A stretch of 63,954 nucleotides of DNA, filler included, from Licmophora abbreviata (Eukaryota): the NCBI GenBank assembly GCA_900291995.1. It is 8 parts of 8 records of this genome, joined end to end, with 100 filler letters (N's around TTAATTAATTAA, not from the genome) between each part and the next. Parts side by side here need not be neighbours in the genome. Positions count along the whole stretch, not along the records: positions 43,244 to 54,970 come from OLMU01004190.1; 7 more parts are not named here. The stretch is one strand, 5' to 3'. This document shows, piece by piece, positions 1 to 63,954 of the stretch. The notes beneath the pieces were generated by a model. It worked only from the letters and a program-made list of their open reading frames with translations. It searched no databases and was not told where the DNA came from. Positions within the stretch are counted from its first letter, which is position 1. The number at the start of each line of letters is the position of its first letter. Both the position numbers and the translations under genes were made by a program.

Positions 1-273
1 CCGACATCGTCATACCGGTGCGACCAGGTATCATAACGTGTACAACAGTAATAACGTCCATTTATTTGTCTGTATAGGTATGTATGTATCCAAAAAATCA
101 GTCGAGACCAAAACCGTGAAAACGGATGCCGCGAACCCAGCTCAATAAATAACACAATATGTCATGACAGAATCGAGAGAGTTTCGGCGATTTCAGTCGT
201 CTCGTCGTCTCACAATTTTCACCCACAGAGACCATAACGCGCAAGAAGCAGGAACAACCACTCGCCCAAGCAC

Positions 274-1211
274 ATGGTGACCATCAAGATGATACGATTT
301 ATCCTCTCATGGGTTGTCATGTTGGTGAGACTGCGGTCGGTGACAAGTAACAGTGAGCCAACGCCTTCTCCCATCAGTGTACGAGGTGCGGCGTTGAGCA
401 CCACCCAGTTGCCTTTCAGTATCGATGTAAGTAAGGCTGTGGAGACTGTGTCTATTTCAGTTTTCACGTAGCTCATCTGCTTTGCATATCATAGGTCGAG
501 ATTATGTGTGTCGACGAAAATGGCTCCGATTGCCAAGTCATTCAACCTTCTGATCCCCAGTGCTCCAAAGAAACCACGGTCGACAACCTGCAGCTTCAAT
601 ACACTGGAGGCTCCTGCATCCAAAGTCGGCATACGCAGGGACCCCATTCCTCCACCCGTGAGTACCAAAGAGGTGCCATCGAATCGTCAGACGCTCAAGT
701 TCTTTGTCAAGCCTCGGGGATCACGGTCATTGACGAAACCATGAAAGTGGGGGACTATACAACTGTCGATAGTGACCTGCGAGGCAAAATGTCTTGCACC
801 GTCTCTGCCGGGGGAGTGTTGATGCAAGAATTCTTGATAGATGTCACGGGATCAGTCGATTTATTTGTTGAAGACGTCTTCTGCAGTCTCAAAGTAGTAG
901 GTTGTCTTGGGTCGACGTGTATCCAAGAGGTTACGTACAACTACAAATTGTCCAACACAGGGGTTGTCGACGCCCAGCTGACCAGCGTAGAGCGAATTCG
1001 AGACACGGCTCTTACACGAAGCTTGACTACACAGGTCACGTTGAAGCATGGCTCAAACATTCTCGAGGGTGGAGGGAAGTCGGTCGTCGTGTCTGAGACT
1101 GGCGTGATGAACAGTTGCGCTGAGACGAAAACGACGTTGGTCGTCACGGCAGACTCTGGAAGGGACAGTCGCTCGATAACGGAGAGCAAGTTACTCGACA
1201 TTCTTCCTTGA
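274..1211 (+). CDS. Secreted diatom-type Cys-containing domain protein, paralog of the C-terminal domain of the next gene; 2 exons (274-426, 495-1211)
   Basis: Hydrophobic N-terminus. GTAAGT..TAG intron 427-494 joins the 274 ORF in frame to the 504..1211 ORF. Domain LQLQYTGGSCIQSRHTQGPH...DLFVEDVFCSLKVVGC matches the 3149..3820 ORF. Confidence 0.8.
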
Positions 1212-2104
1212 TGGCTCCGTCGTGAGTGATGCTTCTGAATATGTTAGAACACACCATATCACATAGCGCTCATAATCGTGCAACCCATAGAACGGCATTA
1301 GACCGTTTGATCTCGACCAACACCGTAGATATGGGACTGGTATTTGTTGATAAAGTACCCATACACATTTGTTGTCTAGAGAGAGTAGACCAATGGGTCT
1401 GGTTTCAAAACATCTAAATACAGGTGTAGTTGTGATCATCCATCGCTTTGTTGTGACCGCCTTGTTTACAGAGTGTGTGAGTGTTGATGTTGTAGAAAGG
1501 GAAACCTCCAAACTAGCCTCATAGATCACCTCAGTAGCGGGTAGTCTTGAAGCAAGGACAGATAGGGCGTTCAGCTCTGCGCAAACCTCAAGGCGGGTTT
1601 GGGACACCGAGATTGATCATACCACCATTGTATGAGACACGAACGTTCCTCGCCTCGCGGATTTTCATGCAGGTAACGCGGTTGTATCGTCCCCAGGTAT
1701 CATTCCAGGTATTTGTACCGGTAGACCTTCTATTGTCATCTAAGTATGGTAAAGTACATGAATATGTATTTCCTATTCCAATTAATTGGAATTACTATAC
1801 ACATGAGTATCTTCTTATGGCGTGTCCGGCGCTCCACCCTGGAGGTTCTTCAGTCTCTACTCAAGAGAACGGAGGGAGTCCGAACACCGTTGTATATAAA
1901 TTGCCACATGACTGTTTATACCTTTCTGTTTTGGCATAAGTAGCAACATGACCTGGGATTTCGGCGAGAGTCCTGTGTAGCGAGCTCACAAAATACCGGT
2001 ACGGGTACGCGTATTCGAAACGAACAAACATGATCAGTGCTTCATTTTAGCAAGCGAGAGACGGAGAGAGACACAAAGAGAGAAACAGAGTAGAGCAAGT
2101 CAAG

Positions 2105-3820
2105 ATGGCGGTCCGCCTTATCACTTTCGGCATCGCTTTTCTAGCTGCGCAACTTTTGGTCAATGGCCAGGGACTTCGAAGAACGAGGGCTAAGACGGTA
2201 AGTCGCAGAGATGGGAGGGAGAATGCGTGCCCTTCGTTTGGTGTCGATCGTGGATAGTTCAAGCTCGACTGTGACTGTGAGAATTGAATGCTTTGACATG
2301 ATGAGAGAGCGAGCAGTTGGATGTTGTTGGTTTTTCCCTAGCAAGACTCTGACACTGAGATCCCTTTCGATTGGTACAGGAGGTACACCACGACTTGACC
2401 AGCGACGCCCTACAGTTTCACCGTGTGACGACAGAGACGGAAATTGTTGGACAGTGTTCGACTGACCAACCATGTGGTCTGTGTCAAGGTAAAGTTGTGT
2501 CCGACAGAAGTTCTCGTGCTACGTTTCTGAGTTTGAAACCCAGCATATCGCCACCAACCATTATTTTTCTTCTTGCCCACAGGGGACTGCGATGACGACA
2601 GTGAATGCTCAGGTACACTGATATGCTTTCACAGAGATTCTGGTGGACCCCTGCCGCCTGGATGCACAGGATCAGATGGATCCAGAACGGACTACTGCTA
2701 CGAGGGCCCAGACCCGACAGTAGCGCCCACACCAGCTACACCCGCGCCGGTACCGCCGCAAGTACCTCCGACAGTACCGCTGACGTCAGTACCTTCTCCA
2801 TCGCCTGTACCCCCGACGCCAGCACCCGTTCAGTTCACGCCACAGCCTATAACTACGGTAGCGCCAATCGGCCCAACTCCATCCCCTTTTCTACCGACAG
2901 CAAGTCCTATTCATGTTCCCACGGTTGCTCCTACGTCGCCAACACCCGGCACTGTTGGGGGACAAGGACCCACACCAACGGGTCTCACCACTTTGGCTAT
3001 GGACGTAAGTGAGGATATCATCTGGTAGTACAAGACGGGAAGTTGGTGGTTTCACACTATCTCATTCAGCTTTGTCTATTTTCTCGCATCACAGACCGAT
3101 ATTCTTTGCGCCGGAGCCGACGGAGTCGATTGTGGCGATCTTCCTAGTGTGGATTTTCAGTGTTCCAAAGATAGCCCTGTGAGCAGTCTCTCTCTCGAAT
3201 ACCTCGGGGGTTCCTGTTCGCAAAGTTATCATACCCAAGGCCCACATGCAAGTGGTGACGATTTCTTCAGTGGGTCTGAGCAAACTGCCCGACTTGTGTG
3301 TCAAGGTTCTGCGGCCGCCACTACACTCTTGGATCAAACCGTGTCGGTGGGGGGTGTCATTGCCCTTGAGGGGGATACAGACCTTCCAAGCGACGTGACT
3401 TGCAAGGTTTCAGATTCCGGCGGTATGACCCTTCAACAGGTCTCGTTCGATACGTCTGGATATGCCGACCTGTTCGTGATGGATCGTTTCTGTAGTCTGG
3501 AGGTGGTCGGATGCGGGTCTTCGAGTTGCTTCAAGAATGACATCACATACACCTTCGTACTGAAGAACACAGGGCAGACGACGATCAAAATCGCCGCCAT
3601 TGATCGGACCATTGGCGCCGATACCCGTAGCTTGCTTGCTCTAGCATTCTTGAAGCGCATGTCCGATGTCCTACTGCCCGGAGATGTCATATCAATTAGC
3701 GAGACCATCCAGAACATCAACGTGTGCGAGACCGCAACAATGGAATTAAAGGTTGACATGGAATCGACGACAGACGATCGGGTGATGTCGGTCACCGAGT
3801 CGCACGAGTTTGCATTGTAA
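2105..3820 (+). CDS. Frustulin-like cell-wall protein: signal peptide, acidic Cys-rich (acr) domain, Pro/Thr linker, C-terminal domain shared with the upstream gene; exons 2105-2197, 2380-2488, 2583-3004, 3095-3820
   Basis: Signal MAVRLITFGIAFLAAQLLVNG. CGLCQG|DCDDDSEC...PGC...SRTDYCY frustulin motif. All introns are GT-AG and keep frame. Confidence 0.85.
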
Positions 3821-4295
3821 TGTGTATTGTGATGTTGTAGCTGTAATAAGTCTGAAAAGTGATTGCGACAGTAGCTAGCAGAGTACCGGTATGATATGAT
3901 CGACTGACTCGCTTGAGGTTTGCTCATGGAGAGGTACATAAGTACTGCTAAATGCGGTATACTAGATGACTGCACTCATCCCATCTCTCCCGATTCCTCG
4001 GCGTGACATGTCGTCAAATGAACCGTTTGCAACGGATTACATTCGATCAGAAAAGATGCTCTCACAGATTCCCTCATGAAACGTGCTCCCCGACGCTTCA
4101 CGACATATTTAGTTATTCCGGGGACAGAATCTGAGACTGCCAGCGACCCCAACCGTGACTGCACCCTTCACTTTTTGGCGCTGGTGGACTTCGACATCAC
4201 GCGGGACATGGACACGTTGGATCGCGTTGAGTCCTTATCTCGGCGGCAACGTCCACAAAAGGGCAGTTCCAAACCCCATTCTTTTGACGAGAAAC

Positions 4296-5591
4296 ATGAA
4301 CATCCTCCTACTGATTGTATCAATCGCCAGTGTGGTTCTGTCTTTCAACCACGCTCTCGTGCGAGCTGCTGCTCCTCTCGGAGGCGTGTGCGGGGACGAT
4401 CTGGACTGTGACTCTGATCTCTGCTCAGGCGACGGAAAGTGCATCTGTCGTTTCTATGATCACTATCCTTGTGACGCATCGCAGGTCTGCAATGGAGAAA
4501 CTTGTATCAGTGTGGAACCTGACTCTGTGGCACTGGGAGGCTCATGTCGGGAGACGAGCCAATGTCAAATCGGAGAGTGCGTTGTTCTCTTTGGAGGCTC
4601 GAGCTGCGTCTGCAACACAGAGACTAATGAAGGGTGTGAAGACGGTACGATATGTGCATATTTAAGTCAGGTTGCCGATGCTCCTCCGAGGTGCTTCGTT
4701 CCGGAGGGAGGATCGTGCAGTGACGAATATGAATGTCGTTCGACCAATTGCGTCGACGGCAAGTGTGCGGCTTGCAATCCCTTCATCAACGAGGGCTGTA
4801 ACAACGGCGAAACCTGCATTGGGGACGACCTAAGTGGATATGAGTGCGTAGGTCCTGATTTTAAAAAGGAGCTTGGAGGCCCATGCGATAAAGATCCTGA
4901 CTGTCTCTCGAATTTCTGCGACTTGGGCAGTTGCGCTTGTAATATCGGGGGAAATCACGCAGGTTGTGGGGCGATGCAGGTTTGTGGGACTGATGGCTTG
5001 TGCGCTGATGTTGAACCAAACTCCCTAGAGTCCGGGGACCTCTGTCGGGAAACATCCCAATGCATTGTCGGAGAGTGCAACCCGAGCTTCTTTGGAGCCA
5101 CATGTGGCTGTAGTACAACGAACAACGACGGCTGCGAAGAAGGCAGAGTGTGCGCATATGCCGATTACCTCGCTGACGCCTCTCCGGAGTGCGTGGTCCC
5201 CGAAGGAGGAGCTTGTGTTGACCAGTCTGATTGTATCACTTTCAATTGTGTTGCTGGAATGTGTGCAACTTGCTATCCTGGCCTGAACGTTGGATGTGGT
5301 TCCGACGAACAATGCATAGGCGATGACGTGATGGGGTACCAGTGTGTCGGCCCAGAGGAGCCAGTGTGCGAGTTGAGTATGGCTTGCTGCGCCGACGACT
5401 GCTGCGGGGTTGGAACGACGTGGGACACAAACGCCACACGCTGTCTGGCGGACAGTGCGTCACTCGGATGGAACGGCGAGCATTCTGAAGATTACGTGCC
5501 CGGGTGTGACCACCCTTGCTGCGAAGGACTATGCTGCGGATCTGGGACGTCCTACGATGAGACCATCGATTACTGTATGCCGATGTCGTAA
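4296..5591 (+). CDS. Secreted acidic Cys-rich protein with an internal tandem duplication
   Basis: ATG 4296 gives signal MNILLLIVSIASVVLSFNHALVRA. Very Cys/Asp/Glu/Gly-rich. Duplicated CRETSQC..GEC...CAY..ADA.P.C.VPEGG...CIGDD..GY.CVGP module. Confidence 0.85.
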   Translation: MNILLLIVSIASVVLSFNHALVRAAAPLGGVCGDDLDCDSDLCSGDGKCICRFYDHYPCDASQVCNGETCISVEPDSVALGGSCRETSQCQIGECVVLFGGSSCVCNTETNEGCEDGTICAYLSQVADAPPRCFVPEGGSCSDEYECRSTNCVDGKCAACNPFINEGCNNGETCIGDDLSGYECVGPDFKKELGGPCDKDPDCLSNFCDLGSCACNIGGNHAGCGAMQVCGTDGLCADVEPNSLESGDLCRETSQCIVGECNPSFFGATCGCSTTNNDGCEEGRVCAYADYLADASPECVVPEGGACVDQSDCITFNCVAGMCATCYPGLNVGCGSDEQCIGDDVMGYQCVGPEEPVCELSMACCADDCCGVGTTWDTNATRCLADSASLGWNGEHSEDYVPGCDHPCCEGLCCGSGTSYDETIDYCMPMS

Positions 5592-5634
5592 GACAGTGTT
5601 TCTTTTAACTTTGGATTATGTTGTTAACGACATA

Positions 5635-6885
5635 TTATCTCATTGATCGCATAATGCTCTGTTGCAGCAATCGAATCCCATTTTCTAACACACTCCGTCT
5701 CCACGCTGGTGTACGGACATAAAACGCTGGACGAGTCTGTGTCAGAGCCCAACGGTGTGCTTCCTCTGCATCTAGATACTGATACGCCATGTTTTCAAGA
5801 ATCAGCGCCTTGCCTACTAGAAGAGTAGGGATGGTCCCAAACTCTTGCGTCACAAAGAGCGCCATGTCTCGCCGGGACGGGGAAGAAAACAGTTTCAAGA
5901 CGAAAGCGTCGAGCATGCCCATGGCAAACTCATAGCCAGCCTTGACCTGGTCACCGTGGTGATCCAAGCCTGGAATTGTCGATCCAGGAAACAGCTCAGC
6001 GAGGTGTTCCGACGACCGTGCGTCCGCGGAAAGGAGCGTATCTTTGCCGCTCTTTCCCAGTCCAGTGTGCACGTCGATCCATGTCACTGGGCAACTAGTA
6101 TTGGTTTCCCGTACAAGTTCTGGTAGCTTCTCTTCCATAAATTCCCTTAGTTTTTGTAACGACGCTTGCAATTCTCGTCCGCCATAGAATATTCCGTTTC
6201 GGTTGTGGTATTGTCCCGTAACCATTGCGCGCTTCAACTCGGTGATTCTGAACTTGACAAGCTGCATCACATTGCGAATCCAAAATCCAACGTAGTGATC
6301 CCAAAGTGTCGGAGCTCTTCTTGGATTGAAGAGTGCGGCATCAAAGTTGTCGTAAAATGCCACGTTGGGGTCTCGTGATAGCGCATCTGCCCATTCCTCC
6401 GTGTGCAAGGCATTGCGGTTGAGATCGACGTTGTGTTCATTCGCACGACGAAAGTGCGCCATTCCATGCGGGTTGACCGCGTGAACAAAAACGATCGTCG
6501 GAGTCTGCTGCTGACTTTGGAAGCTTGATAGCCAGGCTGTCTGAATTGCACTTCCGGCATAACCTTCTACTCCATGCACTCCCGATGAGTGGACGATCAG
6601 GCCGGGCAGTTCACCGGACACGATGGCAACATCTGTCGTGTAGTTCTCCACAATTGGGAGCGAATACAAGGTAGCTGACGCACTCTCCGCTGCTGTTCTG
6701 AATCGAGCGCGAGCTTGGTGGTAAGTTTCCGAAAACACTTCGCAGGGAGTCACTGCGACACCGTGGTACTGCTCGAACTCCAACACGGAATCATTGACGC
6801 ATGGTTCATGCCTGTTGCTGCGGAATAGAGAAGTTCCGGCGAGAAACAAGGCCAAAACTCCCACGAGGAGACTCAAGAGGATCAT
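5635..6885 (-). CDS. DUF2817 / M14 zinc carboxypeptidase-like protein
   Basis: SSGVHGVEGYAGSAIQ, VHAVNPHG..RRANEHNVDLNRN, IDVHTGLG and TQEFGT motifs. N-terminal hydrophobic anchor. 5' end lies near a gap, so the start is uncertain. Confidence 0.85.
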   Translation of the reverse strand: MILLSLLVGVLALFLAGTSLFRSNRHEPCVNDSVLEFEQYHGVAVTPCEVFSETYHQARARFRTAAESASATLYSLPIVENYTTDVAIVSGELPGLIVHSSGVHGVEGYAGSAIQTAWLSSFQSQQQTPTIVFVHAVNPHGMAHFRRANEHNVDLNRNALHTEEWADALSRDPNVAFYDNFDAALFNPRRAPTLWDHYVGFWIRNVMQLVKFRITELKRAMVTGQYHNRNGIFYGGRELQASLQKLREFMEEKLPELVRETNTSCPVTWIDVHTGLGKSGKDTLLSADARSSEHLAELFPGSTIPGLDHHGDQVKAGYEFAMGMLDAFVLKLFSSPSRRDMALFVTQEFGTIPTLLVGKALILENMAYQYLDAEEAHRWALTQTRPAFYVRTPAWRRSVLENGIRLLQQSIMRSMR

Positions 6886-6948
6886 ACTCTGACTGATTAT
6901 GCTGCGCTGAACTTCTCGCTCCGCATAGGCAACCAATGTAGTCTCACA

Positions 6949-7048
6949 NNNNNNNNNNNNNNNNNNNNNNNNNNNNNNNNNNNNNNNNNNNNTTAATTAA
7001 TTAANNNNNNNNNNNNNNNNNNNNNNNNNNNNNNNNNNNNNNNNNNNN
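6949..7048. other. Assembly gap linker (artefact)
   Basis: N44 + TTAATTAATTAA (stops in all six frames) + N44. Confidence 0.98.
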
Positions 7049-7093
7049 GCGTATTTCATATTGTTCAAGAGTGAGCGGCACTCTTTCAGACTC

Positions 7094-8245
7094 CTATTTG
7101 TGAATCCAATCGACTTTGACGCTCTTGCGGCCTTTGAGGTACTTATCGATTGACATGGCTGCAATACAGCCGTCAGCGGCTGCAACGACTACCTGCTTGA
7201 AGGCCGTGTTGCGGATGTCTCCAATCGCAAACACTCCCTTTACAGAGCTTTCCATGTCTTCATTCACAACAACCCCGCCATCTTCTTTGTATTCGACCTT
7301 GCTCCCAATAAAGTCCGTGATTGGTTTCGATCCTCCCCCAGCAGCATAAATGAACGCCCCTTCAACTGGTATGATGTTCGGATCATCTTCGCTCTTTTGT
7401 TTCACTTGAATACCGGTCACGCCTGAGGCATCACCCTCCACGCTCATCAAACGAGTCAAGGGCCAGTGCTTGACGTTGGGTTGTCCCAATAGTTCCTGTA
7501 CATGATGGTCCTCATCCGGCCGAGGAGCCGACGGGGTAACCCAGTGAACCGTCGACGCAAATTTGGTAAGGAACGTGGCCTCCTCCATGGCTTCCAGATT
7601 CATTCCAAAGACGGCGACTTCACTGTCACGATAAAAGGCTCCATCGCAAGTCGCACAATAGCTTACGCCTTGACCAAGGTATTTTTCTTCTCCAGCGAAA
7701 GGTGGCGATACACGCCCCATGGCTCCACTTGCAAGTACCAGGGATCTCGCCTTGAAAATCGCATCGGGCGTGTAGACAGTCTTGGTGTACGCCTGACCAT
7801 CACCTTCCTCGACATCGATCATAAAGACCTGAGCACGGCGATAGTCCGTGCCATAGTCCACGGCTTGTTTTCTCATCTGGTTCAGGAGCTCCTCGCCAGT
7901 CATCGATCTGTCTACACCTGGGTAGTTTGCAATGTGGGATGTGATAGCCAAAGCTCCTACGGCAGGGTTCTTGTCCAGCACTACTGTCTTGAGGTCAGCT
8001 CGAGAGGTATACAAAGCACACGTCATGCCTGCAGGACCTCCACCGACGATGGCAACGTCGCATTCAACAATTTCAGGTGCTTCCATCATGGACAACACGC
8101 TGGTAGCACGTTTGCTGGCTGCAGTGATCGTCGCCCAGGATCCTCGCGCACGAAGCTGGCCTTGATCTACTTGATTTCTACCCGCGTTCCATGGAACAAA
8201 CGCCGCTGCGCCCGCAACTAGGGTGAATGTGGCAACGATCCGCAT
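7094..8245 (-). CDS. trxB: Plastid-targeted flavin thioredoxin reductase (TrxB family, probably NADPH-independent type)
   Basis: GGGPAG FAD motif, redox-active CATC and GVFAIGD. Bipartite presequence MRIVATFTLVAGAAA-FVP. Confidence 0.92.
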   Translation of the reverse strand: MRIVATFTLVAGAAAFVPWNAGRNQVDQGQLRARGSWATITAASKRATSVLSMMEAPEIVECDVAIVGGGPAGMTCALYTSRADLKTVVLDKNPAVGALAITSHIANYPGVDRSMTGEELLNQMRKQAVDYGTDYRRAQVFMIDVEEGDGQAYTKTVYTPDAIFKARSLVLASGAMGRVSPPFAGEEKYLGQGVSYCATCDGAFYRDSEVAVFGMNLEAMEEATFLTKFASTVHWVTPSAPRPDEDHHVQELLGQPNVKHWPLTRLMSVEGDASGVTGIQVKQKSEDDPNIIPVEGAFIYAAGGGSKPITDFIGSKVEYKEDGGVVVNEDMESSVKGVFAIGDIRNTAFKQVVVAAADGCIAAMSIDKYLKGRKSVKVDWIHK

Positions 8246-8608
8246 CACGAGGGCCTTATGTCTGCTCTGCAAGTATCGAGAACGGCCAATCTAAGAGGTA
8301 CCGGTACCAGGTACCTGGTAATTGTGTCAGCTCTCACACTGCATCACACTACTTTGTGTCAGCGTACGTCATCACAACGAAACACGCCTTCGCTTGAAGG
8401 AATCTTCAATCTATTTTCGAGCTCGCAGAAAGAGCTCGAGTTTTATTGCGTATTCAGTCATTAATAAAACACAATTGAGTTTATATCCGATGCGTTGAAT
8501 TTCAAATTTTTGGGCAAGGATGAGAACATTTTTGGCGCCTCCCTCTAAAATTCACTCACATCGTCCTCACTGCATCGACCATGGGGAAGCAGAACTAGGA
8601 ACTGGTTG

Positions 8609-10596
8609 ATGATTATGCGCCACCATCAGAAACGAAGACCGCTGTTGTCGCTCCTTGCTGTACTTTTGTCGGTACAGTCCATCAAGGCAGGAGTTCGAGA
8701 CGGAACGACATCTGATCCAACGAACGACGAGTACACCGATTACACCGATACCATCACCATCAATTCCATCCAACAGCAACATCGGAGGCTCAATGATCCC
8801 AGTCTTCATACGCCTAAGAGTCCCATTACTGGTGTCGCTCTTGTTACGGACGAGCAAGACACGCAAGATCTGTTCAAGCACGCACAGTATTCCACTCTAG
8901 TAAATGTCGATGAGGTGCCGACCCCCTCCCCTACACACGCCATGGAATTTGTGCTCGATTTGGGCACAAAGAGTCAACAGAAAATCATGACATCCAAAGA
9001 CATGATGAAGTCCTCTACAACTGGTAGAAAAAGCCCGAAGGCGCCCTCATTCAACGACATTGCTCCGAGTTTCGCAAGTGGGGATGGAGAGGCTCCCAGT
9101 GCTTCCAAAGGAAAGAAGACTGCGAAAGCGCCATCATTCATCAGCGCACCAAGCATTGCAATGGACCCGTCCGGNNNNNNNNNNNNNNNNNNNNNNNNNN
9201 NNNNNNNNNNNNNNNNNNTTAATTAATTAANNNNNNNNNNNNNNNNNNNNNNNNNNNNNNNNNNNNNNNNNNNNGCAAGGCACCGAGTACACCGAAAGGA
9301 AATGCACCTTCATTGCCGACGTCTCCGACGGCTGCACCTGTGACTCCTACGGCCTTCGATCCGTTTGGCTCAGATGCCCCATCGGCTCTGCCGTCGACAT
9401 CTACAGCTCCTTCCACGTCTCCCTCATTTTCATCAAGCAAAGCGCCATCTAGAATGCCGGTGACAGTTCCTTCAAATGAGCCATCTTTTGTACCGTCGTT
9501 AGCACCAACGGCTTCACCAGAGCCTTCCGCTTCTCCCTCGCTCGTGCTGAGCAAAACTCCGTCTGGTATGCCATCAACTGCCCCTTCGAATGTACCGTCA
9601 TTGGCTCCATCGTCCATGCCAACGTCTTCGGCGGCCCCTTCTTCCGGACCATCGATGGTACAATCAGAAGTACCATCAGTAATACCAACGACATCAAGGT
9701 CTCCGTCCATTATGCCAACATCTCCACCGACAAATTCGGCTGTACCTTCTTCTAGACCATCAATGGTACCATCAGAAATCCCATCAATGTCGCCAACGAC
9801 GTCGAGGGAGCCGTCCATCATGCCCACATCCCGACCAACAACTTCGGTTGAACCTTCTTCTGGACCATCGATCGCCGCATCTGAAGTTCCGTCAGAGAGT
9901 CCAACAACATCTGGGGCTCCATCGCTCCTACCCACATCCCCACCGACAAATTCGCCGGTACCTTCGTCTGGACCGTCAATGGTACTTTCAGAAATGCCAT
10001 CAATATCGCCATCGACGTCGAGGGAGCCGTCCATCATGCCCACATCCGGCCCGACAACTTCGGTGGAACCTTCTTCTGGACCATCGATCGCCGCGTCCAA
10101 AGTTCCGTCAGAGACTCCAACGATGTCCCCTTCATCTGGACCATCGATAGCGCCGTCCGAAGTTCCTTCAGAGCCTCCCACCTTATCTAGGATTCCGACT
10201 GCCATACCGACCTCCACAACCACAACTTCTGAAGCCCCTTCGGCTAGCCCGACAACTGCAATGGCTCCATCAAGTAGTCCAACGGTAGCTCCGTCATTAC
10301 CGCCTTTCCCGCTCGATATGACAGAGCCCCCAAGCGGCAAGGCGCCGTCTGTAGGAGACGCCCCCAGTGCAAAAGCCCCGTCCGCGAAAGGCATGCCGAC
10401 ATTCAAAGCGCCATCTTCGATATCCGAAGATGACAGTGCCCCCTCCACAGGAAAGTCTTCTTCGAAAAAAGGAAAAGGTGGACCAGGGGGAAAAGGAAGA
10501 TCCAGGGGAAAGGGTGGACCGGGGGGAAGAGGCAGCTCGAAAATGATTCGAAGATCTCGACGAAAGCTCCATAGTACGAAACACTGGCCGACTTGA
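8609..10596 (+). CDS. Secreted Ser/Pro/Thr-rich, Lys-cluster (silaffin/mucin-like) protein, interrupted by a gap
   Basis: Signal peptide, RRL motif and KAPS repeats. Frames on each side of gap 9175-9274 are compatible (..MDPSG|KAPSTPK..). C-terminus GKSSSKKGKGG...RRKL. Confidence 0.75.
9175..9274. other. Assembly gap linker (artefact)
   Basis: N44-TTAATTAATTAA-N44. Confidence 0.98.
9637..10130 (+). repeat. Coding tandem repeat, 108-nt (36-aa) unit, ~4.5 copies
   Basis: PSS(G/R)PS units begin at 9637, 9745, 9853, 9961 and 10069. Confidence 0.85.
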
Positions 10597-11318
10597 AGTT
10601 ACTTCGGCGATTTACACGAGGACGGGTGGTACCGGCAGATCGCACCGTTGCGCGACCAAAGTGCTAGCTCGTCTCCGCGTCTACCTTTGAAACAGACGTG
10701 AGCACGTATTTTCTGTGAACGCATGGCGACGATGCTGGACTGAGAGTCAAGAGTTTCACAATTCGGGGGTCATCTGTGTCTGGGCTCGTAGAGAAATTTA
10801 GAGAAACTGAGTTATATACTGTACGAAATAGAGATGAGAAACACGTCCCTATACTATAATATCCTTCCCTACACGTTGCAAGGAATGGCCAATCATGGGC
10901 TATCTTTGGTGCGAATCGACGAAAAATTGAACACCAAGAGCAGCGTCTCGACAGCCCACAATACGAGATGGCGAGCAGCAATACTCTGTCTACCACGTTA
11001 CAAAGTATTCGATGCGTCTCATGAAATGTTTTTATGCTACTAGACTTGCTTCTCATCGTGCGATACGGTTTGATAGCACGGCAAATCGCCGACATGATTG
11101 CAAACAAGTTTGTCGAGCTCTTTCGTCGAGGCTGTAGCTCGAACAGAGAATCGAGTTCATTCTATACTGAGTCATTAATATTATTTAGTTATTTTAATGA
11201 CAATAAAGTGCTGTAGTAAAGCAATATGTTCAATGCGTTGGGTTTGAAATTTTGGCGCGCAGCTCTCACACGAATGTGAACCGATGGGCTGCTGATGCCT
11301 TAAGAAAGTGCAGTGACC

Positions 11319-13737
11319 ATGATGAAGACCATGCGGCGCCTTTTCCAACAAATATTGCAGTTGCTTGTGCCCCTGTTCCTTGCATCGATATCGCCCACCA
11401 CAGCGGGAGTTCGAGGAGGAACACAGACTGTGCCAGATAGAGTCAATTCAGACGCTGCGAGCCAGAGATACCGCCGCGAACTCATCGATCACAATATTCA
11501 CACTCCGCAGAGTCCCATTCAAAATGTCATGTTGGTGGCGGACGGGCCTCTGGAAGAGCCACATGTCTTGGACACAGAACACATGTTCAAGCACGCGGTG
11601 TTTGCTACCATGGCCACGCATGAGCAAGTCGACCCGACTCCTTCGCCCACAATATCAACACACTACACGCTCAATATTCCAGGAGGCACGGATCAGGATG
11701 CAACCCTAACATACAGCGATATGACCACAATCGGAGGTACCATAGTGAAAGCCCCGAAAGACGGCATGAGGAGTCCCAAAAAGAGCGATAACAGCGACGA
11801 GCCTCTCGACGCGACGCTGGATCTACCCGCAACCTCCTCTTTGGATGAGATCAATATACCTGCCGACGCGGGAACTGCTTCGGATGAACTGCTGGCCTTG
11901 CTTCGTTCCACGAGTCCGTACGACGGTAGTGAGCTTGACGACCAGTCGAGCTATCAATATCAAGCCTACAGGTGGCTACAAGACTTTGACTACAAGCCAC
12001 AGTATGATGACGAATTTGTCCAGCGCTACGCCCTCGTATGTATTTACTTTGCCACAAATGGGGTGAAAAACAAATTTACTTCTCTCATGTCGGGTGACAC
12101 AGTCAAGGGATGGGAAATGTCAAATGATTGGCTGACGGAACAGAATGCGTGTGATTGGTATGGGATCAAGTGCGAACACGATCGAGTGACTACCATCGAA
12201 CTGGATGGAAATGGGTTGACGGGGAAATTTCCTTTGGAAGTGATTTTGCTGAAGGACACTTTAAAATATCTGGATCTATCCAACAACGCTGTGTACAACG
12301 GTCCTGATGACAATGCGTTCCTTGAGCACTTAACGAATTTGGGTAAGTACGAGTAGTGACTCGTGACAGGCTGCATTTGTGCTTGCGGTGACCACGCTTC
12401 CATTGTTTCTATACAGCGAGCGCCCTCACCTTTGATTCATATTTAATTTCTGTCGTGATCGATAGAGAACTTGTACTTGGGACATTCCAACTTTGAATAC
12501 CTGGGTTTGCCTCCTGGGATTGGGAAGCTCTCCAATTTAGGTGAGCGATATGGACCATTTAGCTTGCACGCGCAATTGAATAGCTTCCAGAAGCTGACCC
12601 TTGTTTATCTCTTTGACATGCAGAGGAACTGGACTGCCAGTATACTTTGTACTCGGGACCGCTCGACGGGTTCATTTTCTCAAACATGCCTAACCTGAGT
12701 AAGATATTGCGAGACGAGAGTGGACGGACTGTTTTCGCGCGCTCTAACAGCGTACTTCTGCACCCTCTACATCTGTTCCAGCGACCTTGTACCTCGGTGG
12801 AAACTCTTACAAGTCTTCGATCCCATCCGAAATTGTGAATCTTCCCAGTCTAGGTAGGACGCATAGCCGCATAGCGCACTGCTGATTCGCATCGTCAATG
12901 AGTTTTCAATCTTACGTGTGCCTTTCTCGCGTTGACAGAGGTGATAAATATCGAAGGTGCTGATCTACAGGGGGATCTGTCTTTTCTACCACATATGAAA
13001 AAGATTGGTAGGTCTCGAATGAACGAAAAGTGCAAATGCGTTCTCAGGCACATTCCCTAGCTCACGACCTTTACTCTTTCGTCCTCCGTATTCCACAGAG
13101 GTAGTTATGCTAGACAAAAACCCAGAATTGAAAGGGCCCATTCCAGAGAAGATCGGAAAGCTCGACGAATTAGGTATGAAACGGATTTGCCCATTCTCGA
13201 CTCTCGAACCGTTGGAGTCCCATCTCATGCTTTCTCTCGCTTCTCATTTCGTGGACAGAGCTACTTTCGCTTGCATCATGTGGCGTAAATGGAACTATTC
13301 CGACTCAAATAGGGATGCTGAAAGACCTCGGTAAGTCTCATTGGGTGTCAAAGGGGCCTTCACTATGGCGACGGCGATCTCACAAAGCTACTACTCGGTT
13401 GTCTTAACAGTGTATCTGCGATTGAACGATAACGAAATTATGGGAGAAATCCCTACTCACATTGGAAAACTCAAGAAGCTAGGTAAGTTGTGTCGATGAA
13501 AACAGTGACTGAAAAATACAACGACTGGGCTAAACTAAGTTCCTGAATTGACGTCCCGTCTTTCCGACAGAATCGATGGAATTGCAGATGAATGACGTAT
13601 CAGGCTTCATGCCCGAAGAGGTCTGCTCCCTGCAGCTAGATCTCCTGTTGGCTGACTGCGATCAAGAGATCAAATGCAGTTGCTGTGATATGTGCTACAT
13701 GGATGGTACCATGATGACAAACGAGTGGAGCGTATAG
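11319..13737 (+). CDS. Secreted leucine-rich repeat protein; 9 exons (11319-12342, 12466-12540, 12624-12698, 12782-12853, 12939-13007, 13099-13173, 13259-13330, 13411-13482, 13571-13737)
   Basis: Signal peptide, diatom LRR cap QRYAL..YF.T...C.W.GI.C, plant-type LRRs and C-terminal ADC..C.CC..C. Eight GT-AG phase-1 introns restore one frame. Confidence 0.88.
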
Positions 13738-14322
13738 GCAACGGACAACGGGTTTATGTCTTGGGCAAGCTACAAGAGCGTTAAGCTGGTTAGTACATTA
13801 GGATGACTCTTCGTTCTTAACAATGGCAACAACGCGCATCGCAGTTTTGCATAAATCCTTACGCAATAGAAAAGGTGCTTGTGGTTGTGAGGTCTTGCGT
13901 TACTTTTGTCGGTGTACTTGGTACCGTGTTTATAAAGCCACTGTCATCCCATCTTGCTCTTCAAAACGGTCAAGCTGGTTCGTTTCGACTTGCTCGACTC
14001 GACTCGTTCGAAGATGCCCAGCTCTGTCAATGTCCATGGAAATGTCATACGTACAATAAAAGTCTGTCAATAGCTTGCTGGGCCTAATAAATCCCAGAGC
14101 CATCTTTTCCAGAAAACAGAAAATTCGTTCGCTTTTCTGCCGGCACACAGCATCAGTGTACTGTTTTGAGACAGTGAAGATACATCGTCGTGACGTCTTA
14201 CTCCCTTGCATCTCGAAAGAGAAATCGCCGTCGCCTCACGTAGTCACGTTTGCCTTGCGACAATCTGATCACCATAGGCCCCCCTCCCCCCATCACACAG
14301 TTTCATTCACTGGTTAAATTCC

Positions 14323-15823
14323 ATGAGGGTCGCGATGAAAGAGATTGGGAAAGCGAATTGCCGGGAAGAGGTTCCTGCCATCCCTCAGAAACTGTCACGG
14401 CGAAGACCAGCGGTGCTGGTCCTCCTGCTCATCGCAAACCTCTGGTTGGCGTCGTTTAACATTGTTTGGACTCATGTCTCGGGTCGATTGTCCACAGATT
14501 TCTTCGTATGGCTCGACGAAGCAGAAGAAACGGTGTCGTCAGCCACATATCTTCGCGCCTCGGAACCAAAGCCCTCAGTCGTACTTGCCTCCAATACCAC
14601 TGCTCCAAAAGGCAAAATTGCGTTCATTACCTTTTCGCATCTCATGAACGACACCGAACGCTTTGAAGAAATGGTGATCGGCTCCCTTGATACTTGGCTC
14701 GAAAATGATGTTTACTTTGTTGTTCTAACAAACGAGTCAAAGGAACGATATTCCACATTTTGTGAAACGCACACTTCTCACTGCGATCGTATTCGACCGA
14801 TCTGGACGGACTGTCCTGAAGGTAAATTCCGAGAAGGCCCCTGCTGCAAGCAAGAAAAGGGGCTCTTGTACATGTACGAGAACTATATCGACGAGTATCG
14901 GTGGTTTGCGTTCATGGACGACGACGTGTACATTCGCAAGGAGTACCTAGAAGACCATGTTCGTCCACTGCCCTACCATTCGTCCAACATGATTTTGACA
15001 TCAGGTCGTGATGGAAACATAGCAAAATTGGGAAAGGCCGGTTTCATGCGCCGCAGAAGAGCCCCGTATTGGTGCTCGTACGACGAAGACTTTCAGTATC
15101 CATGGGGACAGCCGGTGGTGTATTCCCAGAGCGCACTCCAACGCATCTCGAATGGATTGCGGCTGGGTGGACTGGTGAAACAGTGTGTCGAGTATGACGT
15201 TACGCATGATGTTGGGAATGCTCTGTTTCATTGNNNNNNNNNNNNNNNNNNNNNNNNNNNNNNNNNNNNNNNNNNNNTTAATTAATTAANNNNNNNNNNN
15301 NNNNNNNNNNNNNNNNNNNNNNNNNNNNNNNNNGTATGACGTTACGCATGATGTTGGGAATGCTCTGTTTCATTGGATGTATCAATTGCCGGAGTCTCGG
15401 ATCTTGGTTTTGGACGACGAAAAGCAGATTGGACCTGAGTTTCTCAACTACCACGCATATCATGGAGGTAAGCACTCGTTAGTGCTGTCTGGGTACGCTG
15501 TCGTTTTTCAGTTAGTAACTTATTGTCTTCATCGCTCACTTCGCATTGCAGTCAACAAGGTCACGCGCATGGCGCCCAAGCGCACCGTCGAACAGTTTAA
15601 CATGTCCGCAATTCACGTACGTCGGATCCAAGCCGAGCAAATTCATTCCTCAAAAATTGAGTACACGTTTCACCATGTGAACGGATTCCGCAAAACAAAA
15701 TCCTTTCTTGACCATGGTGATCCGGCCACATGGACGGAATGGCATACCATGCCAGTGACGGACTGCCAGGGACCATACAACGCTACCACGGCGACAGCGG
15801 ACAAGGAGACAACTTCTGGATAG
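14323..15823 (+). CDS. Type II membrane glycosyltransferase, GT31/Fringe-like; split by an overlapping gap; probable intron 15468-15551
   Basis: N-terminal TM and WFAFMDDDVY DxD motif. 42 bp duplicated on both sides of the gap allows an in-frame join. Confidence 0.75.
15234..15333. other. Assembly gap linker (artefact; flanks overlap by 42 bp)
   Basis: 15192-15233 is identical to 15334-15375. Confidence 0.97.
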
Positions 15824-15871
15824 CGGCAAACAATCACAGCGTATAGAAAACTGCCATAGCTACTGATAGAC

Positions 15872-18427
15872 CTACGTCGTTGTTGTGAGTGACCGGGATT
15901 GCACTGGTAGCATTAAGCCTTCCCACCTCTGGACGTCCCCGTGTCGCCTTCGTTCCCGAACCGCTGATTTCGACACCCTTCTGCTTGATAACAGAAGCTC
16001 AACCTCCAACTTAACGTCGTACGATTCACCGGCGTCATGAACAGCATCAATAATGGCAGGGAACAACTGGCGAGAGTCAATCTCACCACAGTAAACGTCT
16101 ACCAAAGCACCAACTTCAAACGGCAGGGATTCGATTTTTTGTGCAGATCGTCTTGTCGAAAATGTATCCTCTCGAAACATGCGTGAAAACGGTAAGTTCA
16201 CGGTCTTCAAGAAGGCGCCCACCTTTCCACTTTGAGGTCTTATACCTCTCATCGAGAATGTTTTCGATCTCGACGCGCCCAGGGTAGCAATTAGTACAGG
16301 TGCCGCCAGCCCACAAAGGGCAGTCCACTTCTCCTTCGTATCACGACACAGTCCCAGTTGGTAGAACTCAGCGCCTGGCCACGCCGTCACCTTTCCTTGC
16401 AACCAGATCAGCAGTAAATAAGTTCTAGTATAGCTCTCGACTCGATCGTCTGCAAGTTCCTCCCACCCTCCGTCCTGGTTTTGCTGTAGAAATGAGTAAC
16501 CGAGTTCGGTACGGGTCCTCTCCACCGCGCCAGTCACCAGGGCATCCGCAAATAATGAGGCATGTTGGTCCTGACTGTATCTTAGGACATGAGATACATA
16601 CGAAGGTGCGACCTTTCGCAATTCCCGATACCAGCGTCTATTCCCGGGATGGTACTCAAGAAACCTTCCATTGGCTGCGAGATCTGGTGCATCCAACCGA
16701 TCCGACAGTAGTACGTCCCGATAGTCCGGCGCTCCCAAGCCCATTGCGTGGGGTGAAGAAGCGTTCATCGAGATGGTATCATATTCGAATGGTCTATCCG
16801 CTTGTCGCACTCCCCACGGAGATGCGGCAGCTAGCTGCAAGACTGCCCAGGCCACCAGTACGACTGATGCATGTCCCACAACAACCGCCAATGCACATGT
16901 TCGCAGTTGACTTCGCTTGTCCCGGTCATCGTCGTAAGAGCTACCTCCCACGACGACACACACCATCCCCAGGAAAACTCCATACAAGACAGCAACAAAG
17001 AGTCGTATGTTCCGTGCCGTCTCGACCAAGTACACATGCCATGGTGCCTCCGCTTGTTCATCAATGCGTCCCTGTAGCAACCCAGGCAGTTTTCCCAACC
17101 ATCCAATCCGATATCGCCGAAAAGCCTGCAAATCCTGCAGCCGATACCCGAATGCATCGTGCTGCATGCGAAAACAAACGCCTCGAATAAAATCCCAGGT
17201 CGAACTGCCATCATCACTGCTACGGACGATACCCAACGACCGCAATACGGTGTTGGGCGGTGCCATAGTCTTGGCGGGGTCACGTAAATCGCGCCATCCA
17301 AATCCCCAATGATCCCACCGAATCGCATAGACCGATCCACTCGGAAGACTACGAACATAGTCCTTTTGCGACGAACTAACACCACCATCTCCACCAGTAG
17401 TAGTGGTCGCAGTCTCTCGATGACGACTACTGACAAAACTCATAATGAGTACCACTCGATGCTCCCCGCCCATGTGCTCCCCGCCCTTGTGCCGCGCATT
17501 GGCATTGTACAAGAGTGCCGTCCCCGCCTTCCATATCGCACTAGTATTAGTAGGATGAGCGACACTGAATCCCGCACGACGACACACTTGCTCCGCATGG
17601 GTCGTACACCGATGTGTTCCCGGACAAACATGCGTGGCGCCCATGCTGTAGGTCGTATCCTGCAACGGGATGAGCACCGTGTACATGGCAGTAAAGCTGC
17701 GTCCGTATCGAACGCTGCTTGCATCCATGAGTAAGTCGGTATGGTAGTATTGAGACTGGGCGCCTGCGGCTGAGGTGATGGTGGACAGTTCGACCAGAGT
17801 GGGGTTGGGGCCCAGCAGTCGTTCCAAGACACGACCGAGGAGGGCGTGTTGATGCAACTGCGCTAGAGCTGTTGGAATGCTGGGATGTTCTGCCGCGTTC
17901 AATCCGAAGGACCATCGGTTCTGATGGGCAATGACGGGAATGTTTTCCGTTGCCGATATTCTGGCATTTCGCACCAGGATAAACGAGCGCAAATCAAAAG
18001 AGATAGATGAATTCAAGACCCCGGGAAGGACACCCATGCCGTGCCATAGTATCGTATCGACCGCCGAATCGACAGTGGAAAGTGTGGGGCGTACGATCAA
18101 GTCCTCGACACGTTGAGTGGTAACATCTTGGTCGTCGCAACGAAAGAGGGGGTAGGTGGATTCATGCTGTCGTCGTTCGTCGGTCCATTTGACAGTGTGT
18201 AGGTAGGGCAGCATGTACGTTTGATGAAATCGAAGCAAGACATGAACACTGGCAAGTGCTGTGAAAGAGAGTAGAAGCGCAAGACAAGCAATGATCTGGA
18301 GTAGGAGGGGAGCAACCTGTGATAGCTGCGATGAATCTTCAGAACTCCTAGTACTCGTACTGACTTGCCCCGAGCGACGGACGACGCGTCGCGTGACGAC
18401 TGTTTTTTTCACAATCTTGCTAGACAT
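15872..18427 (-). CDS. Membrane protein with a PhyH-like 2OG-Fe(II) dioxygenase domain plus a DUF6824-like domain
   Basis: QYYHTD, LIPLQD, GATHVCPGTH and distal RHKGG. About 3 TM segments. HPGNRRW...FLQQNQDGGWEEL. Confidence 0.75.
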   Translation of the reverse strand: MSSKIVKKTVVTRRVVRRSGQVSTSTRSSEDSSQLSQVAPLLLQIIACLALLLSFTALASVHVLLRFHQTYMLPYLHTVKWTDERRQHESTYPLFRCDDQDVTTQRVEDLIVRPTLSTVDSAVDTILWHGMGVLPGVLNSSISFDLRSFILVRNARISATENIPVIAHQNRWSFGLNAAEHPSIPTALAQLHQHALLGRVLERLLGPNPTLVELSTITSAAGAQSQYYHTDLLMDASSVRYGRSFTAMYTVLIPLQDTTYSMGATHVCPGTHRCTTHAEQVCRRAGFSVAHPTNTSAIWKAGTALLYNANARHKGGEHMGGEHRVVLIMSFVSSRHRETATTTTGGDGGVSSSQKDYVRSLPSGSVYAIRWDHWGFGWRDLRDPAKTMAPPNTVLRSLGIVRSSDDGSSTWDFIRGVCFRMQHDAFGYRLQDLQAFRRYRIGWLGKLPGLLQGRIDEQAEAPWHVYLVETARNIRLFVAVLYGVFLGMVCVVVGGSSYDDDRDKRSQLRTCALAVVVGHASVVLVAWAVLQLAAASPWGVRQADRPFEYDTISMNASSPHAMGLGAPDYRDVLLSDRLDAPDLAANGRFLEYHPGNRRWYRELRKVAPSYVSHVLRYSQDQHASLFADALVTGAVERTRTELGYSFLQQNQDGGWEELADDRVESYTRTYLLLIWLQGKVTAWPGAEFYQLGLCRDTKEKWTALCGLAAPVLIATLGASRSKTFSMRGIRPQSGKVGAFLKTVNLPFSRMFREDTFSTRRSAQKIESLPFEVGALVDVYCGEIDSRQLFPAIIDAVHDAGESYDVKLEVELLLSSRRVSKSAVRERRRHGDVQRWEGLMLPVQSRSLTTTT

Positions 18428-18753
18428 CGGGGGAGTTTCGATTGCTCAGAAGAATATGAAAGAACAATCGGACGATAGGAGAACTCCTCCATGGAGCAGC
18501 AGCTGAACTCATTGCAAGTCAGATTTCAATTGTGGTTGTGAACCAAATTGCAAATTGAGACAGTCTCAAACATCATGGAAAGATCCAGATTCGGTGGAAC
18601 CCGGACGTTGAATCTTGAGACGTACCGTCCGTCCTTCGCACCGACATCGAATGAATGAATCGAATTGAATCAACAATTGACAATCCTGAAATCAATCAGA
18701 AACGACAACAACAACCACTTCTCTTTGAGTCTTCGTTTGCCGCCTCTGTCACG

Positions 18754-19257
18754 ATGCCTTCTCCCTTACAGCGTCCTCAACAGCCACAGTGTGTTCGCGT
18801 CGGTGTGGGAGTACTGGTACGAGACCCAGTACACCCTCACAAGGTCTTTGCCGGAATTCGAAAAGGTTCGCACGGAGCAGAGACACTCGCCCTGCCGGGT
18901 GGCCACCTGGAAGTCTTTGAGAGCTGGCAGCAGTGTGCGACACGAGAAGTGCTCGAAGAAACGAATCTTGCTATACAACATGCTCGATTTGGGCACGTGA
19001 CGAATGACATCATGGAGAGTGAGAACAAACACTATGTCACCATCTTTATGATGGCAGAGTGTGTCGATGCAGAGACCAGACCACTCAATATGGAACCGCA
19101 CAAGTGTGAGGGATGGGACTCTTATTCTTGGAAGGAATTGAAACAACTTTACGATAGCAGTAGCGCGGAGACTTCTAATGAGCTGCAACTCTTTGGTCCA
19201 TTGGCCAAGTTGGTACAGGAAGAGCCTCAGCTCGTCTTGGACTTCCTTGGAAGGTAG
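18754..19257 (+). CDS. NUDT15: Nudix hydrolase (NUDT15/MTH2-like)
   Basis: RVGVGV, RKGSHG, Nudix box GGHLE..ES...CA.REV.EE, HYVTIFM and EPHKCEGW. Alternative start at 18655. Confidence 0.9.
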   Translation: MPSPLQRPQQPQCVRVGVGVLVRDPVHPHKVFAGIRKGSHGAETLALPGGHLEVFESWQQCATREVLEETNLAIQHARFGHVTNDIMESENKHYVTIFMMAECVDAETRPLNMEPHKCEGWDSYSWKELKQLYDSSSAETSNELQLFGPLAKLVQEEPQLVLDFLGR

Positions 19258-19564
19258 CTAGAGAACAGAGAACTGGCACAAGCGCAGCCGTACTGTAGCG
19301 GTAGGAACAAATTGCTGCTGGCGTACGATATCCCCCGACTGACGTCTCCACGTTATAAAATTATGAGTAATGCGAGTAACCCCCAAACTACCACCAGCAA
19401 ACAGAGTGCTGCAATACAGACCGATAGGCTCTCCACCGCTTCTGTCTCCCTCAAACGCGGACTTGCAGCGAGCCAAACTCTAGTAGACTATGAATTTCAC
19501 CCCGTGTCACAACTGCACACCCCTACTTTCCACACACACAAAGATGTACAGCTCGAATGCCTCC

Positions 19565-21051
19565 TTAGAAGGCGACATTACCATCGTATTCACGGATAGG
19601 ACAGCCATCGTATGCACCTACAGGGGTTTCAGCGAGGAACGCGTTTTGCCAGTGAGTTGCCGCATTTTAGACGATCTCAACACCGTCCACTTTCTACGTG
19701 GCCACACTCTGTACGTACCGTACTTGTCGAGACAACTAATCCCGCTTGTACACGAGTCACAAGTCCCACACTCCAGTTCAGCTTCAAGGACACTTGGGCA
19801 TGCTTCACCAACGACACAATCTTCCTCTGCCCACCCGCTCTCGTATTCATAACACCCGCCATTGGTATGGATGCAGCAACCGCATGACTTGTAGCAGTAG
19901 TCCGTACGACTCGGCGACCTATCGCCTCCCGAACATCCTGGAACTTCCGCTCGCTCGTCCTTGTCGCGATGAAAACACTTCAGGTCTCCACTACACTCCG
20001 TATCATCGTCGCAGTCACCTGACAATGAAAGCAAGTTAGAAGATAGAGAAAATTAGAGGTGTTCTCCGTGTAGAGCGATCGAAGTTACCACAAGAGTGTT
20101 CTCACCTTGACAAAGACCACACTTTTCGTCTTCCGTACACTGCCCGACAATTTCCACTGCGGGGTCCTTGGGAGGCGGCTTATAGCAAAAGTCCGTCCTA
20201 GCCGGATCATCGCCACCGCCCATGCAACCAGGAACCAACGCACGATCATCTTCCTCTCGCTGAAAGCATTCGAGGTCACCTTCGCAATCCTTGTCACTGT
20301 CACAGTCGCCTAGTTTGATAGAATAGTTTGGCGTTGCAGTGAGATCAAGAAGAATCGGTTCGCAAATGAGTCTGCTACAATGTCTCATACCTTCACAGTG
20401 ACCGCATGGGTTGGTCTCGTTACACTGTCTCACATACGTTATACTTGGAGGAGTGCTGACAGATCGAACACAGTAATCACTGACAGACAACGTCAAACAT
20501 GAGATCACAAATCAAATACTTGAACAAAGCATGATTTTGTCGTGATTAAGACTTACGTTCTGCTTGGATCGTCTTCTCCCCCGGAACACCCAGGAACAGT
20601 CATGTTCGCTCCGCGTTCTCTTTCGTAGCAGATTAACCCTTCTCCGCATTCATTGTCACTGCTGCAATCGCCTACAAGCACGAAGAGAAAACGAAGGGAA
20701 CAGAATGAGTTTACCAAAATCCTAGGTTTTCGCGATGACAGTCTTCGGTAGTCTTCAAGACGATCTTTGTTCACTAGTCACATGAAATGTACCATAAAAT
20801 TGCACTGTAAGGTGCGACTCACCTTCACACACTGCACAGGGGTCTTCCTCGGTGCATCGCCTGGGGTCTCTCCGAGTAAGCGGTGGCATCAGAGGCGAAT
20901 GCCCCCCACTGTCTGTTGCCAACGAAAAGAGACTGCCCAACGCGTCATATTCTTCATTGCGCAGGAAGTTCCTCAGTGCAAGTGACTGGTGGCACGAGAG
21001 TGCCAGGAGAGTCAAGCAAAGAGCATATCGTCGTATCATCGCCATGGTCAT
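19565..21051 (-). CDS. Frustulin with three acr domains; exons 21051-20823, 20671-20557, 20479-20391, 20309-20106, 20018-19719, 19617-19565
   Basis: Signal peptide. Three C..C(E/Q)G|DC....C...L.C..R......VPGC.GG...P.RTD(Y/F)C units. GT-AG introns keep frame; the last exon is less certain. Confidence 0.85.
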
Positions 21052-21691
21052 TATTCGTGTCAAAACACACGAGCCGAACGAATTGTGACTGACTGGCGAG
21101 CGTTGCAGGTCTTGAAGTCCGTTGGGTGCGATTGATGTTTTATCTGAAGCTTGACCGAGCGAGCCGATCGACAACGAAAATGTCAGTTATCATTATTCCC
21201 ACATGTCAAAGACTTCTACTTATTGGTATTTAAAACATTCATTACTGAACATTCATATAGCACCTGTTCGCGAGGCACGTGTCTCACTTATTACGTGAAG
21301 TGTATTAAGATGCTAATAAAGTAGTCTATTAAATTAATATTCAGCCATGAAACGTTTTAAAGACATAGAATCGGGCTACCGGTACTGGTGTGATATCTTC
21401 CTAATTTCCCAACGTTCGTACTCCGAGTACGACTTAGGCTGTCAACTTGTTGTTACACAGTTTTTATCGGTGACGCCCACCACATCTAGAAACAAACGAT
21501 AAGGAGCAATCTTTTTCAGAGAAAAGCTTCACAAAACAAACTATGCGTGCCGGAAGATCCTCTGTCTCACATTATACATTCTGCAGCCCGCAGCAACACG
21601 ACAACGAGAACTTTCCGAGTGAAGGGGGTTCTCAATAGCCTTTCACAAGTCAACCCAATACTTCCATTTCACCACCACACCGCCTAGCGCC

Positions 21692-23020
21692 ATGGAACCC
21701 GCTGAATCGCCTCGTGCCATCCTTGTTGACTTCGTTCCGTCGACGACTCCCTCGACGAACAAGATTAGCGTAGGGCGAGATCAAGAAGACGACGGTTCAC
21801 TTGCGTCCTTTTTGACGCTCTTTTCGGTAGAGAGCTCCAAGAGCGACGAGGTGGAAGAGGATGAACTTTCGTTCTCTACTCTCTTTTCCATTGACTCGAC
21901 CTATGATTCAAGCGACGATGAGTCTTCCGCAAATCACCATACGAGCCCCCGGCGTCAATTGGCCACGAAGTTCGCCGAGCGGAAGAAACTTCTGCAAAGG
22001 ATCTCGCGAGGCAAGCCGCCAGAGTACGCACGAGTACTCTGGGAGAACGAGAAACTTGTTGAAGAAGAAGCATTTCGCGTCTTGAACGCGGCCGAGGCCA
22101 AGATGGCTACACCTAACAGCCCGCTCTCGCTGGAGCCGCCCAAAGAACTACCTGGGCTGACGAAGGGAACTCTCTCAGAGGACTCATCAACATCGACGGA
22201 AGAGAGCCCCGTCGGGAAAGACGATAAACTCCTTCCACCTGCTTGTCAAGCTCCAAGGTTCGCTTACTCTCTCCATGGATTGTTTCTGTCTGAAGTGAAT
22301 CACACTCTACCAGGATATGTCAACTTCATTCTCTACTGTCTTGCCCACACCTCTATCGCCGACATTGTCTCAAGTGCGATTCGGCAGCTTACCCGAAACA
22401 CCGAATCTACCCTCGGGTTGGATGCTGTCCATCTATGTATTTTAGCCCTAGGACTTGTGCTATCGAGACTGAGTGGAAGTGTCTGGACAGACTACGTTAA
22501 TTCTGCAACGTACTGTTGTGTCAAGTTCGACATGCACAACCGCCTACGGCTCGGGGACACAGACGCACTTTGTCTTCGCTGGTTTCGATGCCATCCTCGC
22601 ATCCGATCGACTGTCGACCTTATTAGTTTCTATTTTTGCCTCACAGGCGTGATCTACTTTCAATTCAAGCTTCTAAAGACGTTCGATATGCGAGAAAGAA
22701 TCTTCAAGGAGCTACCAAGCGCTCCACACCACGACATTATCACACCTGTCACCGGGAAATTGTGGTGTGGGGACCATGAGTTCCCCAGTTACTATGAGCA
22801 CCTTGAAGACATGGATGACGAAAGTCCGCTGGCAAACTATACCATTTTGGACCTCGACTACCTATGGGATAGGCTTTCACCCGAGTCCTACTCCGCTTTG
22901 ATGGGCAGCGAGGAATTCCCTGCAATCGACTTCATCACGGAACTGGGCTTCTACACAGTCTGTGCTGCTGTTCCGCTCATCATCATGGCCAGGATGAACT
23001 TTGACTTTGCGATACATTGA
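21692..23020 (+). CDS. Hypothetical membrane protein (acidic N-terminus, several TM segments)
   Basis: 442-aa intact ORF with hydrophobic segments; no family recognised. Confidence 0.7.
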   Translation: MEPAESPRAILVDFVPSTTPSTNKISVGRDQEDDGSLASFLTLFSVESSKSDEVEEDELSFSTLFSIDSTYDSSDDESSANHHTSPRRQLATKFAERKKLLQRISRGKPPEYARVLWENEKLVEEEAFRVLNAAEAKMATPNSPLSLEPPKELPGLTKGTLSEDSSTSTEESPVGKDDKLLPPACQAPRFAYSLHGLFLSEVNHTLPGYVNFILYCLAHTSIADIVSSAIRQLTRNTESTLGLDAVHLCILALGLVLSRLSGSVWTDYVNSATYCCVKFDMHNRLRLGDTDALCLRWFRCHPRIRSTVDLISFYFCLTGVIYFQFKLLKTFDMRERIFKELPSAPHHDIITPVTGKLWCGDHEFPSYYEHLEDMDDESPLANYTILDLDYLWDRLSPESYSALMGSEEFPAIDFITELGFYTVCAAVPLIIMARMNFDFAIH

Positions 23021-23740
23021 ATATCACACCGATACGTGAACACAAGTATTTTATGTTTATTGGTACATTACAGTGAAGTAACCCGTCGCCGTTCGAAGCT
23101 GCCTGGGCGAACTGGCTGACGACGAACTATCTAGCTACATATTCTGTGCACTTGCCGCTAATTGATTGTAGTGGAGGGAACTGACGGCCGGCGGTCCTGG
23201 GTTCCACTCATCATGGCAAAATCAAATCTTACGAGAGCAGAGACCCTGTGCCGTACATTGAAAATCTCGCTCGCTATCTCATCGCGTCATTTGTCATTTT
23301 GGAAACTGGCACCCGCCCAGCGCGCGCACGTGGACCCGATTTAGGCTGTTGTTGTCGATTCGATTCTGGAGACAGCTCTGAGCGAGTACGCCGGTGCCGT
23401 CGTGGAACACATAATAAAAGTCGTCGCCGTTGCTCGTAATCTTCTGGCTCGTTTTGAAACTCACCTTGCCTTTTCCCTTTTCCCCGTTTTAGAACAATCA
23501 TGTCATACGCCTCATAGCACTTCTGAATTGTGGCTTCAGTCGGCCACGAAACACAATTTGAAACGTGGAAAACGAGCTCCTCGAAAATAGAGCTCTCACC
23601 AGAGCTCTGCCGAAATCTACGGCGCAAGATCCGTGGTGACAAGGAACCAAGGGCGAAAGAAGCGCTGTGCCTCCCTCGTTTCTCCGTTCTCCTCGTTGTT
23701 TGCGACTGTTTTCCACGTCTTCTGTTTTAGATTCACGAGC

Positions 23741-26700
23741 ATGTCTTCCGATACGTCTGCCATGGAGGCAACGGCGACAGCCGAGGGTGAGTGCGTGTCT
23801 CCATCTCAGTTGTTCAGTTTTGGACCTCAGGATATTTCGCGTAGAAACTGTACTGCAGTCTACACAGATTTCGGCCTACTGGCAATGCGAGAAGGAGGTC
23901 ACGCGACTGTGCCGACTCTCTTGCGCTCTCGTTGCCCCCGACTCTCGTCTCCTCTCACTTGTATCCTTGCCTCATGATCACTCGCGCAGTCGATGAAAAA
24001 CTCTACTCGCGTCAGCTGTATGTCATGGGCCACGAAGCCCAGCGTCGCATGATGGCCAGCCGGTGCTTGCTGGTCGGATGCAGTGGTTTGGGCGTCGAAG
24101 TGGCCAAGAACTGCATTCTAGCTGGCATTCGCGAACTTGTACTCGTTGATCCCGGTACTTGTACCAGCTACGACTTGGGCGGAAACTTTTATCTGAGCGA
24201 AGGACATGTCGGTAGCACGACTGGTCGTGCCGAGCTGTGCGTGTCCAAACTGGCCGAACTGAATCCATACGTGACCGTGACGGTGGAAAAGGTGGAGTCG
24301 CTGTCGGCAGAATCACTGCTTCCATTGATCCCAGGGAACGCGTGTGTGGCTATTACCGTGCCGCTCAGTGACTCGCTCGTCACTGCTGTCAACGACAAGT
24401 GTCGGGAATCAAATGCCTGCATGATTTACTCGCTGTCGACGGGTGCCTTTGGACGCATCTTTTGCGATTTCGGAAAGGAATTCGTTGTTTCCGACAAAGA
24501 TGGGAACCCCCCGGCAACTTCTCAAGTGGAAAGCATCTTGCCGGAACACCCGGCGGTCGTAAAGGTACTGGAGGATCAAGGCCGACACGGACTCGAAACG
24601 GGAGACTACGTGCAGTTTGCCCGGCTCAAGGGCATGGCCGGCCTAAAGGAACAGACCAACTACGAGGTTAAGGTGACGGGGCCCTACACATTTGAACTCG
24701 TGGGTGTCAATCTTTCTAGTGAAGCCTCTGCGGCCACACAGGGATACATTACACAGGTCAAGCGACCCGTGACACTCGAGTTCGAAACTTACGATACGGC
24801 ACTTGAATCTCCTGGCGAGTTCATGATGTCGGACTTTGCAAAATTCGATCGTCCTCCCTTGTTGCATCTGGCCTATAAGGCACTGGCGAAATACAGGGAA
24901 GTACACGGCGACGAGTATCCGACTCCAGGCAACGCAGCGCAGGCGGCCGAGGTGTACGACTTGGCCGCTAGCCTCGACAAGGATGAACTTCTCAAGGAAG
25001 ACGACAGCGGAGCCAAGAAGCGAATTTTGATCCAATTGGCGTCGGGTGCCAAGTCGGTTTTGTCGCCCATGTGTGCGCTGCTCGGTGGCATGGTGGGACA
25101 GGAAGTGTTGAAGGCCTGCAGTGGCAAGTTTACGCCCATCAAAGGCTTCTTCTATCTGGATGCCGACGAGTGCCTTCCCGACGGCTTGCTCCCAGAAGCA
25201 GAGGTGGCACCCATGAACTCACGATATGACTCCCAGATTGCTGTCTTCGGAAAGGAAATGCAGCAGAAGCTGTGCGACCTATCGTATTTCATTGTTGGCG
25301 CGGGCGCGATCGGATGCGAAATGCTGAAGAACTGGGCCCTCATGGGCGTTGGCTGTGGGGACAAGGGACATATTTACGTGACGGACATGGATCGCATCGA
25401 AAAGAGCAATCTATCGCGTCAATTCTTGTTTCGTAACACGGATATCAACGGCTTCAAGAGTACGACGGCAGCCAAGGCGGTACAGGCCATGAACCCGAAC
25501 ATGAAAATTACGGCGCACCAAGAAAAGGTAGCCCCCGAAACGGAATTTATGTTCGGGGACGACTTTTACGACAAGCTCAGCGGCGTGTGCACTGCGTTGG
25601 ACAACGTTGAGGCACGTCTCTACGTCGACCAGCGATGTCTCTTTTACCGTCTTCCAATGTTGGAGAGCGGCACGCTTGGAACCAAGGGAAATACACAGGT
25701 GGTCGTTCCGCACGTGACGGAGAACTACGGTGCCACCCGAGATCCGCCCGAGAAGTCGATTCCCGTGTGTACGCTGAAGAACTTCCCCAATCAGATTCAA
25801 CACACACTCCAGTGGGCGCGAGACTACTTTGAGGGCGAATTCAAGCAGAGCGCGGAAGAAGTTAACTCGTACTTGACTCAGTCTCCTGAAGCGTATCTGG
25901 ATTCATTGCAGCCGAATACAAAGTTGGAGACGCTCAAGACGTTACAGCGTACCCTTGTAGATGACCGACCGACGACGTTTGAGGACTGTGTTGTTTGGAG
26001 TCGACTCAAGTTTGAGTCCCTCTTCAACAACCAGATTCGACAGCTCCTGCACAATTTTCCGCCCGACCAGATCACGTCCAGCGGGCAGCCATTCTGGAGC
26101 GGTTCCAAGCGGTGTCCCAAGCCTCTTTCGTTTGATTCAGAGAGTACCTGCGAGGACGCCGGTATGCGTAATCACTTTGACTTTGTCGTGGCGGCGGCCA
26201 ATCTGCGCGCAAGCTTGTATGGTATCAAGGGGCGAACCGATGAAGAGTATTTCAGCGAGGTGCTCAAGAATGTGATAGTTCCCGACTATGCGCCACAGAA
26301 AGGCGTCAAGATTGCAGAGAACGACGCAGAGGAGGAAAAGAACAACAACGACGACCCAATGGATGGAGCTGACACGGAAGCGGACGATATTTGGAACTCG
26401 CTGCCTAAACCTGGCGCACTGGCGGGCTTCCAGCTCCACCCGATTGACTTTGACAAAGATATCGACGACCACATGCTGTTCGTGACAGCTTGTTCGAACT
26501 TGCGCGCCATGAATTACTCGATTCCAACTGAAGATACGCACCGCTCCCGAGCCATTGCTGGAAGAATTATTCCAGCGATCGCCACTACGACAGCGCTTGT
26601 GACGGGTCTCATTTGCTTGGAGCTCTACAAGATCGTCGGCACACCACGCAAGGAGCTTACTATTGAAGCGTACAAAAACGGTTTTATCAATCTCGCGATC

Positions 26701-27084
26701 CCTTTCATGACGCTCAGTGAACCGACGCCACCCGCCAAGACCAAGGCAGTCGTCAAGGGCAAGGAGTGGCTTTGGACTCCTTGGGATAGTTTGGATGTGA
26801 ACATGGGTGACATGACCATGGGCGACTTTATGGAGTACTTTGAGAAGGAGTACAACCTCGAAATCTCCATGCTAAGCTACGGCGTTTCGATTCTGTACTC
26901 ATTTTTCGCCAACAAAAAGAAGGTCGAGGAGCGTAAGAAGATGAAGATGACGGATGTCATTACCAGCATCAATAAGAAGGAATTTCCTCCGAATCAACTC
27001 TTCATCATTCTTGAGGTGATTGCAAATGATCTGGACACGGACGAAGAAGTTGAGGTGCCGTATATTCGATTCCGCTTTCGCTAA
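23741..27084 (+). CDS. UBA1: Ubiquitin-activating enzyme E1; exon 23741-23786 + 23990-27084
   Basis: DEKLYSRQLYV, VGAGAIGCE, SNLSRQFLFR, catalytic PVCTLKNFP and GRIIPAIATTT. Confidence 0.98.
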
Positions 27085-27649
27085 ATGATTCGAAGGAAGG
27101 TGCTAGACTACTTGTTGCATTCCCGTCAGTGAGTTCGAGGCTGTGTGCCTGAACGCAACTTCCGGGTAGCGAGCGAATAAGTTAGAAAGGGAACATATCA
27201 TAGATGAGCCGTGACTACTTGTGTACGCGTACGTGCAGAGTGTTAATGGACGTTCGATCAGGGCATTGTATTCTGCGAGTCGTTTATTCATCGTCGTGTA
27301 TCGCGTATTGCAAGGCATTCATTCGTTGAAGGTTGGTCACAAACATCGTCCTGTCAAGTCTTGGGGGCGCAGCGATCATAGATAACCTCGTGTTATTGAA
27401 TAGGATATATTTATTAGTATACGTGTACATATTGTTATCAATATTTTTGGTACTAATTATACAGAAGATTCAGATGCTATCTGACTTTTCCCGCGACTCA
27501 TAACAAGCGCAAGTTGAAAGTGATCCCGGATTGTTGTCTGTTGAGGTTGTGAGAAGGCGAAGTAGGGCAGTTCCCTCAGTTCAGATCTCTCTGACAGAGT
27601 GCTCCTATCTCTGCACCGGCCTGCTAGCTAGAGAGTTCCATCCACCACC

Positions 27650-29448
27650 ATGTCGCTTGCCTGGCAAGAAGACGAGTTTGCAGACGAGATCTCGATAGCC
27701 GACTCGGATATTTACACCGACGGCGGTGACACGGAAGCGGGCATTTTCAAAGGTAATCTTTTGGGGGGTCACGACGACGACAATGAATCGTTGCGCGATG
27801 ACTTACAGGAGGTCCACAGGATTGAACCAGACGAACACGGTGACGAGGATCTTGCCCCGCAAAAAGAAATTATTCAAAAGACTTCTCTCGCAGAACGAAC
27901 GTGTCACTGGATTCTGTCCCATCGAATTCTCTCTCTTGCACTTCTTCTAATGTGCGTGGCTGTTGCAATGGGAGTTGGTATTGTTCTATCCAAGGACGGT
28001 GGATCGAGTACTCCTGAATCCCCAAGGGCAGACGCCGGCACTGCTGGAGACTCCCAAACGATTTTTGGTACGAGAACCCCGACGATTCCTCCGACGCCAC
28101 TTCCTACCCACGCTCCAATCTCGAGTCCAACAAATGCAAACGAAACTGTTGAGTCAGAGCCAACTGCAAGTCCGACAGCGGATCCCTCGGTAGCTGCCGA
28201 CGAACCAACCTCTGAATCCTCGACTGGGACGCCCACCGTTCCCACCTCGATAGCAACACTGCTGGAGCTCTGGTCAGACCCAGCCGCCTTGGCCGATCCT
28301 ACTACCCCGCAAGCCAAGGCAGCTGATTGGATCATGAACGTGGATGCGTTGCAGCTGACTTCGACTTCTCCGAATCTGCAACAGCGTTTTGCTCTGGCTG
28401 TTTTCTACTTTGCGCTTGATGGAGATGGATGGGACGATTCCAACGGATTTCTGGATCCAGAGGAAGAGTGCAACTGGTCTGCGCTCAAATGCAACGATGA
28501 CAAGGTGGCGAGGATCGATCTAGGTATTAGTTGTTTGAAAGAACCATGGTGTAACCCACTTACCTCTCATTTGCTAAACTCAATTTTTGCGCTACGCTCG
28601 CTCCACAGCTGCGAATGGTCTGAGCGGCTCTTTGCCACCAGAAGTCAGTTTGTTGATAGACTTGGAAGTGGCGCTTTTGTACGAAAATGATATCACAGGC
28701 GCTTTACCATTTGAAATTACAAAGCTTGCGAAACTCGGTATGTTGCAATTTTGATCATGTTGTGCTTTGTCTGCATGCTGTAGCCTGCTGCTCAAGTATG
28801 TTGCTTATGCTTCTCGTGCTCAGACGGCTTGTCGCTGTCATCCAACAAGTTCACTACATTTCCTTCTGAGATTGGAACGCTCTCGCATCTGAAAGTGTTC
28901 ATGCTTGACGACAATGAGCTTACAAATTCTATCCCGACCGAGATTGGCCTACTGTCCAACTCACTCGGTGAGTGTCGATGCAAGACGATTGGAAGGTGAT
29001 GAGTGTATCCTCGACAACGACTCCTCACCCAGCACTTCCTCGTTTCTTCTCTTGTGTAGAAAAACTTCATTTAGGGGACAATTTCATGATTGGAAGTATC
29101 CCTACGGAGATATACGCGCTAACTAAGCTACGATCGCTGCGTGTTGATCGCAACAGCATAATCGGTAGCATGTCGACGTTGATTGGAAATCTGGAAAAAC
29201 TCACTAACCTTAGTGTGCACCACAACATGTTGAACGGCAACATCCAATCCGAGATGGGCCTCTTGTCCAATTTAGAGAAGGTTCAATTATACTGGAATGG
29301 GTTCACGGGAGCCATGCCGTCAGAGATTTGTGCGTTGGGAGTTGAAGCATTGCGAGCCGACTGTTTGCCCGATGGGAATGGAACGGTTCAAGTGTCATGT
29401 GCGTGCTGTACGAGGTGTTGCAGCAATGACCCTCAGGATTGTGATTGA
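27650..29448 (+). CDS. Single-TM LRR receptor-like protein; exons 27650-28523, 28609-28737, 28824-28967, 29060-29448
   Basis: Acidic N-terminus, TM, PT linker, PQ.KA..W..QRFAL cap, LRRs and ADC...C.CC..C end. Confidence 0.85.
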
Positions 29449-29665
29449 CTTGTTCGAGACGACGAGAGATATCCTACTGCGGTTGTAGTTTGAGCTTGTT
29501 TGTGCGTTGTAGCTACTATCGGTATCGGGATGACTTCGGGATGACTTCATATCAAATCTTTATGAGACTATTATCACATGCTACTGGATCTTTTCGCAAC
29601 CCCCCGTGCTGTACAGCAACTCTGTCTCGACTAGAGCACCTGTGGTGATGTACCGAATACCTCTT

Positions 29666-30829
29666 TTACGCCTCATACTCTTGTTCCTGGTCATTATCAA
29701 ACTGAAACGGACAGCAGTAATCGCAGCAGTCGTCATCACAAGCGAAGCACTCCACATGAAGACCATCCATATCTTTGAGGTCTTGTCCCACATCCTTCAA
29801 GCTACAGCTCGTTCTGAACAAGTGACGAAGTGATACGAAGGGTCTCACAATGTCACCTGTGTCTACAATGGTACCAGGAACTAGACACGAGCAGGCGTAG
29901 TTTCGCTTGAGAAGATGTTTCTCAAACGAAAACAGCTGGTCTTGCAGCGACGGCTTGCTAGAAATAGTAGGGTCGCGTTGCGTTTCATCCCTCTTCTCAA
30001 GACTGCGACTTACGCGTTTACAACTCTCAATCACGGGAGCTGGCTGAAATGGAATGACCTCGTGGATGAGGGTGTGACAGTCGGCGTAGTACGTGTTGGT
30101 CGTGAGGATGTGAGCGTGCCAAAAGAGCTCCACAAGCTCATGCGGGCGAGCCGCTGTCGCAATGGAGCTCCAAAGTACTCGGCTCTGGGACGATTCCTTG
30201 CGCTCCATCAAGCGTTCGACGGACTTGACCACAAGGAAGCGCTTGTATTCATCTTCGACGATCTTGGTGAATCTGTCCATGCTGGTGAAGCAGTGACCAC
30301 GACGGCGAGGCCGCGCCATACACTGGTTTTCGATACGAGGCTCGATTCCAAAGTGCGGAACGATCAGATCCAAGACATCACAGCTGTAGTGATCATATAA
30401 GCCACCAGAGGTATCTTCAACGAAGGTTCGTGGGTACTGCGTGTGCAAGAGTCGAACAAAGGTTTTGTGAATGGAGTCGAGGGAGAGGTTCAACGAGCTG
30501 GCCGCTTGCTTGAGCAGCGCCAGCTCGCGAGGAGTCACTGCTGTTGTGCTGCTAGAAGACGAAGTAGCAACGTCTTTGCCATACGTCGCCAGTGTTGCCG
30601 AGGACACGACACTACCGGCATTCACACAGTCCCCCGCGACGCGCTTCCAGCTCTTCGAAACGAGGGACAGACTGTGGTGGTGATGACACAGATCGTTGTA
30701 GGGACGCTGCTTCTCTTGAAAGCTGTTGGGATTCTCTTGAGACGTTGTTACAGAGGGAGGCGTCAAGAGAAAGCGTAGCGTGTAGCGATGCAAGTCTTCG
30801 GGGAGAAGGCTGAAGGCGAGGGGGTCCAT
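29666..30829 (-). CDS. Hypothetical protein, F-box-like N-terminus plus GRDP-like domain
   Basis: FSLLPEDLHRYTLRFL..SLVSKSW; EYKRFL...FWHAHIL...Y.ADC; Cys/Asp-rich C-terminus. Confidence 0.6.
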   Translation of the reverse strand: MDPLAFSLLPEDLHRYTLRFLLTPPSVTTSQENPNSFQEKQRPYNDLCHHHHSLSLVSKSWKRVAGDCVNAGSVVSSATLATYGKDVATSSSSSTTAVTPRELALLKQAASSLNLSLDSIHKTFVRLLHTQYPRTFVEDTSGGLYDHYSCDVLDLIVPHFGIEPRIENQCMARPRRRGHCFTSMDRFTKIVEDEYKRFLVVKSVERLMERKESSQSRVLWSSIATAARPHELVELFWHAHILTTNTYYADCHTLIHEVIPFQPAPVIESCKRVSRSLEKRDETQRDPTISSKPSLQDQLFSFEKHLLKRNYACSCLVPGTIVDTGDIVRPFVSLRHLFRTSCSLKDVGQDLKDMDGLHVECFACDDDCCDYCCPFQFDNDQEQEYEA

Positions 30830-30855
30830 GTTCTGTTGTTCTGTACCGACGTTAC

Positions 30856-30882
30856 CTGGTACTGGTACTGGTACTGGTACTG
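30856..30882. repeat. (CTGGTA)4.5 microsatellite
   Basis: ctggtactggtactggtactggtactg. Confidence 0.9.
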
Positions 30883-31378
30883 CTTGAGAGGGGGCGCTTG
30901 TTGATTCTGCTTCTGCCCCAATGCCGTCCTTGACGGAGAGATACTGTACTGGAGAGTACGAGAAAGAAAGGAGGCGAAGACGACACAGTTAGTCGACTAG
31001 TAGAGGCCATCGGACCGCCGCGGTGCCATGGCGATCGGCGGAACAGTTTTCGTTTTCAAATGCCCGCGCCAAATCATCACCAATGACGGACTCACTCGCT
31101 TGGAGATATGACTCACTCGACCCACTCGACTAGCTATTACACCTTACTAAGCTCTTCTGGTACTGAGAATGCGTGCATTGTACATGGGCGCTAATTCTAG
31201 CCGCACACCACGCCTTTTTCGTTCGAAACGGCAGGCGACACGCCGCGCCCCGAACCCACCCCTGGCCGACACAATCCAACCAAGTGAATAGTGTTTTCGT
31301 GTTTCCCTTGAAAATACGACAGGCATAGCTTGCTTCCCCAGTGTTGCTAGTTAGTAGTCTCTCTCGCCTCCGTCTATC

Positions 31379-31801
31379 ATGTTTATCCCCAAGCAAAATC
31401 GCATCGCCGTCTTTTCCTACCTCTTCAAGGAGGGAGTCGTCGTCGTCAAGAAGGACACTGTGACTCCGACGCACCCTCACATTGAAGGGCCTTCCAACTT
31501 GGAGGTCCTGATGCTTATGAAGTCCTTGGAGTCACGCCAGTTCGTGCGCATCACCTTCTCCTGGCAGTACAACTACTGCTACCTTACGGATGAAGGTATC
31601 GAGTACCTTCGTGGATACCTTGCTCTTCCTGCGGAGATTGTGCCCAACACGCACAAGAAGCAGACATCTCGTCCCGAAGGACGTGATCGCGAAGAGGACA
31701 AGATGGATGGAGGTCGTCCGGCATTCCGTGGAGGAGGAGGAGGAGGAGATCGTGGTGAATACCGTGGAGGAGGAGGCTTTGGACGTGGCGGTGGAATGTA
31801 G
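31379..31801 (+). CDS. RPS10: 40S ribosomal protein S10 (eS10)
   Basis: YLFKEGVVVVKKD, MKSLESR, YLTDEGIEYLR.YL.LP.EIVP and RGG tail. Confidence 0.98.
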   Translation: MFIPKQNRIAVFSYLFKEGVVVVKKDTVTPTHPHIEGPSNLEVLMLMKSLESRQFVRITFSWQYNYCYLTDEGIEYLRGYLALPAEIVPNTHKKQTSRPEGRDREEDKMDGGRPAFRGGGGGGDRGEYRGGGGFGRGGGM

Positions 31802-32350
31802 GACTCAAGGAATGAAGTGATTCCATGTCCAATGATGTGCCTTGCAAAAATGGAGATGACGAATACTACTATACTGGACGAAGCGAACTTGCTCTACATA
31901 GATTATGGGGGGCTGGGGGCCGGTCTATCATGACCAGACGCTATAAGATGATATAGAATCGTTCGTACGTGACTGAAGTCTCTATTTTTCGGTTGGCGCC
32001 TAGCTGCAGGTCTACAGCATTAGACAGACGAGTCTATCCAAAACATCTTCTTCGCCTCGAACTAGATTTACAAGCGCCGCTCGAGCCGCTACTAGGTTGT
32101 AGGAGCGCTCTGGTGCCATCTTGACGGAGGATCTGCAGTGGCGCGGCGCTCGCTCTGATTTATCGAATCATTCGATAAATTCATACATTCGAGTGAGTCA
32201 AGATCGGGCGAAGCCCAGACGCGCGAGCCAAGCACAGGACTGAAATGATCTTCATTCATACACGCATGAATGTGTCGGGTTAATTTTAGTAAAGTTCTAC
32301 ACACTGATTGACTCCTCGCGCCAGGCGGCCACGAGTAATATTCCATCGCT

Positions 32351-33307
32351 ATGACTTCATGTGACAACATCGCTAAAACACATTTCGAAGGGGAATGTGG
32401 CCTCACTTTTTGGAAGAGCCGTGTTTGGCGACCCGTCGTCAAGGACTCTTCGCTCGTGTTCAAGGGTTACGAATCACTGGATCCTTTTTTCTTCCATAGA
32501 ATGACAAAGATGGGGTTTCTCAGGCGCATGCGCAAGTTTCGCGGTGGGCGGAGGCGATATACGGGCGATACTTCGGTCAAGATGGCGGCCACCTGTGATG
32601 ACGTGTCTGAAATGAGCAGTGCTGGATTTCTTGAACACGATTCCTTGGAGCCTCTCGGAAAGTTACATTCCTATCAAGATTTGAGTCCAATGGAAGAAGA
32701 CGACGACCGTCAAGAGTTGTTGACGACTTGCAGCAGTAGCGACAGTGAGATTCTGAAGCCTCGACGCGACTCCTTTCCCTTTGTCAAGCGACTCCATACT
32801 CCGGTCAACGAGAACAAAAAGAAGGGAAATTGTTTAGCCAGCAAAGAAAAGAAGAATGCCATGAAGCGAAAGGAAAGAGATCTCTTGAAGTCTCCCAGCA
32901 GTCAGCCAACTTCTCAAAGCACTGAGCTTCCTCCGACGGTGCCACTTGTGCCTGTCCTCGAAACGGAAAATGAGTGTCCAGGACCAGAGCCTCTTCCTAT
33001 GTCCACGAGCTCGCCACACCACGAGGACGGGCTAGTTCATATCTACGAGGATGATTTGGCAACATTATACGAGGAATCTCTCAAGTCTGGTGAGACCGAT
33101 GAAGCTTCAACATCAGGAGAGAGGCATCTCGCGAGGCCTGCCGTCATGGACGAGTACAATATTCGTGCCCGTTGGGAGTATGCCATGCAGGTCATGGGCG
33201 TGGGACAGTGCAGTGATGAATCAGCAAGCCTTTATAGCAGCCTTGCTGGGATGATTCCGATGCCGACGCGAAAAGAACAAAATGGTCAAGAGGAAGCTGA
33301 GATCTAA
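32351..33307 (+). CDS. Hypothetical low-complexity protein (start uncertain, possibly 32501)
   Basis: 318-aa ORF, Ser/Glu/Lys-rich. Confidence 0.55.
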   Translation: MTSCDNIAKTHFEGECGLTFWKSRVWRPVVKDSSLVFKGYESLDPFFFHRMTKMGFLRRMRKFRGGRRRYTGDTSVKMAATCDDVSEMSSAGFLEHDSLEPLGKLHSYQDLSPMEEDDDRQELLTTCSSSDSEILKPRRDSFPFVKRLHTPVNENKKKGNCLASKEKKNAMKRKERDLLKSPSSQPTSQSTELPPTVPLVPVLETENECPGPEPLPMSTSSPHHEDGLVHIYEDDLATLYEESLKSGETDEASTSGERHLARPAVMDEYNIRARWEYAMQVMGVGQCSDESASLYSSLAGMIPMPTRKEQNGQEEAEI

Positions 33308-33513
33308 TCTGCAGTCGAGTCATGTGCATGCGGCGGCGGACCAGCGTCATTTCGACGTCCTACGAGTCTGCGCCATGGCAAATACTGAAGTAGTTTGTAA
33401 TCAGCTACCTTCTCTTAAATACCGCATAGATCTGCGACTGGAGTCTCTGTTGATGACTCCTCCTTCTACTGTGTGACTCTCTAATGTTTGAGTCTCTAGA
33501 CGATGCTTACCAT

Positions 33514-35219
33514 CTACTCCTCCAAAGCAGCCTCCTCAGGCACACGTTCCTCTTCATCTTGCATCTGGCGGTTCGCATCTTCAATCGTAATGAAATCGTC
33601 GTCACCCGCCAAGGCTCGGAAACGCTTCATGATGGGTTGAATGTCAGCCGACGAAATCTTGTTAAGTGTCAGAAGACTTGCGACCAGGAACTCGTACTGA
33701 TCCACCTTATCATCGTGTTCATAGGCCTGCATGTCGTTGATGAGGCCTTTGCTGACCTCTCTTCGCTCCCAGGCATAGCGGCGCCTAATCTCCTGTAGCT
33801 CTTCGCGCATCGATCCTAACCGCCCCAAGGTTGAGCCCACAAAGTAGGTGGAAAATATCAGATAGAATATTTGAAACCATCGCATGTTGAAGCTCATGAA
33901 GAGATCACCATAACCAATCGTCGTCGTTGTCTGAATTGCCCAGTAGAAAGAATCCATCCACGTCCACTGTTCTTTTTCAATACTGTCGTCAGAGTTTCTG
34001 ACGAAAAGGCGCGCCGCAAACATTCCAATGAAGTTGACCGCAAAGAACGTTACAAAAATTTCAGACAATTTGATGAAACGCAAGCGATTGACCTGCTTGT
34101 AGAGAAGCTGGTCCTTTCGATATCCATTCGGCACAATGAGATTGTAGAGGCGTTCGTAGCAGCCCGCAAAGGGTGAAGCTGCTTGCTCGGCAGCGGCGGA
34201 GAAGGCCATTATTGCGACGAGCATGGCAACCATCATGTAGCATGCTCCAATAAAGAGTTGCCAGCGATGGTTCTTTTCGACGGTTAGATCACCATAACCG
34301 ACGGTGCTCATCGTCGTTGACGCGAAATAAAGAGAGCTTACCCATCCATAGTAGCTACGTCCACGAGACGTGGGATCGTCCGGACAAACTATTTCAGGCA
34401 AGACAAAGGGGGTAAGATGGTGAAGTGTAGCAACCAAACTATCAGGCGGCAATATAACCATTACTCACTGTTGTTGTCTTTGTAAATGTGACAAAAGAGG
34501 ATAGGCGTGAAGAAGTAAAAGGCAAAGATCGCGACGAGGGCTACCGACAAGCTACTGCGCATCCACGGCCAGCGAGGAATCACCTGCGTATGGTAAAAGT
34601 TGAAGTCTTGATAGTAGAACCAGTCGTCATCTTGGGCTTGAACCTCCTTGACAACGACGAGCGCCCTGTCGAGGACCTGCACGAACTTGTCATCGTTGTC
34701 GTGAAAGCCGATGAGCTTCAAGGCTTCCGTGAACGGTTTCTTGCGGAGTTTTCCTTTCTCTTGGTCGTGCAGCTCAATAAGGTCAGTAAGAAAGATCTGG
34801 CTTTTGGAGGGGTATCCCTGTTTCCGGGAGATCTCGCGGCATGTCTTGAGAAGGCGCTTGCGCACAGCCATCGTGATCAGAATGCGATTGTCACGTCGAC
34901 TCTCAATCCGATGCGCCAGCTGCTCTACCGCCATCAGTCTCTCGGTGCCAGGAGAGCTAGAAGCGGTAGATGGAGTTAAAAAGGACGTAAACAGAGTCAA
35001 GAATAACCGTGAGAAAGGCGCTCTGATACAACAATGATCATCTCAATTCTTGAATTTGGAAACGAAACCTGCACTGAAATTATCGACCAAGAAACACCTG
35101 TTCGGGGGCAATTCAATTCGGACCAACCTCTTTCCCATGCTGCTATTTTCTTCAACATCCTGGGTCTCTCGCTCCGATCCCTCTGGGATCTCCAGATCGA
35201 CGTCCTTGTTTGACGACAT
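33514..35219 (-). CDS. Two-pore-domain K+ channel (TPK/KCO-like) with EF-hand-like C-terminus; exons 35219-35098, 34956-34469, 34388-33514
   Basis: Two selectivity filters STVGYGD and TTIGYGD, 4 TMs and HDDKVDQYEFL. Introns join three ORFs in frame. Confidence 0.9.
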
Positions 35220-35602
35220 GGTGGACACTATCTGTTCAGAATGTGGGCTCCTCGTATTGATCAGAGTGTCACACTTTCAACTTCCAAAGACGGAACCGAT
35301 GATTTCCGACTCGCTCGACTAATCATCTATACAGCTTTCGATCGGTATTTCGCGAGACTAGGGCACCACATTCCGGTACCGGTAAACCAGTTGTCCCGGT
35401 CCACTTCGACTCCTATGCTTGTAAAAGCCTTCAACAACCTAGAACTTGCTCCGTCCACAAATTCTGTAGTACCGATATGATAATCCGTTGCGGTAGAAGC
35501 CAGAAAGGCCATCAATCAACCAAATAAACAGCTACCATAAATTCTTATATACGTAACACTAAATACCCCGACTTCCCAACATCCCTTTGCCCGTCATTCA
35601 CT

Positions 35603-37526
35603 CTACCTACACAGAGTGCAGCAGTCACATTCAACCTCGGGGTCACTCCCTGCACAGTCTGCCGAGAGCACGAAGAGGCTTGTAACGTCGCAAAGTGCCA
35701 CTGGTACTGTACCAGTCAAGGCGTTCTCTTCGATGGTCATGTCTTCAATCGATCGCAACTCGCCCAGCTCGCTAGGGACAGGTCCCTCGAAGCCATTTTC
35801 TTGCACATTCAATGACAAGAGGGAATCCATCAATCCCAACCACGTAGGGAGGAAGCCGACAAAATTGTTGCGGTCCATCTGGAGTCTTCGCAGCGATCGA
35901 CTGTCCTGGAGTCTCGTGGGAATGGTACCAGCCAACCGATTCCCGCTCACAGACAAGCGAAGCAGAGTTCGGGACGTACCGAGCTCATTTGGAAGTGTTC
36001 CTGTCAGGTCGTTATCTTCGAGACGCAGTACCACAAGATTCTCCAACTGCGCCACGGGCAAGGGGATTTCGCCAGTCAAGGCATTCGAAAAGAGTTGAAG
36101 GTCCCGAATCGATGTCATCAATTCAATGGTCACTGGTAAGCTGCCCGTGAAGGCGTTGCTGTCCAAGTATGCTACTTGCAGATTCTCAAGTGCAAAAATC
36201 TCAGATGGAAGACTACCCTCCAGGTTATTTTGAAACAAGCGCACGTCCTCCAAGCTGGATAACAGGCCAAGCTCGCTCGGTAGATTGCCGGTCAGTTCGT
36301 TTCCGTCCAAGTAAAGCTGCTTCAAGCCACTCATATTCCCAATATTTGTTGGAATACTACCATCCAACTCCATGCTATCAGCCCAGAAGCGTTCAAGGAG
36401 ATCCAGCTGTCCTAGATGTGATGGAATCGCTCCCGAAAGCTGGTTGTCATACAAGGTGAGATCAGTCAGTGTCCGGAGTAATCCGATCTGAGATGGAATA
36501 GGACCAACCAGTTCGTTGTCGTCAAGCCACAACCTAGTCAGCGCCACCATGTTTCCGAAGGTTGTTGGAATCGTCCCGACCAGCCCGTTACTCCACACGC
36601 TAAAGCGATTACATGTCACAAAAAATCCAGCTTCCCGTGGAAGTTGTCCCTCAAGATTGTTCTTTTCCAGTTGGACTTCGACGATCATGCGTTCTTCAGT
36701 TGTGGTACTGCCTGTACCGTCTCCCACCATGTCACCCAGGATGGGGGTGTTGGGAATGGTAAGTTCTACACAGCTCATACCCCACCAGTCGCATTCATGC
36801 TGGCCCGTGAGCCATCCGTTGGAAATCGTCCAGTCGCCTCCGTTTGTGGAATAATACAGGACAAGCGAATTGTATCGCTGGACGACTCGCGCCGCTGGCG
36901 TCGAAGCGGACGATCCCAGCAAGTTTAGCGGATCATCATCCAGTAGAAACTCCATCGCCAGTACCTGAGGAGTGTCTACGCCAGCGGGTGGAAACAAGTC
37001 ATCTTCAAGACTGATGCCTGCATCAATGAGAACTTGAGAGATTTGGTCGTACTTTTCCTCGCGACCTTGGAGAGTCGGCGATAAGGTCACGACATCCGTC
37101 ATCGTGGGGGCGGGTGAAATGCCCCCGAATATGTCTGCACGAAAAAGAATGCAACAGTGAGTAATTCACAGAGCTCACACCTTGTTTAGCGTGAATCGTG
37201 TTCAAGTACTTACCATCGTCAGGGAGAGCCGGCCTCGGCGTTGGCGCGGGTGTTGGGGACGAATCGTCGTTGCGGAGAAGCAGCAGAGCTGCCGTAACCC
37301 CTCCAGCAATAAGGGCGAGGATGATAACCGTCCAGACTATCTTCTTGTTGCGAGTGTCGGGCTTGATCTTCGCCCACATCCTGGCGGACCGACCCCCTTG
37401 CAACGCGCGATCGGCGTCCTCCATGAGAGCGCTTTGACGTTGGTCTTCGATCGCTTCATCTTCGTACGGGTCCTCCTGGTGAGGATAGATGCTTCTCAGG
37501 GCATCTGTTTCGCTTTGAAAGCTCAT
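35603..37526 (-). CDS. Single-TM LRR receptor-like protein; exons 37526-37214, 37134-35603
   Basis: TM VWTVIILALIAGGVTAALLLL, QRY..LYYST..W...C.W.G..C cap, ~13 LRRs and ADC..C.CC..C. Confidence 0.88.
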
Positions 37527-37978
37527 GCTGTGATAGAACTGAAGAAATTCCTGCTATCAACGGTAGTAGTAGACTAGGAAAGGCAAGTCGATGAGCAAAC
37601 CTGGGTGTGATAATTAGTCACCATGCGACAAGAGTCATTTTCGGATTTCATTTTGTGACGGCAGATCAAACTTTTTTGGGAAGTATCAATTAGCCCAACG
37701 CATTATCTTTGCCCTCAAAATACAAGAGTGAGGGCGTTCCGTTGAAATATTTAGTCGTAGCAGGCTCGACTGATTCTGGGGACTCGACTCACTCGACTCA
37801 ATCTACCGAAAGCTCGTCGCAAACCTTCGAGCGAGGAGTGACACAACAACGAGTCAAAAAACAAGAGACGATAGCTAGGTTGCCTCTAGCACCAATCGAC
37901 AAACGACAAACACTTCTTGACACGTGCTTCACATTCGCCTTGTAGGATTTAGCTTGCTTACCTCTCTTTGAAAGCTTC

Positions 37979-39212
37979 CTATTGGACCTCCTTCTGAATA
38001 GGCACAGGCGGAGAGAATGAAATGGAGTTCATTCCGCCCATTTCCTCGTCAATCTCCAACATGTAATCAAGAAACTCCTCGTTTTCCCCCTCTATCGTAC
38101 TATTGAGACTTTCGTAACTCATGCTGCTCTCGGACATGAGAAAGTCACTTTCGCTCGTGTCCAAAAGCTTGCGCGGCGGAACATTCTGAACTCGTCCGGG
38201 GGCAGGCAGTTGCGAGTGCCGGAGTCCCATGAGGGGTCCTTTGAATGGCCATGGAGGAGAAAAGGACCACTGCATGGACGCGAAAATGTGCCAGAGTGGC
38301 TGGCGAAGAGCAGCACCCGAGCCGGGTCGTAGCGGGTCCGGTCGTTCCCATGGCTGTAGCGGTAGAAAGATGGGATTCATGTAGTCTCGGCCTTCCATGT
38401 TGCCTCTTCTCAGCCGATGCTCAAAGTAACGCTGGACAATCCGCAATAAGTTTTCCATGAGGAGCTCTTTCCACATCAACCTCGTTGCATGATGCTTGGC
38501 GATCGTTGGCATTTGATCTCTGCGGAATCGAAATAGTGTCACATCGGACAGCGCAACGACCTTCTCTATCTTGTGTTTCGCCAGCGATTGAATATCCTGC
38601 AACAATCCAAGTGCTCGAAAGTCGAAGAGCTGACCAGACTGAGCTTTTCGAGAACTCACAATCATACCGTTGTCGTCCGTGACGTGAATCTTGACCGTCC
38701 CCTTGTACACAATGTAGAAGAATTCGTCCGTCGGAATGGTGGAGTCTTTGTTGTATTTCACGACGATACAATACTCGGCGATTTTTTTTAAACATCATCT
38801 GTGACAGTCCACCAGTTCGGTAGAACATGCGCCAGAGGGCTTGTTCGTCGCGAGACAGTTCGACTGATTTCTCGTCGTTCAACAGTCGTACGATCGTGCT
38901 GACGTGAACATAGAGATTCAAGAGGGCCCATACGATTCCATCGAGCTGAACTTGGTCCGGCAGTTCCAGGTTTGGCCACATCGGAGCTCCCAAGACACTG
39001 TTCAGAAGCAAAAAGACGTAGGCAGAGCTCAGACACAGCCGAACAATGAGTAGATCGCTGTAGTTTCCCGCCAGAAAGAAGGAGAAGCAAGAAATCTGGA
39101 GCCAGATGCTAAACGGGTGCTTGATTCCAATCATAATGGGACTGGTGGCGAGCCCTAGAGGAGCTGTGGCATGTGAAGAGGCGAAGAAGGATGAGATAGC
39201 CGTAAGGCTCAT
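37979..39212 (-). CDS. Popeye-like membrane protein with a cNMP-binding-like domain; one-base frameshift in an A8 run near 38782-38789
   Basis: N-terminal TMs (DLLIVRLCL, WALLNLYVH) in ORF 38421..39335 and FYIVYKGTVKI..GQLFDF in ORF 37979..38761. Removing one A fuses them. Confidence 0.7.
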
Positions 39213-39507
39213 CTGAATCCTGCACTGACACCATGTCTTGCGCTTCCGAAGCTGAAGTATGGCGGGAAACTGATGTGAAAGGCCCAATGCGATTTCTGAA
39301 AAGTCAGTCTGTCGACCGTCCCTAGGGGTCAACAATCAACAATCGACAACCGTCCGATTCGAAGGATTCGCGAGCCCGAAGTTTGATGACGACAACGCGC
39401 TGTGAACAGAAAAGCGAGGGACAGTGCTGATCTATTGAATGCAACTTGGCGCCAGCAGACTCACCGAGACGATATTTATACCCTTTCTGTGCTTTCTCGG
39501 TGTCGGA

Positions 39508-40392
39508 ATGATGTTCGTGCGGAGGTCGATTAGTGCCCTGTTGCTTCGAACTTCGAGTACTTCGAATCGAACATTGACCTCTGCGAAATCTGCCAGAGTC
39601 GCCTTGTCATCAGCCGCCAAGACCAACGGCTCGTTTGAATCTCGCCCTTACTGTGTTTCTGGAGCTGATATTCTCAGTTCCTTCTCGTCGCCTCAACACG
39701 GAACCGATGTCGCGTCCGCCATGGAATCACTGGCACGCGCCGACGCGGTCTGCTTTGACGTCGACTCTACTGTCATTAACGAAGAAGGCATCGATGTACT
39801 GGCAGACTTCTTGGGAAAGGGCGAAGCTGTCGCTGAATTGACCCGACAAGCCATGGAGGGCGACACGAAATTTCAAGACGCCCTGGCGGCGCGCTTGAAG
39901 TTGCTCGAGCCATCGAAACAGAGCATCGATGAGTGCCTGCAGGCGACGCCGCTCCAACTGACGCCCGGAGTCGAGTCGCTAGTCGAGACCTTGCATGAGT
40001 TTCAGAAGGACGTCTATTTAGTGAGCGGAGGCTTTCGTGTGATGATTGAGCCGGTCGCCAAGGCGATTTGTGTCGCCAAGTCAAACATTTATGCAAATAC
40101 GATACTCTGGGACGACAACGGGAGCTATACTGGATTCGACGACACGGAACCGACTTCGGCCGACATGGGTAAGCCCAAGGCACTTGAAATGATCCAGGCA
40201 GAGAACGGTTATAACTGCATGGTCATGATTGGAGATGGTGCGACAGATGCGCAAGCTAAGCCACCCGCCAAGGCTTTTATTGGATTCGGAGGTGTCGTAT
40301 CGAGGCAGCCCGTCAAAGAAAAAGCCTGCTGGTTTGTGACGGACTTTGGGGATTTGGAACGCGTTGTGCGAGAATTCAGCAGAGCACAGTGA
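39508..40392 (+). CDS. PSPH: Phosphoserine phosphatase (HAD superfamily) with probable organellar presequence
   Basis: FDVDST, EGID, LVSGGF, GK and MIGDGATD motifs. Confidence 0.95.
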   Translation: MMFVRRSISALLLRTSSTSNRTLTSAKSARVALSSAAKTNGSFESRPYCVSGADILSSFSSPQHGTDVASAMESLARADAVCFDVDSTVINEEGIDVLADFLGKGEAVAELTRQAMEGDTKFQDALAARLKLLEPSKQSIDECLQATPLQLTPGVESLVETLHEFQKDVYLVSGGFRVMIEPVAKAICVAKSNIYANTILWDDNGSYTGFDDTEPTSADMGKPKALEMIQAENGYNCMVMIGDGATDAQAKPPAKAFIGFGGVVSRQPVKEKACWFVTDFGDLERVVREFSRAQ

Positions 40393-40511
40393 GCTTAAGA
40401 CCTTTGGTCTTCGCTTGATTCGCGCTACGAAGTAGAGTTATAGTATGGATTTTCTGATTATATAGAAAGAGAGCTTTTCAGTACGTAAGTAGAATGTAGG
40501 AGAGGCGAGTT

Positions 40512-41483
40512 TCACCAAAAGTCATCAACTCGACAATCTGTCGTGACACTTAGCGGAGAAGGAAAGGCGATGCGCTGGCCCTCTATCGCGCCGCTGGGAG
40601 TGACCTGGGAGCCGTAAATCTCAACGCGTCGCAAGGAGATGCGCCCACTCTTTGACTGATCAAGGAGGCCGTTCACCAGTCCCCGCAATTCCTCGTTGGT
40701 AAACCAATGGCAGTACTTGAGGCATAGAGTTTCGAGGTTGGGTGCAAACTGCACTAGCGACTCGATGATGCAGTTCCCAAGATTCGGACATCGTGCAAGA
40801 TCGAGGTGCCGGAGAGACGACCCGCGGGTTCGGAGAAACGAATCCAACACTCCTTTCGAGATTCCCGCATGAGTCAAGCTCAAACTGCGCAACCTAGGGC
40901 AGAGGCGCTCCACAGTCGCCAACGTCCCGTCGATGGGTCTGGTGGCGGGTCGTTCGCCTGTCAGCCAGCAGGGGCGTATCTCCAGTTTGGTCAACTCTGC
41001 TCCCTGGTAACGGAGAAACTCTTGCATGTGCTCGTCTTGGAGCCAAGAGACATCACGAAGGACTAGCGATTCAAGGGGTTGCTGAAGCTTTTGTCCAAAC
41101 AAAGCAAAGCTCGAAGGGGCCAGCATGTAGGCGTCCTGGCAAACCCCCGAAAGATGGAGATGTTTGAGCTTCGGTAGAGACTGTGGAAGGCCAACGAGGA
41201 CCGGTGTGTCAACAACGTATGGCCCTCCGCTGTGAAGGCTGACGACAAGAGACTCAACGCTGCGGAGAGCTCCAGGAGTGGTCAGTAGCGCTCGTAGGGC
41301 AGCCAAGACGCGGTCGTTGCTAGTCGCAAGGGGTCGACATTCTCCGCAAGAAAAGCAGCGGCCGTCTGAAATCGTGAGGTTCGTGAGCTTTGCCGCTTTC
41401 CACGGGGCAATCAGTAAGGATTCAAGGAACTTTCCCAAGTGATCAAACGACAAAAGATCTTCGAACGCCTTCATAAGGTCCAG
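40512..41483 (-). CDS. RNI-like LRR (F-box/LRR-type) protein, 5' truncated by a gap
   Basis: CPRLRSLSL, LRHLDLARCPNL and APNLETLCLKYC repeats. Confidence 0.75.
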   Translation of the reverse strand: MDLMKAFEDLLSFDHLGKFLESLLIAPWKAAKLTNLTISDGRCFSCGECRPLATSNDRVLAALRALLTTPGALRSVESLVVSLHSGGPYVVDTPVLVGLPQSLPKLKHLHLSGVCQDAYMLAPSSFALFGQKLQQPLESLVLRDVSWLQDEHMQEFLRYQGAELTKLEIRPCWLTGERPATRPIDGTLATVERLCPRLRSLSLTHAGISKGVLDSFLRTRGSSLRHLDLARCPNLGNCIIESLVQFAPNLETLCLKYCHWFTNEELRGLVNGLLDQSKSGRISLRRVEIYGSQVTPSGAIEGQRIAFPSPLSVTTDCRVDDFW

Positions 41484-41583
41484 NNNNNNNNNNNNNNNNN
41501 NNNNNNNNNNNNNNNNNNNNNNNNNNNTTAATTAATTAANNNNNNNNNNNNNNNNNNNNNNNNNNNNNNNNNNNNNNNNNNNN
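41484..41583. other. Assembly gap linker (artefact)
   Basis: N44-TTAATTAATTAA-N44. Confidence 0.98.
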
Positions 41584-41683
41584 TTAGCTCTGTCCTGGCT
41601 CTGGTGCGAAGACACTGATAGAACCATCCTCTCATAGGCGACAGCATAAATGTCCTTGCGCACAAGTATTGACTATTATTCGA

Positions 41684-43656
41684 TTACTCTTGAGCACGGT
41701 CTTTGTTCTTCTCTATAAGGTCAGCGCGTAACCTCTCTACTGGCTCGTGGAGCGTCCCGTCGTCGTTCAGTCGGTACGAGCCGATAAGAAAGGTGGGGAG
41801 CTCTTTAGAGGGGTTTTCTTTTTCTCGCGGAATTAGATGGAGAGTCGATTGAGAGCAGAGAGCTGCCACATGACTGAAACTTGAACCACAGTGGATCAAG
41901 ACATCTGCGTTAATCATGGCATGCAGCGTCGTTGGAGCATCTTCAATTAACAGCTGACAGTAGAGCTTCTGAAGTCGACAACAATCAAGAGCTTTCTGAA
42001 TAGGACCCGTTTTCTCTTCAGCGGTGATGTAGATTATGGATCGAATGCCTTCGAGCGCACTCGTCAGGGTGCCTGCAATATTCGTTTGAAAGGTCGTACC
42101 GTTACCGAGGGAAATATCTTTTGTCCGAATATGCCACACTATCACGAGGGTACTCGGCGGTCGCAAGTCGCGAAGTGCAAAGAATCGTGACCGCTGCATT
42201 GCTTGCATGAAAAATGGTCGAGTCAGCTGGTGTGGGTCGTCCGTTTTATCATGGAACTTGTCCATGAAGCACCATCCACCGTCACACAAGTAGTCCGAGT
42301 AAAAGCGAGTCGTTTTGTTGCATTCGAGCGTGACATTCTCATGACGAAATACAGCGTCCTGGAACTTGCCATCATCAATCTTGATATTGCTGTCGCTGCC
42401 AGGACAGAACTTTCTGATTTCTCGCCTGGTAATGAACACTTCATCGAGAGGGAGAAAGCCCGCGGAAACAAGAAAGTTATAGCGTCCATGATCCCCAGTT
42501 CCCTCCAGTCGATTGACGTCCAACCGAAACGGAGTTCCCGTTGACATTGAGAACATGATACCGAGCACAATATCCCAGACGCGGTGACCAAGTCCAGCAA
42601 GATTGTTTATGCTCACGATGGCGAACGCGCTACACGCAGTGTCGGGGTACCGTGTAATGTTGATGCTGTGTTCGCCGTCTTCTTTCAGACGACGAAGCTC
42701 ATGTTCGCTCCAGCGGTCCTCCAATGCATCAGTGAGGTTCGTCCATTCACAAACGTGCATATATATTTGCTCTTCAACCGACTCGTGCTTGTTCGCCAAC
42801 GACGGTGGAGTGACCGGAACAAGGCCGCTCCTCCGAAACATTGCTGGCGAAAAGGAGAGTGAGGGCGATGTTGTCCCGTGAACAATGATTTGCTCTGGTA
42901 TCCAGCCCACCTCAGAGCCAATGAGAGCCTGGAGCATGACATCCTTGTACGGTCCCTCTAGTAATGCCAGCCGAACCGAGTACTTTGTAATGTTCAACAC
43001 AGGAGCCCAATCATGTACGGACGAAACGACGCCATGATTAAAAACGTCGTCCAAGGAAATTGTCTCCGTTCCCGCGGGAAGCCAAGGAACCAAGGTATCA
43101 CGGCTCTTGTTTTCGGAATATCCCAGCGTCAAGACAACATTTTNNNNNNNNNNNNNNNNNNNNNNNNNNNNNNNNNNNNNNNNNNNNTTAATTAATTAAN
43201 NNNNNNNNNNNNNNNNNNNNNNNNNNNNNNNNNNNNNNNNNNNACATTTTGATCCCTCGGTTCCCACGGACAATAGCTACAATCAGGACACTGCTCTATG
43301 GATGGCCTTGTACAGACTTTATCACGAGATCGTATTATCTGCTCGTCGTCGCCGTCCATGGCACGATAGACCATATCCTGAATTACAGAACGTTGCACCA
43401 CCCTCGATAGGCCCCGAGGGAGGATGCACTGTGCTCTTGCTCCTTCCAGAGAGGGAGCATGACTGCCTGCCGCTACCGGTGTATCTAGTACTGCGACGCC
43501 GTGGAGCAATCGGGGTTTATCGACTGTCGATGATGGTATCAGAAGTTGAGACGGATCCGCAAAATTGTCTTTCTCGTAGTGCCACAACAGTACCAAGTAT
43601 AAAACGCATGATGCTAACGCACATATCTTGCTCATCAGCCGAACAATCTCTCGCAT
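41684..43656 (-). CDS. Type II membrane glycosyltransferase, fucosyltransferase (GT11/GT23)-like; split by a gap
   Basis: GLGHR, VWHIRTKD and ADVLIHCGSSFS motifs. 7-bp flank overlap (ACATTTT) gives in-frame PWEPRDQNVVLTLGYSE. Confidence 0.7.
43144..43243. other. Assembly gap linker (artefact)
   Basis: N44-TTAATTAATTAA-N44. Confidence 0.98.
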
Positions 43657-44097
43657 AGTGGCCGTGAATGTTGTGTCGCTGCGTTCATCATGGTCATCGT
43701 AGTCATCATGAATTTGTGTGTTCCAAACTTGAAACTGAGAACTGTGTTTGGTCCCGAGTAGTGAGTCCCGGGAGCTAGATCGGCAGCGATGAAGCAATGA
43801 GCAACTTCAAACTCTTGACCACATCTGATATGTGTTCTCATCGACTCACTCACTCTCGAATGCCAAGCCTAAAGCCTATGATACTACACTAGAAAGTGCA
43901 AATCGTCAACCAGTTCCATCGCTACTACGCCTTATATAAACAACACTATCAAAATCAAAACGAATCATACAGAGGGCTCACCAAAATTGGGCCGCTCTCC
44001 CAACGCTGCGCAGTCGGAACGGGACGTAAGACACAAAAGGGGCTTTTCCTGGCGCCAAGCGCCATATACCGTATGCCACGAGATCCTCAAAGGCGCC

Positions 44098-46386
44098 TTA
44101 CGCCTCAATCTCGAATTGCACCTCGTCGGAGTCATCGATGTTCTTGGTTGGATCCGGATCATCGGCTGTCTCCTTGGGGGGCTTGTTCTTGTGGGTAGAC
44201 TTTGTCGGCTCCAACTGAGGGCCATCATCCTCCGGATCATCGATCTCAGTGGCGATGCCGGCATTGGCAAACCAGTCGTTAAAAGCATGCGCCGCATCGT
44301 CCTCAATCTCGTCAAGGAGGCTGTCGTCCCAGCCGAGCTTGCGCGAAACTTCGATAAGCGCATACGTGGCTGCGAGCATCAAGTAAGCCACAAAGAACAT
44401 CCACTGCTCGGCGTGTTCCCAGCAGTCTGACGGGTAGGTAATGCACTGCTCCCAAGTCGGCTTGCTGAAGTTATCGAAACCCGCTTCAGGAACATGGATG
44501 ATGCCAACCGCAGCGAATACGGCTCCAAGCATGGCCCAGATAGCAGCGTTCTTCCACTTTCGATCAATCACCATAACGAGCATTGCTGCCCAGACAAAGG
44601 AGACCAAAAGAGCTCCTCGCTTCCAGGCAAGGACTCCATACCACTGGGAAAGACCAGTCCGGTTGAGGTTCCCCCCACCTACTGGGTCTTGAAGAGGGCC
44701 CATGGCGGCTACGTTCGTAACCCAGTCGAACACGGACGGGAAGAGACCGACCAAGTAGGCCGAGTAGTGGCGGGCCGGCATGAAGTTCAACGCCTCCTCG
44801 TTGATCATCAATCCTACAAAAAGAACAATCTACCGTATAGAAAGAGGCAGAAAAACGAGAGTGTCAGTCAGATTCCGTGTAGAGCCCACACCATGTCCAA
44901 ACACAATTCTCACTTACAGGGCCAATCGTAGCTTGGTTGACGATGGATTGTATCAACGCGAGAATTCCAAACCAGGAAAGAACGAAAAAGATCGTTCCGT
45001 TGGCGAGAGAGTATCCCGTAAGGGCACCGGAGCGCTTGTGGGCAGGGTGACCAATGTAAACGACCGTTCCGAACGGCGAGCCAAAGAAGGAGCAGATCAT
45101 GGTTCCAATACCGTCGGCGATCATGGTCTCGCGCACAGGGTAAGGATCTCCGGCATTCTTGGCACTCACGAGACACATGAGAGTACTCGCCGTGGCGGCG
45201 ATTCCAATGGGGATGACAATGCCGAGGTAATCCTGGACCAAATCAAAGCCGTCAAAGAGCTCGGAGGCACTCCAGTCCGGTCCATACCACTTGATAAGGT
45301 CCCAAGCCTCTTCAACCCTCTCTTTTTCGTTGAGGCCCGTAATCCATCCAAGAGCGACACCAACGATGATGACCTGGAGAGCTTCTGGGAGACGGAACCA
45401 TTTGTAGCCGACTCGAACGCCGGCATACCATCCAATGAAGACGAAGCCAATGGTGTAGTAGCCAACAAGGGGGGCGGCAATAGAGTTTGTAACCTGGACA
45501 ATTGAGAGAAATAGGCAGCGCACAGTGAGTTGGGCGCACAGTACCTCCGTGAATTGGGACACAGAGCCAGCCATCCGAGTCTGCGTGTCACATACCTGCT
45601 CAAGTCCTAAGAAGGCGAATCCAATACCCGCAATGGGGACAAGGAGAGCTGAAGGAGGAACATATCTAAGGATGAGAGGTCCGAAGACGGACAAGACTGC
45701 CGAAATGAGGCCCGTGATGAAGTTCGCGGCCAGAGCAACCCTGTAAGCAATGGTGAAGGCTTCCTTAGGACCTTCAGTTCCGGCCAAACTAAAGTAAACC
45801 GGGTCTTTATTGTGATGTGAGGAAAGAGCCAAAAGCGTGTCAGTGCAACGGAAGTTCGGACAAATAATGACCTAACTGGAAGTAAACTTACACATGATGT
45901 TGAAGACAAAAGAGAATGCAGCCGGTGTGTTCAGTCCATAAGGCTGTGCCGTGTAGGGGCGACCCCAGCGATTGGTAAGGCGGATGCCCATCCAGGTGTA
46001 GTAGGCGTTTCCGACGATCAGGGAGAGGCCCACGCCCGGGACAATCTTGCTCCAAACGACCTCGTTGATATCGCTATCGTCCACGCCGAAGTTTCGCATA
46101 GCCTGGATGGCAAAGAGAGCTCCAAGGAGCGTGGAAAGATTGTCGAAGAAGAGCTGACAGAGGCATCCCCAGTCTCCTCCACTGCCGATCGGTGGAGATC
46201 ACAAAGAACAACGTATGGTCAGTACGGAGCGGCACAGAGAAAGTAATTCCGCATTGAGAAAGATTAGCAAAACTGAGCTACTCACGTCATCCGAAAGCCC
46301 ACGCAAAAGTCCTTGAGCTCCGCTCCAACTCTCTTGAATCCGAGAGGGATTTCATGGGTCGGGATCTTCTCAGTTTCTTCCGCCAT
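44098..46386 (-). CDS. NCS2/AzgA-like nucleobase (xanthine/uracil-type) permease; exons 46386-46286, 46181-45892, 45804-45596, 45493-44918, 44829-44098
   Basis: Multi-TM. GD...LFFDNL, TAQPYGLNTP, SAKNAGDPYPVRETMIADG, FGSPFGTVVYIGHPAHKRSGA. Four GT-AG introns keep frame. Confidence 0.88.
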
Positions 46387-46791
46387 GGTTGCCAAGTTCT
46401 TACTTCAACGGCGAAGAAGATATGCCGCAACAGATGGGCAGAGATACGTAGTTGTGACTTGAAAATTTTCGGATTCAGAACAATCAATCGGGTCAACTTC
46501 AAAAGTGCCGCCCGCCGTTTTGAACTTTGAAGATGGACGACATCGGTCACTTAAGGAGGGGTGTCAAGGGCATACATCAATTATGGAAGGCGTCTTCTCA
46601 ACTTCCTTTCGACGACTGGAAGTTTGACAGATCCGGGGGTTTTCTCATTCCAAACTGTTCTTGTGCCGCAAGGGGTGCACAAGGGCTGATCTGACTGTTC
46701 TCCTTTTTGTTCCGTGTCAGACTGCAAACAGTGTTACCAGTATTGTCTACTTGCTTGTACCGGAAAGGCCAAAAACTTCTTCTGTTTCACC

Positions 46792-47711
46792 ATGGCCACC
46801 TACATACCAGCAGATCCCTATCGTTGGCCGTTCAATGGCGATCTGACGCCATCCAATACTTGCATCATTGTCATCGGTGAGTTTTCTTTGCGTGTGCGCG
46901 CGGATCAAGCTGTTGCAAATTGGAATTTTGATCGACTGATTAACTTTGTTTTCCTCTCCAGACATGCAAGTCGACTTTTGCGCCCCAGGTGGCTATGTCG
47001 ACAAGATGGGGTACGATATACAGCTCACGCGGGCCCCGATCGAGCCTATTTCCAAAGTACTCGAGTCTATGCGCGCCAAGGGATATCACGTCATGCACAC
47101 GCGGGAGGGACACCGTCCTGACATGGCCGACTGTCCTCCCAACAAGGTCTGGCGAAGTAAACAGATTGGAGCAGAGATCGGGTCGATGGGTCCTTGTGGA
47201 CGTATACTTATCAAGGGAGAACCTGGATGGGACATTATACCCGAACTGGCGCCGATGCCGAACGAAGTCGTCGTGGACAAGCCTGGGAAAGGATCGTTCG
47301 TTGGTACTAACCTGGATCTGATCCTTCGAAGTCGTGGCATCTGTAACATTATCCTTGCCGGTGTCACGACAGATGTATGTGTGCATACGACGATGCGAAA
47401 TGCGAACGATATGGGCTATGAGTGCTTGTTGTTGGAGGTGAGTGAATTCGTGAAGAGTGAGGATGCTGCTCAACGAGGTGATAGAGTGCAGTATCTAGTA
47501 GTACACTCTGCGAAAGCTGGCACCGTCTCTCACCGAACGTGTGACCAATCAAATTTGTTTGTTGTTGTTGTTGTTGTTCTCCTTGCAGGACTGCTGTGCT
47601 GCGACCGATCCTGACAACCACAAAAGTGCCATAAACATGATCAAGATGCAGGGTGGCGTGTTTGGATCGGTGTCTGACTCCAAGGCGCTGATTGCCGCGT
47701 TGTCGGAGTAA
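46792..47711 (+). CDS. biuH: Biuret hydrolase (isochorismatase-like cysteine hydrolase); exons 46792-46876, 46962-47437, 47589-47711
   Basis: [51 protein letters not shown] and [11 protein letters not shown] triad and BiuH-type signature. Confidence 0.88.
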
Positions 47712-47797
47712 TTATTGTACTAATCAGCCGTGTACGTTATTTTATGAACATGGCACATGACGAAACGTTTTCTGCTGAAGCAAATGAGAGAGTGCGT

Positions 47798-49086
47798 TTA
47801 GAGCTCATCGTTTGCTTGTTCTACAATTGGATAAATCTCTCCTTGCACATAATCCACTCTGTACCCAATCTCGTGGAGGGACTTTGTGACTTCATCCACT
47901 GTGAAGTGATAATTGATGCGAGCCGTGTCGTTCCCCACCCCAAATCGTACCGTTCTTTTGCACTTGAACGGAGGACCGTACTTTTTGAGTTGCCTGGCGG
48001 TGGGACGATTCTTTTCTGCATGTCGGACTGCTCTTCGAATACCATCCCAAAACCGCTGTTCTGCGTCCTTGGCTTCCTTCAACTCTTCTTGAGAATACGA
48101 ACACTCGTCACCCGTCTCGCCGTTCTCACTGCGACACTTTCTTGACACCAAATCCAACACGGCAGTCCGATCCTCATCTTGCACGCCCGCCCACAAGGCC
48201 AAACTCTCTGGAAAGTTCGTCACTTGCGTACCGTCGGTCATGGTACGGATGGGCGGACTGGGAACATGACTGTCGTGAAACCACACGGCCGTCACGAGTG
48301 GCACTGCCACATGTTCCAAATCAGTCTTTTGTTGTCGATGTATTTCACCTCGTACAAAATCCTTGACGACTTTGTAGTCATCATCATCGTCGTCGTCGTC
48401 TCCGCGCAGTTCCAGTTGACCCGTGTCGGGTGTAATACTGAGAAAACGTGGTTCGTGGTTGAGGACACTCATGACTTGCCTTGCATCGATAAGGTATATC
48501 CAATACTCGTTGGCATGTTCGTGACATCCACTGGCAAAGACATTACTGTTAATCAGAGGCTGACCGGGGTCGTACTGTGTGTAATTTATAGAATCATACA
48601 AAATACAAATCAGCATCATCAAATATTATAGGACACAGTAGACTGATGCAGACGAGAGATCGTACCGTGTACTGTCTCCAACCCTCCTGCATGACATCGA
48701 GAAATGCCTTGTAGCCTCTCACGAGCGAGCGTCCGAGAAAGATCGCCCTAGATTCATCTTGTTGTCCAGCGTGATAGTCGAGATTGGCTAATAATGATGA
48801 AATGGTGCACGATGATGTATAGTTTTGATGTCAGTTATTCGGAGATTTATGACGACGTGAGATCAGTTTTGAGTGAGTGTTAGGGAGAGTGCGCGTACGA
48901 CTTAGTGTGTGTGGAAGTTGCTTCCCGATAGTGCTTACCATGATCTGGAAAACCGTCTTGCAAGCCGCCGCTCACACCCACCAAGAGGTACTGACGGTCT
49001 TCATCGGGGACAGCCCTCGTCGTCGTTCCAAGCGAACCCCACACAAAGATGACGAGCCAAAGGAAGTGAGTGGGATTACGTCTCAT
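47798..49086 (-). CDS. Unknown ER-lumen protein (signal peptide + C-terminal NDEL); exons 49086-48939, 48787-48666, 48574-47798
   Basis: Signal MRRNPTHFLWLVIFVWGSLGTTTRA. Two GT-AG introns give a ~348-aa product ending ANDEL. Confidence 0.7.
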
Positions 49087-49357
49087 GGTAAACGAGTGAA
49101 TTGCTTTTGCTGAAGCCTAGAATAAGCGCTGCGATGACTTCAGTTTGTGAGGGCGACTTCCATCATGGTCATCAGCAACGATGAGAGTGTTTTGATGTGC
49201 GTGGTGAAACCTTTCAAACTTTGGATCTTTGGATCTTTCCCATTCCTACTCAAGATTGGCGTACAATTCAGTACTGAGAAAGATCTTTTTCCAAATTCCA
49301 AAATTGACAAAAAGATTCTTCCATAACTTGTTCGGAACCAACACATTAACACATCAC

Positions 49358-50241
49358 ATGGTCACCATGACTTCCTCCACTGCTACGACAGTCGAACTCG
49401 ACATGGAGCCCCACAAGGGGGCCATTGATCTCTCCACGACGGCGCTTATCATCATTGATATGCAGGTGAGCGAGAATCGTACCAAGAGGAAACAAAGCGC
49501 TCTTACGCACAGTACACGCGCGCAAGTCACACGTGTTCGTGTGTACTGAGTACATCTTATCGCTGCTTACAGCAACCGCGTGTCTGACGCATCCCCATTC
49601 TTCTTCTTTTTGTGTCTTTCAACACACAGCGCGACTTTCTGGAAGAGGATGGGTTTGGCGATGTTCTGGGGAACGACGTGAGCAAACTGCAGCGCGCAGT
49701 GGCTCCCTGCAAGGCCCTCTTGGACACGGCCCGTGCATCCAAAAGCCTTGGTCTCATTCTTCATACGCGAGAAGGACATCGGGCCGATATGGCTGACGTG
49801 CATCCGCATAAGAATAATAAGAGGGATGCAGAGGGGAAAGTCCTCAAGAGTATTGGCGAAAAGGGACCGATGGGGCGTATTTTAATTCGGGGGGAGCCGG
49901 GACATGACATTATTCCAGAACTGTATCCGATGGCAGGTGAACCGGTAGTGGACAAGCCTGGAAAGGGATCGTTCTATGCAACGGATCTAGAGGCCATCTT
50001 GTCGGTCCACAAAATTACGACCTTGTTGGTCTGCGGTGTGACGACGGAGGTGTGCGTACACACGACGATTCGGGAAGCCAACGATCGGGGCTTTCATTGT
50101 ATAGCGGTCAGCGACTGCTGTGCTTCCTACATTGACGAGTTTCATCGCGTGGCCATGACTATGATTTCGGCGCAGAACGGATTGTTCGGAAGTGTTACAG
50201 ACTCGGAAAAGGTCATCAAGGCGTTGTCCACAGAAAGTTGA
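49358..50241 (+). CDS. trtA: Triuret hydrolase-like cysteine hydrolase; exons 49358-49465, 49630-50241
   Basis: [54 protein letters not shown] and AQNGLFG. TrtA-type rather than BiuH-type signature. Confidence 0.82.
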
Positions 50242-50483
50242 AAAAGGGAGTTGGACGCTTTCTTGAATTTAGCGCTCTTCCACGATGACCTGCGACTACC
50301 GCTGCCCACTGCTCGTAGTCGACATTCGAAAGCTCAACTATGTAATAACATTCATTGATTTATTGCCGCCATGACTTTAACTGTGTCATGAGTGTGCTAA
50401 GATGGTCTAGTACCGGCACTGGTAAATATACCACTGCATCCATTGCCCTCCATGCACGAGTCATACTATCATACTTCCACTTG

Positions 50484-52292
50484 TTACTTGGAAAAGTTGC
50501 TTTGGATGCGAGACAATATATAGTCGCCCGCGGTAATGGGTTCGTGTACTCCATCCGTTTCAATCAATGCCGACTGGTCCGCCTGTGCAAAGAACGCAAT
50601 ACTATAACGCGATGATGGCGGTGTACACTCTTCCGGAGTTGGCATTCGCACACGGTGCAAATTGGAATACAACCTACCGTTGCTCCACCTGGCCAACATG
50701 TCTCCAATGTTCACAGCGATGCCTCCCTCGATCGGATCAATCGGCGTCCAGCGAGCTCCTTCGTTCGACGAAGGATCGCGACGTGGGTTCGAGCAGCATT
50801 CTAGACCGGCTTGACCGACACGTTGGAAGAGCAGCGTGACGCAGGTCCAGTCCGTGTGAGGCCCTGCGCGCCAAAAGATGCGACCGTCGTCGTCGGGCGT
50901 CGTCATTTTCTTGGCCGTCTCGGCATCCATGGGCGTGTAATGAAGCATGCGAAGTGTGCACTGGCCGTCTGGGGCCCATAGACTGTGATCAACGAAAACA
51001 TGGAATGCAGTAAGCTCATGTGGACAAACATGCGGCATGCAAGTCATGCATAAGTACACAAACATTCACACTTACTTGTGCGCCCTCGAGAGTGTTCCAG
51101 GCTTCAAATTGGGACAAGCACGACTTTCCAAGAGGTCCATGAGGCGTTGTGCAACTTTGTGCGTCTTGGTCGCAAGGCCCTCTGCGGCCGAACGAAAGTT
51201 GTCCGGGGCAGTGGGCCACCGGCCGTCCATGACTCCCTCGCGAAACGTAACTTGCATGCTCTCCTTTTGATCGGCTGTTCCTGTGGAAGGACGAACCTGC
51301 GACATCTGTATACGAATACACAGAAAAGCAGAATGTCAGAGTCAAAAAGAGAAGAACTCTCATCCGATGAAAGAGGCCATAAGCAGAGCATACTCGTATG
51401 ATAGTTCCATCTGTCGGCACACACGTACATATTCATACCCCGCATTCAAGTTACGCGCAAAGGGAGACATGGCTTCCTTATCACTCTGCGCAAAGAATCC
51501 AGCCGACGCTTCAAAGGCTGCATCAATGTCGCTCTGCGGAATCCCATGTCCCGTGAGACTGAAGAATCCGACCGTCGTGGCGGCCTTCCAAAGCTGCTGG
51601 GCGATTTCGTCGTCGGTTCCTTTGGACATGTCGATGACAGGAACTGCGTAGTCGTCGTCGCCAGGGACAGCAGCAGCGGCAGCTCCAAGTCCGCTTGCAA
51701 AGAGAGAGCGCTCTGTTTCAATGTCGGCGTTGGCTTGAGACTTGCAGTTGTTGATATTCTCAACATGAGTCTGACATCCTTTCCAGATCCCGCTTTCCTT
51801 GTGAACTTGCATCGCTTCGTCACTAAGCATCGACACGACTTCCATAGGACGCGTCCCCTCCCTTCCCATGGCATAGAGCTGCTCCACTGGGATATCGAAT
51901 CCCCCCGGTCCTGACAATCGCGACAGTTCTTCCGAGGATGCTCCGTAGACCACCCGACTCACACCGGACCAGTAAATCGCACCCGCACACATGACACAGG
52001 GTTCCGTCGACGCGTAGAGTGTACAAGTCTTCCGCTCTACTCGTTCGGAATCAACAGCGGACGCCATCAAGCGCACCGCCTCGACCTCTGCATGACGAGT
52101 GACGTCTCCCGTCCCACCTCGTTCTTTCTTGGCCTTGGATTGATTGTGACATGCGACAAGGACGTTTCCGTCCTGGTCGGCCAAGACGGCGCCAAAGGGC
52201 ATGTTGCCACGTTCGACGGCCTTTTGACTTTCGGCAATGGCCTGGCGAAGGCAGGCTTCATCGTAGGGCCTAGAAGAAGTCGTAGATGACAT
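50484..52292 (-). CDS. Fusion of a cytidine/guanine-deaminase-family Zn domain and a 2OG-Fe(II) dioxygenase (DIOX_N + 2OG-FeII_Oxy); exons 52292-51429, 51305-51076, 50982-50484 (~530 aa)
   Basis: PFGAVL, HAE and STEPCVMC, followed in the same exon by VPVIDM..GFFSLTGHGI. Later HTD, NIGDMLARWSNG, LHRV and RYS. Confidence 0.88.
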
Positions 52293-52738
52293 GCTTCTTG
52301 TCAACAGCAACGCAAATAAGGGAGCAGAACAAGCACAGCACGACAGCCGACAGTCAAGTCCCACCTTGATTTTTGCAATGGAAGACTTCAAATTGACTTC
52401 ACTTTTTCTTCCGAAAGTGTCGTCGAAGTTTGTGAAGGAGTTTGAAGTTTGAGAATTGCGACATCGAGCATGACGTCATGCACGAACACCCATCGTTCGA
52501 GCTCGTATGATATGATAAAGCCCGTGGTAATGGCGTGACTCACTCGACTCGAAACTCTACGTCACTCGTGACTGACTCGTGAATAGGTGTTACGTCGGGC
52601 GCGCGCGCAGTCGCGCCTGTCTCAAATTGAAAATCTCCACAAAATCAAAAATTCACAAAACACCTTCTCAACAATCATTGCAATCAAGCATGGATGTGAT
52701 GTGTCGATGGTCCAAAAGCAGCAGCGCAGCATTACCCC

Positions 52739-55700
52739 ATGTCGTCTTCGAATCATCATCGCCGCCTTCCTCATCACAATCAGAATAGGGATCGAGGTCC
52801 TCGTCCTGATCGTCCTAAATCGTACCAGTCTTCGAATTATTTTAATTCTTATTCCAATCAGAGAGAAATTCACTCCTCCGTGCATCATCGAAACAACGAC
52901 GACTACGGGTACCAAGGACAACAACGACAAAGTAATGTTTGCCGTCCTGACGAGGTCCGCTCTTTTCCTCCGGATCGCTACCCTAGCAATGCAGTAGCAT
53001 CAGCACACGAGACTCGTCGTCGACGCACTCCACCACATGAAGATCGTGTACGAAGAAGAAGCAGTCATCATAACGCGACGGGTCATGGCGACCGTGGAAG
53101 CACTACTGTCGCTACTGCTGCTAGCTTGTCTACACGAAGGTCAAGATGGTCGTCATCCTCCTTCAATGGAGGCGACCACCGCCATCACTCAGGAACAGCC
53201 TCCTTGACGGAAGAGGAAGAAGCTGTTGCGAGGGGTACTGGAAAACGGTGTCGTCTACAATGTCATACTAGTACTAGTACCGAAGAACGGAACGAATCAG
53301 AACCACTAGACGAATTTGGTCGACGCTTGATTCGTCCTCCTAGAAACACTGGTTTGAAGGTGTCGTTGTCGAGAGAGATTGGATCGACGACAAGACTACC
53401 GTCAACGGAACAAGTCATGAGCTCTACTAGCATTGATGACCAGCTGCAACAAGACGTGCCTGTCACGACGGATGATGCTCCCATGAACAATGTGGACATC
53501 GATGACGATGGCAATGATACGCCTGACGGAGGAGAACATGGACACGACGAGCAAACAATAGGAACGGCGGCCGCTGTGGCGGAACAAGGCTGCCCCTTCT
53601 TTTACAATGAAACAGATGGAAAGCCCATGGCATTTTGCTGCGCCAAGTGTCGATGCAGTCCAGAACAACGAACCTTGTTTACAGACGCAATTTCAGTGGC
53701 GGAGGACGAAAATTACTACTATCATCGCCACTGCTGTCACAAGATCAATGAGATGGGAGCGACGCCTTTGCAAAAGGTCTTGGATAGAATCAATGAGCAA
53801 TATGAAAAGGAAGACTTCCACGGCCAATATCCGGCACCCAAGCCAAAGCTTAATGCCATTTCCGAGAGCACGCTGAAGAGAGAATACATTCGAAAACTCA
53901 AGAAGGAGCAGACCAAGTCGGAAAACAATGACGAAGATGCGGATCCTGCAATGCTGCTCGAGACGAATGAACAGTATAATAAGAACCGTCAAAACTTTTC
54001 CAAGGTTGCGAAAGAGCGTGAGAATGATCGTCGTCCAGCTGTAGTATTGGACGCGTTTGCCGGGGTGGGGGCTGCATTGGTCGTGCTCAAGCGTCTCCAG
54101 ATTGCCATGTCCAAGGTTATTCATGTCGAACATGACAAGATTGCAACTCATGTAGCTCGGCATGGTCACGATTATCTGTATAATCCGAAGCTGCAGGACG
54201 ATGGGATTGAGCACGTGTTTTTGCCCAAGTTTGAAGACATCGACGGCGACGTCGATCAGTTTCTGGAGGATTATGGGCGTACGTACCGTTGTTGTGTTGT
54301 GTTGCACCTTGTTGGAGTGACAAGTTTTTGTTTTTGGGGTGGTTTTGGTCTCAAACTCTTTGTACAAACTCTCTCTCTCTCTCTCCTCAGCGATCGACAT
54401 TATTATCGGAGGCCCCCCATGTACGGACTATTCAGCTATAAATGCCAATGCCCAGGGACCCCAGGGCGCTCAAGGGCAGTTCTTGCCTCGCTTCGCCGAC
54501 TTTATTCAGAATGTTCAGGCGAAACAACCGGATCACCCTGTCTACTATTTGATTGAAAATGTCGTATTCATGGACGGACTTGACAACTACAATCTTATCG
54601 AGAATATCACAGGCGTTGTGGAGACGAAACAAGACGCTCTTTACTTTTCTCCGTGTCGAAGACTGAGATCTTTTTGGATCAATGTACGGTAGACAAGTGC
54701 TGATGTATATGTGTCTCAAATTGGAATGCTTGTCTTTTGCTCATCAATCCATTGTTTCTTCGTTTCAGTTTCCTCTCAACGTGGCTTCGCGCGGATTTGA
54801 GGAGTCCGTCCCGCTTCGTCCAAGCTCCTGCTTGCAGGATGGGTGGCAGTTTCCGGGAGAAGGCGTGGAAGAGATCGTACTGTGTAAAGTCAATACGTTC
54901 ATGGCATCGAAAAGCCGTATCAATGACGACCGAATGGTCAAAGTCAGACCCCGTCCTGACGGCAAGTATGNNNNNNNNNNNNNNNNNNNNNNNNNNNNNN
55001 NNNNNNNNNNNNNNTTAATTAATTAANNNNNNNNNNNNNNNNNNNNNNNNNNNNNNNNNNNNNNNNNNNNAGTCAGACCCCGTCCTGACGGCAAGTATGA
55101 ACGAGCCCACTTTTCTGTTCTGGAAAGAGAGCGAATGATGGGATTCCCGGAGGGATACGTCCAAGGCGCGGGTACGTGACGACACGTTTTGAATATGCAT
55201 GCCGTGCGCTTGAGTGGAATTGTAAAGAGACTCATGTGTGTTACTTCTACTACTTTTGCTTTCCCTCCACTCAGTTGCGCACCTGTTCGACGAGCTGTTT
55301 CACAAGGCGCTGGATGTAATGCCATTGCCCGATGAAAGTAAACCCGAGACTCTTTGGAAGAATCGTCTGGATCCAAAGTTTTTTTGTTTCTCGGGAGAAC
55401 CAGTCAAATATGAGGAAGCATACAATGAGAGTGAACAGATCCCCTACGTTCGCGTCCTCATGAGTCCTCCACAAGTCACGGCAACCGTAAGTAGACTAGT
55501 TTGTATCTGGCAATGTTCGTAGTTTGACGATTGAATCTTTTCTCACCGTGTTCTAACGCTCCTTGGCTACAACAGCGGAACTTTTTCAATGCAGAGGACT
55601 ATTCGAAACACCTGCTCGGAAACTCTTTTTCTATTCCAGTCGTCGAATACCTGTTGAAGAATCTCTGCGACATCTTTGCAACGCGCGCATACGACGTCTA

Positions 55701-55779
55701 TAGCTATCCATATCGTTGGGAAACCAACAACAACGAGATCGCGGACGCTGCAACTGAGGGAGTAATGCCTGATGGGTAG
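52739..55779 (+). CDS. DNMT3: C5 DNA cytosine methyltransferase, DNMT3-like; introns 54279-54390, 54684-54768, 55172-55274, 55487-55575; spans a gap
   Basis: Motif I LDAFAGVG, IV GGPPC, VI IENV, VIII RRLRSFWIN, IX ERERMMGFPEGY, X LLGNSFS. Confidence 0.85.
54971..55070. other. Assembly gap linker (artefact; flanks overlap by 29 bp)
   Basis: 54942-54970 is identical to 55071-55099. Confidence 0.97.
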
Positions 55780-56021
55780 ACTACAGTCAATGCAATAAGA
55801 AGGTCGAAACACCGCCTCTATGATAGCATGTGTAGCCCTACATTCGGCATGGATGGAACCTTGTTTGGATGGTGCATCTTCTAGGCTTCCTGTAGACCTG
55901 TCAGAGGCTCAAACTCTGTCTTTCGTATAAGGGCGCGAACAGCAATCGGTTGGATACCACGAGCGGCTGCTCAATGGTCCTGCGTCGTCAAATCACCGCA
56001 TGATCAAACGCACACAAACGA

Positions 56022-56900
56022 CTACTTCATCGCAGGCCCCGCCACGTTGTTGTATCCACCATCGACATGATATGTTTGTCCTGTAATTCCAGACGCCGAA
56101 GCCAAGAATGTCACCGTGTCAGCCACCTCCTGCGCCGTCACATTGCGTTTCAACGGAGCTCGTTCCTCCATATCCTGTCGCATGTCGGAGAATCCCTGAA
56201 TGCCCCGTGCCGCCAGTGTATTCAGCGGTCCCGCACTAACGCAATTGACACGAACGCCAGCACTATCACGACCACTCCCTAGTTCCAAGGCAAGTCCTCT
56301 TACGATGGCTTCTAAGGACGCCTTCGCGGGTCCCATGACGTTGTAGTTTTGCACGGCTCGGGTCGCTCCCAAATAGGACAGAGCCGTCAGTGACGACAAC
56401 GAGGAGCTCGTAGTAGGACTAGCAGTCAGCAGCGTCAAGGATTCTCGGGCAAGTTCCAAGAAGGAATAGGCCGAGATTTCGTGTGCTTGCAAGAAATCTT
56501 CTCGGGACGTCTGCAGCAGACTTCCTTCCTTCATGCTTTCGGGTGGTGCATAGGCAATTGAATGGACAATGGCGTCGAGTGATGGTGGTACAGATGCTGA
56601 CGAGTGTACGTTGGAAAGCAATTCAGGAAGCTGCCCTCGAAAGACTAGCGGGAGATCCGTTGTGATATTGCACGGTAAGGCATGTAAGAATGGAGGGTCA
56701 TGACGGCCCTCTGATGCTGCCTGCTGCTTCTTCTTCTGTTCGGTGATAAGCCTCTCGACTGCCGATCGAAAGCGGTCGTCGCGATAGGTGCACACGACGT
56801 TGTAGTCGTTCTGTAGAAGCGATTCGACGCAGGCCCACGCGACACTGCGTCCATTGGCGACTCCCATGACCAGGGCAGTCTTCCTATGAGCAACAGACAT
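56022..56900 (-). CDS. fabI: Enoyl-ACP reductase (FabI-type SDR)
   Basis: GVANGRSVAW, VHSIAYAP, ISAYSF, LSYLG..YNVMGPAKASLE and SAGP.NTLAA. Confidence 0.93.
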   Translation of the reverse strand: MSVAHRKTALVMGVANGRSVAWACVESLLQNDYNVVCTYRDDRFRSAVERLITEQKKKQQAASEGRHDPPFLHALPCNITTDLPLVFRGQLPELLSNVHSSASVPPSLDAIVHSIAYAPPESMKEGSLLQTSREDFLQAHEISAYSFLELARESLTLLTASPTTSSSLSSLTALSYLGATRAVQNYNVMGPAKASLEAIVRGLALELGSGRDSAGVRVNCVSAGPLNTLAARGIQGFSDMRQDMEERAPLKRNVTAQEVADTVTFLASASGITGQTYHVDGGYNNVAGPAMK

Positions 56901-56972
56901 GCAACAGAGCCAGTCGGGAGCGTAGGAACAGGATGGTCGACTCTAGAGAAAGTTGCTCTCAGTCTGAGAGCC

Positions 56973-57016
56973 TCAAAACTCAAAATCAAAACTGCAAAAC
57001 TCAAAACTCAAAACTG
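56973..57016. repeat. Degenerate TCAAAAC heptamer tandem repeat (~6 copies) upstream of fabI
   Basis: tcaaaactcaaaatcaaaactgcaaaactcaaaactcaaaactg. Confidence 0.8.
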
Positions 57017-57439
57017 AGAGTTTGTGACTGACTCGACTCGACTCCTTGGTGACCTGGTCTGTACGGCTGTCCAAGGGTCACACAAATTCCGGACTACGTA
57101 GACTTACTAGTCTATCCGAGCATCGACGGTGGCGAGATATCGCGATGGTATCGTAGTCAAGGTTCCGACCGCAGTCACTGCATTTCATTTACTCGCACTC
57201 CTGAAGTCGTACTACACTAGATTGAGGGTCAGTAGGTCCATGCTATTTCTCTCTATTTGTATGGCGCTCGCTGGCTGACCTGATCTTCACATCCTTCGCT
57301 TGTACTCTTGCTTGAGAGTTGAGACGCATTCCGGCTTTCTACACAGTACGAGATGGATTCCTTTCTCTATGGATCCACTCGATTTGGCGCTCTCGTTCTG
57401 ACGCACATTCCCATGCACGCCACATATTCTTTCTCTCCA

Positions 57440-58291
57440 CTACTTTCCAGTCCCCAACATCCAACTGACAAGGAACCTCCACGTTACCAATACTGTCAAG
57501 CTATCAAAAATATAGTCCGCATCGGCCTTGCTCAATCCGTAGTTGACACAGTTCGGACAAATGATATGACTTCCCACAGCTAAAAGACACATTAAAACAC
57601 AGGTCGTAACCCACGTCTTGCCTGTCACCAGCAGTGCCCTGCTCGTATCACACTGCAGTGTATTGCGAAACAAAAAGGCTTGATGTATATATCCACTCAA
57701 CAGCCAACAGCTCGACAAGACGACGGACGCCAGTCCCGCAGTACCAATAGCGGGTGAATACGAGATCCCTTGCAATCCAAGGAGCGTCAATAAGTGTTCC
57801 GACGTCAATCCAGTACTCAAATGTGTCCCATCCCACCAAACGGGTACTTGAGACGCTAGTAGTCCATGTGAGGGGTCCAGCACGCTGGGATCGCCCATGT
57901 TGGACGTCACCATGTCAACGTACCACTCGTTGAGAGTATGGTCCATGAAAGAATAGACAAAGAGTGCCATGATATCGCCCGTCATGACCAATTGATCTTC
58001 TGGACTAGGCGGCAGGCGGTCTTTCCAGAATTTGGGCTTCTTCTCGTTGGGACTGGGCAAGTCGGACATGAACAAGCGTGTCGTAGAAGTAGAGCTTTGA
58101 TGTTTCTGTGCTGACACATTCCTTCTCGTAACGGTACTACTCAGCTGATGTTGTGACACTGGCACTACAAATGCAGCAACAGTACTTTTCGCCAGCGTCA
58201 TTGCGACAAACAAGAGCAAGAACCAGACGGACGGCGCCGCTACGCCGACGTGCGCGAAACGACGAGAGCAACCGCGTCCAGTCGTTCCCAT
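57440..58291 (-). CDS. Probable plastid-targeted small multi-TM protein of unknown function
   Basis: Signal peptide, VAA-FVVP and Ser/Thr-rich transit peptide; ~4 hydrophobic segments. Confidence 0.7.
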   Translation of the reverse strand: MGTTGRGCSRRFAHVGVAAPSVWFLLLFVAMTLAKSTVAAFVVPVSQHQLSSTVTRRNVSAQKHQSSTSTTRLFMSDLPSPNEKKPKFWKDRLPPSPEDQLVMTGDIMALFVYSFMDHTLNEWYVDMVTSNMGDPSVLDPSHGLLASQVPVWWDGTHLSTGLTSEHLLTLLGLQGISYSPAIGTAGLASVVLSSCWLLSGYIHQAFLFRNTLQCDTSRALLVTGKTWVTTCVLMCLLAVGSHIICPNCVNYGLSKADADYIFDSLTVLVTWRFLVSWMLGTGK

Positions 58292-58806
58292 GGCTGCTCT
58301 TGCTACTCTAGAGTCCTCTGCGGTGGCTGCAGAAGTGCACTCTAGACAGATGATGTTCTTGCTCCACTCTCTCTCTCTCTGGTGATGCATGCTGACACAT
58401 GCAGCTTGCGTGTCTTTGCGTGCCGACGTCATGAATTTCTGAATTCTGGCAGGAAAACAGTTGGCGCCAAAATGGATGGATTGCATTCACGTACACTTTC
58501 TACGGCGGTCTACGAAAGATCTGGCTCAAGTTTGGGCAAGTTTGGAGTTTGAGAATTGTGTTGAGTCCCGAGTACGACGTCTCCAGTGCAGCCACGATTA
58601 GATTGATTCCGCCGAACGCCCGCCCTGGTGGAATGACTGAAAGATCGCGATGAGCTAGACTATAGTATGAAACAGCGCAGTCTATCATATGAACTCTCTA
58701 TTAGCCCGCAGTACAGGGGAACACCGGTAGTTACGTTCATAGTATCGATGCCTAAACCTCTTCTATTTCTTCAGCAGCTAGTAGCTCCAGTAGAGAGACA
58801 TTGTCG

Positions 58807-59349
58807 TCATCTACCTACGTGTAACAATTCCAGGCAATGTTGAACGTCCCGTGAATCATCCCATCCGCCAAAGGCTGTCATAGCTTCTCTTTGTTGTTGT
58901 CCTTGTACTTGTTGTGCATACAGTTCGGTGCCATGAAACGACTGCAACAGGGTCCTTCCAGGGCGCCCTCGCAAGACTGCCGCATTCCTAGTACTCCCAA
59001 CACCATAGTGCATGCCCGTACTTCCAATGTGTTGTACTTGCGGTATACTCGGCATCAAGACGGCACTTGGAAGTTTCTGATTGTTGTTGTCTGCTGACAA
59101 TGCATGCACCAAACTCCAGTCCCAATTGTAATCATTGTAGGTACAATAGGCGTGCATCACACTGCTGCTGGCAGAGCCCGACGACACTAATTGGTGCAGC
59201 ATGTGCGTTGAAATCACCATGGGTCCACTGATAAATTCACCACGGACCCAAGCGTGTGGGAGCCGTCGTTGCACGAGGGGAGACAGGACAGCAGTGGGGT
59301 CCAGGGTAAGTCCAAGGAACAATGATTGATGTTGATTGTTGTGATTCTC

Positions 59350-59387
<38 letters not shown>

Positions 59388-60126
59388 GGAGTATGCTCAT
59401 GCCACTTTGGAGTGTTTGGTAAATGGTCGGTGCCACAAGATAGTCTTCTTCTAGAAACAAAAAGGCATCGTAGGATGGACCATGATCATCGCCACTACTC
59501 CTAGCGCCACCAAACTTGTCCACCACGGTTCGTAGCATCCATGTAAAGTGATGCTTGGCACAGGACACTGATGCACTACTACTACTTGTGGTGGTAGTGT
59601 CTTTACGACGACACAGATTTGCAAACGGATGAATCAGTTCCTGCAGGACGATATTCGGATAGTGTCGTCGGACTGTCATGAGGACATCTTTCATGGCTCT
59701 TACGCTGTCGGTGCCATCGTGAGAAATAATAATGGTTGGCCGCGGATTCTGCTGTACAAGGAAATCAGAAGACTGCAACAGACTGTCAAGGATGCTCTGA
59801 CGAAAGTAGTCGACGCGGTCGTGCACCAGGTAGACGACGGGGATGCTGTAGGAGGTAGTAGTAGTAGTAGCAGCAGTCTGAGGATGATACACGGTGGTTC
59901 GAATAATGATTGCAAAAACAAGGACAAGAACTAGGAAACACCCGGTGGCCAAGACAATCCATCGTGTAGGAAGGGTGAAGGCTTGTGTATGCAGTCGGTG
60001 ATGCGGACGATGCAGTGATGAAGGCGAACGACGACGCCGATGAGAGCGTTGTGGCTCTTGTTCCTCGCGAGCAGCAGCGCCAGTCGCAGGTCGTCTATGC
60101 TGCAGGACGAATGATGACGAATCCAT
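58807..60126 (-). CDS. MGAT2: GT16-like beta-1,2-N-acetylglucosaminyltransferase II
   Basis: Type II TM; VHDRVDYF, ISHDG, KHHFTW, FLEEDY, CTYNDYNWDWSL and HIGSTGMH. Confidence 0.85.
59350..59388. repeat. (TTG)13 microsatellite encoding polyQ in the MGAT2-like gene
   Basis: Uninterrupted ttg run. Confidence 0.9.
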
Positions 60127-60561
60127 GGTTCCTGTAGCGGTACATTTTAGTGCAAACGATTTTCAATTTACTAGGAGTATGACAAGGTTATGGGCTACTG
60201 GGGGGAATGGTGATACATTGCCTCGCGGCGAGCGTGGCTTCCTCCCCCCGTTGGGTGACGTGGACGGAGTGGGGACGGCGCGTGTATCATATGTGTAGCG
60301 CAAGGTACCAGTGACTCTGTAGAAAGTTGTTGTGGGATATATTGAAGGGATACACGTCGGTGTATAGAGGATCGAGTAGTACAATGGCGTAGGAAGACAG
60401 GTTATGAACGTGAGGGCAGATAATTCATAAACGATACAAAACGTCTTCGTTTGATGTACTATGATGGCAAACTAACTGAGAAAGAATCTAATTTCTTCCG
60501 GTCAGAAACCAAAGAAGATGACTTGCAATTGCAAACTGATCTTTTTCAATATGAAACACAA

Positions 60562-60661
60562 NNNNNNNNNNNNNNNNNNNNNNNNNNNNNNNNNNNNNNN
60601 NNNNNTTAATTAATTAANNNNNNNNNNNNNNNNNNNNNNNNNNNNNNNNNNNNNNNNNNNN
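60562..60661. other. Assembly gap linker (artefact)
   Basis: N44-TTAATTAATTAA-N44. Confidence 0.98.
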
Positions 60662-60709
60662 AATTTTGTCGATCTCCAACGAAGAGCATATTTTCATATT
60701 TTCTGCCAT

Positions 60710-61131
60710 AGTGCTACTTTCCATTTCGATAGACTCTCATACCTTTGGGGAGTGCTTGTCGCTAACCCGAAGCATTCGGCTACTGTGAGCGTAATGAGAA
60801 AACCAAGCTCTATGCCGCCCGACACAGGCAGTTATGAGAGCACCGTTAGACGGGGGCGACAGCCAGCTGCGGCGGGCCGTGTAGACTTCGTAGGAAAGGG
60901 CATCCGTTAGACAAGCCTAATAAAGACCTGTAAGTAATTCTCCATATTCCACCGTAGTCTAGAGTGTTCTTGTACACGGCCGTGTGCCGGCGGTTGGCAC
61001 CGCTTTTCTCGTTTTCTTCCCGACGGTCCGTCGCACAGACGGCGCTGCTGCACTCGGGTTGGGTGAGTAGCCGTCGCAGGAGCTAATGAGTCTAGTCTTG
61101 CTGGAGTGGGAAACTAGGCTTTACTAGCGCT
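60710..61131 (+). ncRNA. Candidate structured non-coding RNA (family unidentified)
   Basis: ORF-free region with multiple nested long-range complementary stems containing G-U pairs on the + strand. Confidence 0.45.
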
Positions 61132-61972
61132 GGTGAATGTCTCGTCCTTAACCTTGCCTGACCTTGGGGACTTTCTCGAGTCCACCGTTCAAGTTACAAC
61201 TGAAGTCCTACATACGAAAAAATGCGTTGATTCTGGTACATTGCAAGTCAGCCCGCAGATACACGCAATGATGCCCGTCACGAAGACATTTCGAATAGGA
61301 TACATAAATACAGACATATATGACGTTTAATGATGCTATACCGCCTCACTCAAGGTTCTTGTGAACATGCGTCTCATGAGAATGAGGAGGAGCGGCGATG
61401 AAATCAAATTTCAAAATGAAAATGAGGCCGTCCGACAGCTTCCTAGCAATCGAAAAAGGGCCCCACAGACAAAGTCTATTTGTGTCGGATCGAGCCTAAA
61501 TCAGAAAGAGCGATATTCCTCCGCACCTTTGAGATATGCCACCGCGGAGTCGACAAGAAGACGGACGGATGAGGTGCCCGGAGAGGAGCAGGCATCAGCC
61601 ATTTCGCAAGAGTAGTCTGTCACGATTCTGTGGAGTTGTTTCGAAATATGGATGACTTGCCTTACACACGCACACATAGGCGCATGCACGTCTGTCGTCT
61701 CCCTTTGATCCATGATGAGAACTCGCTGCACATCTGCGAGTCCCATCAGGACTGACAACCCGTCCGCATCAAACGAACGACTCCATCTCATCATTTGCGC
61801 CGACGAAGCTACTCGAATCGAAACGTCTCCATTCGACAACACCAAAAAAGAAATCGATCGATTGCGATGGTCTCACAAATTCATTCTGAACCTCGTCGGA
61901 TATTGCATCGTTCATACTACCGCCACAGACTCTGTGTTGCTTTTTCATCGCTGCTGTGTCATCATCTTCATC

Positions 61973-63954
61973 ATGTTTCCTCGTCATCATCATTCGACGA
62001 CTGCTCATTGGCTTTCTATCCTCTTTGCCCTTTTGGGTTTGGTGTGTGCTGGTGCCGCGACTACGTTGATCTTGAAACTGGTTGTCGCCCCTCCTCTTCC
62101 TCCCATAGCTACAGTGACTGTGGACTACTACGATGTGTACCAAGAAGACATTGGAGATTCCTTGTTGTTGCTGTCGGAGGAAACCGAGGACACAATTGAT
62201 TGGGAGGAGTTAGCAGTTGGTATGAGAATGGTGGATTCTTCTGACAGTGTTCCTAGTACTACTCAACAGCAACTTCTTCGGGGGCGTCGACTCGCCGAAA
62301 TTGTCAATGGAGATACAATGGTGAGTTTTTGTGTCTCGTACTTTTCATGCGCTGATGAATTTTCATGCCTTGATGATCCCAAGCATAAACTCGTCACATG
62401 TCTCACACCATGTTGTTACCATTGCTCTCTCGCGCTCGTACTTTGTACACCAACGATACAGGTCTCTTCGCCGCCCCCGACCATGACACCCTCCAGTGTG
62501 CTGTCCGAGGCTCCTTCCGCCGAGACAATCATTCACCTTGACCAGGATCCTGCCAAGGAACTTACATCAACTACCCCGTCGACAGCTGACGCCGATGACT
62601 CCAGCACCGTCCAAGCCACGGAAACCACCTTTGCCGTAGTCGCTGGTTTGGCTGGCAGCATCGTCGTCTGCTCGTTGCTATTGTACGGTTCCGATATACG
62701 CGATCGATACCTCCACGAGAAGTGGATGCGCACGCAGCAATTGCAAGACAATGCCAATATGCTGACTGATGACAATAGCAGTCAAAAGAGTTCGTGTCTG
62801 CGTCGTGGTGATGAAGATCAGAGCATGACTACGACGAGTGCAGCAAGCAGTGCCGAAAGTGGGTACTACATTCATGCGCGTGTCAGTCACGAGCTTGTCG
62901 AGTATCGTGGTGGTGGTCAAGAGCATAACATCTTGCCGCCCATGATTACTGACGGCAAGGCGCTGGTTGGTGAAGACTATGAAGAAACGGCACTCAAGGC
63001 GTTGGAGGCGGAGCCGCTCGACGACGTTTCTATTTCGCGTGTTTCGACCCTGACGACAAGTCTGGTGGAGGGCGGATACGGTGGCTATACCTCGTATGCG
63101 GACATTCAAGAGAAGATGGGTCGGTACGCGATTGAATCATCGTCGGAAGTCACCGAACTCTCGGACAACTACCGCGTGGGAGATGGTGCGGACCTGACAA
63201 CTTTGGTTGCCAAGGCGGCTGTGAAAGAGTCAGGCTTCCCAAGTGACGAGGAGCAGAGCGTTGATGCTTCGGTATGCAGCAGCCTCACCAACGGCAGCAA
63301 CGCGACGACTGCAACTCCTAAACTGCTCGGAGAACGCTGTCTCGAACGAAAGGGCACTTCCTCGCTGGAAGTTTCTCCTGACACGCCGCAAGATGACAGT
63401 AAAGCGCCCGAGGAGCGACAGGATGATGATTGCAAGCCTCACCTTCTTCGCCCGCGCCATGTCAAAGAGGACGACGAAGAGCTCTCTCAGTTGGAGCAGC
63501 TCATTGCTCACAGTCCCTTTGGAAACTTGTTCGGAACCCCGACCCCTCAAGTCAATATCGCACCCACCGACGACGAGAAGCGTGACGGGTCTAACAATGA
63601 GAAATCTGCACCTACAATTGGTGAGGATGAATCGTTTGTTCGTGACATTTACTTTGTCCCATGCACCGAAGGCAGTCCATCTTTAGGCCTGGACTTGTGT
63701 GACGCTATCTTTCTGGACGCTTGGGCTCGTATTACCTTTGTGGATCCAGCCAGTCCTCTTGTAGGACGCGTCTTCGTCGGGGACTCGATTCTCAGGGTCA
63801 ATGACTTCGACGCGATCGGTCGGTCGGGAAAATATGTGTTGGAGCTCATGAAAAGCACCCACGCGCACGTGGACGGTATTGACGAGTCTTCACTGGCGGG
63901 TTCCAACCTGACCAAGTTGACAGTCATGAGTATGGAATCGGATGGAGGATCTCT
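61973..63954 (+). CDS. Single-pass membrane protein with RRL motif and C-terminal PDZ-like domain; probable intron 62321-62461; 3' end outside the window
   Basis: Signal MFPRHHHSTTAHWLSILFALLGLVCAG, LRGRRL, TM FAVVAGLAGSIVVCSLLLYG and SLGL...VDPASPL..VFVGDSILRVND. Open to the window end, hence absent from the ORF track. Confidence 0.7.
   Translation, partial: MFPRHHHSTTAHWLSILFALLGLVCAGAATTLILKLVVAPPLPPIATVTVDYYDVYQEDIGDSLLLLSEETEDTIDWEELAVGMRMVDSSDSVPSTTQQQLLRGRRLAEIVNGDTMVSFCVSYFSCADEFSCLDDPKHKLVTCLTPCCYHCSLALVLCTPTIQVSSPPPTMTPSSVLSEAPSAETIIHLDQDPAKELTSTTPSTADADDSSTVQATETTFAVVAGLAGSIVVCSLLLYGSDIRDRYLHEKWMRTQQLQDNANMLTDDNSSQKSSCLRRGDEDQSMTTTSAASSAESGYYIHARVSHELVEYRGGGQEHNILPPMITDGKALVGEDYEETALKALEAEPLDDVSISRVSTLTTSLVEGGYGGYTSYADIQEKMGRYAIESSSEVTELSDNYRVGDGADLTTLVAKAAVKESGFPSDEEQSVDASVCSSLTNGSNATTATPKLLGERCLERKGTSSLEVSPDTPQDDSKAPEERQDDDCKPHLLRPRHVKEDDEELSQLEQLIAHSPFGNLFGTPTPQVNIAPTDDEKRDGSNNEKSAPTIGEDESFVRDIYFVPCTEGSPSLGLDLCDAIFLDAWARITFVDPASPLVGRVFVGDSILRVNDFDAIGRSGKYVLELMKSTHAHVDGIDESSLAGSNLTKLTVMSMESDGGS

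Follow-up and report, generated by a model that had tools for sequence, protein, structure and literature searches.

The window, a 63,954-nucleotide stretch of DNA from the diatom Licmophora abbreviata, contains five spliced genes (g1 to g5) at positions 44098-52292, in the order and orientation claimed in the initial annotation. Gene models were built from reading frames and GT..AG borders (Table 1), and an alignment check showed that four of them were collinear with full-length homologs: residues 5-630 of g1 with P0363 (63% identity), 10-342 of g3 with P0389, 12-239 of g4 with P0242, and 10-528 of g5 with the Seminavis protein P0144. The order on the strand is <g1 g2> <g3 g4> <g5. The start codons of the divergent pairs g1/g2 and g3/g4 are 405 bp and 271 bp apart, and g5 is convergent to g4 with 242 bp between them, which confirms the earlier description of five adjacent intron-containing genes forming two divergent pairs plus one convergent gene. 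The term 'operon-like' used in that description was too strong: each gene is a transcription unit of its own, the arrangement is one of two divergent pairs, and in Seminavis the linkage is not maintained.

Table 1. Genes and upstream regions of the cluster (positions in the window).
Feature	Coordinates	Strand	Exons	Remarks
g1, permease	44098..46386	-	46386-46286, 46181-45892, 45804-45596, 45493-44918, 44829-44098	635 aa; 5 exons, 4 introns; predicted 7+7-helix UraA/NCS2/SLC26-type fold
g2, biuret hydrolase (BiuH)	46792..47711	+	46792-46876, 46962-47437, 47589-47711	227 aa; 3 exons, 2 introns
g3, orphan protein	47798..49086	-	49086-48939, 48787-48666, 48574-47798	348 aa; 3 exons, 2 introns
g4, TrtA-type (triuret-hydrolase-like) cysteine hydrolase	49358..50241	+	49358-49465, 49630-50241	239 aa; 2 exons, 1 intron
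g5, deaminase-oxygenase fusion	50484..52292	-	52292-51429, 51305-51076, 50982-50484	530 aa; 3 exons, 2 introns
g1/g2 common upstream region	46387..46791	.		405 bp; limits are the two ATGs
g3/g4 common upstream region	49087..49357	.		271 bp; limits are the two ATGs
g5 upstream region	52293..52699	.		common to g5 and a divergent C5 DNA methyltransferase gene

The common upstream regions of g1/g2 and g3/g4 presumably act as promoter regions. Each contains AAGTTTGA, at 46620 in the former and at 49214 on the minus strand in the latter, and AAGTTTGA is also found at 52445 in the region upstream of g5. The cluster is flanked by unrelated genes: on one side an unknown ORF, a HAD hydrolase and LRR proteins, on the other the C5 DNA methyltransferase, an enoyl-ACP reductase and MGAT2. 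A tblastn search with presumptive AtzF ORFs from bacterial BiuH loci found no allophanate-hydrolase-like sequence anywhere in the window (best E 0.029), in agreement with the initial annotation. Carboxybiuret decarboxylase and urease were likewise not found in the window, and a ring-opening enzyme is not present.

The biuret hydrolase identity proposed for g2 was supported. Exon 2 aligned with Rhizobium leguminosarum BiuH (6azo) at 259.7 bits, identity to the crystallized Rhizobium enzyme is about 70%, and the NCBIfam BiuH model NF050097 gave 19.2, 293.9 and 47.1 bits with exons 1, 2 and 3. The D-K-C triad is present, and the six second-shell residues are all of the BiuH type (Y,Y,S,D,T,V); in bacterial BiuH these are found in 31/31 sequences at five positions and in 30/31 at position 205. 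In the tree, g2 was nested in the BiuH clade, within a set of 24 rows that has an SH-aLRT of 96. By sequence, signature residues and tree g2 is thus a BiuH, with the corresponding activity predicted.

The closest solved structure to g4 is TrtA (6xix, 207.5 bits, with BiuH at 196); a BiuH-adjacent paralog scores 307 bits against the same structure. The positions that discriminate the two enzyme types, and their meaning from mutagenesis, are given in the excerpted text of PMC7948467. At four of the six sites g4 has the TrtA state (F35, N41, E160, Y187), and the catalytic triad and Q202 are also as in TrtA; the residues tied there to triuret activity are retained. The state at F35, N41, E160, Y187 and Q202 was invariant in 13 BiuH-adjacent TrtA, 11 permease-adjacent and 4 AllF-associated hydrolases. 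Departures from TrtA occur at 134 (S for A) and 205 (L for I). In the tree g4 groups with other diatom sequences (SH-aLRT 98) in the midst of bacterial hydrolases that are permease-adjacent, sister to BiuH-adjacent TrtA with a support of 99 for the joint clade. The phylogenies against bacterial homologs suggested earlier place g2 within BiuH and g4 within the TrtA superclade, and by residues and tree the triuret-hydrolase-like g4 can be classed as TrtA-type. Because it lies outside the characterized TrtA clade and has a serine at position 134, its substrate may differ from triuret.

JGI annotates homologs of g1 as 'adenine/guanine/hypoxanthine permease' or 'AGZA family'. The Pfam family PF00860 reached 24-25 bits in two of four eukaryotic homologs, with a cut-off of 27, and was not matched in a Pfam search of the g1 exons of the window. 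The AF2 model of P0363, a g1 homolog (pLDDT 75), was matched by Foldseek to SVCT1, UraA, prestin, UapA and AZG1 with E values of 1e-7 to 1e-5. The earlier assignment as an NCS2-like permease thus held for the superfamily by fold, whereas the Pfam NCS2 threshold was not reached; g1 is a distant AzgA-like carrier with a predicted fold of the UraA/NCS2/SLC26 type.

The protein encoded by g3 has a signal-peptide-like N-terminus and ends in NDEL, and many of its 114 homologs (E<=1e-3) end in xEEL, xDEL, xSEL or xPDL. A Pfam search gave no match for the g3 exon of the window, and a weak PsbU match (E 0.0057) appeared in one of 25 aligned family members. Its AF2 model (pLDDT 85) gave no convincing fold match. 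These features agree with the initial annotation as an unknown ER protein, and g3 is probably ER-lumenal. It is hard to see where such a protein would fit into a cytosolic pathway, a point against the explanation favored below.

The annotation of g5 as a deaminase/2OG-dioxygenase fusion was substantiated by Pfam matches to PF00383 (76 bits), PF14226 (54 bits) and PF03171 (67 bits). Residues of about 1-170 form a zinc deaminase of the cytidine deaminase fold, and those of about 215-530 contain DIOX_N and a 2OG-Fe(II) oxygenase. HAE and PCxxC are invariant across 24 aligned fusions, and the fusion is kept in Seminavis, Cyclostephanos, Chaetoceros and Attheya. The closest solved structure to the deaminase half is guanosine deaminase (7dbf, 63 bits), and to the oxygenase half thymine dioxygenase (5c3p, 62.9 bits). 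With Neurospora crassa thymine 7-hydroxylase/thymine dioxygenase (5c3p) and IPNS-like 2OG oxygenases the C-terminal half shares the DIOX_N and 2OG-Fe(II) fold and the HxD...H and RxS motifs. However, similarity to 5c3p is low and the g5 oxygenase is fused to a deaminase; nothing in the analysis indicated thymine as the g5 substrate.

The check for synteny across diatoms, which covers homologs of g1, g3, g4 and g5, found recurrent though not universal linkage. In Fistulifera solaris the g4 homolog (GAX22172.1/FisN_19Lh232) and the g3 homolog (GAX22173.1/FisN_19Lh233) are consecutive genes on one 197,685-bp contig. Other linkage was scored as homologs on contigs of exactly equal size, and eight such sizes were found: 167,390 bp for g1, g4 and g5; 22,927 bp and 18,636 bp for g1 and g5; 5,543 bp and 7,806 bp for g4 and g5; 22,342 bp and 17,996 bp for g1 and g3; and 5,099 bp for g3 and g5. 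On the other side, the Seminavis homologs of g4 and g5 are on separate scaffolds, and a 13.6-kb eukaryote-like metagenome contig (L001) carries the fusion with g1-g4 all absent. For g1, g4 and g5, homologs are also known from transcriptomes (MMETSP). Because the co-location recurs in other diatom assemblies and has parallels in bacteria, it is more than chance and the five genes are a real cluster, as had been claimed.

Among 401 Pseudomonadota genomes a g1-like permease was found in 40, and in 10 of the 40 permease loci it directly adjoins a g4-like hydrolase (55-62% identical); two of the seven closest genomic g4 homologs also have a g1-like permease as neighbor. These modules combine a hydrolase of the g4 clade with a long NCS2-like permease of the g1 family. 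Their genes are adjacent and co-oriented, whereas about 3 kb and two genes lie between in the diatom, and by sequence the diatom permease scores higher with a stand-alone group of bacterial permeases (about 33% identity, 225-243 bits) than with permeases beside a g4-like gene (27-31%, 159-201 bits). In locus L081 the pair has no further pathway gene nearby, which suggests that the permease cargo may already be the substrate of the hydrolase. Locus L084, the single example of its kind, lines up four genes, encoding an FAD oxidase, a CodA-like amidohydrolase, a g4-like hydrolase and a g1-like permease.

A second bacterial pairing links BiuH to the deaminase. Of 80 metagenome loci fetched using the g5 fusion as query, nine contain an operon for a BMP-type ABC importer in which BiuH (67-70% identical to g2) precedes a g5-like deaminase, and the same gene succession occurs in 3 of 22 genomic BiuH loci. 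In such operons (L023, L027, L049, L053, L054, L058, L067, L076, L077, L163, L172, L175) the BiuH-linked small zinc deaminase of the CDA fold shares about 36-40% identity with the N-terminal half of g5, but unlike in the diatom cluster it is not fused to an oxygenase and no TrtA-type gene is present. This operon type is not described in the excerpts of PMC7948467 and PMC12625717. At locus L002, also bacterial, deaminase and oxygenase are encoded by two neighboring genes, with an ABC importer and a UreD gene beside them. A g5-like oxygenase was absent from all 22 bacterial BiuH loci and all 10 permease-plus-hydrolase loci.

We consider it somewhat probable that these genes, whose nearest relatives are bacterial, form a linked diatom catabolic cluster scavenging nitrogen from triuret/biuret-type polyureides. 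What follows is inferred with respect to substrates, step order, g5 function, co-regulation and downstream reactions. The g1 permease would import the substrate, g4 would convert triuret to carboxybiuret with release of one ammonia, carboxybiuret would give biuret by spontaneous CO2 loss, and g2 would hydrolyze biuret to allophanate, releasing a second ammonia. The remaining conversion of allophanate would take place outside the cluster, either by decay to urea, on which urease would act, or by an allophanate hydrolase encoded elsewhere in the genome. The fusion most likely acts upstream, supplying the hydrolase steps with a compound made from an aminated N-heterocycle (a purine-, pyrimidine- or triazine-like base); that it may deaminate and oxidize the imported compound before the hydrolases has its basis in the diatom linkage and scattered bacterial parallels.

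Rather unlikely, in our judgment, is a real cluster for another compound, where an aminated N-heterocycle (for instance an oxidized purine or a base resembling cytosine, guanine, isocytosine or azapyrimidine) enters via g1 and is deaminated and hydroxylated by g5, g2 and g4 then acting on ring-opened ureides with triuret and biuret as side substrates at most. The tight linkage of g5 to g4 on short diatom contigs (5,543 and 7,806 bp) would fit such a route, as would the closest solved relatives of the fusion, which act on guanosine, guanine or cytosine for the deaminase and include thymine dioxygenase for the oxygenase. Likewise, the bacterial deaminase occurs in BiuH operons without TrtA and with a BMP (nucleoside-type) importer, an allantoate-amidohydrolase-like gene lies near those operons, L084 joins a CodA-like amidohydrolase and an FAD oxidase to the hydrolase and permease, and g4 is outside the characterized TrtA clade. 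However, g2 matches bona fide BiuH at 6/6 discriminating residues and about 70% identity, g4 keeps the residues that mutagenesis links to triuret activity (PMC7948467, excerpted text), the L081 pair stands without other pathway genes, and a ring-opening enzyme is absent.

It is quite improbable that the genes share no pathway and are neighbors by shared ancestry of a chromosome segment, with g1 in purine uptake, g2 and g4 in scavenging or detoxification of stray biuret, g3 as an ER protein, and g5 in pyrimidine or 5-methylcytosine/thymine salvage beside the DNA methyltransferase gene: separate transcription units, linkage broken in Seminavis and absent on L001, an upstream region common to g5 (with its thymine dioxygenase-like half) and the methyltransferase, and a different predicted compartment for g3 agree with this, but gene pairs and triples recur on independent assemblies, very short contigs included, and bacteria repeat the hydrolase-permease, BiuH-deaminase and deaminase-oxygenase pairings.

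The proposed nitrogen scavenging from triuret and biuret has a known counterpart in the bacterial pathway of TrtA, (TrtB), BiuH and AtzF in Herbaspirillum sp. BH-1 and Rhizobium leguminosarum (PMC7948467, excerpted text), with enzyme structures 6xix, 6xje, 6azo and 6azq. Both systems have two paralogous isochorismatase-like cysteine hydrolases close together, a BiuH-type and a TrtA-type enzyme whose triad and discriminating residues are the same in both, and a dedicated importer gene alongside. Unlike the bacterial operon, the diatom genes are eukaryotic, spliced and in divergent pairs, AtzF and an AH_C-domain (TrtB-like) gene are absent, and the TrtA-type enzyme falls in a clade that is sister to the pathway's TrtA. 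The diatom importer is a secondary carrier, whereas 21 of 22 sampled bacterial BiuH loci have a BMP-type ABC system, and the deaminase-oxygenase fusion and the ER protein are extra. Literature searches found no published description of such a eukaryotic cluster. The diatom cluster looks like a eukaryotic version of the bacterial route that strips nitrogen from triuret and biuret.

Five intron-containing genes, arranged as two divergent pairs and a convergent fifth gene, had been proposed by the initial annotation for this region. The five spliced genes were supported by stop-to-stop reading frames, GT..AG intron borders and homology (Table), and the layout was as described: 405 bp separate the start codons of the permease gene g1 and the biuret hydrolase gene g2, 271 bp separate those of g3, encoding an ER-type protein, and the hydrolase gene g4, and the deaminase-oxygenase gene g5 converges on g4. 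The end of g2 lies 1.6 kb from the start of g4, so the TrtA-type gene is near biuH. Searches were run with single exons or in-frame stretches of these genes rather than with spliced proteins, and every model is collinear over its whole length with complete homologs of other organisms. The genes flanking the cluster are unrelated. No sequence similar to allophanate hydrolase was found anywhere in the window, as had been stated earlier. Since the genes contain introns and their G+C content is similar to that of the surroundings, bacterial contamination is ruled out. The named best relatives of the cluster proteins are all from diatoms (Fistulifera, Seminavis, Cyclostephanos, Chaetoceros, Attheya, Nitzschia and Amphora).

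Coordinates of the cluster genes, neighboring features of the window and bacterial loci used for comparison
Feature	Location	Strand	Exons	Length (aa)	Remarks
g1, permease	44098-46386	-	5	635	
g1 intron 3	45494-45595	-			102 nt
g2, biuret hydrolase (BiuH)	46792-47711	+	3	227	
g3, orphan ER-type protein	47798-49086	-	3	348	
g4, TrtA-type hydrolase	49358-50241	+	2	239	
g5, deaminase/2OG-Fe(II) oxygenase fusion	50484-52292	-	3	530	
8-mer AAGTTTGA in upstream regions	46620, 49214, 52445				
Long ORF with C5 cytosine DNA methyltransferase motif region at its end	52700-54700	+			divergent from g5
PF00145 match	54321-54692				E 1e-8
Filler between joined records	6949-7048, 9175-9274, 15234-15333, 41484-41583, 43144-43243, 54971-55070, 60562-60661				not genome
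BiuH-deaminase operon	L077:4585-10468				also L023, L027, L049, L053, L054, L058, L067, L076, L163, L172, L175
Unfused deaminase and 2OG oxygenase	L002:421-6018				bacterium, 69% G+C
Oxidase, amidohydrolase, g4-like hydrolase, g1-like permease	L084:244-4872				gammaproteobacterial MAG contig
g1-like permease in AllF/AllG context	L123:4554-11520				
g1-like permease in AllF/AllG context	L131:4537-11505				

Intron 3 of g1 is in frame and stop-free, so a transcript retaining it would encode the full-length protein with a 34-residue insert. One sequencing run (X1, share 0.06) yielded no more than eight short contig pieces; one of these crosses exon-intron borders of g1 and therefore reads as DNA. 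One joint in this run, at 48399/49591, has a shorter side of 21 letters with unrelated letters in between, and none of these pieces bears on expression. The filler comprises fourteen runs of 44 N in seven pairs, with 12 bases within each pair, and one pair adjoins the upstream side of the cluster within a long minus-strand ORF. A shared promoter motif was sought in the 8-mer AAGTTTGA, the sole 8-mer common to all three upstream regions of the cluster, where it occurs once in each. The whole window holds 7 copies against 2.75 expected, a number reached in 3 of 100 shuffles. This motif was not counted as evidence because it was chosen post hoc and, by a rough estimate, chance alone would produce some such common 8-mer in about one of ten trials.

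According to the accessible part of PMC7948467, six positions (35, 41, 134, 160, 187 and 205) separate the bacterial triuret hydrolase TrtA from BiuH, and by mutagenesis several of them matter for triuret activity, while an A134S change is harmless to TrtA. For a comparison at these sites we used 80 bacterial relatives from the fetched loci, 10 diatom-like proteins, g2 and g4, and 98 rows went into a quick maximum-likelihood tree computed with IQ-TREE.

The assignment of g2 to the biuret hydrolase family was borne out by signature residues, clade placement and identity to a solved enzyme. Exon 2 matched crystallized BiuH of Rhizobium leguminosarum with 259.7 bits and about 70% identity; the exons scored singly against NCBIfam NF050097 (cut-off 370 bits) gave 19.2, 293.9 and 47.1 bits. 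The g2 protein and all 31 bacterial BiuH proteins share the Asp-Lys-Cys triad and the cis-peptide threonine, the aligned residues being D, K, K, T and C. At the six discriminating positions g2 carries the BiuH residue throughout (Y35, Y41, S134, D160, T187 and V205 in TrtA numbering), the first five being found in 31/31 bacterial BiuH proteins and V205 in 30/31. The tree placed g2 within the BiuH clade, a set of 24 BiuH rows with SH-aLRT 96. We conclude that g2 probably encodes a biuret hydrolase.

For g4, which had been called triuret hydrolase-like, the residues point to TrtA and the phylogeny to a sister group. Where the TrtA consensus is F35, N41, A134, E160, Y187 and I205 together with Q202, g4 has F, N, S, E, Y and L together with Q. 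It thus has the exact TrtA residue at four of six discriminating sites; L205 is a conservative replacement of I, and S134 is of the BiuH type, a residue also present in 8 of the 10 diatom-like g4 orthologs. The full set F, N, A, E, Y and I occurs in 13 BiuH-adjacent TrtA proteins, 11 permease-adjacent and 4 AllF-associated hydrolases, with a single M134 as the sole exception. The best solved relative of g4 was TrtA (6xix; 207.5 bits), narrowly above BiuH (196 bits). In the tree g4 groups with diatom-like sequences in an 11-member clade (support 98), which falls among bacterial hydrolases adjoining permeases or AllFGK genes in a group of 39 rows (support 92). This group is sister to the clade of 13 BiuH-adjacent TrtA rows, the joint clade having a support of 99. 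Given this sister position in the 98-row tree and a score of 207.5 bits against 6xix, compared to 307 bits for a BiuH-adjacent paralog, g4 lies outside the clade of characterized TrtA. The earlier designation may hold at the level of active site residues but not of membership in the characterized clade.

The permease encoded by g1 had been described as NCS2-like, which agrees with the fold matches of a homolog model but not with the Pfam threshold for this family. In JGI annotation the homologs of g1 are called adenine/guanine/hypoxanthine permeases or AGZA-family permeases. None of the g1 exons in the window matched PF00860 (NCS2). Among four eukaryotic homologs two reached 24.1 and 25.3 bits with a cut-off of 27, and three bacterial homologs gave no match. 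A PDB sequence search with g1 found no relative. The model of a homolog that is 63% identical to g1 (P0363, pLDDT 75) showed a UraA-type inverted repeat of 7+7 helices, and Foldseek matched it to SVCT1, UraA, UapA and AZG1 and equally to SLC26 carriers (E 1e-7 to 1e-5). The predicted fold is common to NCS2 and SulP/SLC26 proteins and does not tell them apart, nor can the substrate be read from it.

Both halves of g5 exceed their Pfam cut-offs and carry the expected motifs, in agreement with the predicted fusion of a deaminase and a 2OG dioxygenase. The deaminase half scored 76.4 bits against PF00383 (cut-off 25), and its zinc and catalytic motifs HAE and PCxxC (H67, A68, E69, P98, C99 and C102) show no variation across 24 sequences. 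The solved structures closest to this half are those of guanosine, deoxycytidine, tRNA-adenosine, guanine and cytosine deaminases (33-63 bits). The oxygenase half matched PF14226 (DIOX_N; 53.7 bits) and PF03171 (66.9 bits), the HxD...H iron ligands and RxS were read in the model as HTD, the H of NLHRV and RYS, and thymine dioxygenase was the best solved relative (63 bits). Diatoms and diatom-like metagenome contigs supplied 23 aligned proteins that keep the fusion, with 44-71% identity to the first exon in the window. The two halves of g5 resemble cytosine-type deaminases and thymine dioxygenase. A functional tie of g5 to the nearby C5 DNA methyltransferase ORF via 5-methylcytosine or thymine chemistry is conceivable.

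The N-terminus of the g3 protein is hydrophobic and its C-terminus reads NDEL, and many of its 114 relatives end in EEL, DEL, SEL or PDL, termini that fit retention in the ER. The family (P0388-P0523) consists of orphan protist proteins with the conserved motifs EPRFLSITPD and SLALWAG and frequent xEEL, xDEL or xSEL ends. Its confidently predicted structure (pLDDT 85) matches no solved fold: Foldseek found no PDB match to the g3 model at E<=0.001, and a wide VIA-align search gave a best Z of 5.0 for a helical hairpin only, so that no fold is assignable. No Pfam family matched the g3 exon in the window. A PsbU assignment was rejected as only one of 25 aligned members gave it, weakly (E 0.0057), and a beta-trefoil type was likewise discarded, its only leads being Atlas scores of 0.79-0.81, which is the level of chance.

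Conserved linkage in other diatoms was found for several of the genes, with exceptions. In Fistulifera solaris the homologs of g4 (GAX22172.1/FisN_19Lh232) and g3 (GAX22173.1/FisN_19Lh233) are consecutive on the same contig of 197,685 bp. Outside Fistulifera linkage was read from equal recorded contig sizes of homologs and not from contig DNA; by this indirect but specific measure homologs of different cluster genes were recorded on contigs of exactly equal size in eight cases. One contig size, 167,390 bp, is shared by g1, g4 and g5 homologs; the others are g1 with g5 (22,927 and 18,636 bp), g4 with g5 (5,543 and 7,806 bp), g1 with g3 (22,342 and 17,996 bp) and g3 with g5 (5,099 bp). In Seminavis the g4 and g5 homologs are on different scaffolds, and the only eukaryote-like metagenome contig that was read (L001, 13.6 kb, with a fusion 55-57% identical) carries none of g1-g4. 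Apart from Seminavis and L001, the non-homologous genes g1, g3, g4 and g5 are linked across species in the manner of a eukaryotic metabolic gene cluster.

Bacterial loci provided parallels for individual parts of the cluster. Scanning metagenome contigs with the fusion alignment gave 570 confirmed matches, from which 80 loci were kept; 78 of these match the deaminase half only. In nine of the 80, a BiuH gene is located 1.5-2.5 kb upstream of the deaminase, its product being 67-70% identical to g2. In operons of this type, which lack TrtA, genes for a BMP-type binding protein and two permeases precede BiuH, and those for an ABC ATPase and a CDA-fold deaminase follow it. The BiuH protein scored 421.8 bits, above the cut-off, and an allantoate-amidohydrolase-like gene is nearby. 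The BiuH sequences of these operons form a clade of their own (12 rows, support 98). The deaminase suggests that a precursor may be deaminated to biuret or a biuret-like compound.

An unfused counterpart of the diatom fusion was found in the bacterial locus L002, where deaminase and 2OG oxygenase are encoded by separate adjacent in-frame genes 15 nt apart, with 39% and 43% identity to the respective halves of g5. Downstream of the pair come genes for an NMT1/THI5-like binding protein and an ABC ATPase, then a second deaminase gene and UreD. At E<=0.01 no other g5-like oxygenase occurred in the BiuH loci of the genome sample described below or in any other fetched locus, L001 being outside this search.

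Among the seven closest genomic relatives of g4, a g1-like permease gene directly follows the hydrolase gene in two (L081 and L084), and two others (L082 and L083) lie within AllH/AllF/AllG/carbamate-kinase/AH_C/NCS1 cassettes. The L084 locus has an FAD-linked oxidase, a CodA-like amidohydrolase, the g4-like hydrolase and the g1-like permease in a row. This set is functionally analogous to the diatom cluster, but its deaminase and oxidase belong to unrelated families.

A wider sample of 401 evenly drawn Pseudomonadota genomes yielded g1-like permeases in 40. In 10 of these 40 loci the gene next to the permease encodes a g4-like hydrolase (55-62% identical), and one of the 10 has the L084-type arrangement, with a weak echo in L161; several of the 40 loci are truncated at contig ends. 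In two more loci AllG and carbamate kinase flank the permease on either side, AllF and AllG being subunits of oxamate carbamoyltransferase. In L123 and L131 a g1-like permease is located between AllF/AllG and carbamate kinase plus an amidohydrolase. Of the remaining 28 loci, the 10 annotated ones were uninformative apart from L126, where a deaminase is encoded upstream of the permease. BiuH above the cut-off was present in 22 of the 401 genomes. A TrtA paralog is found 1.5-2.2 kb away in 13 of these 22 loci, a g4-like gene 6.3 kb away in one and a deaminase in three, all three being absent from five; a BMP binding protein accompanies BiuH in 21. In nitrifiers, biuH and trtA are associated with a bmpA-nupABC importer and allFGHK (PMC12625717), and the available portion of that account gives no link to a deaminase or to an NCS2-like permease.

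The simplest account of these observations is that the cluster represents a diatom version of a triuret/biuret nitrogen-scavenging system consisting of a carrier, a TrtA-type hydrolase and BiuH. The last step would be encoded elsewhere, or allophanate would decay spontaneously and urease would act thereafter. The g5 fusion would provide a feeder step that processes an aminated heterocycle. This is suggested by the close linkage of g5 with g4 in diatoms, by the bacterial operons combining BiuH and deaminase, by the L002 pair beside a urease accessory gene and by the analogous oxidase-deaminase pair of L084. With few loci and no nameable substrate, this feeder role is the least certain part of the account. 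An unlikely but serious alternative is that an aminated heterocycle is the true substrate and that triuret and biuret are mere look-alikes. The position of g4 outside the characterized TrtA clade favors it; the TrtA-like residues of g4 speak for the triuret reading. That the five genes have independent functions is least likely, and chance co-location is improbable because the same kinds of partners are linked in unrelated bacteria and the genes occur together in several diatoms.

A broader scenario would be that diatoms took from bacteria, and kept clustered, a complete front end of a nitrogen route undescribed in eukaryotes. The deaminase-dioxygenase fusion would then be the missing enzymatic source that makes triuret- or biuret-type ureides out of a base resembling a purine or pyrimidine. 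Triuret, rather than being only a by-product of chemical oxidation, would serve in marine phytoplankton as a regular intermediate or arise from the turnover of nitrogen stores, and g3 would be a new accessory. We regard this combination as quite improbable.

The presence of BiuH- and TrtA-type enzymes in algae is already known. The literature searched, which lay outside subscription journals, contained no description of a clustered, spliced and conserved eukaryotic locus or of the NCS2-like carrier, deaminase-oxygenase fusion and ER protein, and no paper on a diatom biuret hydrolase or on triuret with guanine crystals. Judged by titles and the openings of abstracts, none dealt with biuret catabolism as a nitrogen source in diatoms, and for triuret in phytoplankton the search found PMC7948467 only. 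Catabolic gene clusters are, to our knowledge, rare in diatoms.

The cluster is real and worth bench work, with the carrier, the two hydrolases and the fused deaminase-oxygenase without known substrate as candidates for experiment. The bacterial comparisons add an apparently undescribed type of BiuH-deaminase operon and tie an unannotated permease family to TrtA-like hydrolases. According to the accessible text of PMC7948467 the question of where triuret comes from in nature is open, and it becomes testable through a conserved oxidative and deaminating enzyme linked to TrtA and BiuH. For a major group of marine primary producers, the cluster would mark polyureides, or heterocyclic compounds that give rise to them, as a nitrogen source or an internal nitrogen currency.

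Follow-up and report, generated by a model that had tools for sequence, protein, structure and literature searches.

Positions 43,244 to 54,970 of the window, by which we mean the entire 63,954-nucleotide stretch of Licmophora abbreviata DNA analysed here (assembly GCA_900291995.1; eight parts joined end to end), come from record OLMU01004190.1 and hold a gene in which a zinc deaminase and an Fe(II)/2-oxoglutarate (2OG) oxygenase are encoded as a single protein. A TrtA-type hydrolase gene is convergent with this fusion gene, the two stops lying 242 bp apart, a BiuH-type gene lies beyond it, and a DNA C5-methyltransferase-like (DNMT-like) gene adjoins the fusion gene divergently (Table 1).

Table 1. 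Features of the fusion gene and of the neighbouring hydrolase genes (positions count along the window)
Feature	Position	Strand	Extent and basis
Deaminase/2OG-oxygenase fusion gene, whole coding span	50484..52292	-	530 aa; three exons
Exon 1: deaminase domain, linker and DIOX_N in a single open frame	51429..52292	-	aa 1-288
CDA-fold zinc deaminase domain	51777..52271	-	aa 8-172; PF00383, domain alignment, Msd profile match
HAE motif (H67 zinc ligand, E69 proton shuttle)	52086..52094	-	aa 67-69; H and E invariant in both alignments
PCVMC motif (C99 and C102 zinc ligands)	51987..52001	-	aa 98-102; invariant in both alignments
Inter-domain linker, part disordered, part helical	51645..51776	-	aa 173-216; low conservation
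DIOX_N, N-terminal part of the oxygenase	51468..51644	-	aa 217-275; Pfam PF14226, 4.1e-14, 53.7 bits
Intron 1	51306..51428	-	123 nt, GT..AG, phase 0; junction ...NAGYEY/MSQVRPS..., gapless against orthologues
Exon 2	51076..51305	-	230 nt; aa 289-365, last codon split
Intron 2	50983..51075	-	93 nt, GT..AG, phase 2; junction ...SRAH-N-LWAPDGQ... matches orthologues
Exon 3: catalytic core of the oxygenase	50484..50982	-	aa 365-530 and stop TAA (50484-50486)
2OG-FeII_Oxy jelly-roll core	50583..50897	-	aa 394-498; Pfam PF03171, 2.1e-18, 66.9 bits
HTD (H407 and D409, two of three iron ligands), then W410	50850..50858	-	aa 407-409; H, T, D and W invariant
H474, distal iron ligand (LHRV)	50655..50657	-	conservation; T7H alignment
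RYS (R490, S492), 2-oxoglutarate C5-carboxylate binding motif	50601..50609	-	aa 490-492; conservation; T7H alignment
TrtA-type isochorismatase-like cysteine hydrolase	49358..50241 (exons 49358-49465, 49630-50241)	+	Pfam Isochorismatase, 1.7e-36
BiuH-type biuret hydrolase-like gene	46792..47711 (exons about 46792-46876, 46959-47437, 47589-47711)	+	three exons

The spliced coding sequence of the fusion gene runs to 1593 nt with one terminal stop. On the minus strand, positions 51360-52475 form a frame free of stops that contains the ATG at 52292, the HAE and PCVMC motifs and the start of DIOX_N, and Pfam domains of both halves fall on exon 1; the fusion thus lies within that exon without stop or intron, as the sequence-only reading had it, and the limits which that reading placed at 50484 and 52292 are exact. 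Its further statement that two spliced exons supply the oxygenase motifs holds in part: HTD, H474 and RYS are all present, but all three lie in exon 3 and none in exon 2. The spliced protein aligns without gaps over both exon junctions with orthologues, transcript-derived ones included, and the model aligns end to end with 48 of them.

A domain-architecture search recovered the same fusion in 55 protein clusters among the matches listed, transcript-derived diatom sequences included. PF00383, PF14226 and PF03171 occur together in 48 of 50 longer homologues, while a further seven of the 120 matches listed are full three-domain proteins and 29 of the 120 are deaminase-DIOX_N open reading frames (ORFs) that cross the junction. 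The zinc, iron and 2-oxoglutarate motif residues (H, E, C, C, H, D, H, R and S) are invariant in 48 aligned sequences; intron positions vary among diatoms, with the fusion retained. Moreover, relatives yield fused mRNAs, for example the Chaetoceros MMETSP0200 and Entomoneis MMETSP0725 transcripts, annotated 'type:complete'. These three-domain homologues and complete transcripts bear out the earlier view that the fusion is no gene-model artefact. That the locus instead holds two separate proteins, through read-through of adjacent genes, or a pseudogene, is almost certainly wrong: the bacterial genes are separate, and a tblastn match at one bacterial locus (L050) bridges a stop codon, but here no stop separates the domains in exon 1, the catalytic residues are all intact, the spliced model aligns throughout, and the fused clusters and transcripts recur in relatives. 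Relatives carry the JGI label 'tRNA(Arg) A34 adenosine deaminase TadA', and their ESM Atlas names are generic and automatic only.

The N-terminal half has the CDA fold: exon 1 matches dCMP_cyt_deam_1 (PF00383) over aa 11-117 (1.7e-21; 76.4 bits, cut-off 25), and both zinc motifs are invariant in the 48- and 21-sequence alignments. Among solved deaminases, the family profile ranks Msd of Mycobacterium smegmatis (5XKO/5XKQ/8WLV-X) first with 101 bits (5e-28), ahead of TadA at 88, guanosine deaminase at 86 and guanine deaminase at 84; yeast cytosine deaminase falls among the lower-scoring matches, with 47-54 bits against 101 for Msd. With the single window sequence, guanosine deaminase 7DBF comes top (2e-16), and the CDA-type guanine (1WKQ/1TIY) and guanosine (7DBF) deaminases rank above Msd, which they follow with the family profile (84-86 bits). 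These enzymes share fold and motifs with the fusion, and their reaction type would suit the purine context described below. NeGD-type guanine deaminase has a second catalytic acid, E143, and a C-terminal loop that closes the site, according to the available part of PMC11963756. In the domain alignment the deaminase family shows a GPGGFD motif of its own, and a C-terminal E...H...W is invariant; E159 is invariant and D133, within GPGGFD, is conserved in eukaryotic forms. HMMER alignments to the guanine deaminase structures end ahead of the E159/D133 region, in which any counterpart of NeGD E143 would be a candidate at most.

Msd is a free-nucleobase deaminase of the same fold, with HxE and PCxxC motifs, but a single-domain protein, unlike the diatom enzyme. 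The same part of PMC11963756 describes it as deaminating isoguanine, 5-azacytosine and s-triazine scaffolds, not guanine, with E27 and N46 binding triazine, W95 contributed by the partner subunit, and a P122-P123 gating loop. In the fusion, N46 and W95 (the Trp after PCxxC) are kept as N49 and W108, but E27 is replaced by M31 in diatom forms and by H or Q in bacterial ones, and the di-proline loop is absent from the family. The protein thus falls outside the Msd type of mutagenic-base and s-triazine deaminases, although two of its substrate-site residues are shared.

Action on tRNA, RNA or DNA bases by a TadA/APOBEC-like editing deaminase coupled to a nucleic-acid oxygenase seems very improbable. 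The TadA names given by JGI, the profile score of the TadA structures and sub-threshold Pfam matches to APOBEC and SNAD would fit it, but the latter are weak and under their gathering scores, and the TadA model NF008113 of NCBIfam (cut-off 150) gives 64.6 bits for the window protein, 60.3 for the Seminavis orthologue and 46-63 for the bacterial partners. Furthermore, the oxygenase is of the small-molecule DIOX_N/IPNS class, not AlkB or TET, and the bacterial orthologues share their operons with genes for solute import and catabolism.

In an AF2 model of the Seminavis orthologue, the linker that leads to the oxygenase has pLDDT below 50 at residues 176-185 and is predicted to form a helix at 184-201. 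The C-terminal half is DIOX_N/IPNS-like: HxD...H and RxS are present, both Pfam domains exceed their cut-offs (27.3 bits for PF14226, 23 bits for PF03171), and the modelled structure confirms the fold. Thymine-7-hydroxylase (T7H) of Neurospora crassa, NcT7H (5C3O-5C3S), is the top solved match both by sequence (1.1e-17) and by fold (8.4e-24, TM 0.77), with a small lead over TraH, TropC and SpoC. It shares the DIOX_N and 2OG-FeII_Oxy fold and both motifs; HTDW aligns with its H214/D216/Y217, and R490/S492 with R286/S288. Of the T7H residues that sandwich the base, F292, R190 and N87 are kept in the fusion oxygenase, although this F and R may be general to the whole oxygenase class. Y217 is W; T7Hs allow F or W at this position, and the change to W is found in some of them according to the available part of the T7H paper. 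By contrast, E122 and N294 are both replaced by Q, identity to T7H is about 25%, and T7H, which acts on thymine, 5hmU and 5fU, has no deaminase domain and serves thymidine salvage, as against the purine context of the bacterial relatives.

Such likeness raises the prospect of pyrimidine salvage, in which 5-methylcytosine or cytosine would be converted to thymine or uracil and the oxygenase, as a true T7H, would oxidise the 5-methyl group stepwise, as in fungal thymidine salvage. Apart from the rank of NcT7H and the retained base-site residues, including the change of Y217 to W, this could draw on the CDA-fold kinship of yeast-type cytosine deaminases, on an NMT1/THI5-like binding protein in the importer of the bacterial relatives, a family that includes pyrimidine binders, and on the divergent DNMT-like neighbour. 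We nevertheless consider it unlikely, given the low identity with both Q replacements and the weak score of yeast cytosine deaminase beside that of Msd. Purine genes, and not pyrimidine genes, appear in the bacterial contexts, and Amidohydro_2, the Pfam family to which iso-orotate decarboxylase belongs, is absent from the 36 annotated cluster representatives of recurrent neighbours at bacterial genome loci. The DNMT-like gene, for its part, has no homologue in any of 160 related loci and was dropped as a clue to 5-methylcytosine.

Another comparison concerns XanA, the fungal xanthine/alpha-ketoglutarate dioxygenase, which converts xanthine to urate in a 2OG-dependent, molybdenum-free reaction alongside xanthine dehydrogenase, and so works like the second step proposed below. 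XanA belongs to the TauD family, whereas Pfam finds PF14226 and PF03171 only in the fusion protein, and no TauD domain at E up to 0.01; XanA can therefore be at most an analogue, not a member of the same family.

In bacteria the two halves are encoded apart. Of 80 bacterial genome loci with the oxygenase orthologue, 50 also carry the homologous deaminase as a separate gene, and at 13 of those 50 its ORF lies directly upstream of the oxygenase on the same strand, in the order of the fusion. The pair sits behind an NMT1-type ABC importer (SBP, ATPase, permease), and the module occurs in many marine Alpha- and Gammaproteobacteria, with the pair often inside purine-breakdown clusters. For example, the Marinomonas arctica operon lies between xdhABC (XdhC/XdhB/XdhA) on one side and the genes for HpxO, HIU hydrolase and OHCU decarboxylase on the other, all above NCBIfam cut-offs. 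Of 122 loci, 27 include purine-catabolic genes, and these 27 come from no fewer than three clades in the tree of the oxygenase; at the other 95 none is within reach. Elsewhere, 8-oxoguanine deaminase and canonical guanine deaminase (GuaD) are neighbours. Found most often nearby are PRK12393 amidohydrolases, which are 8-oxoguanine-deaminase-like and uncharacterised (43/122), together with PRK07583 'cytosine deaminase', creatininase-like and FAD-oxidase genes.

No deaminase-oxygenase fusion was found at the bacterial loci inspected. Apparent full-length fusions in Marinomonas, Marinobacterium and a Rhodanobacter-titled record, where the match spanned query residues 13-528, resolved into two adjacent ORFs, and the single tblastn segment at the GC-rich locus L050 contains a stop and a 12-nt spacer with both ORFs in the same frame. 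The sequence-only reading had proposed a bifunctional enzyme for consecutive steps, and the clustering of the separate genes, at times directly adjacent, backs this. Since deaminase and oxygenase are adjacent separate genes in bacteria, the diatom fusion reads as a Rosetta-stone case, in which two coupled steps of catabolism have been joined.

We consider it likely that the fusion protein is a two-step nucleobase catabolic enzyme, on the strength of its architecture, the intact catalytic motifs of both halves and their conservation, the fused transcripts of relatives and the bacterial linkage. Somewhat better than even, in our judgement, are the chances of the more specific reading that one polypeptide carries two enzymes acting in succession on a free, purine-like amino-heterocycle, as the fused form of the bacterial operon pair, and the substrate being purine-type is about as probable when taken by itself. 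On this reading the fusion probably performs two successive steps in recovering nitrogen from a purine-like base. Nothing in the sequence fixes the base, as was held from the outset; we infer a free base of the purine class, deamination before oxidation, and the site of oxidation given here. In the first step, the N-terminal CDA-fold zinc deaminase would hydrolyse the exocyclic amine of a 2-amino-oxo base of the guanine type, or of a near analogue, to ammonium and an oxo-heterocycle. In the second, the C-terminal Fe(II)/2-oxoglutarate oxygenase, with its predicted thymine-7-hydroxylase-like base pocket, would hydroxylate that product at a position projecting from the pyrimidine-dione ring: C8 of a xanthine-type compound, giving a urate-type product, or the substituent there in a methylated base. 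The protein would then be the fused eukaryotic form of a marine proteobacterial gene pair that shares an operon with an ABC importer and lies within purine-catabolic islands in several lineages, and in the diatom it may serve nitrogen recovery beside the TrtA-type and BiuH-type hydrolases.

Two analogies weigh against this reading: the closest solved oxygenase has a pyrimidine, thymine, as substrate, and guanine is not accepted by Msd, the nearest deaminase of known structure (available part of PMC11963756). The simplest purine case, plain guanine to xanthine to urate, is possible but not probable. Beside the oxygenase, the CDA deaminase occurs at 59 of 122 loci and canonical GuaD at 9, and never the two together; this complementarity suggested that the CDA partner is itself a guanine deaminase, an idea rejected on finding that operon-bearing genomes keep canonical GuaD elsewhere. 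GuaD scores above cut-off in 10 of 10 such genomes (one copy with an internal TGA), and canonical XdhB is present in all five checked for xanthine dehydrogenase (XDH), so a plain guanine-to-urate module would be redundant there. This coexistence in every genome tested suggests a different substrate. The module may clean up or use a non-canonical heterocycle in place of a mainstream purine, such as an aza- or triazine-type base (5-azacytosine or an ammeline-like compound), isoguanine, methylated purines (by oxidative N-demethylation) or pterins, and funnel it into ordinary catabolism. Msd as the closest solved deaminase, with N46 and W95 kept, would be in keeping with this, as would the PRK12393, PRK07583, creatininase-like and FAD-oxidase neighbours and the dedicated importer; against it stand the replacement of E27 and the missing di-proline loop, and no single compound stands out. 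It overlaps the purine-like reading, from which it differs only in the base used, and on balance we find it doubtful.

A urate-type product does not explain the TrtA-type and BiuH-type genes next to the diatom fusion. Their assignment to these two types, guessed in the sequence-only reading, is supported by bit scores and by positions 35, 41, 134, 160, 187 and 205 (TrtA numbering), which are F, N, A, E, Y and I in TrtA and Y, Y, S, D, T and V in BiuH (PMC7948467). The TrtA-type protein has its best PDB match in TrtA (6XIX, 213 bits, against 200 for BiuH) and is TrtA-type at four of the six (F35, N41, E160, Y187) and at Q202; position A134 is S and I205 is L, an A134S-type change having been found neutral in the available part of PMC7948467. 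The catalytic D of its D/K/C triad lies in exon 1 (DMQ). The other gene is BiuH-type at all six positions, matches BiuH 6AZO with 264 bits against 162 for TrtA, and scores 294 bits with NCBIfam NF050097 (cut-off 370), where a single exon, covering 161 of 221 model positions, was scored.

This adjacency invites the proposal that the fusion deaminates and oxidises a purine or triazine-like base whose ring then opens to yield triuret, biuret or a closely related acyl-urea, which the TrtA-type and BiuH-type hydrolases would take to allophanate and ammonium. The linkage recurs in the eukaryotic clade: a second diatom contig (L020) has a convergent TrtA-like neighbour, and at L024/L026 and L028 unfused oxygenases of the same clade have as neighbours proteins in which BiuH and TrtA are fused in tandem (617 and 533 bits, cut-off 370). 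At one bacterial locus (L129), BiuH (416 bits) and a TrtA-like gene share a stretch of 18 kb with a deaminase and oxygenases. On the other hand, BiuH is within 10 kb at only one of 80 bacterial genome loci and above cut-off anywhere in only one of 10 operon-bearing genomes; neither hydrolase occurs in the flanks examined at the diatom-like loci L003, L004 and L006; neither a cyanuric acid hydrolase nor an enzyme for ring opening was seen in the window; and block transfer could have left the diatom genes adjacent as a relic, since the BiuH-type gene shares 70% identity with a Rhodobacteraceae gene. A supply of triuret or biuret for the neighbouring hydrolases, as first suggested, is thus lost as a general property of the module, and the proposal as a whole is improbable, although a triuret route is possible for algae. 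The presence of GuaD and XDH and the rarity of BiuH in the operon-bearing genomes weaken the case both for plain conversion of guanine to urate and for a triuret route as an obligatory one.

In its boldest form, to which we give slightly less credence still, the fusion and the two hydrolases would make up a uricase-independent 'triuret route' to purine-ring nitrogen in phytoplankton. A guanine-type base would be deaminated, and the 2OG oxygenase would oxidise the oxopurine repeatedly, as T7H does thymine, until the C4=C5 bond is lost and the chain N1-C2-N3-C4-N9-C8-N7 is freed as triuret, which TrtA and BiuH would convert to allophanate. We know of no case in which this oxygenase class cleaves the C4=C5 bond of urate oxidatively. 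If true, triuret would for the first time have an enzymatic source, and purine catabolism would gain a new final stage.

Purines, guanine especially, are nitrogen stores of microalgae, and a metabolic-model paper reports Thalassiosira to lack guanine deaminase, both from the parts of these sources available; the natural substrate source of the TrtA/BiuH pair is described as an open question in the literature covered in part here. A search of literature available in part found no description of the fusion or of the bacterial pair. The module defined here, a CDA-type deaminase with a T7H-like oxygenase and, in bacteria, an importer, is uncharacterised and widely distributed, is fused into one protein in diatoms, and in algae is repeatedly linked to the TrtA/BiuH pair. 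It offers a clonable candidate for a missing step in the nucleobase nitrogen cycling of phytoplankton and bacteria, and a direct test for an enzymatic origin of triuret or biuret. Were the substrate plain guanine and xanthine, the advance would be modest: an enzyme analogous to XanA and, like it, molybdenum-free.

The two isochorismatase-like neighbours in the window reproduce the TrtA/BiuH pair of the bacterial trtA-biuH operons of Herbaspirillum and Rhizobium, which comprise TrtA, BiuH and AtzF in the available part of PMC7948467; in that part of the main text 'oxygenase' appears nowhere and the sole mention of 'deaminase' concerns carboxybiuret. Here the pair adjoins the fusion gene in a eukaryote, with no amidohydrolase or MFS partner of the algal cluster found in the window by tblastn. 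In other algae both hydrolases are fused in tandem, unlike in the bacterial operons, and TRZ/ATZ-like amidohydrolases accompany these tandem proteins at L024/L026 and L028.

The fusion gene of the Licmophora abbreviata window encodes a deaminase and a 2OG-Fe(II) oxygenase in one protein, with the deaminase motifs HAE and PCxxC leading into a DIOX_N domain within a single uninterrupted frame of exon 1, as the sequence-only reading had held, and with both Pfam domains matched. That reading also had two further exons supplying the HxD...H and RxS motifs; these motifs exist, but all lie in exon 3 and none in exon 2. The spliced protein aligns to its relatives without gaps at either junction. The window is eukaryotic in character, and the named relatives are diatoms.

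Features of the window and of selected related loci
Feature	Position	Strand	Details
Fusion gene	50484-52292	minus	ATG at 52292; 1593-nt CDS, 530 aa, one terminal stop
Stop-free frame with start of fusion gene	51360-52475	minus	ORF reading
Intron 1	51428-51306	minus	GT..AG, 123 nt
Intron 2	51075-50983	minus	GT..AG, 93 nt
HAE	aa 67-69		exon 1
PCVMC	aa 98-102		exon 1
dCMP_cyt_deam_1	aa 11-117		exon 1; Pfam 1.7e-21
DIOX_N	aa 217-275		exon 1; Pfam 4.1e-14
2OG-FeII_Oxy			exon 3; Pfam 2.1e-18
HTD	aa 407-409		exon 3
H474			exon 3
RYS	aa 490-492		exon 3
BiuH-type gene	46792-47711	plus	264 bits to Rhizobium BiuH 6AZO vs 162 to TrtA
TrtA-type gene	49358-50241	plus	convergent with fusion gene; 213 bits to TrtA 6XIX vs 200 to BiuH
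ORFs between these two genes	47678-48631	both	155-275 aa; no Pfam match
DNA cytosine-5 methyltransferase-like gene	52700-55780	plus	divergent from fusion gene
HAD-like hydrolase	39439-40392	plus	
Enoyl-ACP-reductase-type SDR	56022-56942	minus	1.5e-58
MGAT2-like glycosyltransferase	58807-60162	minus	
N-run pairs (read as masked or unassembled stretches)	6949-7048, 9175-9274, 15234-15333, 41484-41583, 43144-43243, 54971-55070, 60562-60661		
Tandem BiuH-TrtA proteins	L024:4221-5663; L028:7126-8751	plus; minus	481 and 542 aa; also in L026
Rhodobacteraceae BiuH	L129:14648-15658	plus	416 bits
Marinomonas guanine deaminase	G005:C7:980426-981627	minus	split by internal TGA into two matches

The fused architecture is conserved. 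Of 50 longer homologues retrieved with exon 1 as query (505-603 aa long, with 39-63% identity to exon 1 and 53-66% across the spliced protein), 48 combine PF00383, PF14226 and PF03171, and the catalytic residues of both halves are all invariant in the alignment of these 48 sequences. A near-length search added 7 full fusions among the 120 matches listed, along with 29 deaminase-DIOX_N ORFs some 350 aa long, for which a first-exon reading of eukaryotic contigs is the simplest account. The homologues with a named source come from Seminavis robusta, Cyclostephanos tholiformis, Chaetoceros sp., Entomoneis sp. and Attheya sp. Those from Chaetoceros and Entomoneis are MMETSP transcripts labelled ‘type:complete’, so fused mRNAs exist in relatives. 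Since the fusion lacks introns in the related contigs L005, L006 and L007 and carries them at other positions in L003, L004 and L020, the join of the two halves is older than the introns.

Since both domains come from well-known superfamilies, the protein does not represent a novel enzyme type. The relatives carry generic public names (‘UPF0676 protein C1494.01’, ‘hypothetical protein’, paired COG names from JGI), and literature searches found no description of the fused architecture, the bacterial operon or the family's function. The fission-yeast namesake SPCC1494.01, listed as induced by nitrogen limitation and tabulated beside uricase (PMC4614384), gives only a faint hint of a nitrogen link, the relation being a source's naming.

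Bacteria encode the two halves separately. Family-alignment scans gave 80 metagenome loci and 80 loci of named bacterial genomes (both numbered L). The oxygenases of the latter stand alone and share 36-50% identity with the diatom half, and 50 of these 80 loci also contain a homologue of the fusion's deaminase half. Thirteen of them (eleven from Marinomonas, one from Marinobacterium and one from a record titled Rhodanobacter) have it as a separate ORF immediately upstream on the same strand, preceded by an NMT1/THI5-like binding-protein gene and by those for an ABC ATPase and permease. A bacterial fusion in these loci was rejected, as they hold two adjacent ORFs, with an in-frame stop in L050; no deaminase-oxygenase fusion was found in the bacterial loci. 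In an oxygenase-domain tree (a selection of 83 out of 219 rows; fast IQ-TREE run with SH-aLRT as the sole support; one paralogue row as root), all 16 fused sequences fall in one clade (SH-aLRT 100) with 16 metagenome loci on that side. Five of these (L003-L007) are themselves fusions, and the rest, for example L010-L012, L014, L017, L021, L024-L026 and L028, gave no deaminase match. The fused clade and the bacterial orthologues form an unresolved fork, and the tree does not show the direction of any transfer. In many alphaproteobacterial loci (L086, L091, L093, L094, L096, L101, L103, L105 and others) the oxygenase is directly followed downstream by a second paralogue with about 30% identity to it, and some add a PRK07583 ‘cytosine deaminase’, a FAD_binding_4 oxidase, two flavodoxin-like genes and a creatininase-family gene; the arrangement resembles a more extensive cluster for heterocycle degradation.

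For the oxygenase half, the best solved relative of the Seminavis orthologue is Neurospora thymine-7-hydroxylase (T7H), both by sequence (1.1e-17, aa 214-507) and by fold (Foldseek 8.4e-24, TMt 0.77, on an AlphaFold model with mean pLDDT 85.9 and a disordered linker at 176-185), with TraH, GA2ox3, F6'H, SpoC and TropC close behind. According to the T7H structural report, the free base is sandwiched between F292 and Y217 (F/W in some species) and held by N87, R190, E122 and N294 (PMC4787775). In a HMMER alignment the oxygenase half retains F292, R190 and N87, replaces Y217 by W, and has Q for both E122 and N294; these columns are invariant or nearly so across the fusion family. The match fits a planar free base as the oxygenase's possible substrate and is not proof of it, because part of this residue set is widespread across the enzyme class at large.

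As a single sequence, the deaminase half is closest to the ‘guanosine deaminase’ 7DBF (2e-16), a deoxycytidine deaminase and TadA; the fusion protein's NCBIfam TadA score (64.6) is far under the cut-off of 150. With a profile built from 21 domain sequences, mycobacterial Msd ranks first (101 bits), ahead of TadA variants (86-88), guanosine deaminase (86), guanine deaminase (84) and yeast cytosine deaminase (47-54). Msd is described as accepting isoguanine, 5-azacytosine and s-triazine scaffolds and as refusing guanine for want of a second acid (PMC11963756). The fusion deaminase keeps Msd N46 and W95, but not E27, and lacks the di-proline loop.

Several bacterial loci place the genes among those of purine catabolism. 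In Marinomonas arctica (L128) the operon is flanked on one side by XdhC, XdhB and XdhA and on the other by OHCU decarboxylase, HIU hydrolase and the FAD-dependent urate hydroxylase HpxO, all above NCBIfam cut-offs. We counted such contexts in 122 loci, made up of the 80 genome loci and 42 metagenome loci 5 kb or longer, by our own ORF calling and tblastn thresholds (E ≤1e-12, at least half of the query in one segment, plus identity thresholds); many loci are closely related, so that counts are not independent events. A purine-catabolic gene (XdhB, HpxO, PuuD, HIUase or OHCU decarboxylase) is present in 27 loci and absent from 95, and the link spans at least three tree clades (the Marinomonas group; L045/L047/L048/L064; Rhodobacteraceae L153). 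An NMT1-type binding protein occurs in 62 of the 122, a PRK12393 (8-oxoguanine-deaminase-like) amidohydrolase in 43, the CDA deaminase in 59 and canonical guanine deaminase in 9, the last two never together. An 8-oxoguanine deaminase passes its cut-off in one metagenome locus (683 vs 532), and others have a true guanine deaminase. Among operon-bearing genomes, canonical guanine deaminase exceeds its cut-off in 5/5 Marinomonas (split in one, G005) and 5/5 alphaproteobacteria, the latter all with canonical XdhB; the module is therefore not their replacement in bacteria.

The best-supported reading is that the fusion protein couples two steps on a free, purine-like amino-heterocycle, which would be deaminated hydrolytically and its product then hydroxylated with 2OG. 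Were a xanthine-type product to bind through its pyrimidine-dione in the way T7H binds thymine, its imidazole ring would face the iron, and the target would be C8, the sole C-H of xanthine, with a urate-type compound as the outcome; a methyl group at that position would come off as formaldehyde instead. Guanine itself is no more likely a substrate than one of its analogues (iso-, oxo-, methyl-, aza- or diamino-), because bacteria with the module also have canonical guanine deaminase and xanthine dehydrogenase, and because the closest deaminase is Msd.

The most daring interpretation compatible with the data is a route from the purine ring to triuret, whose biological origin is described as unknown (PMC7948467). 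By our own reasoning from atom connectivity, urate minus C5-C6 is exactly the triuret chain. The neighbouring hydrolases invoked by the sequence-only reading are borne out as a BiuH-type and TrtA-type pair by PDB-match scores and by the six positions that tell the two enzymes apart (PMC7948467, section 10): the former has the BiuH residue at all six, and the latter has TrtA-type F35, N41, E160 and Y187, with L for I205 and S for A134, a change reported as neutral in TrtA (PMC7948467). The linkage recurs in L020, a diatom contig with a fusion about 67% identical and a convergent TrtA-like fragment, and in L024/L026 and L028. There the oxygenase, of the same clade, is unfused and lies with a tandem BiuH-TrtA protein (617 and 533 bits), a third isochorismatase, amidohydrolases of the TRZ/ATZ-like and PRK07583-like types, and MFS carriers. 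These tandem proteins, a BiuH-type domain followed by a TrtA-like one with the NCBIfam BiuH match in two stretches, are the fused form of the window's two separate genes. BiuH or TrtA was not found in the available flanks of L003, L004 and L006. Only the algal gene linkage favours the proposed supply of triuret or biuret, and the bacterial data count against its being general: BiuH linkage is absent from 79 of 80 genome loci, and BiuH exceeds its cut-off in only one of ten operon-bearing genomes. The linkage does recur in bacterial L129, whose BiuH shares 70% identity with the diatom BiuH-type gene over 159 aa, unusually close for a bacterium and a diatom and compatible with gene transfer.

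The HAD-like hydrolase, SDR and glycosyltransferase genes have no evident link to the fusion gene. The methyltransferase-like gene, for which no homologue was found in the related loci, has a motif I-like FAGVG in a 618-aa ORF without Pfam match and GGPPC...ENV in the next ORF (54321-54692), and is interrupted at 54971-55070 by one of the window's seven pairs of 44-base N runs, each with 12 bases between its members.
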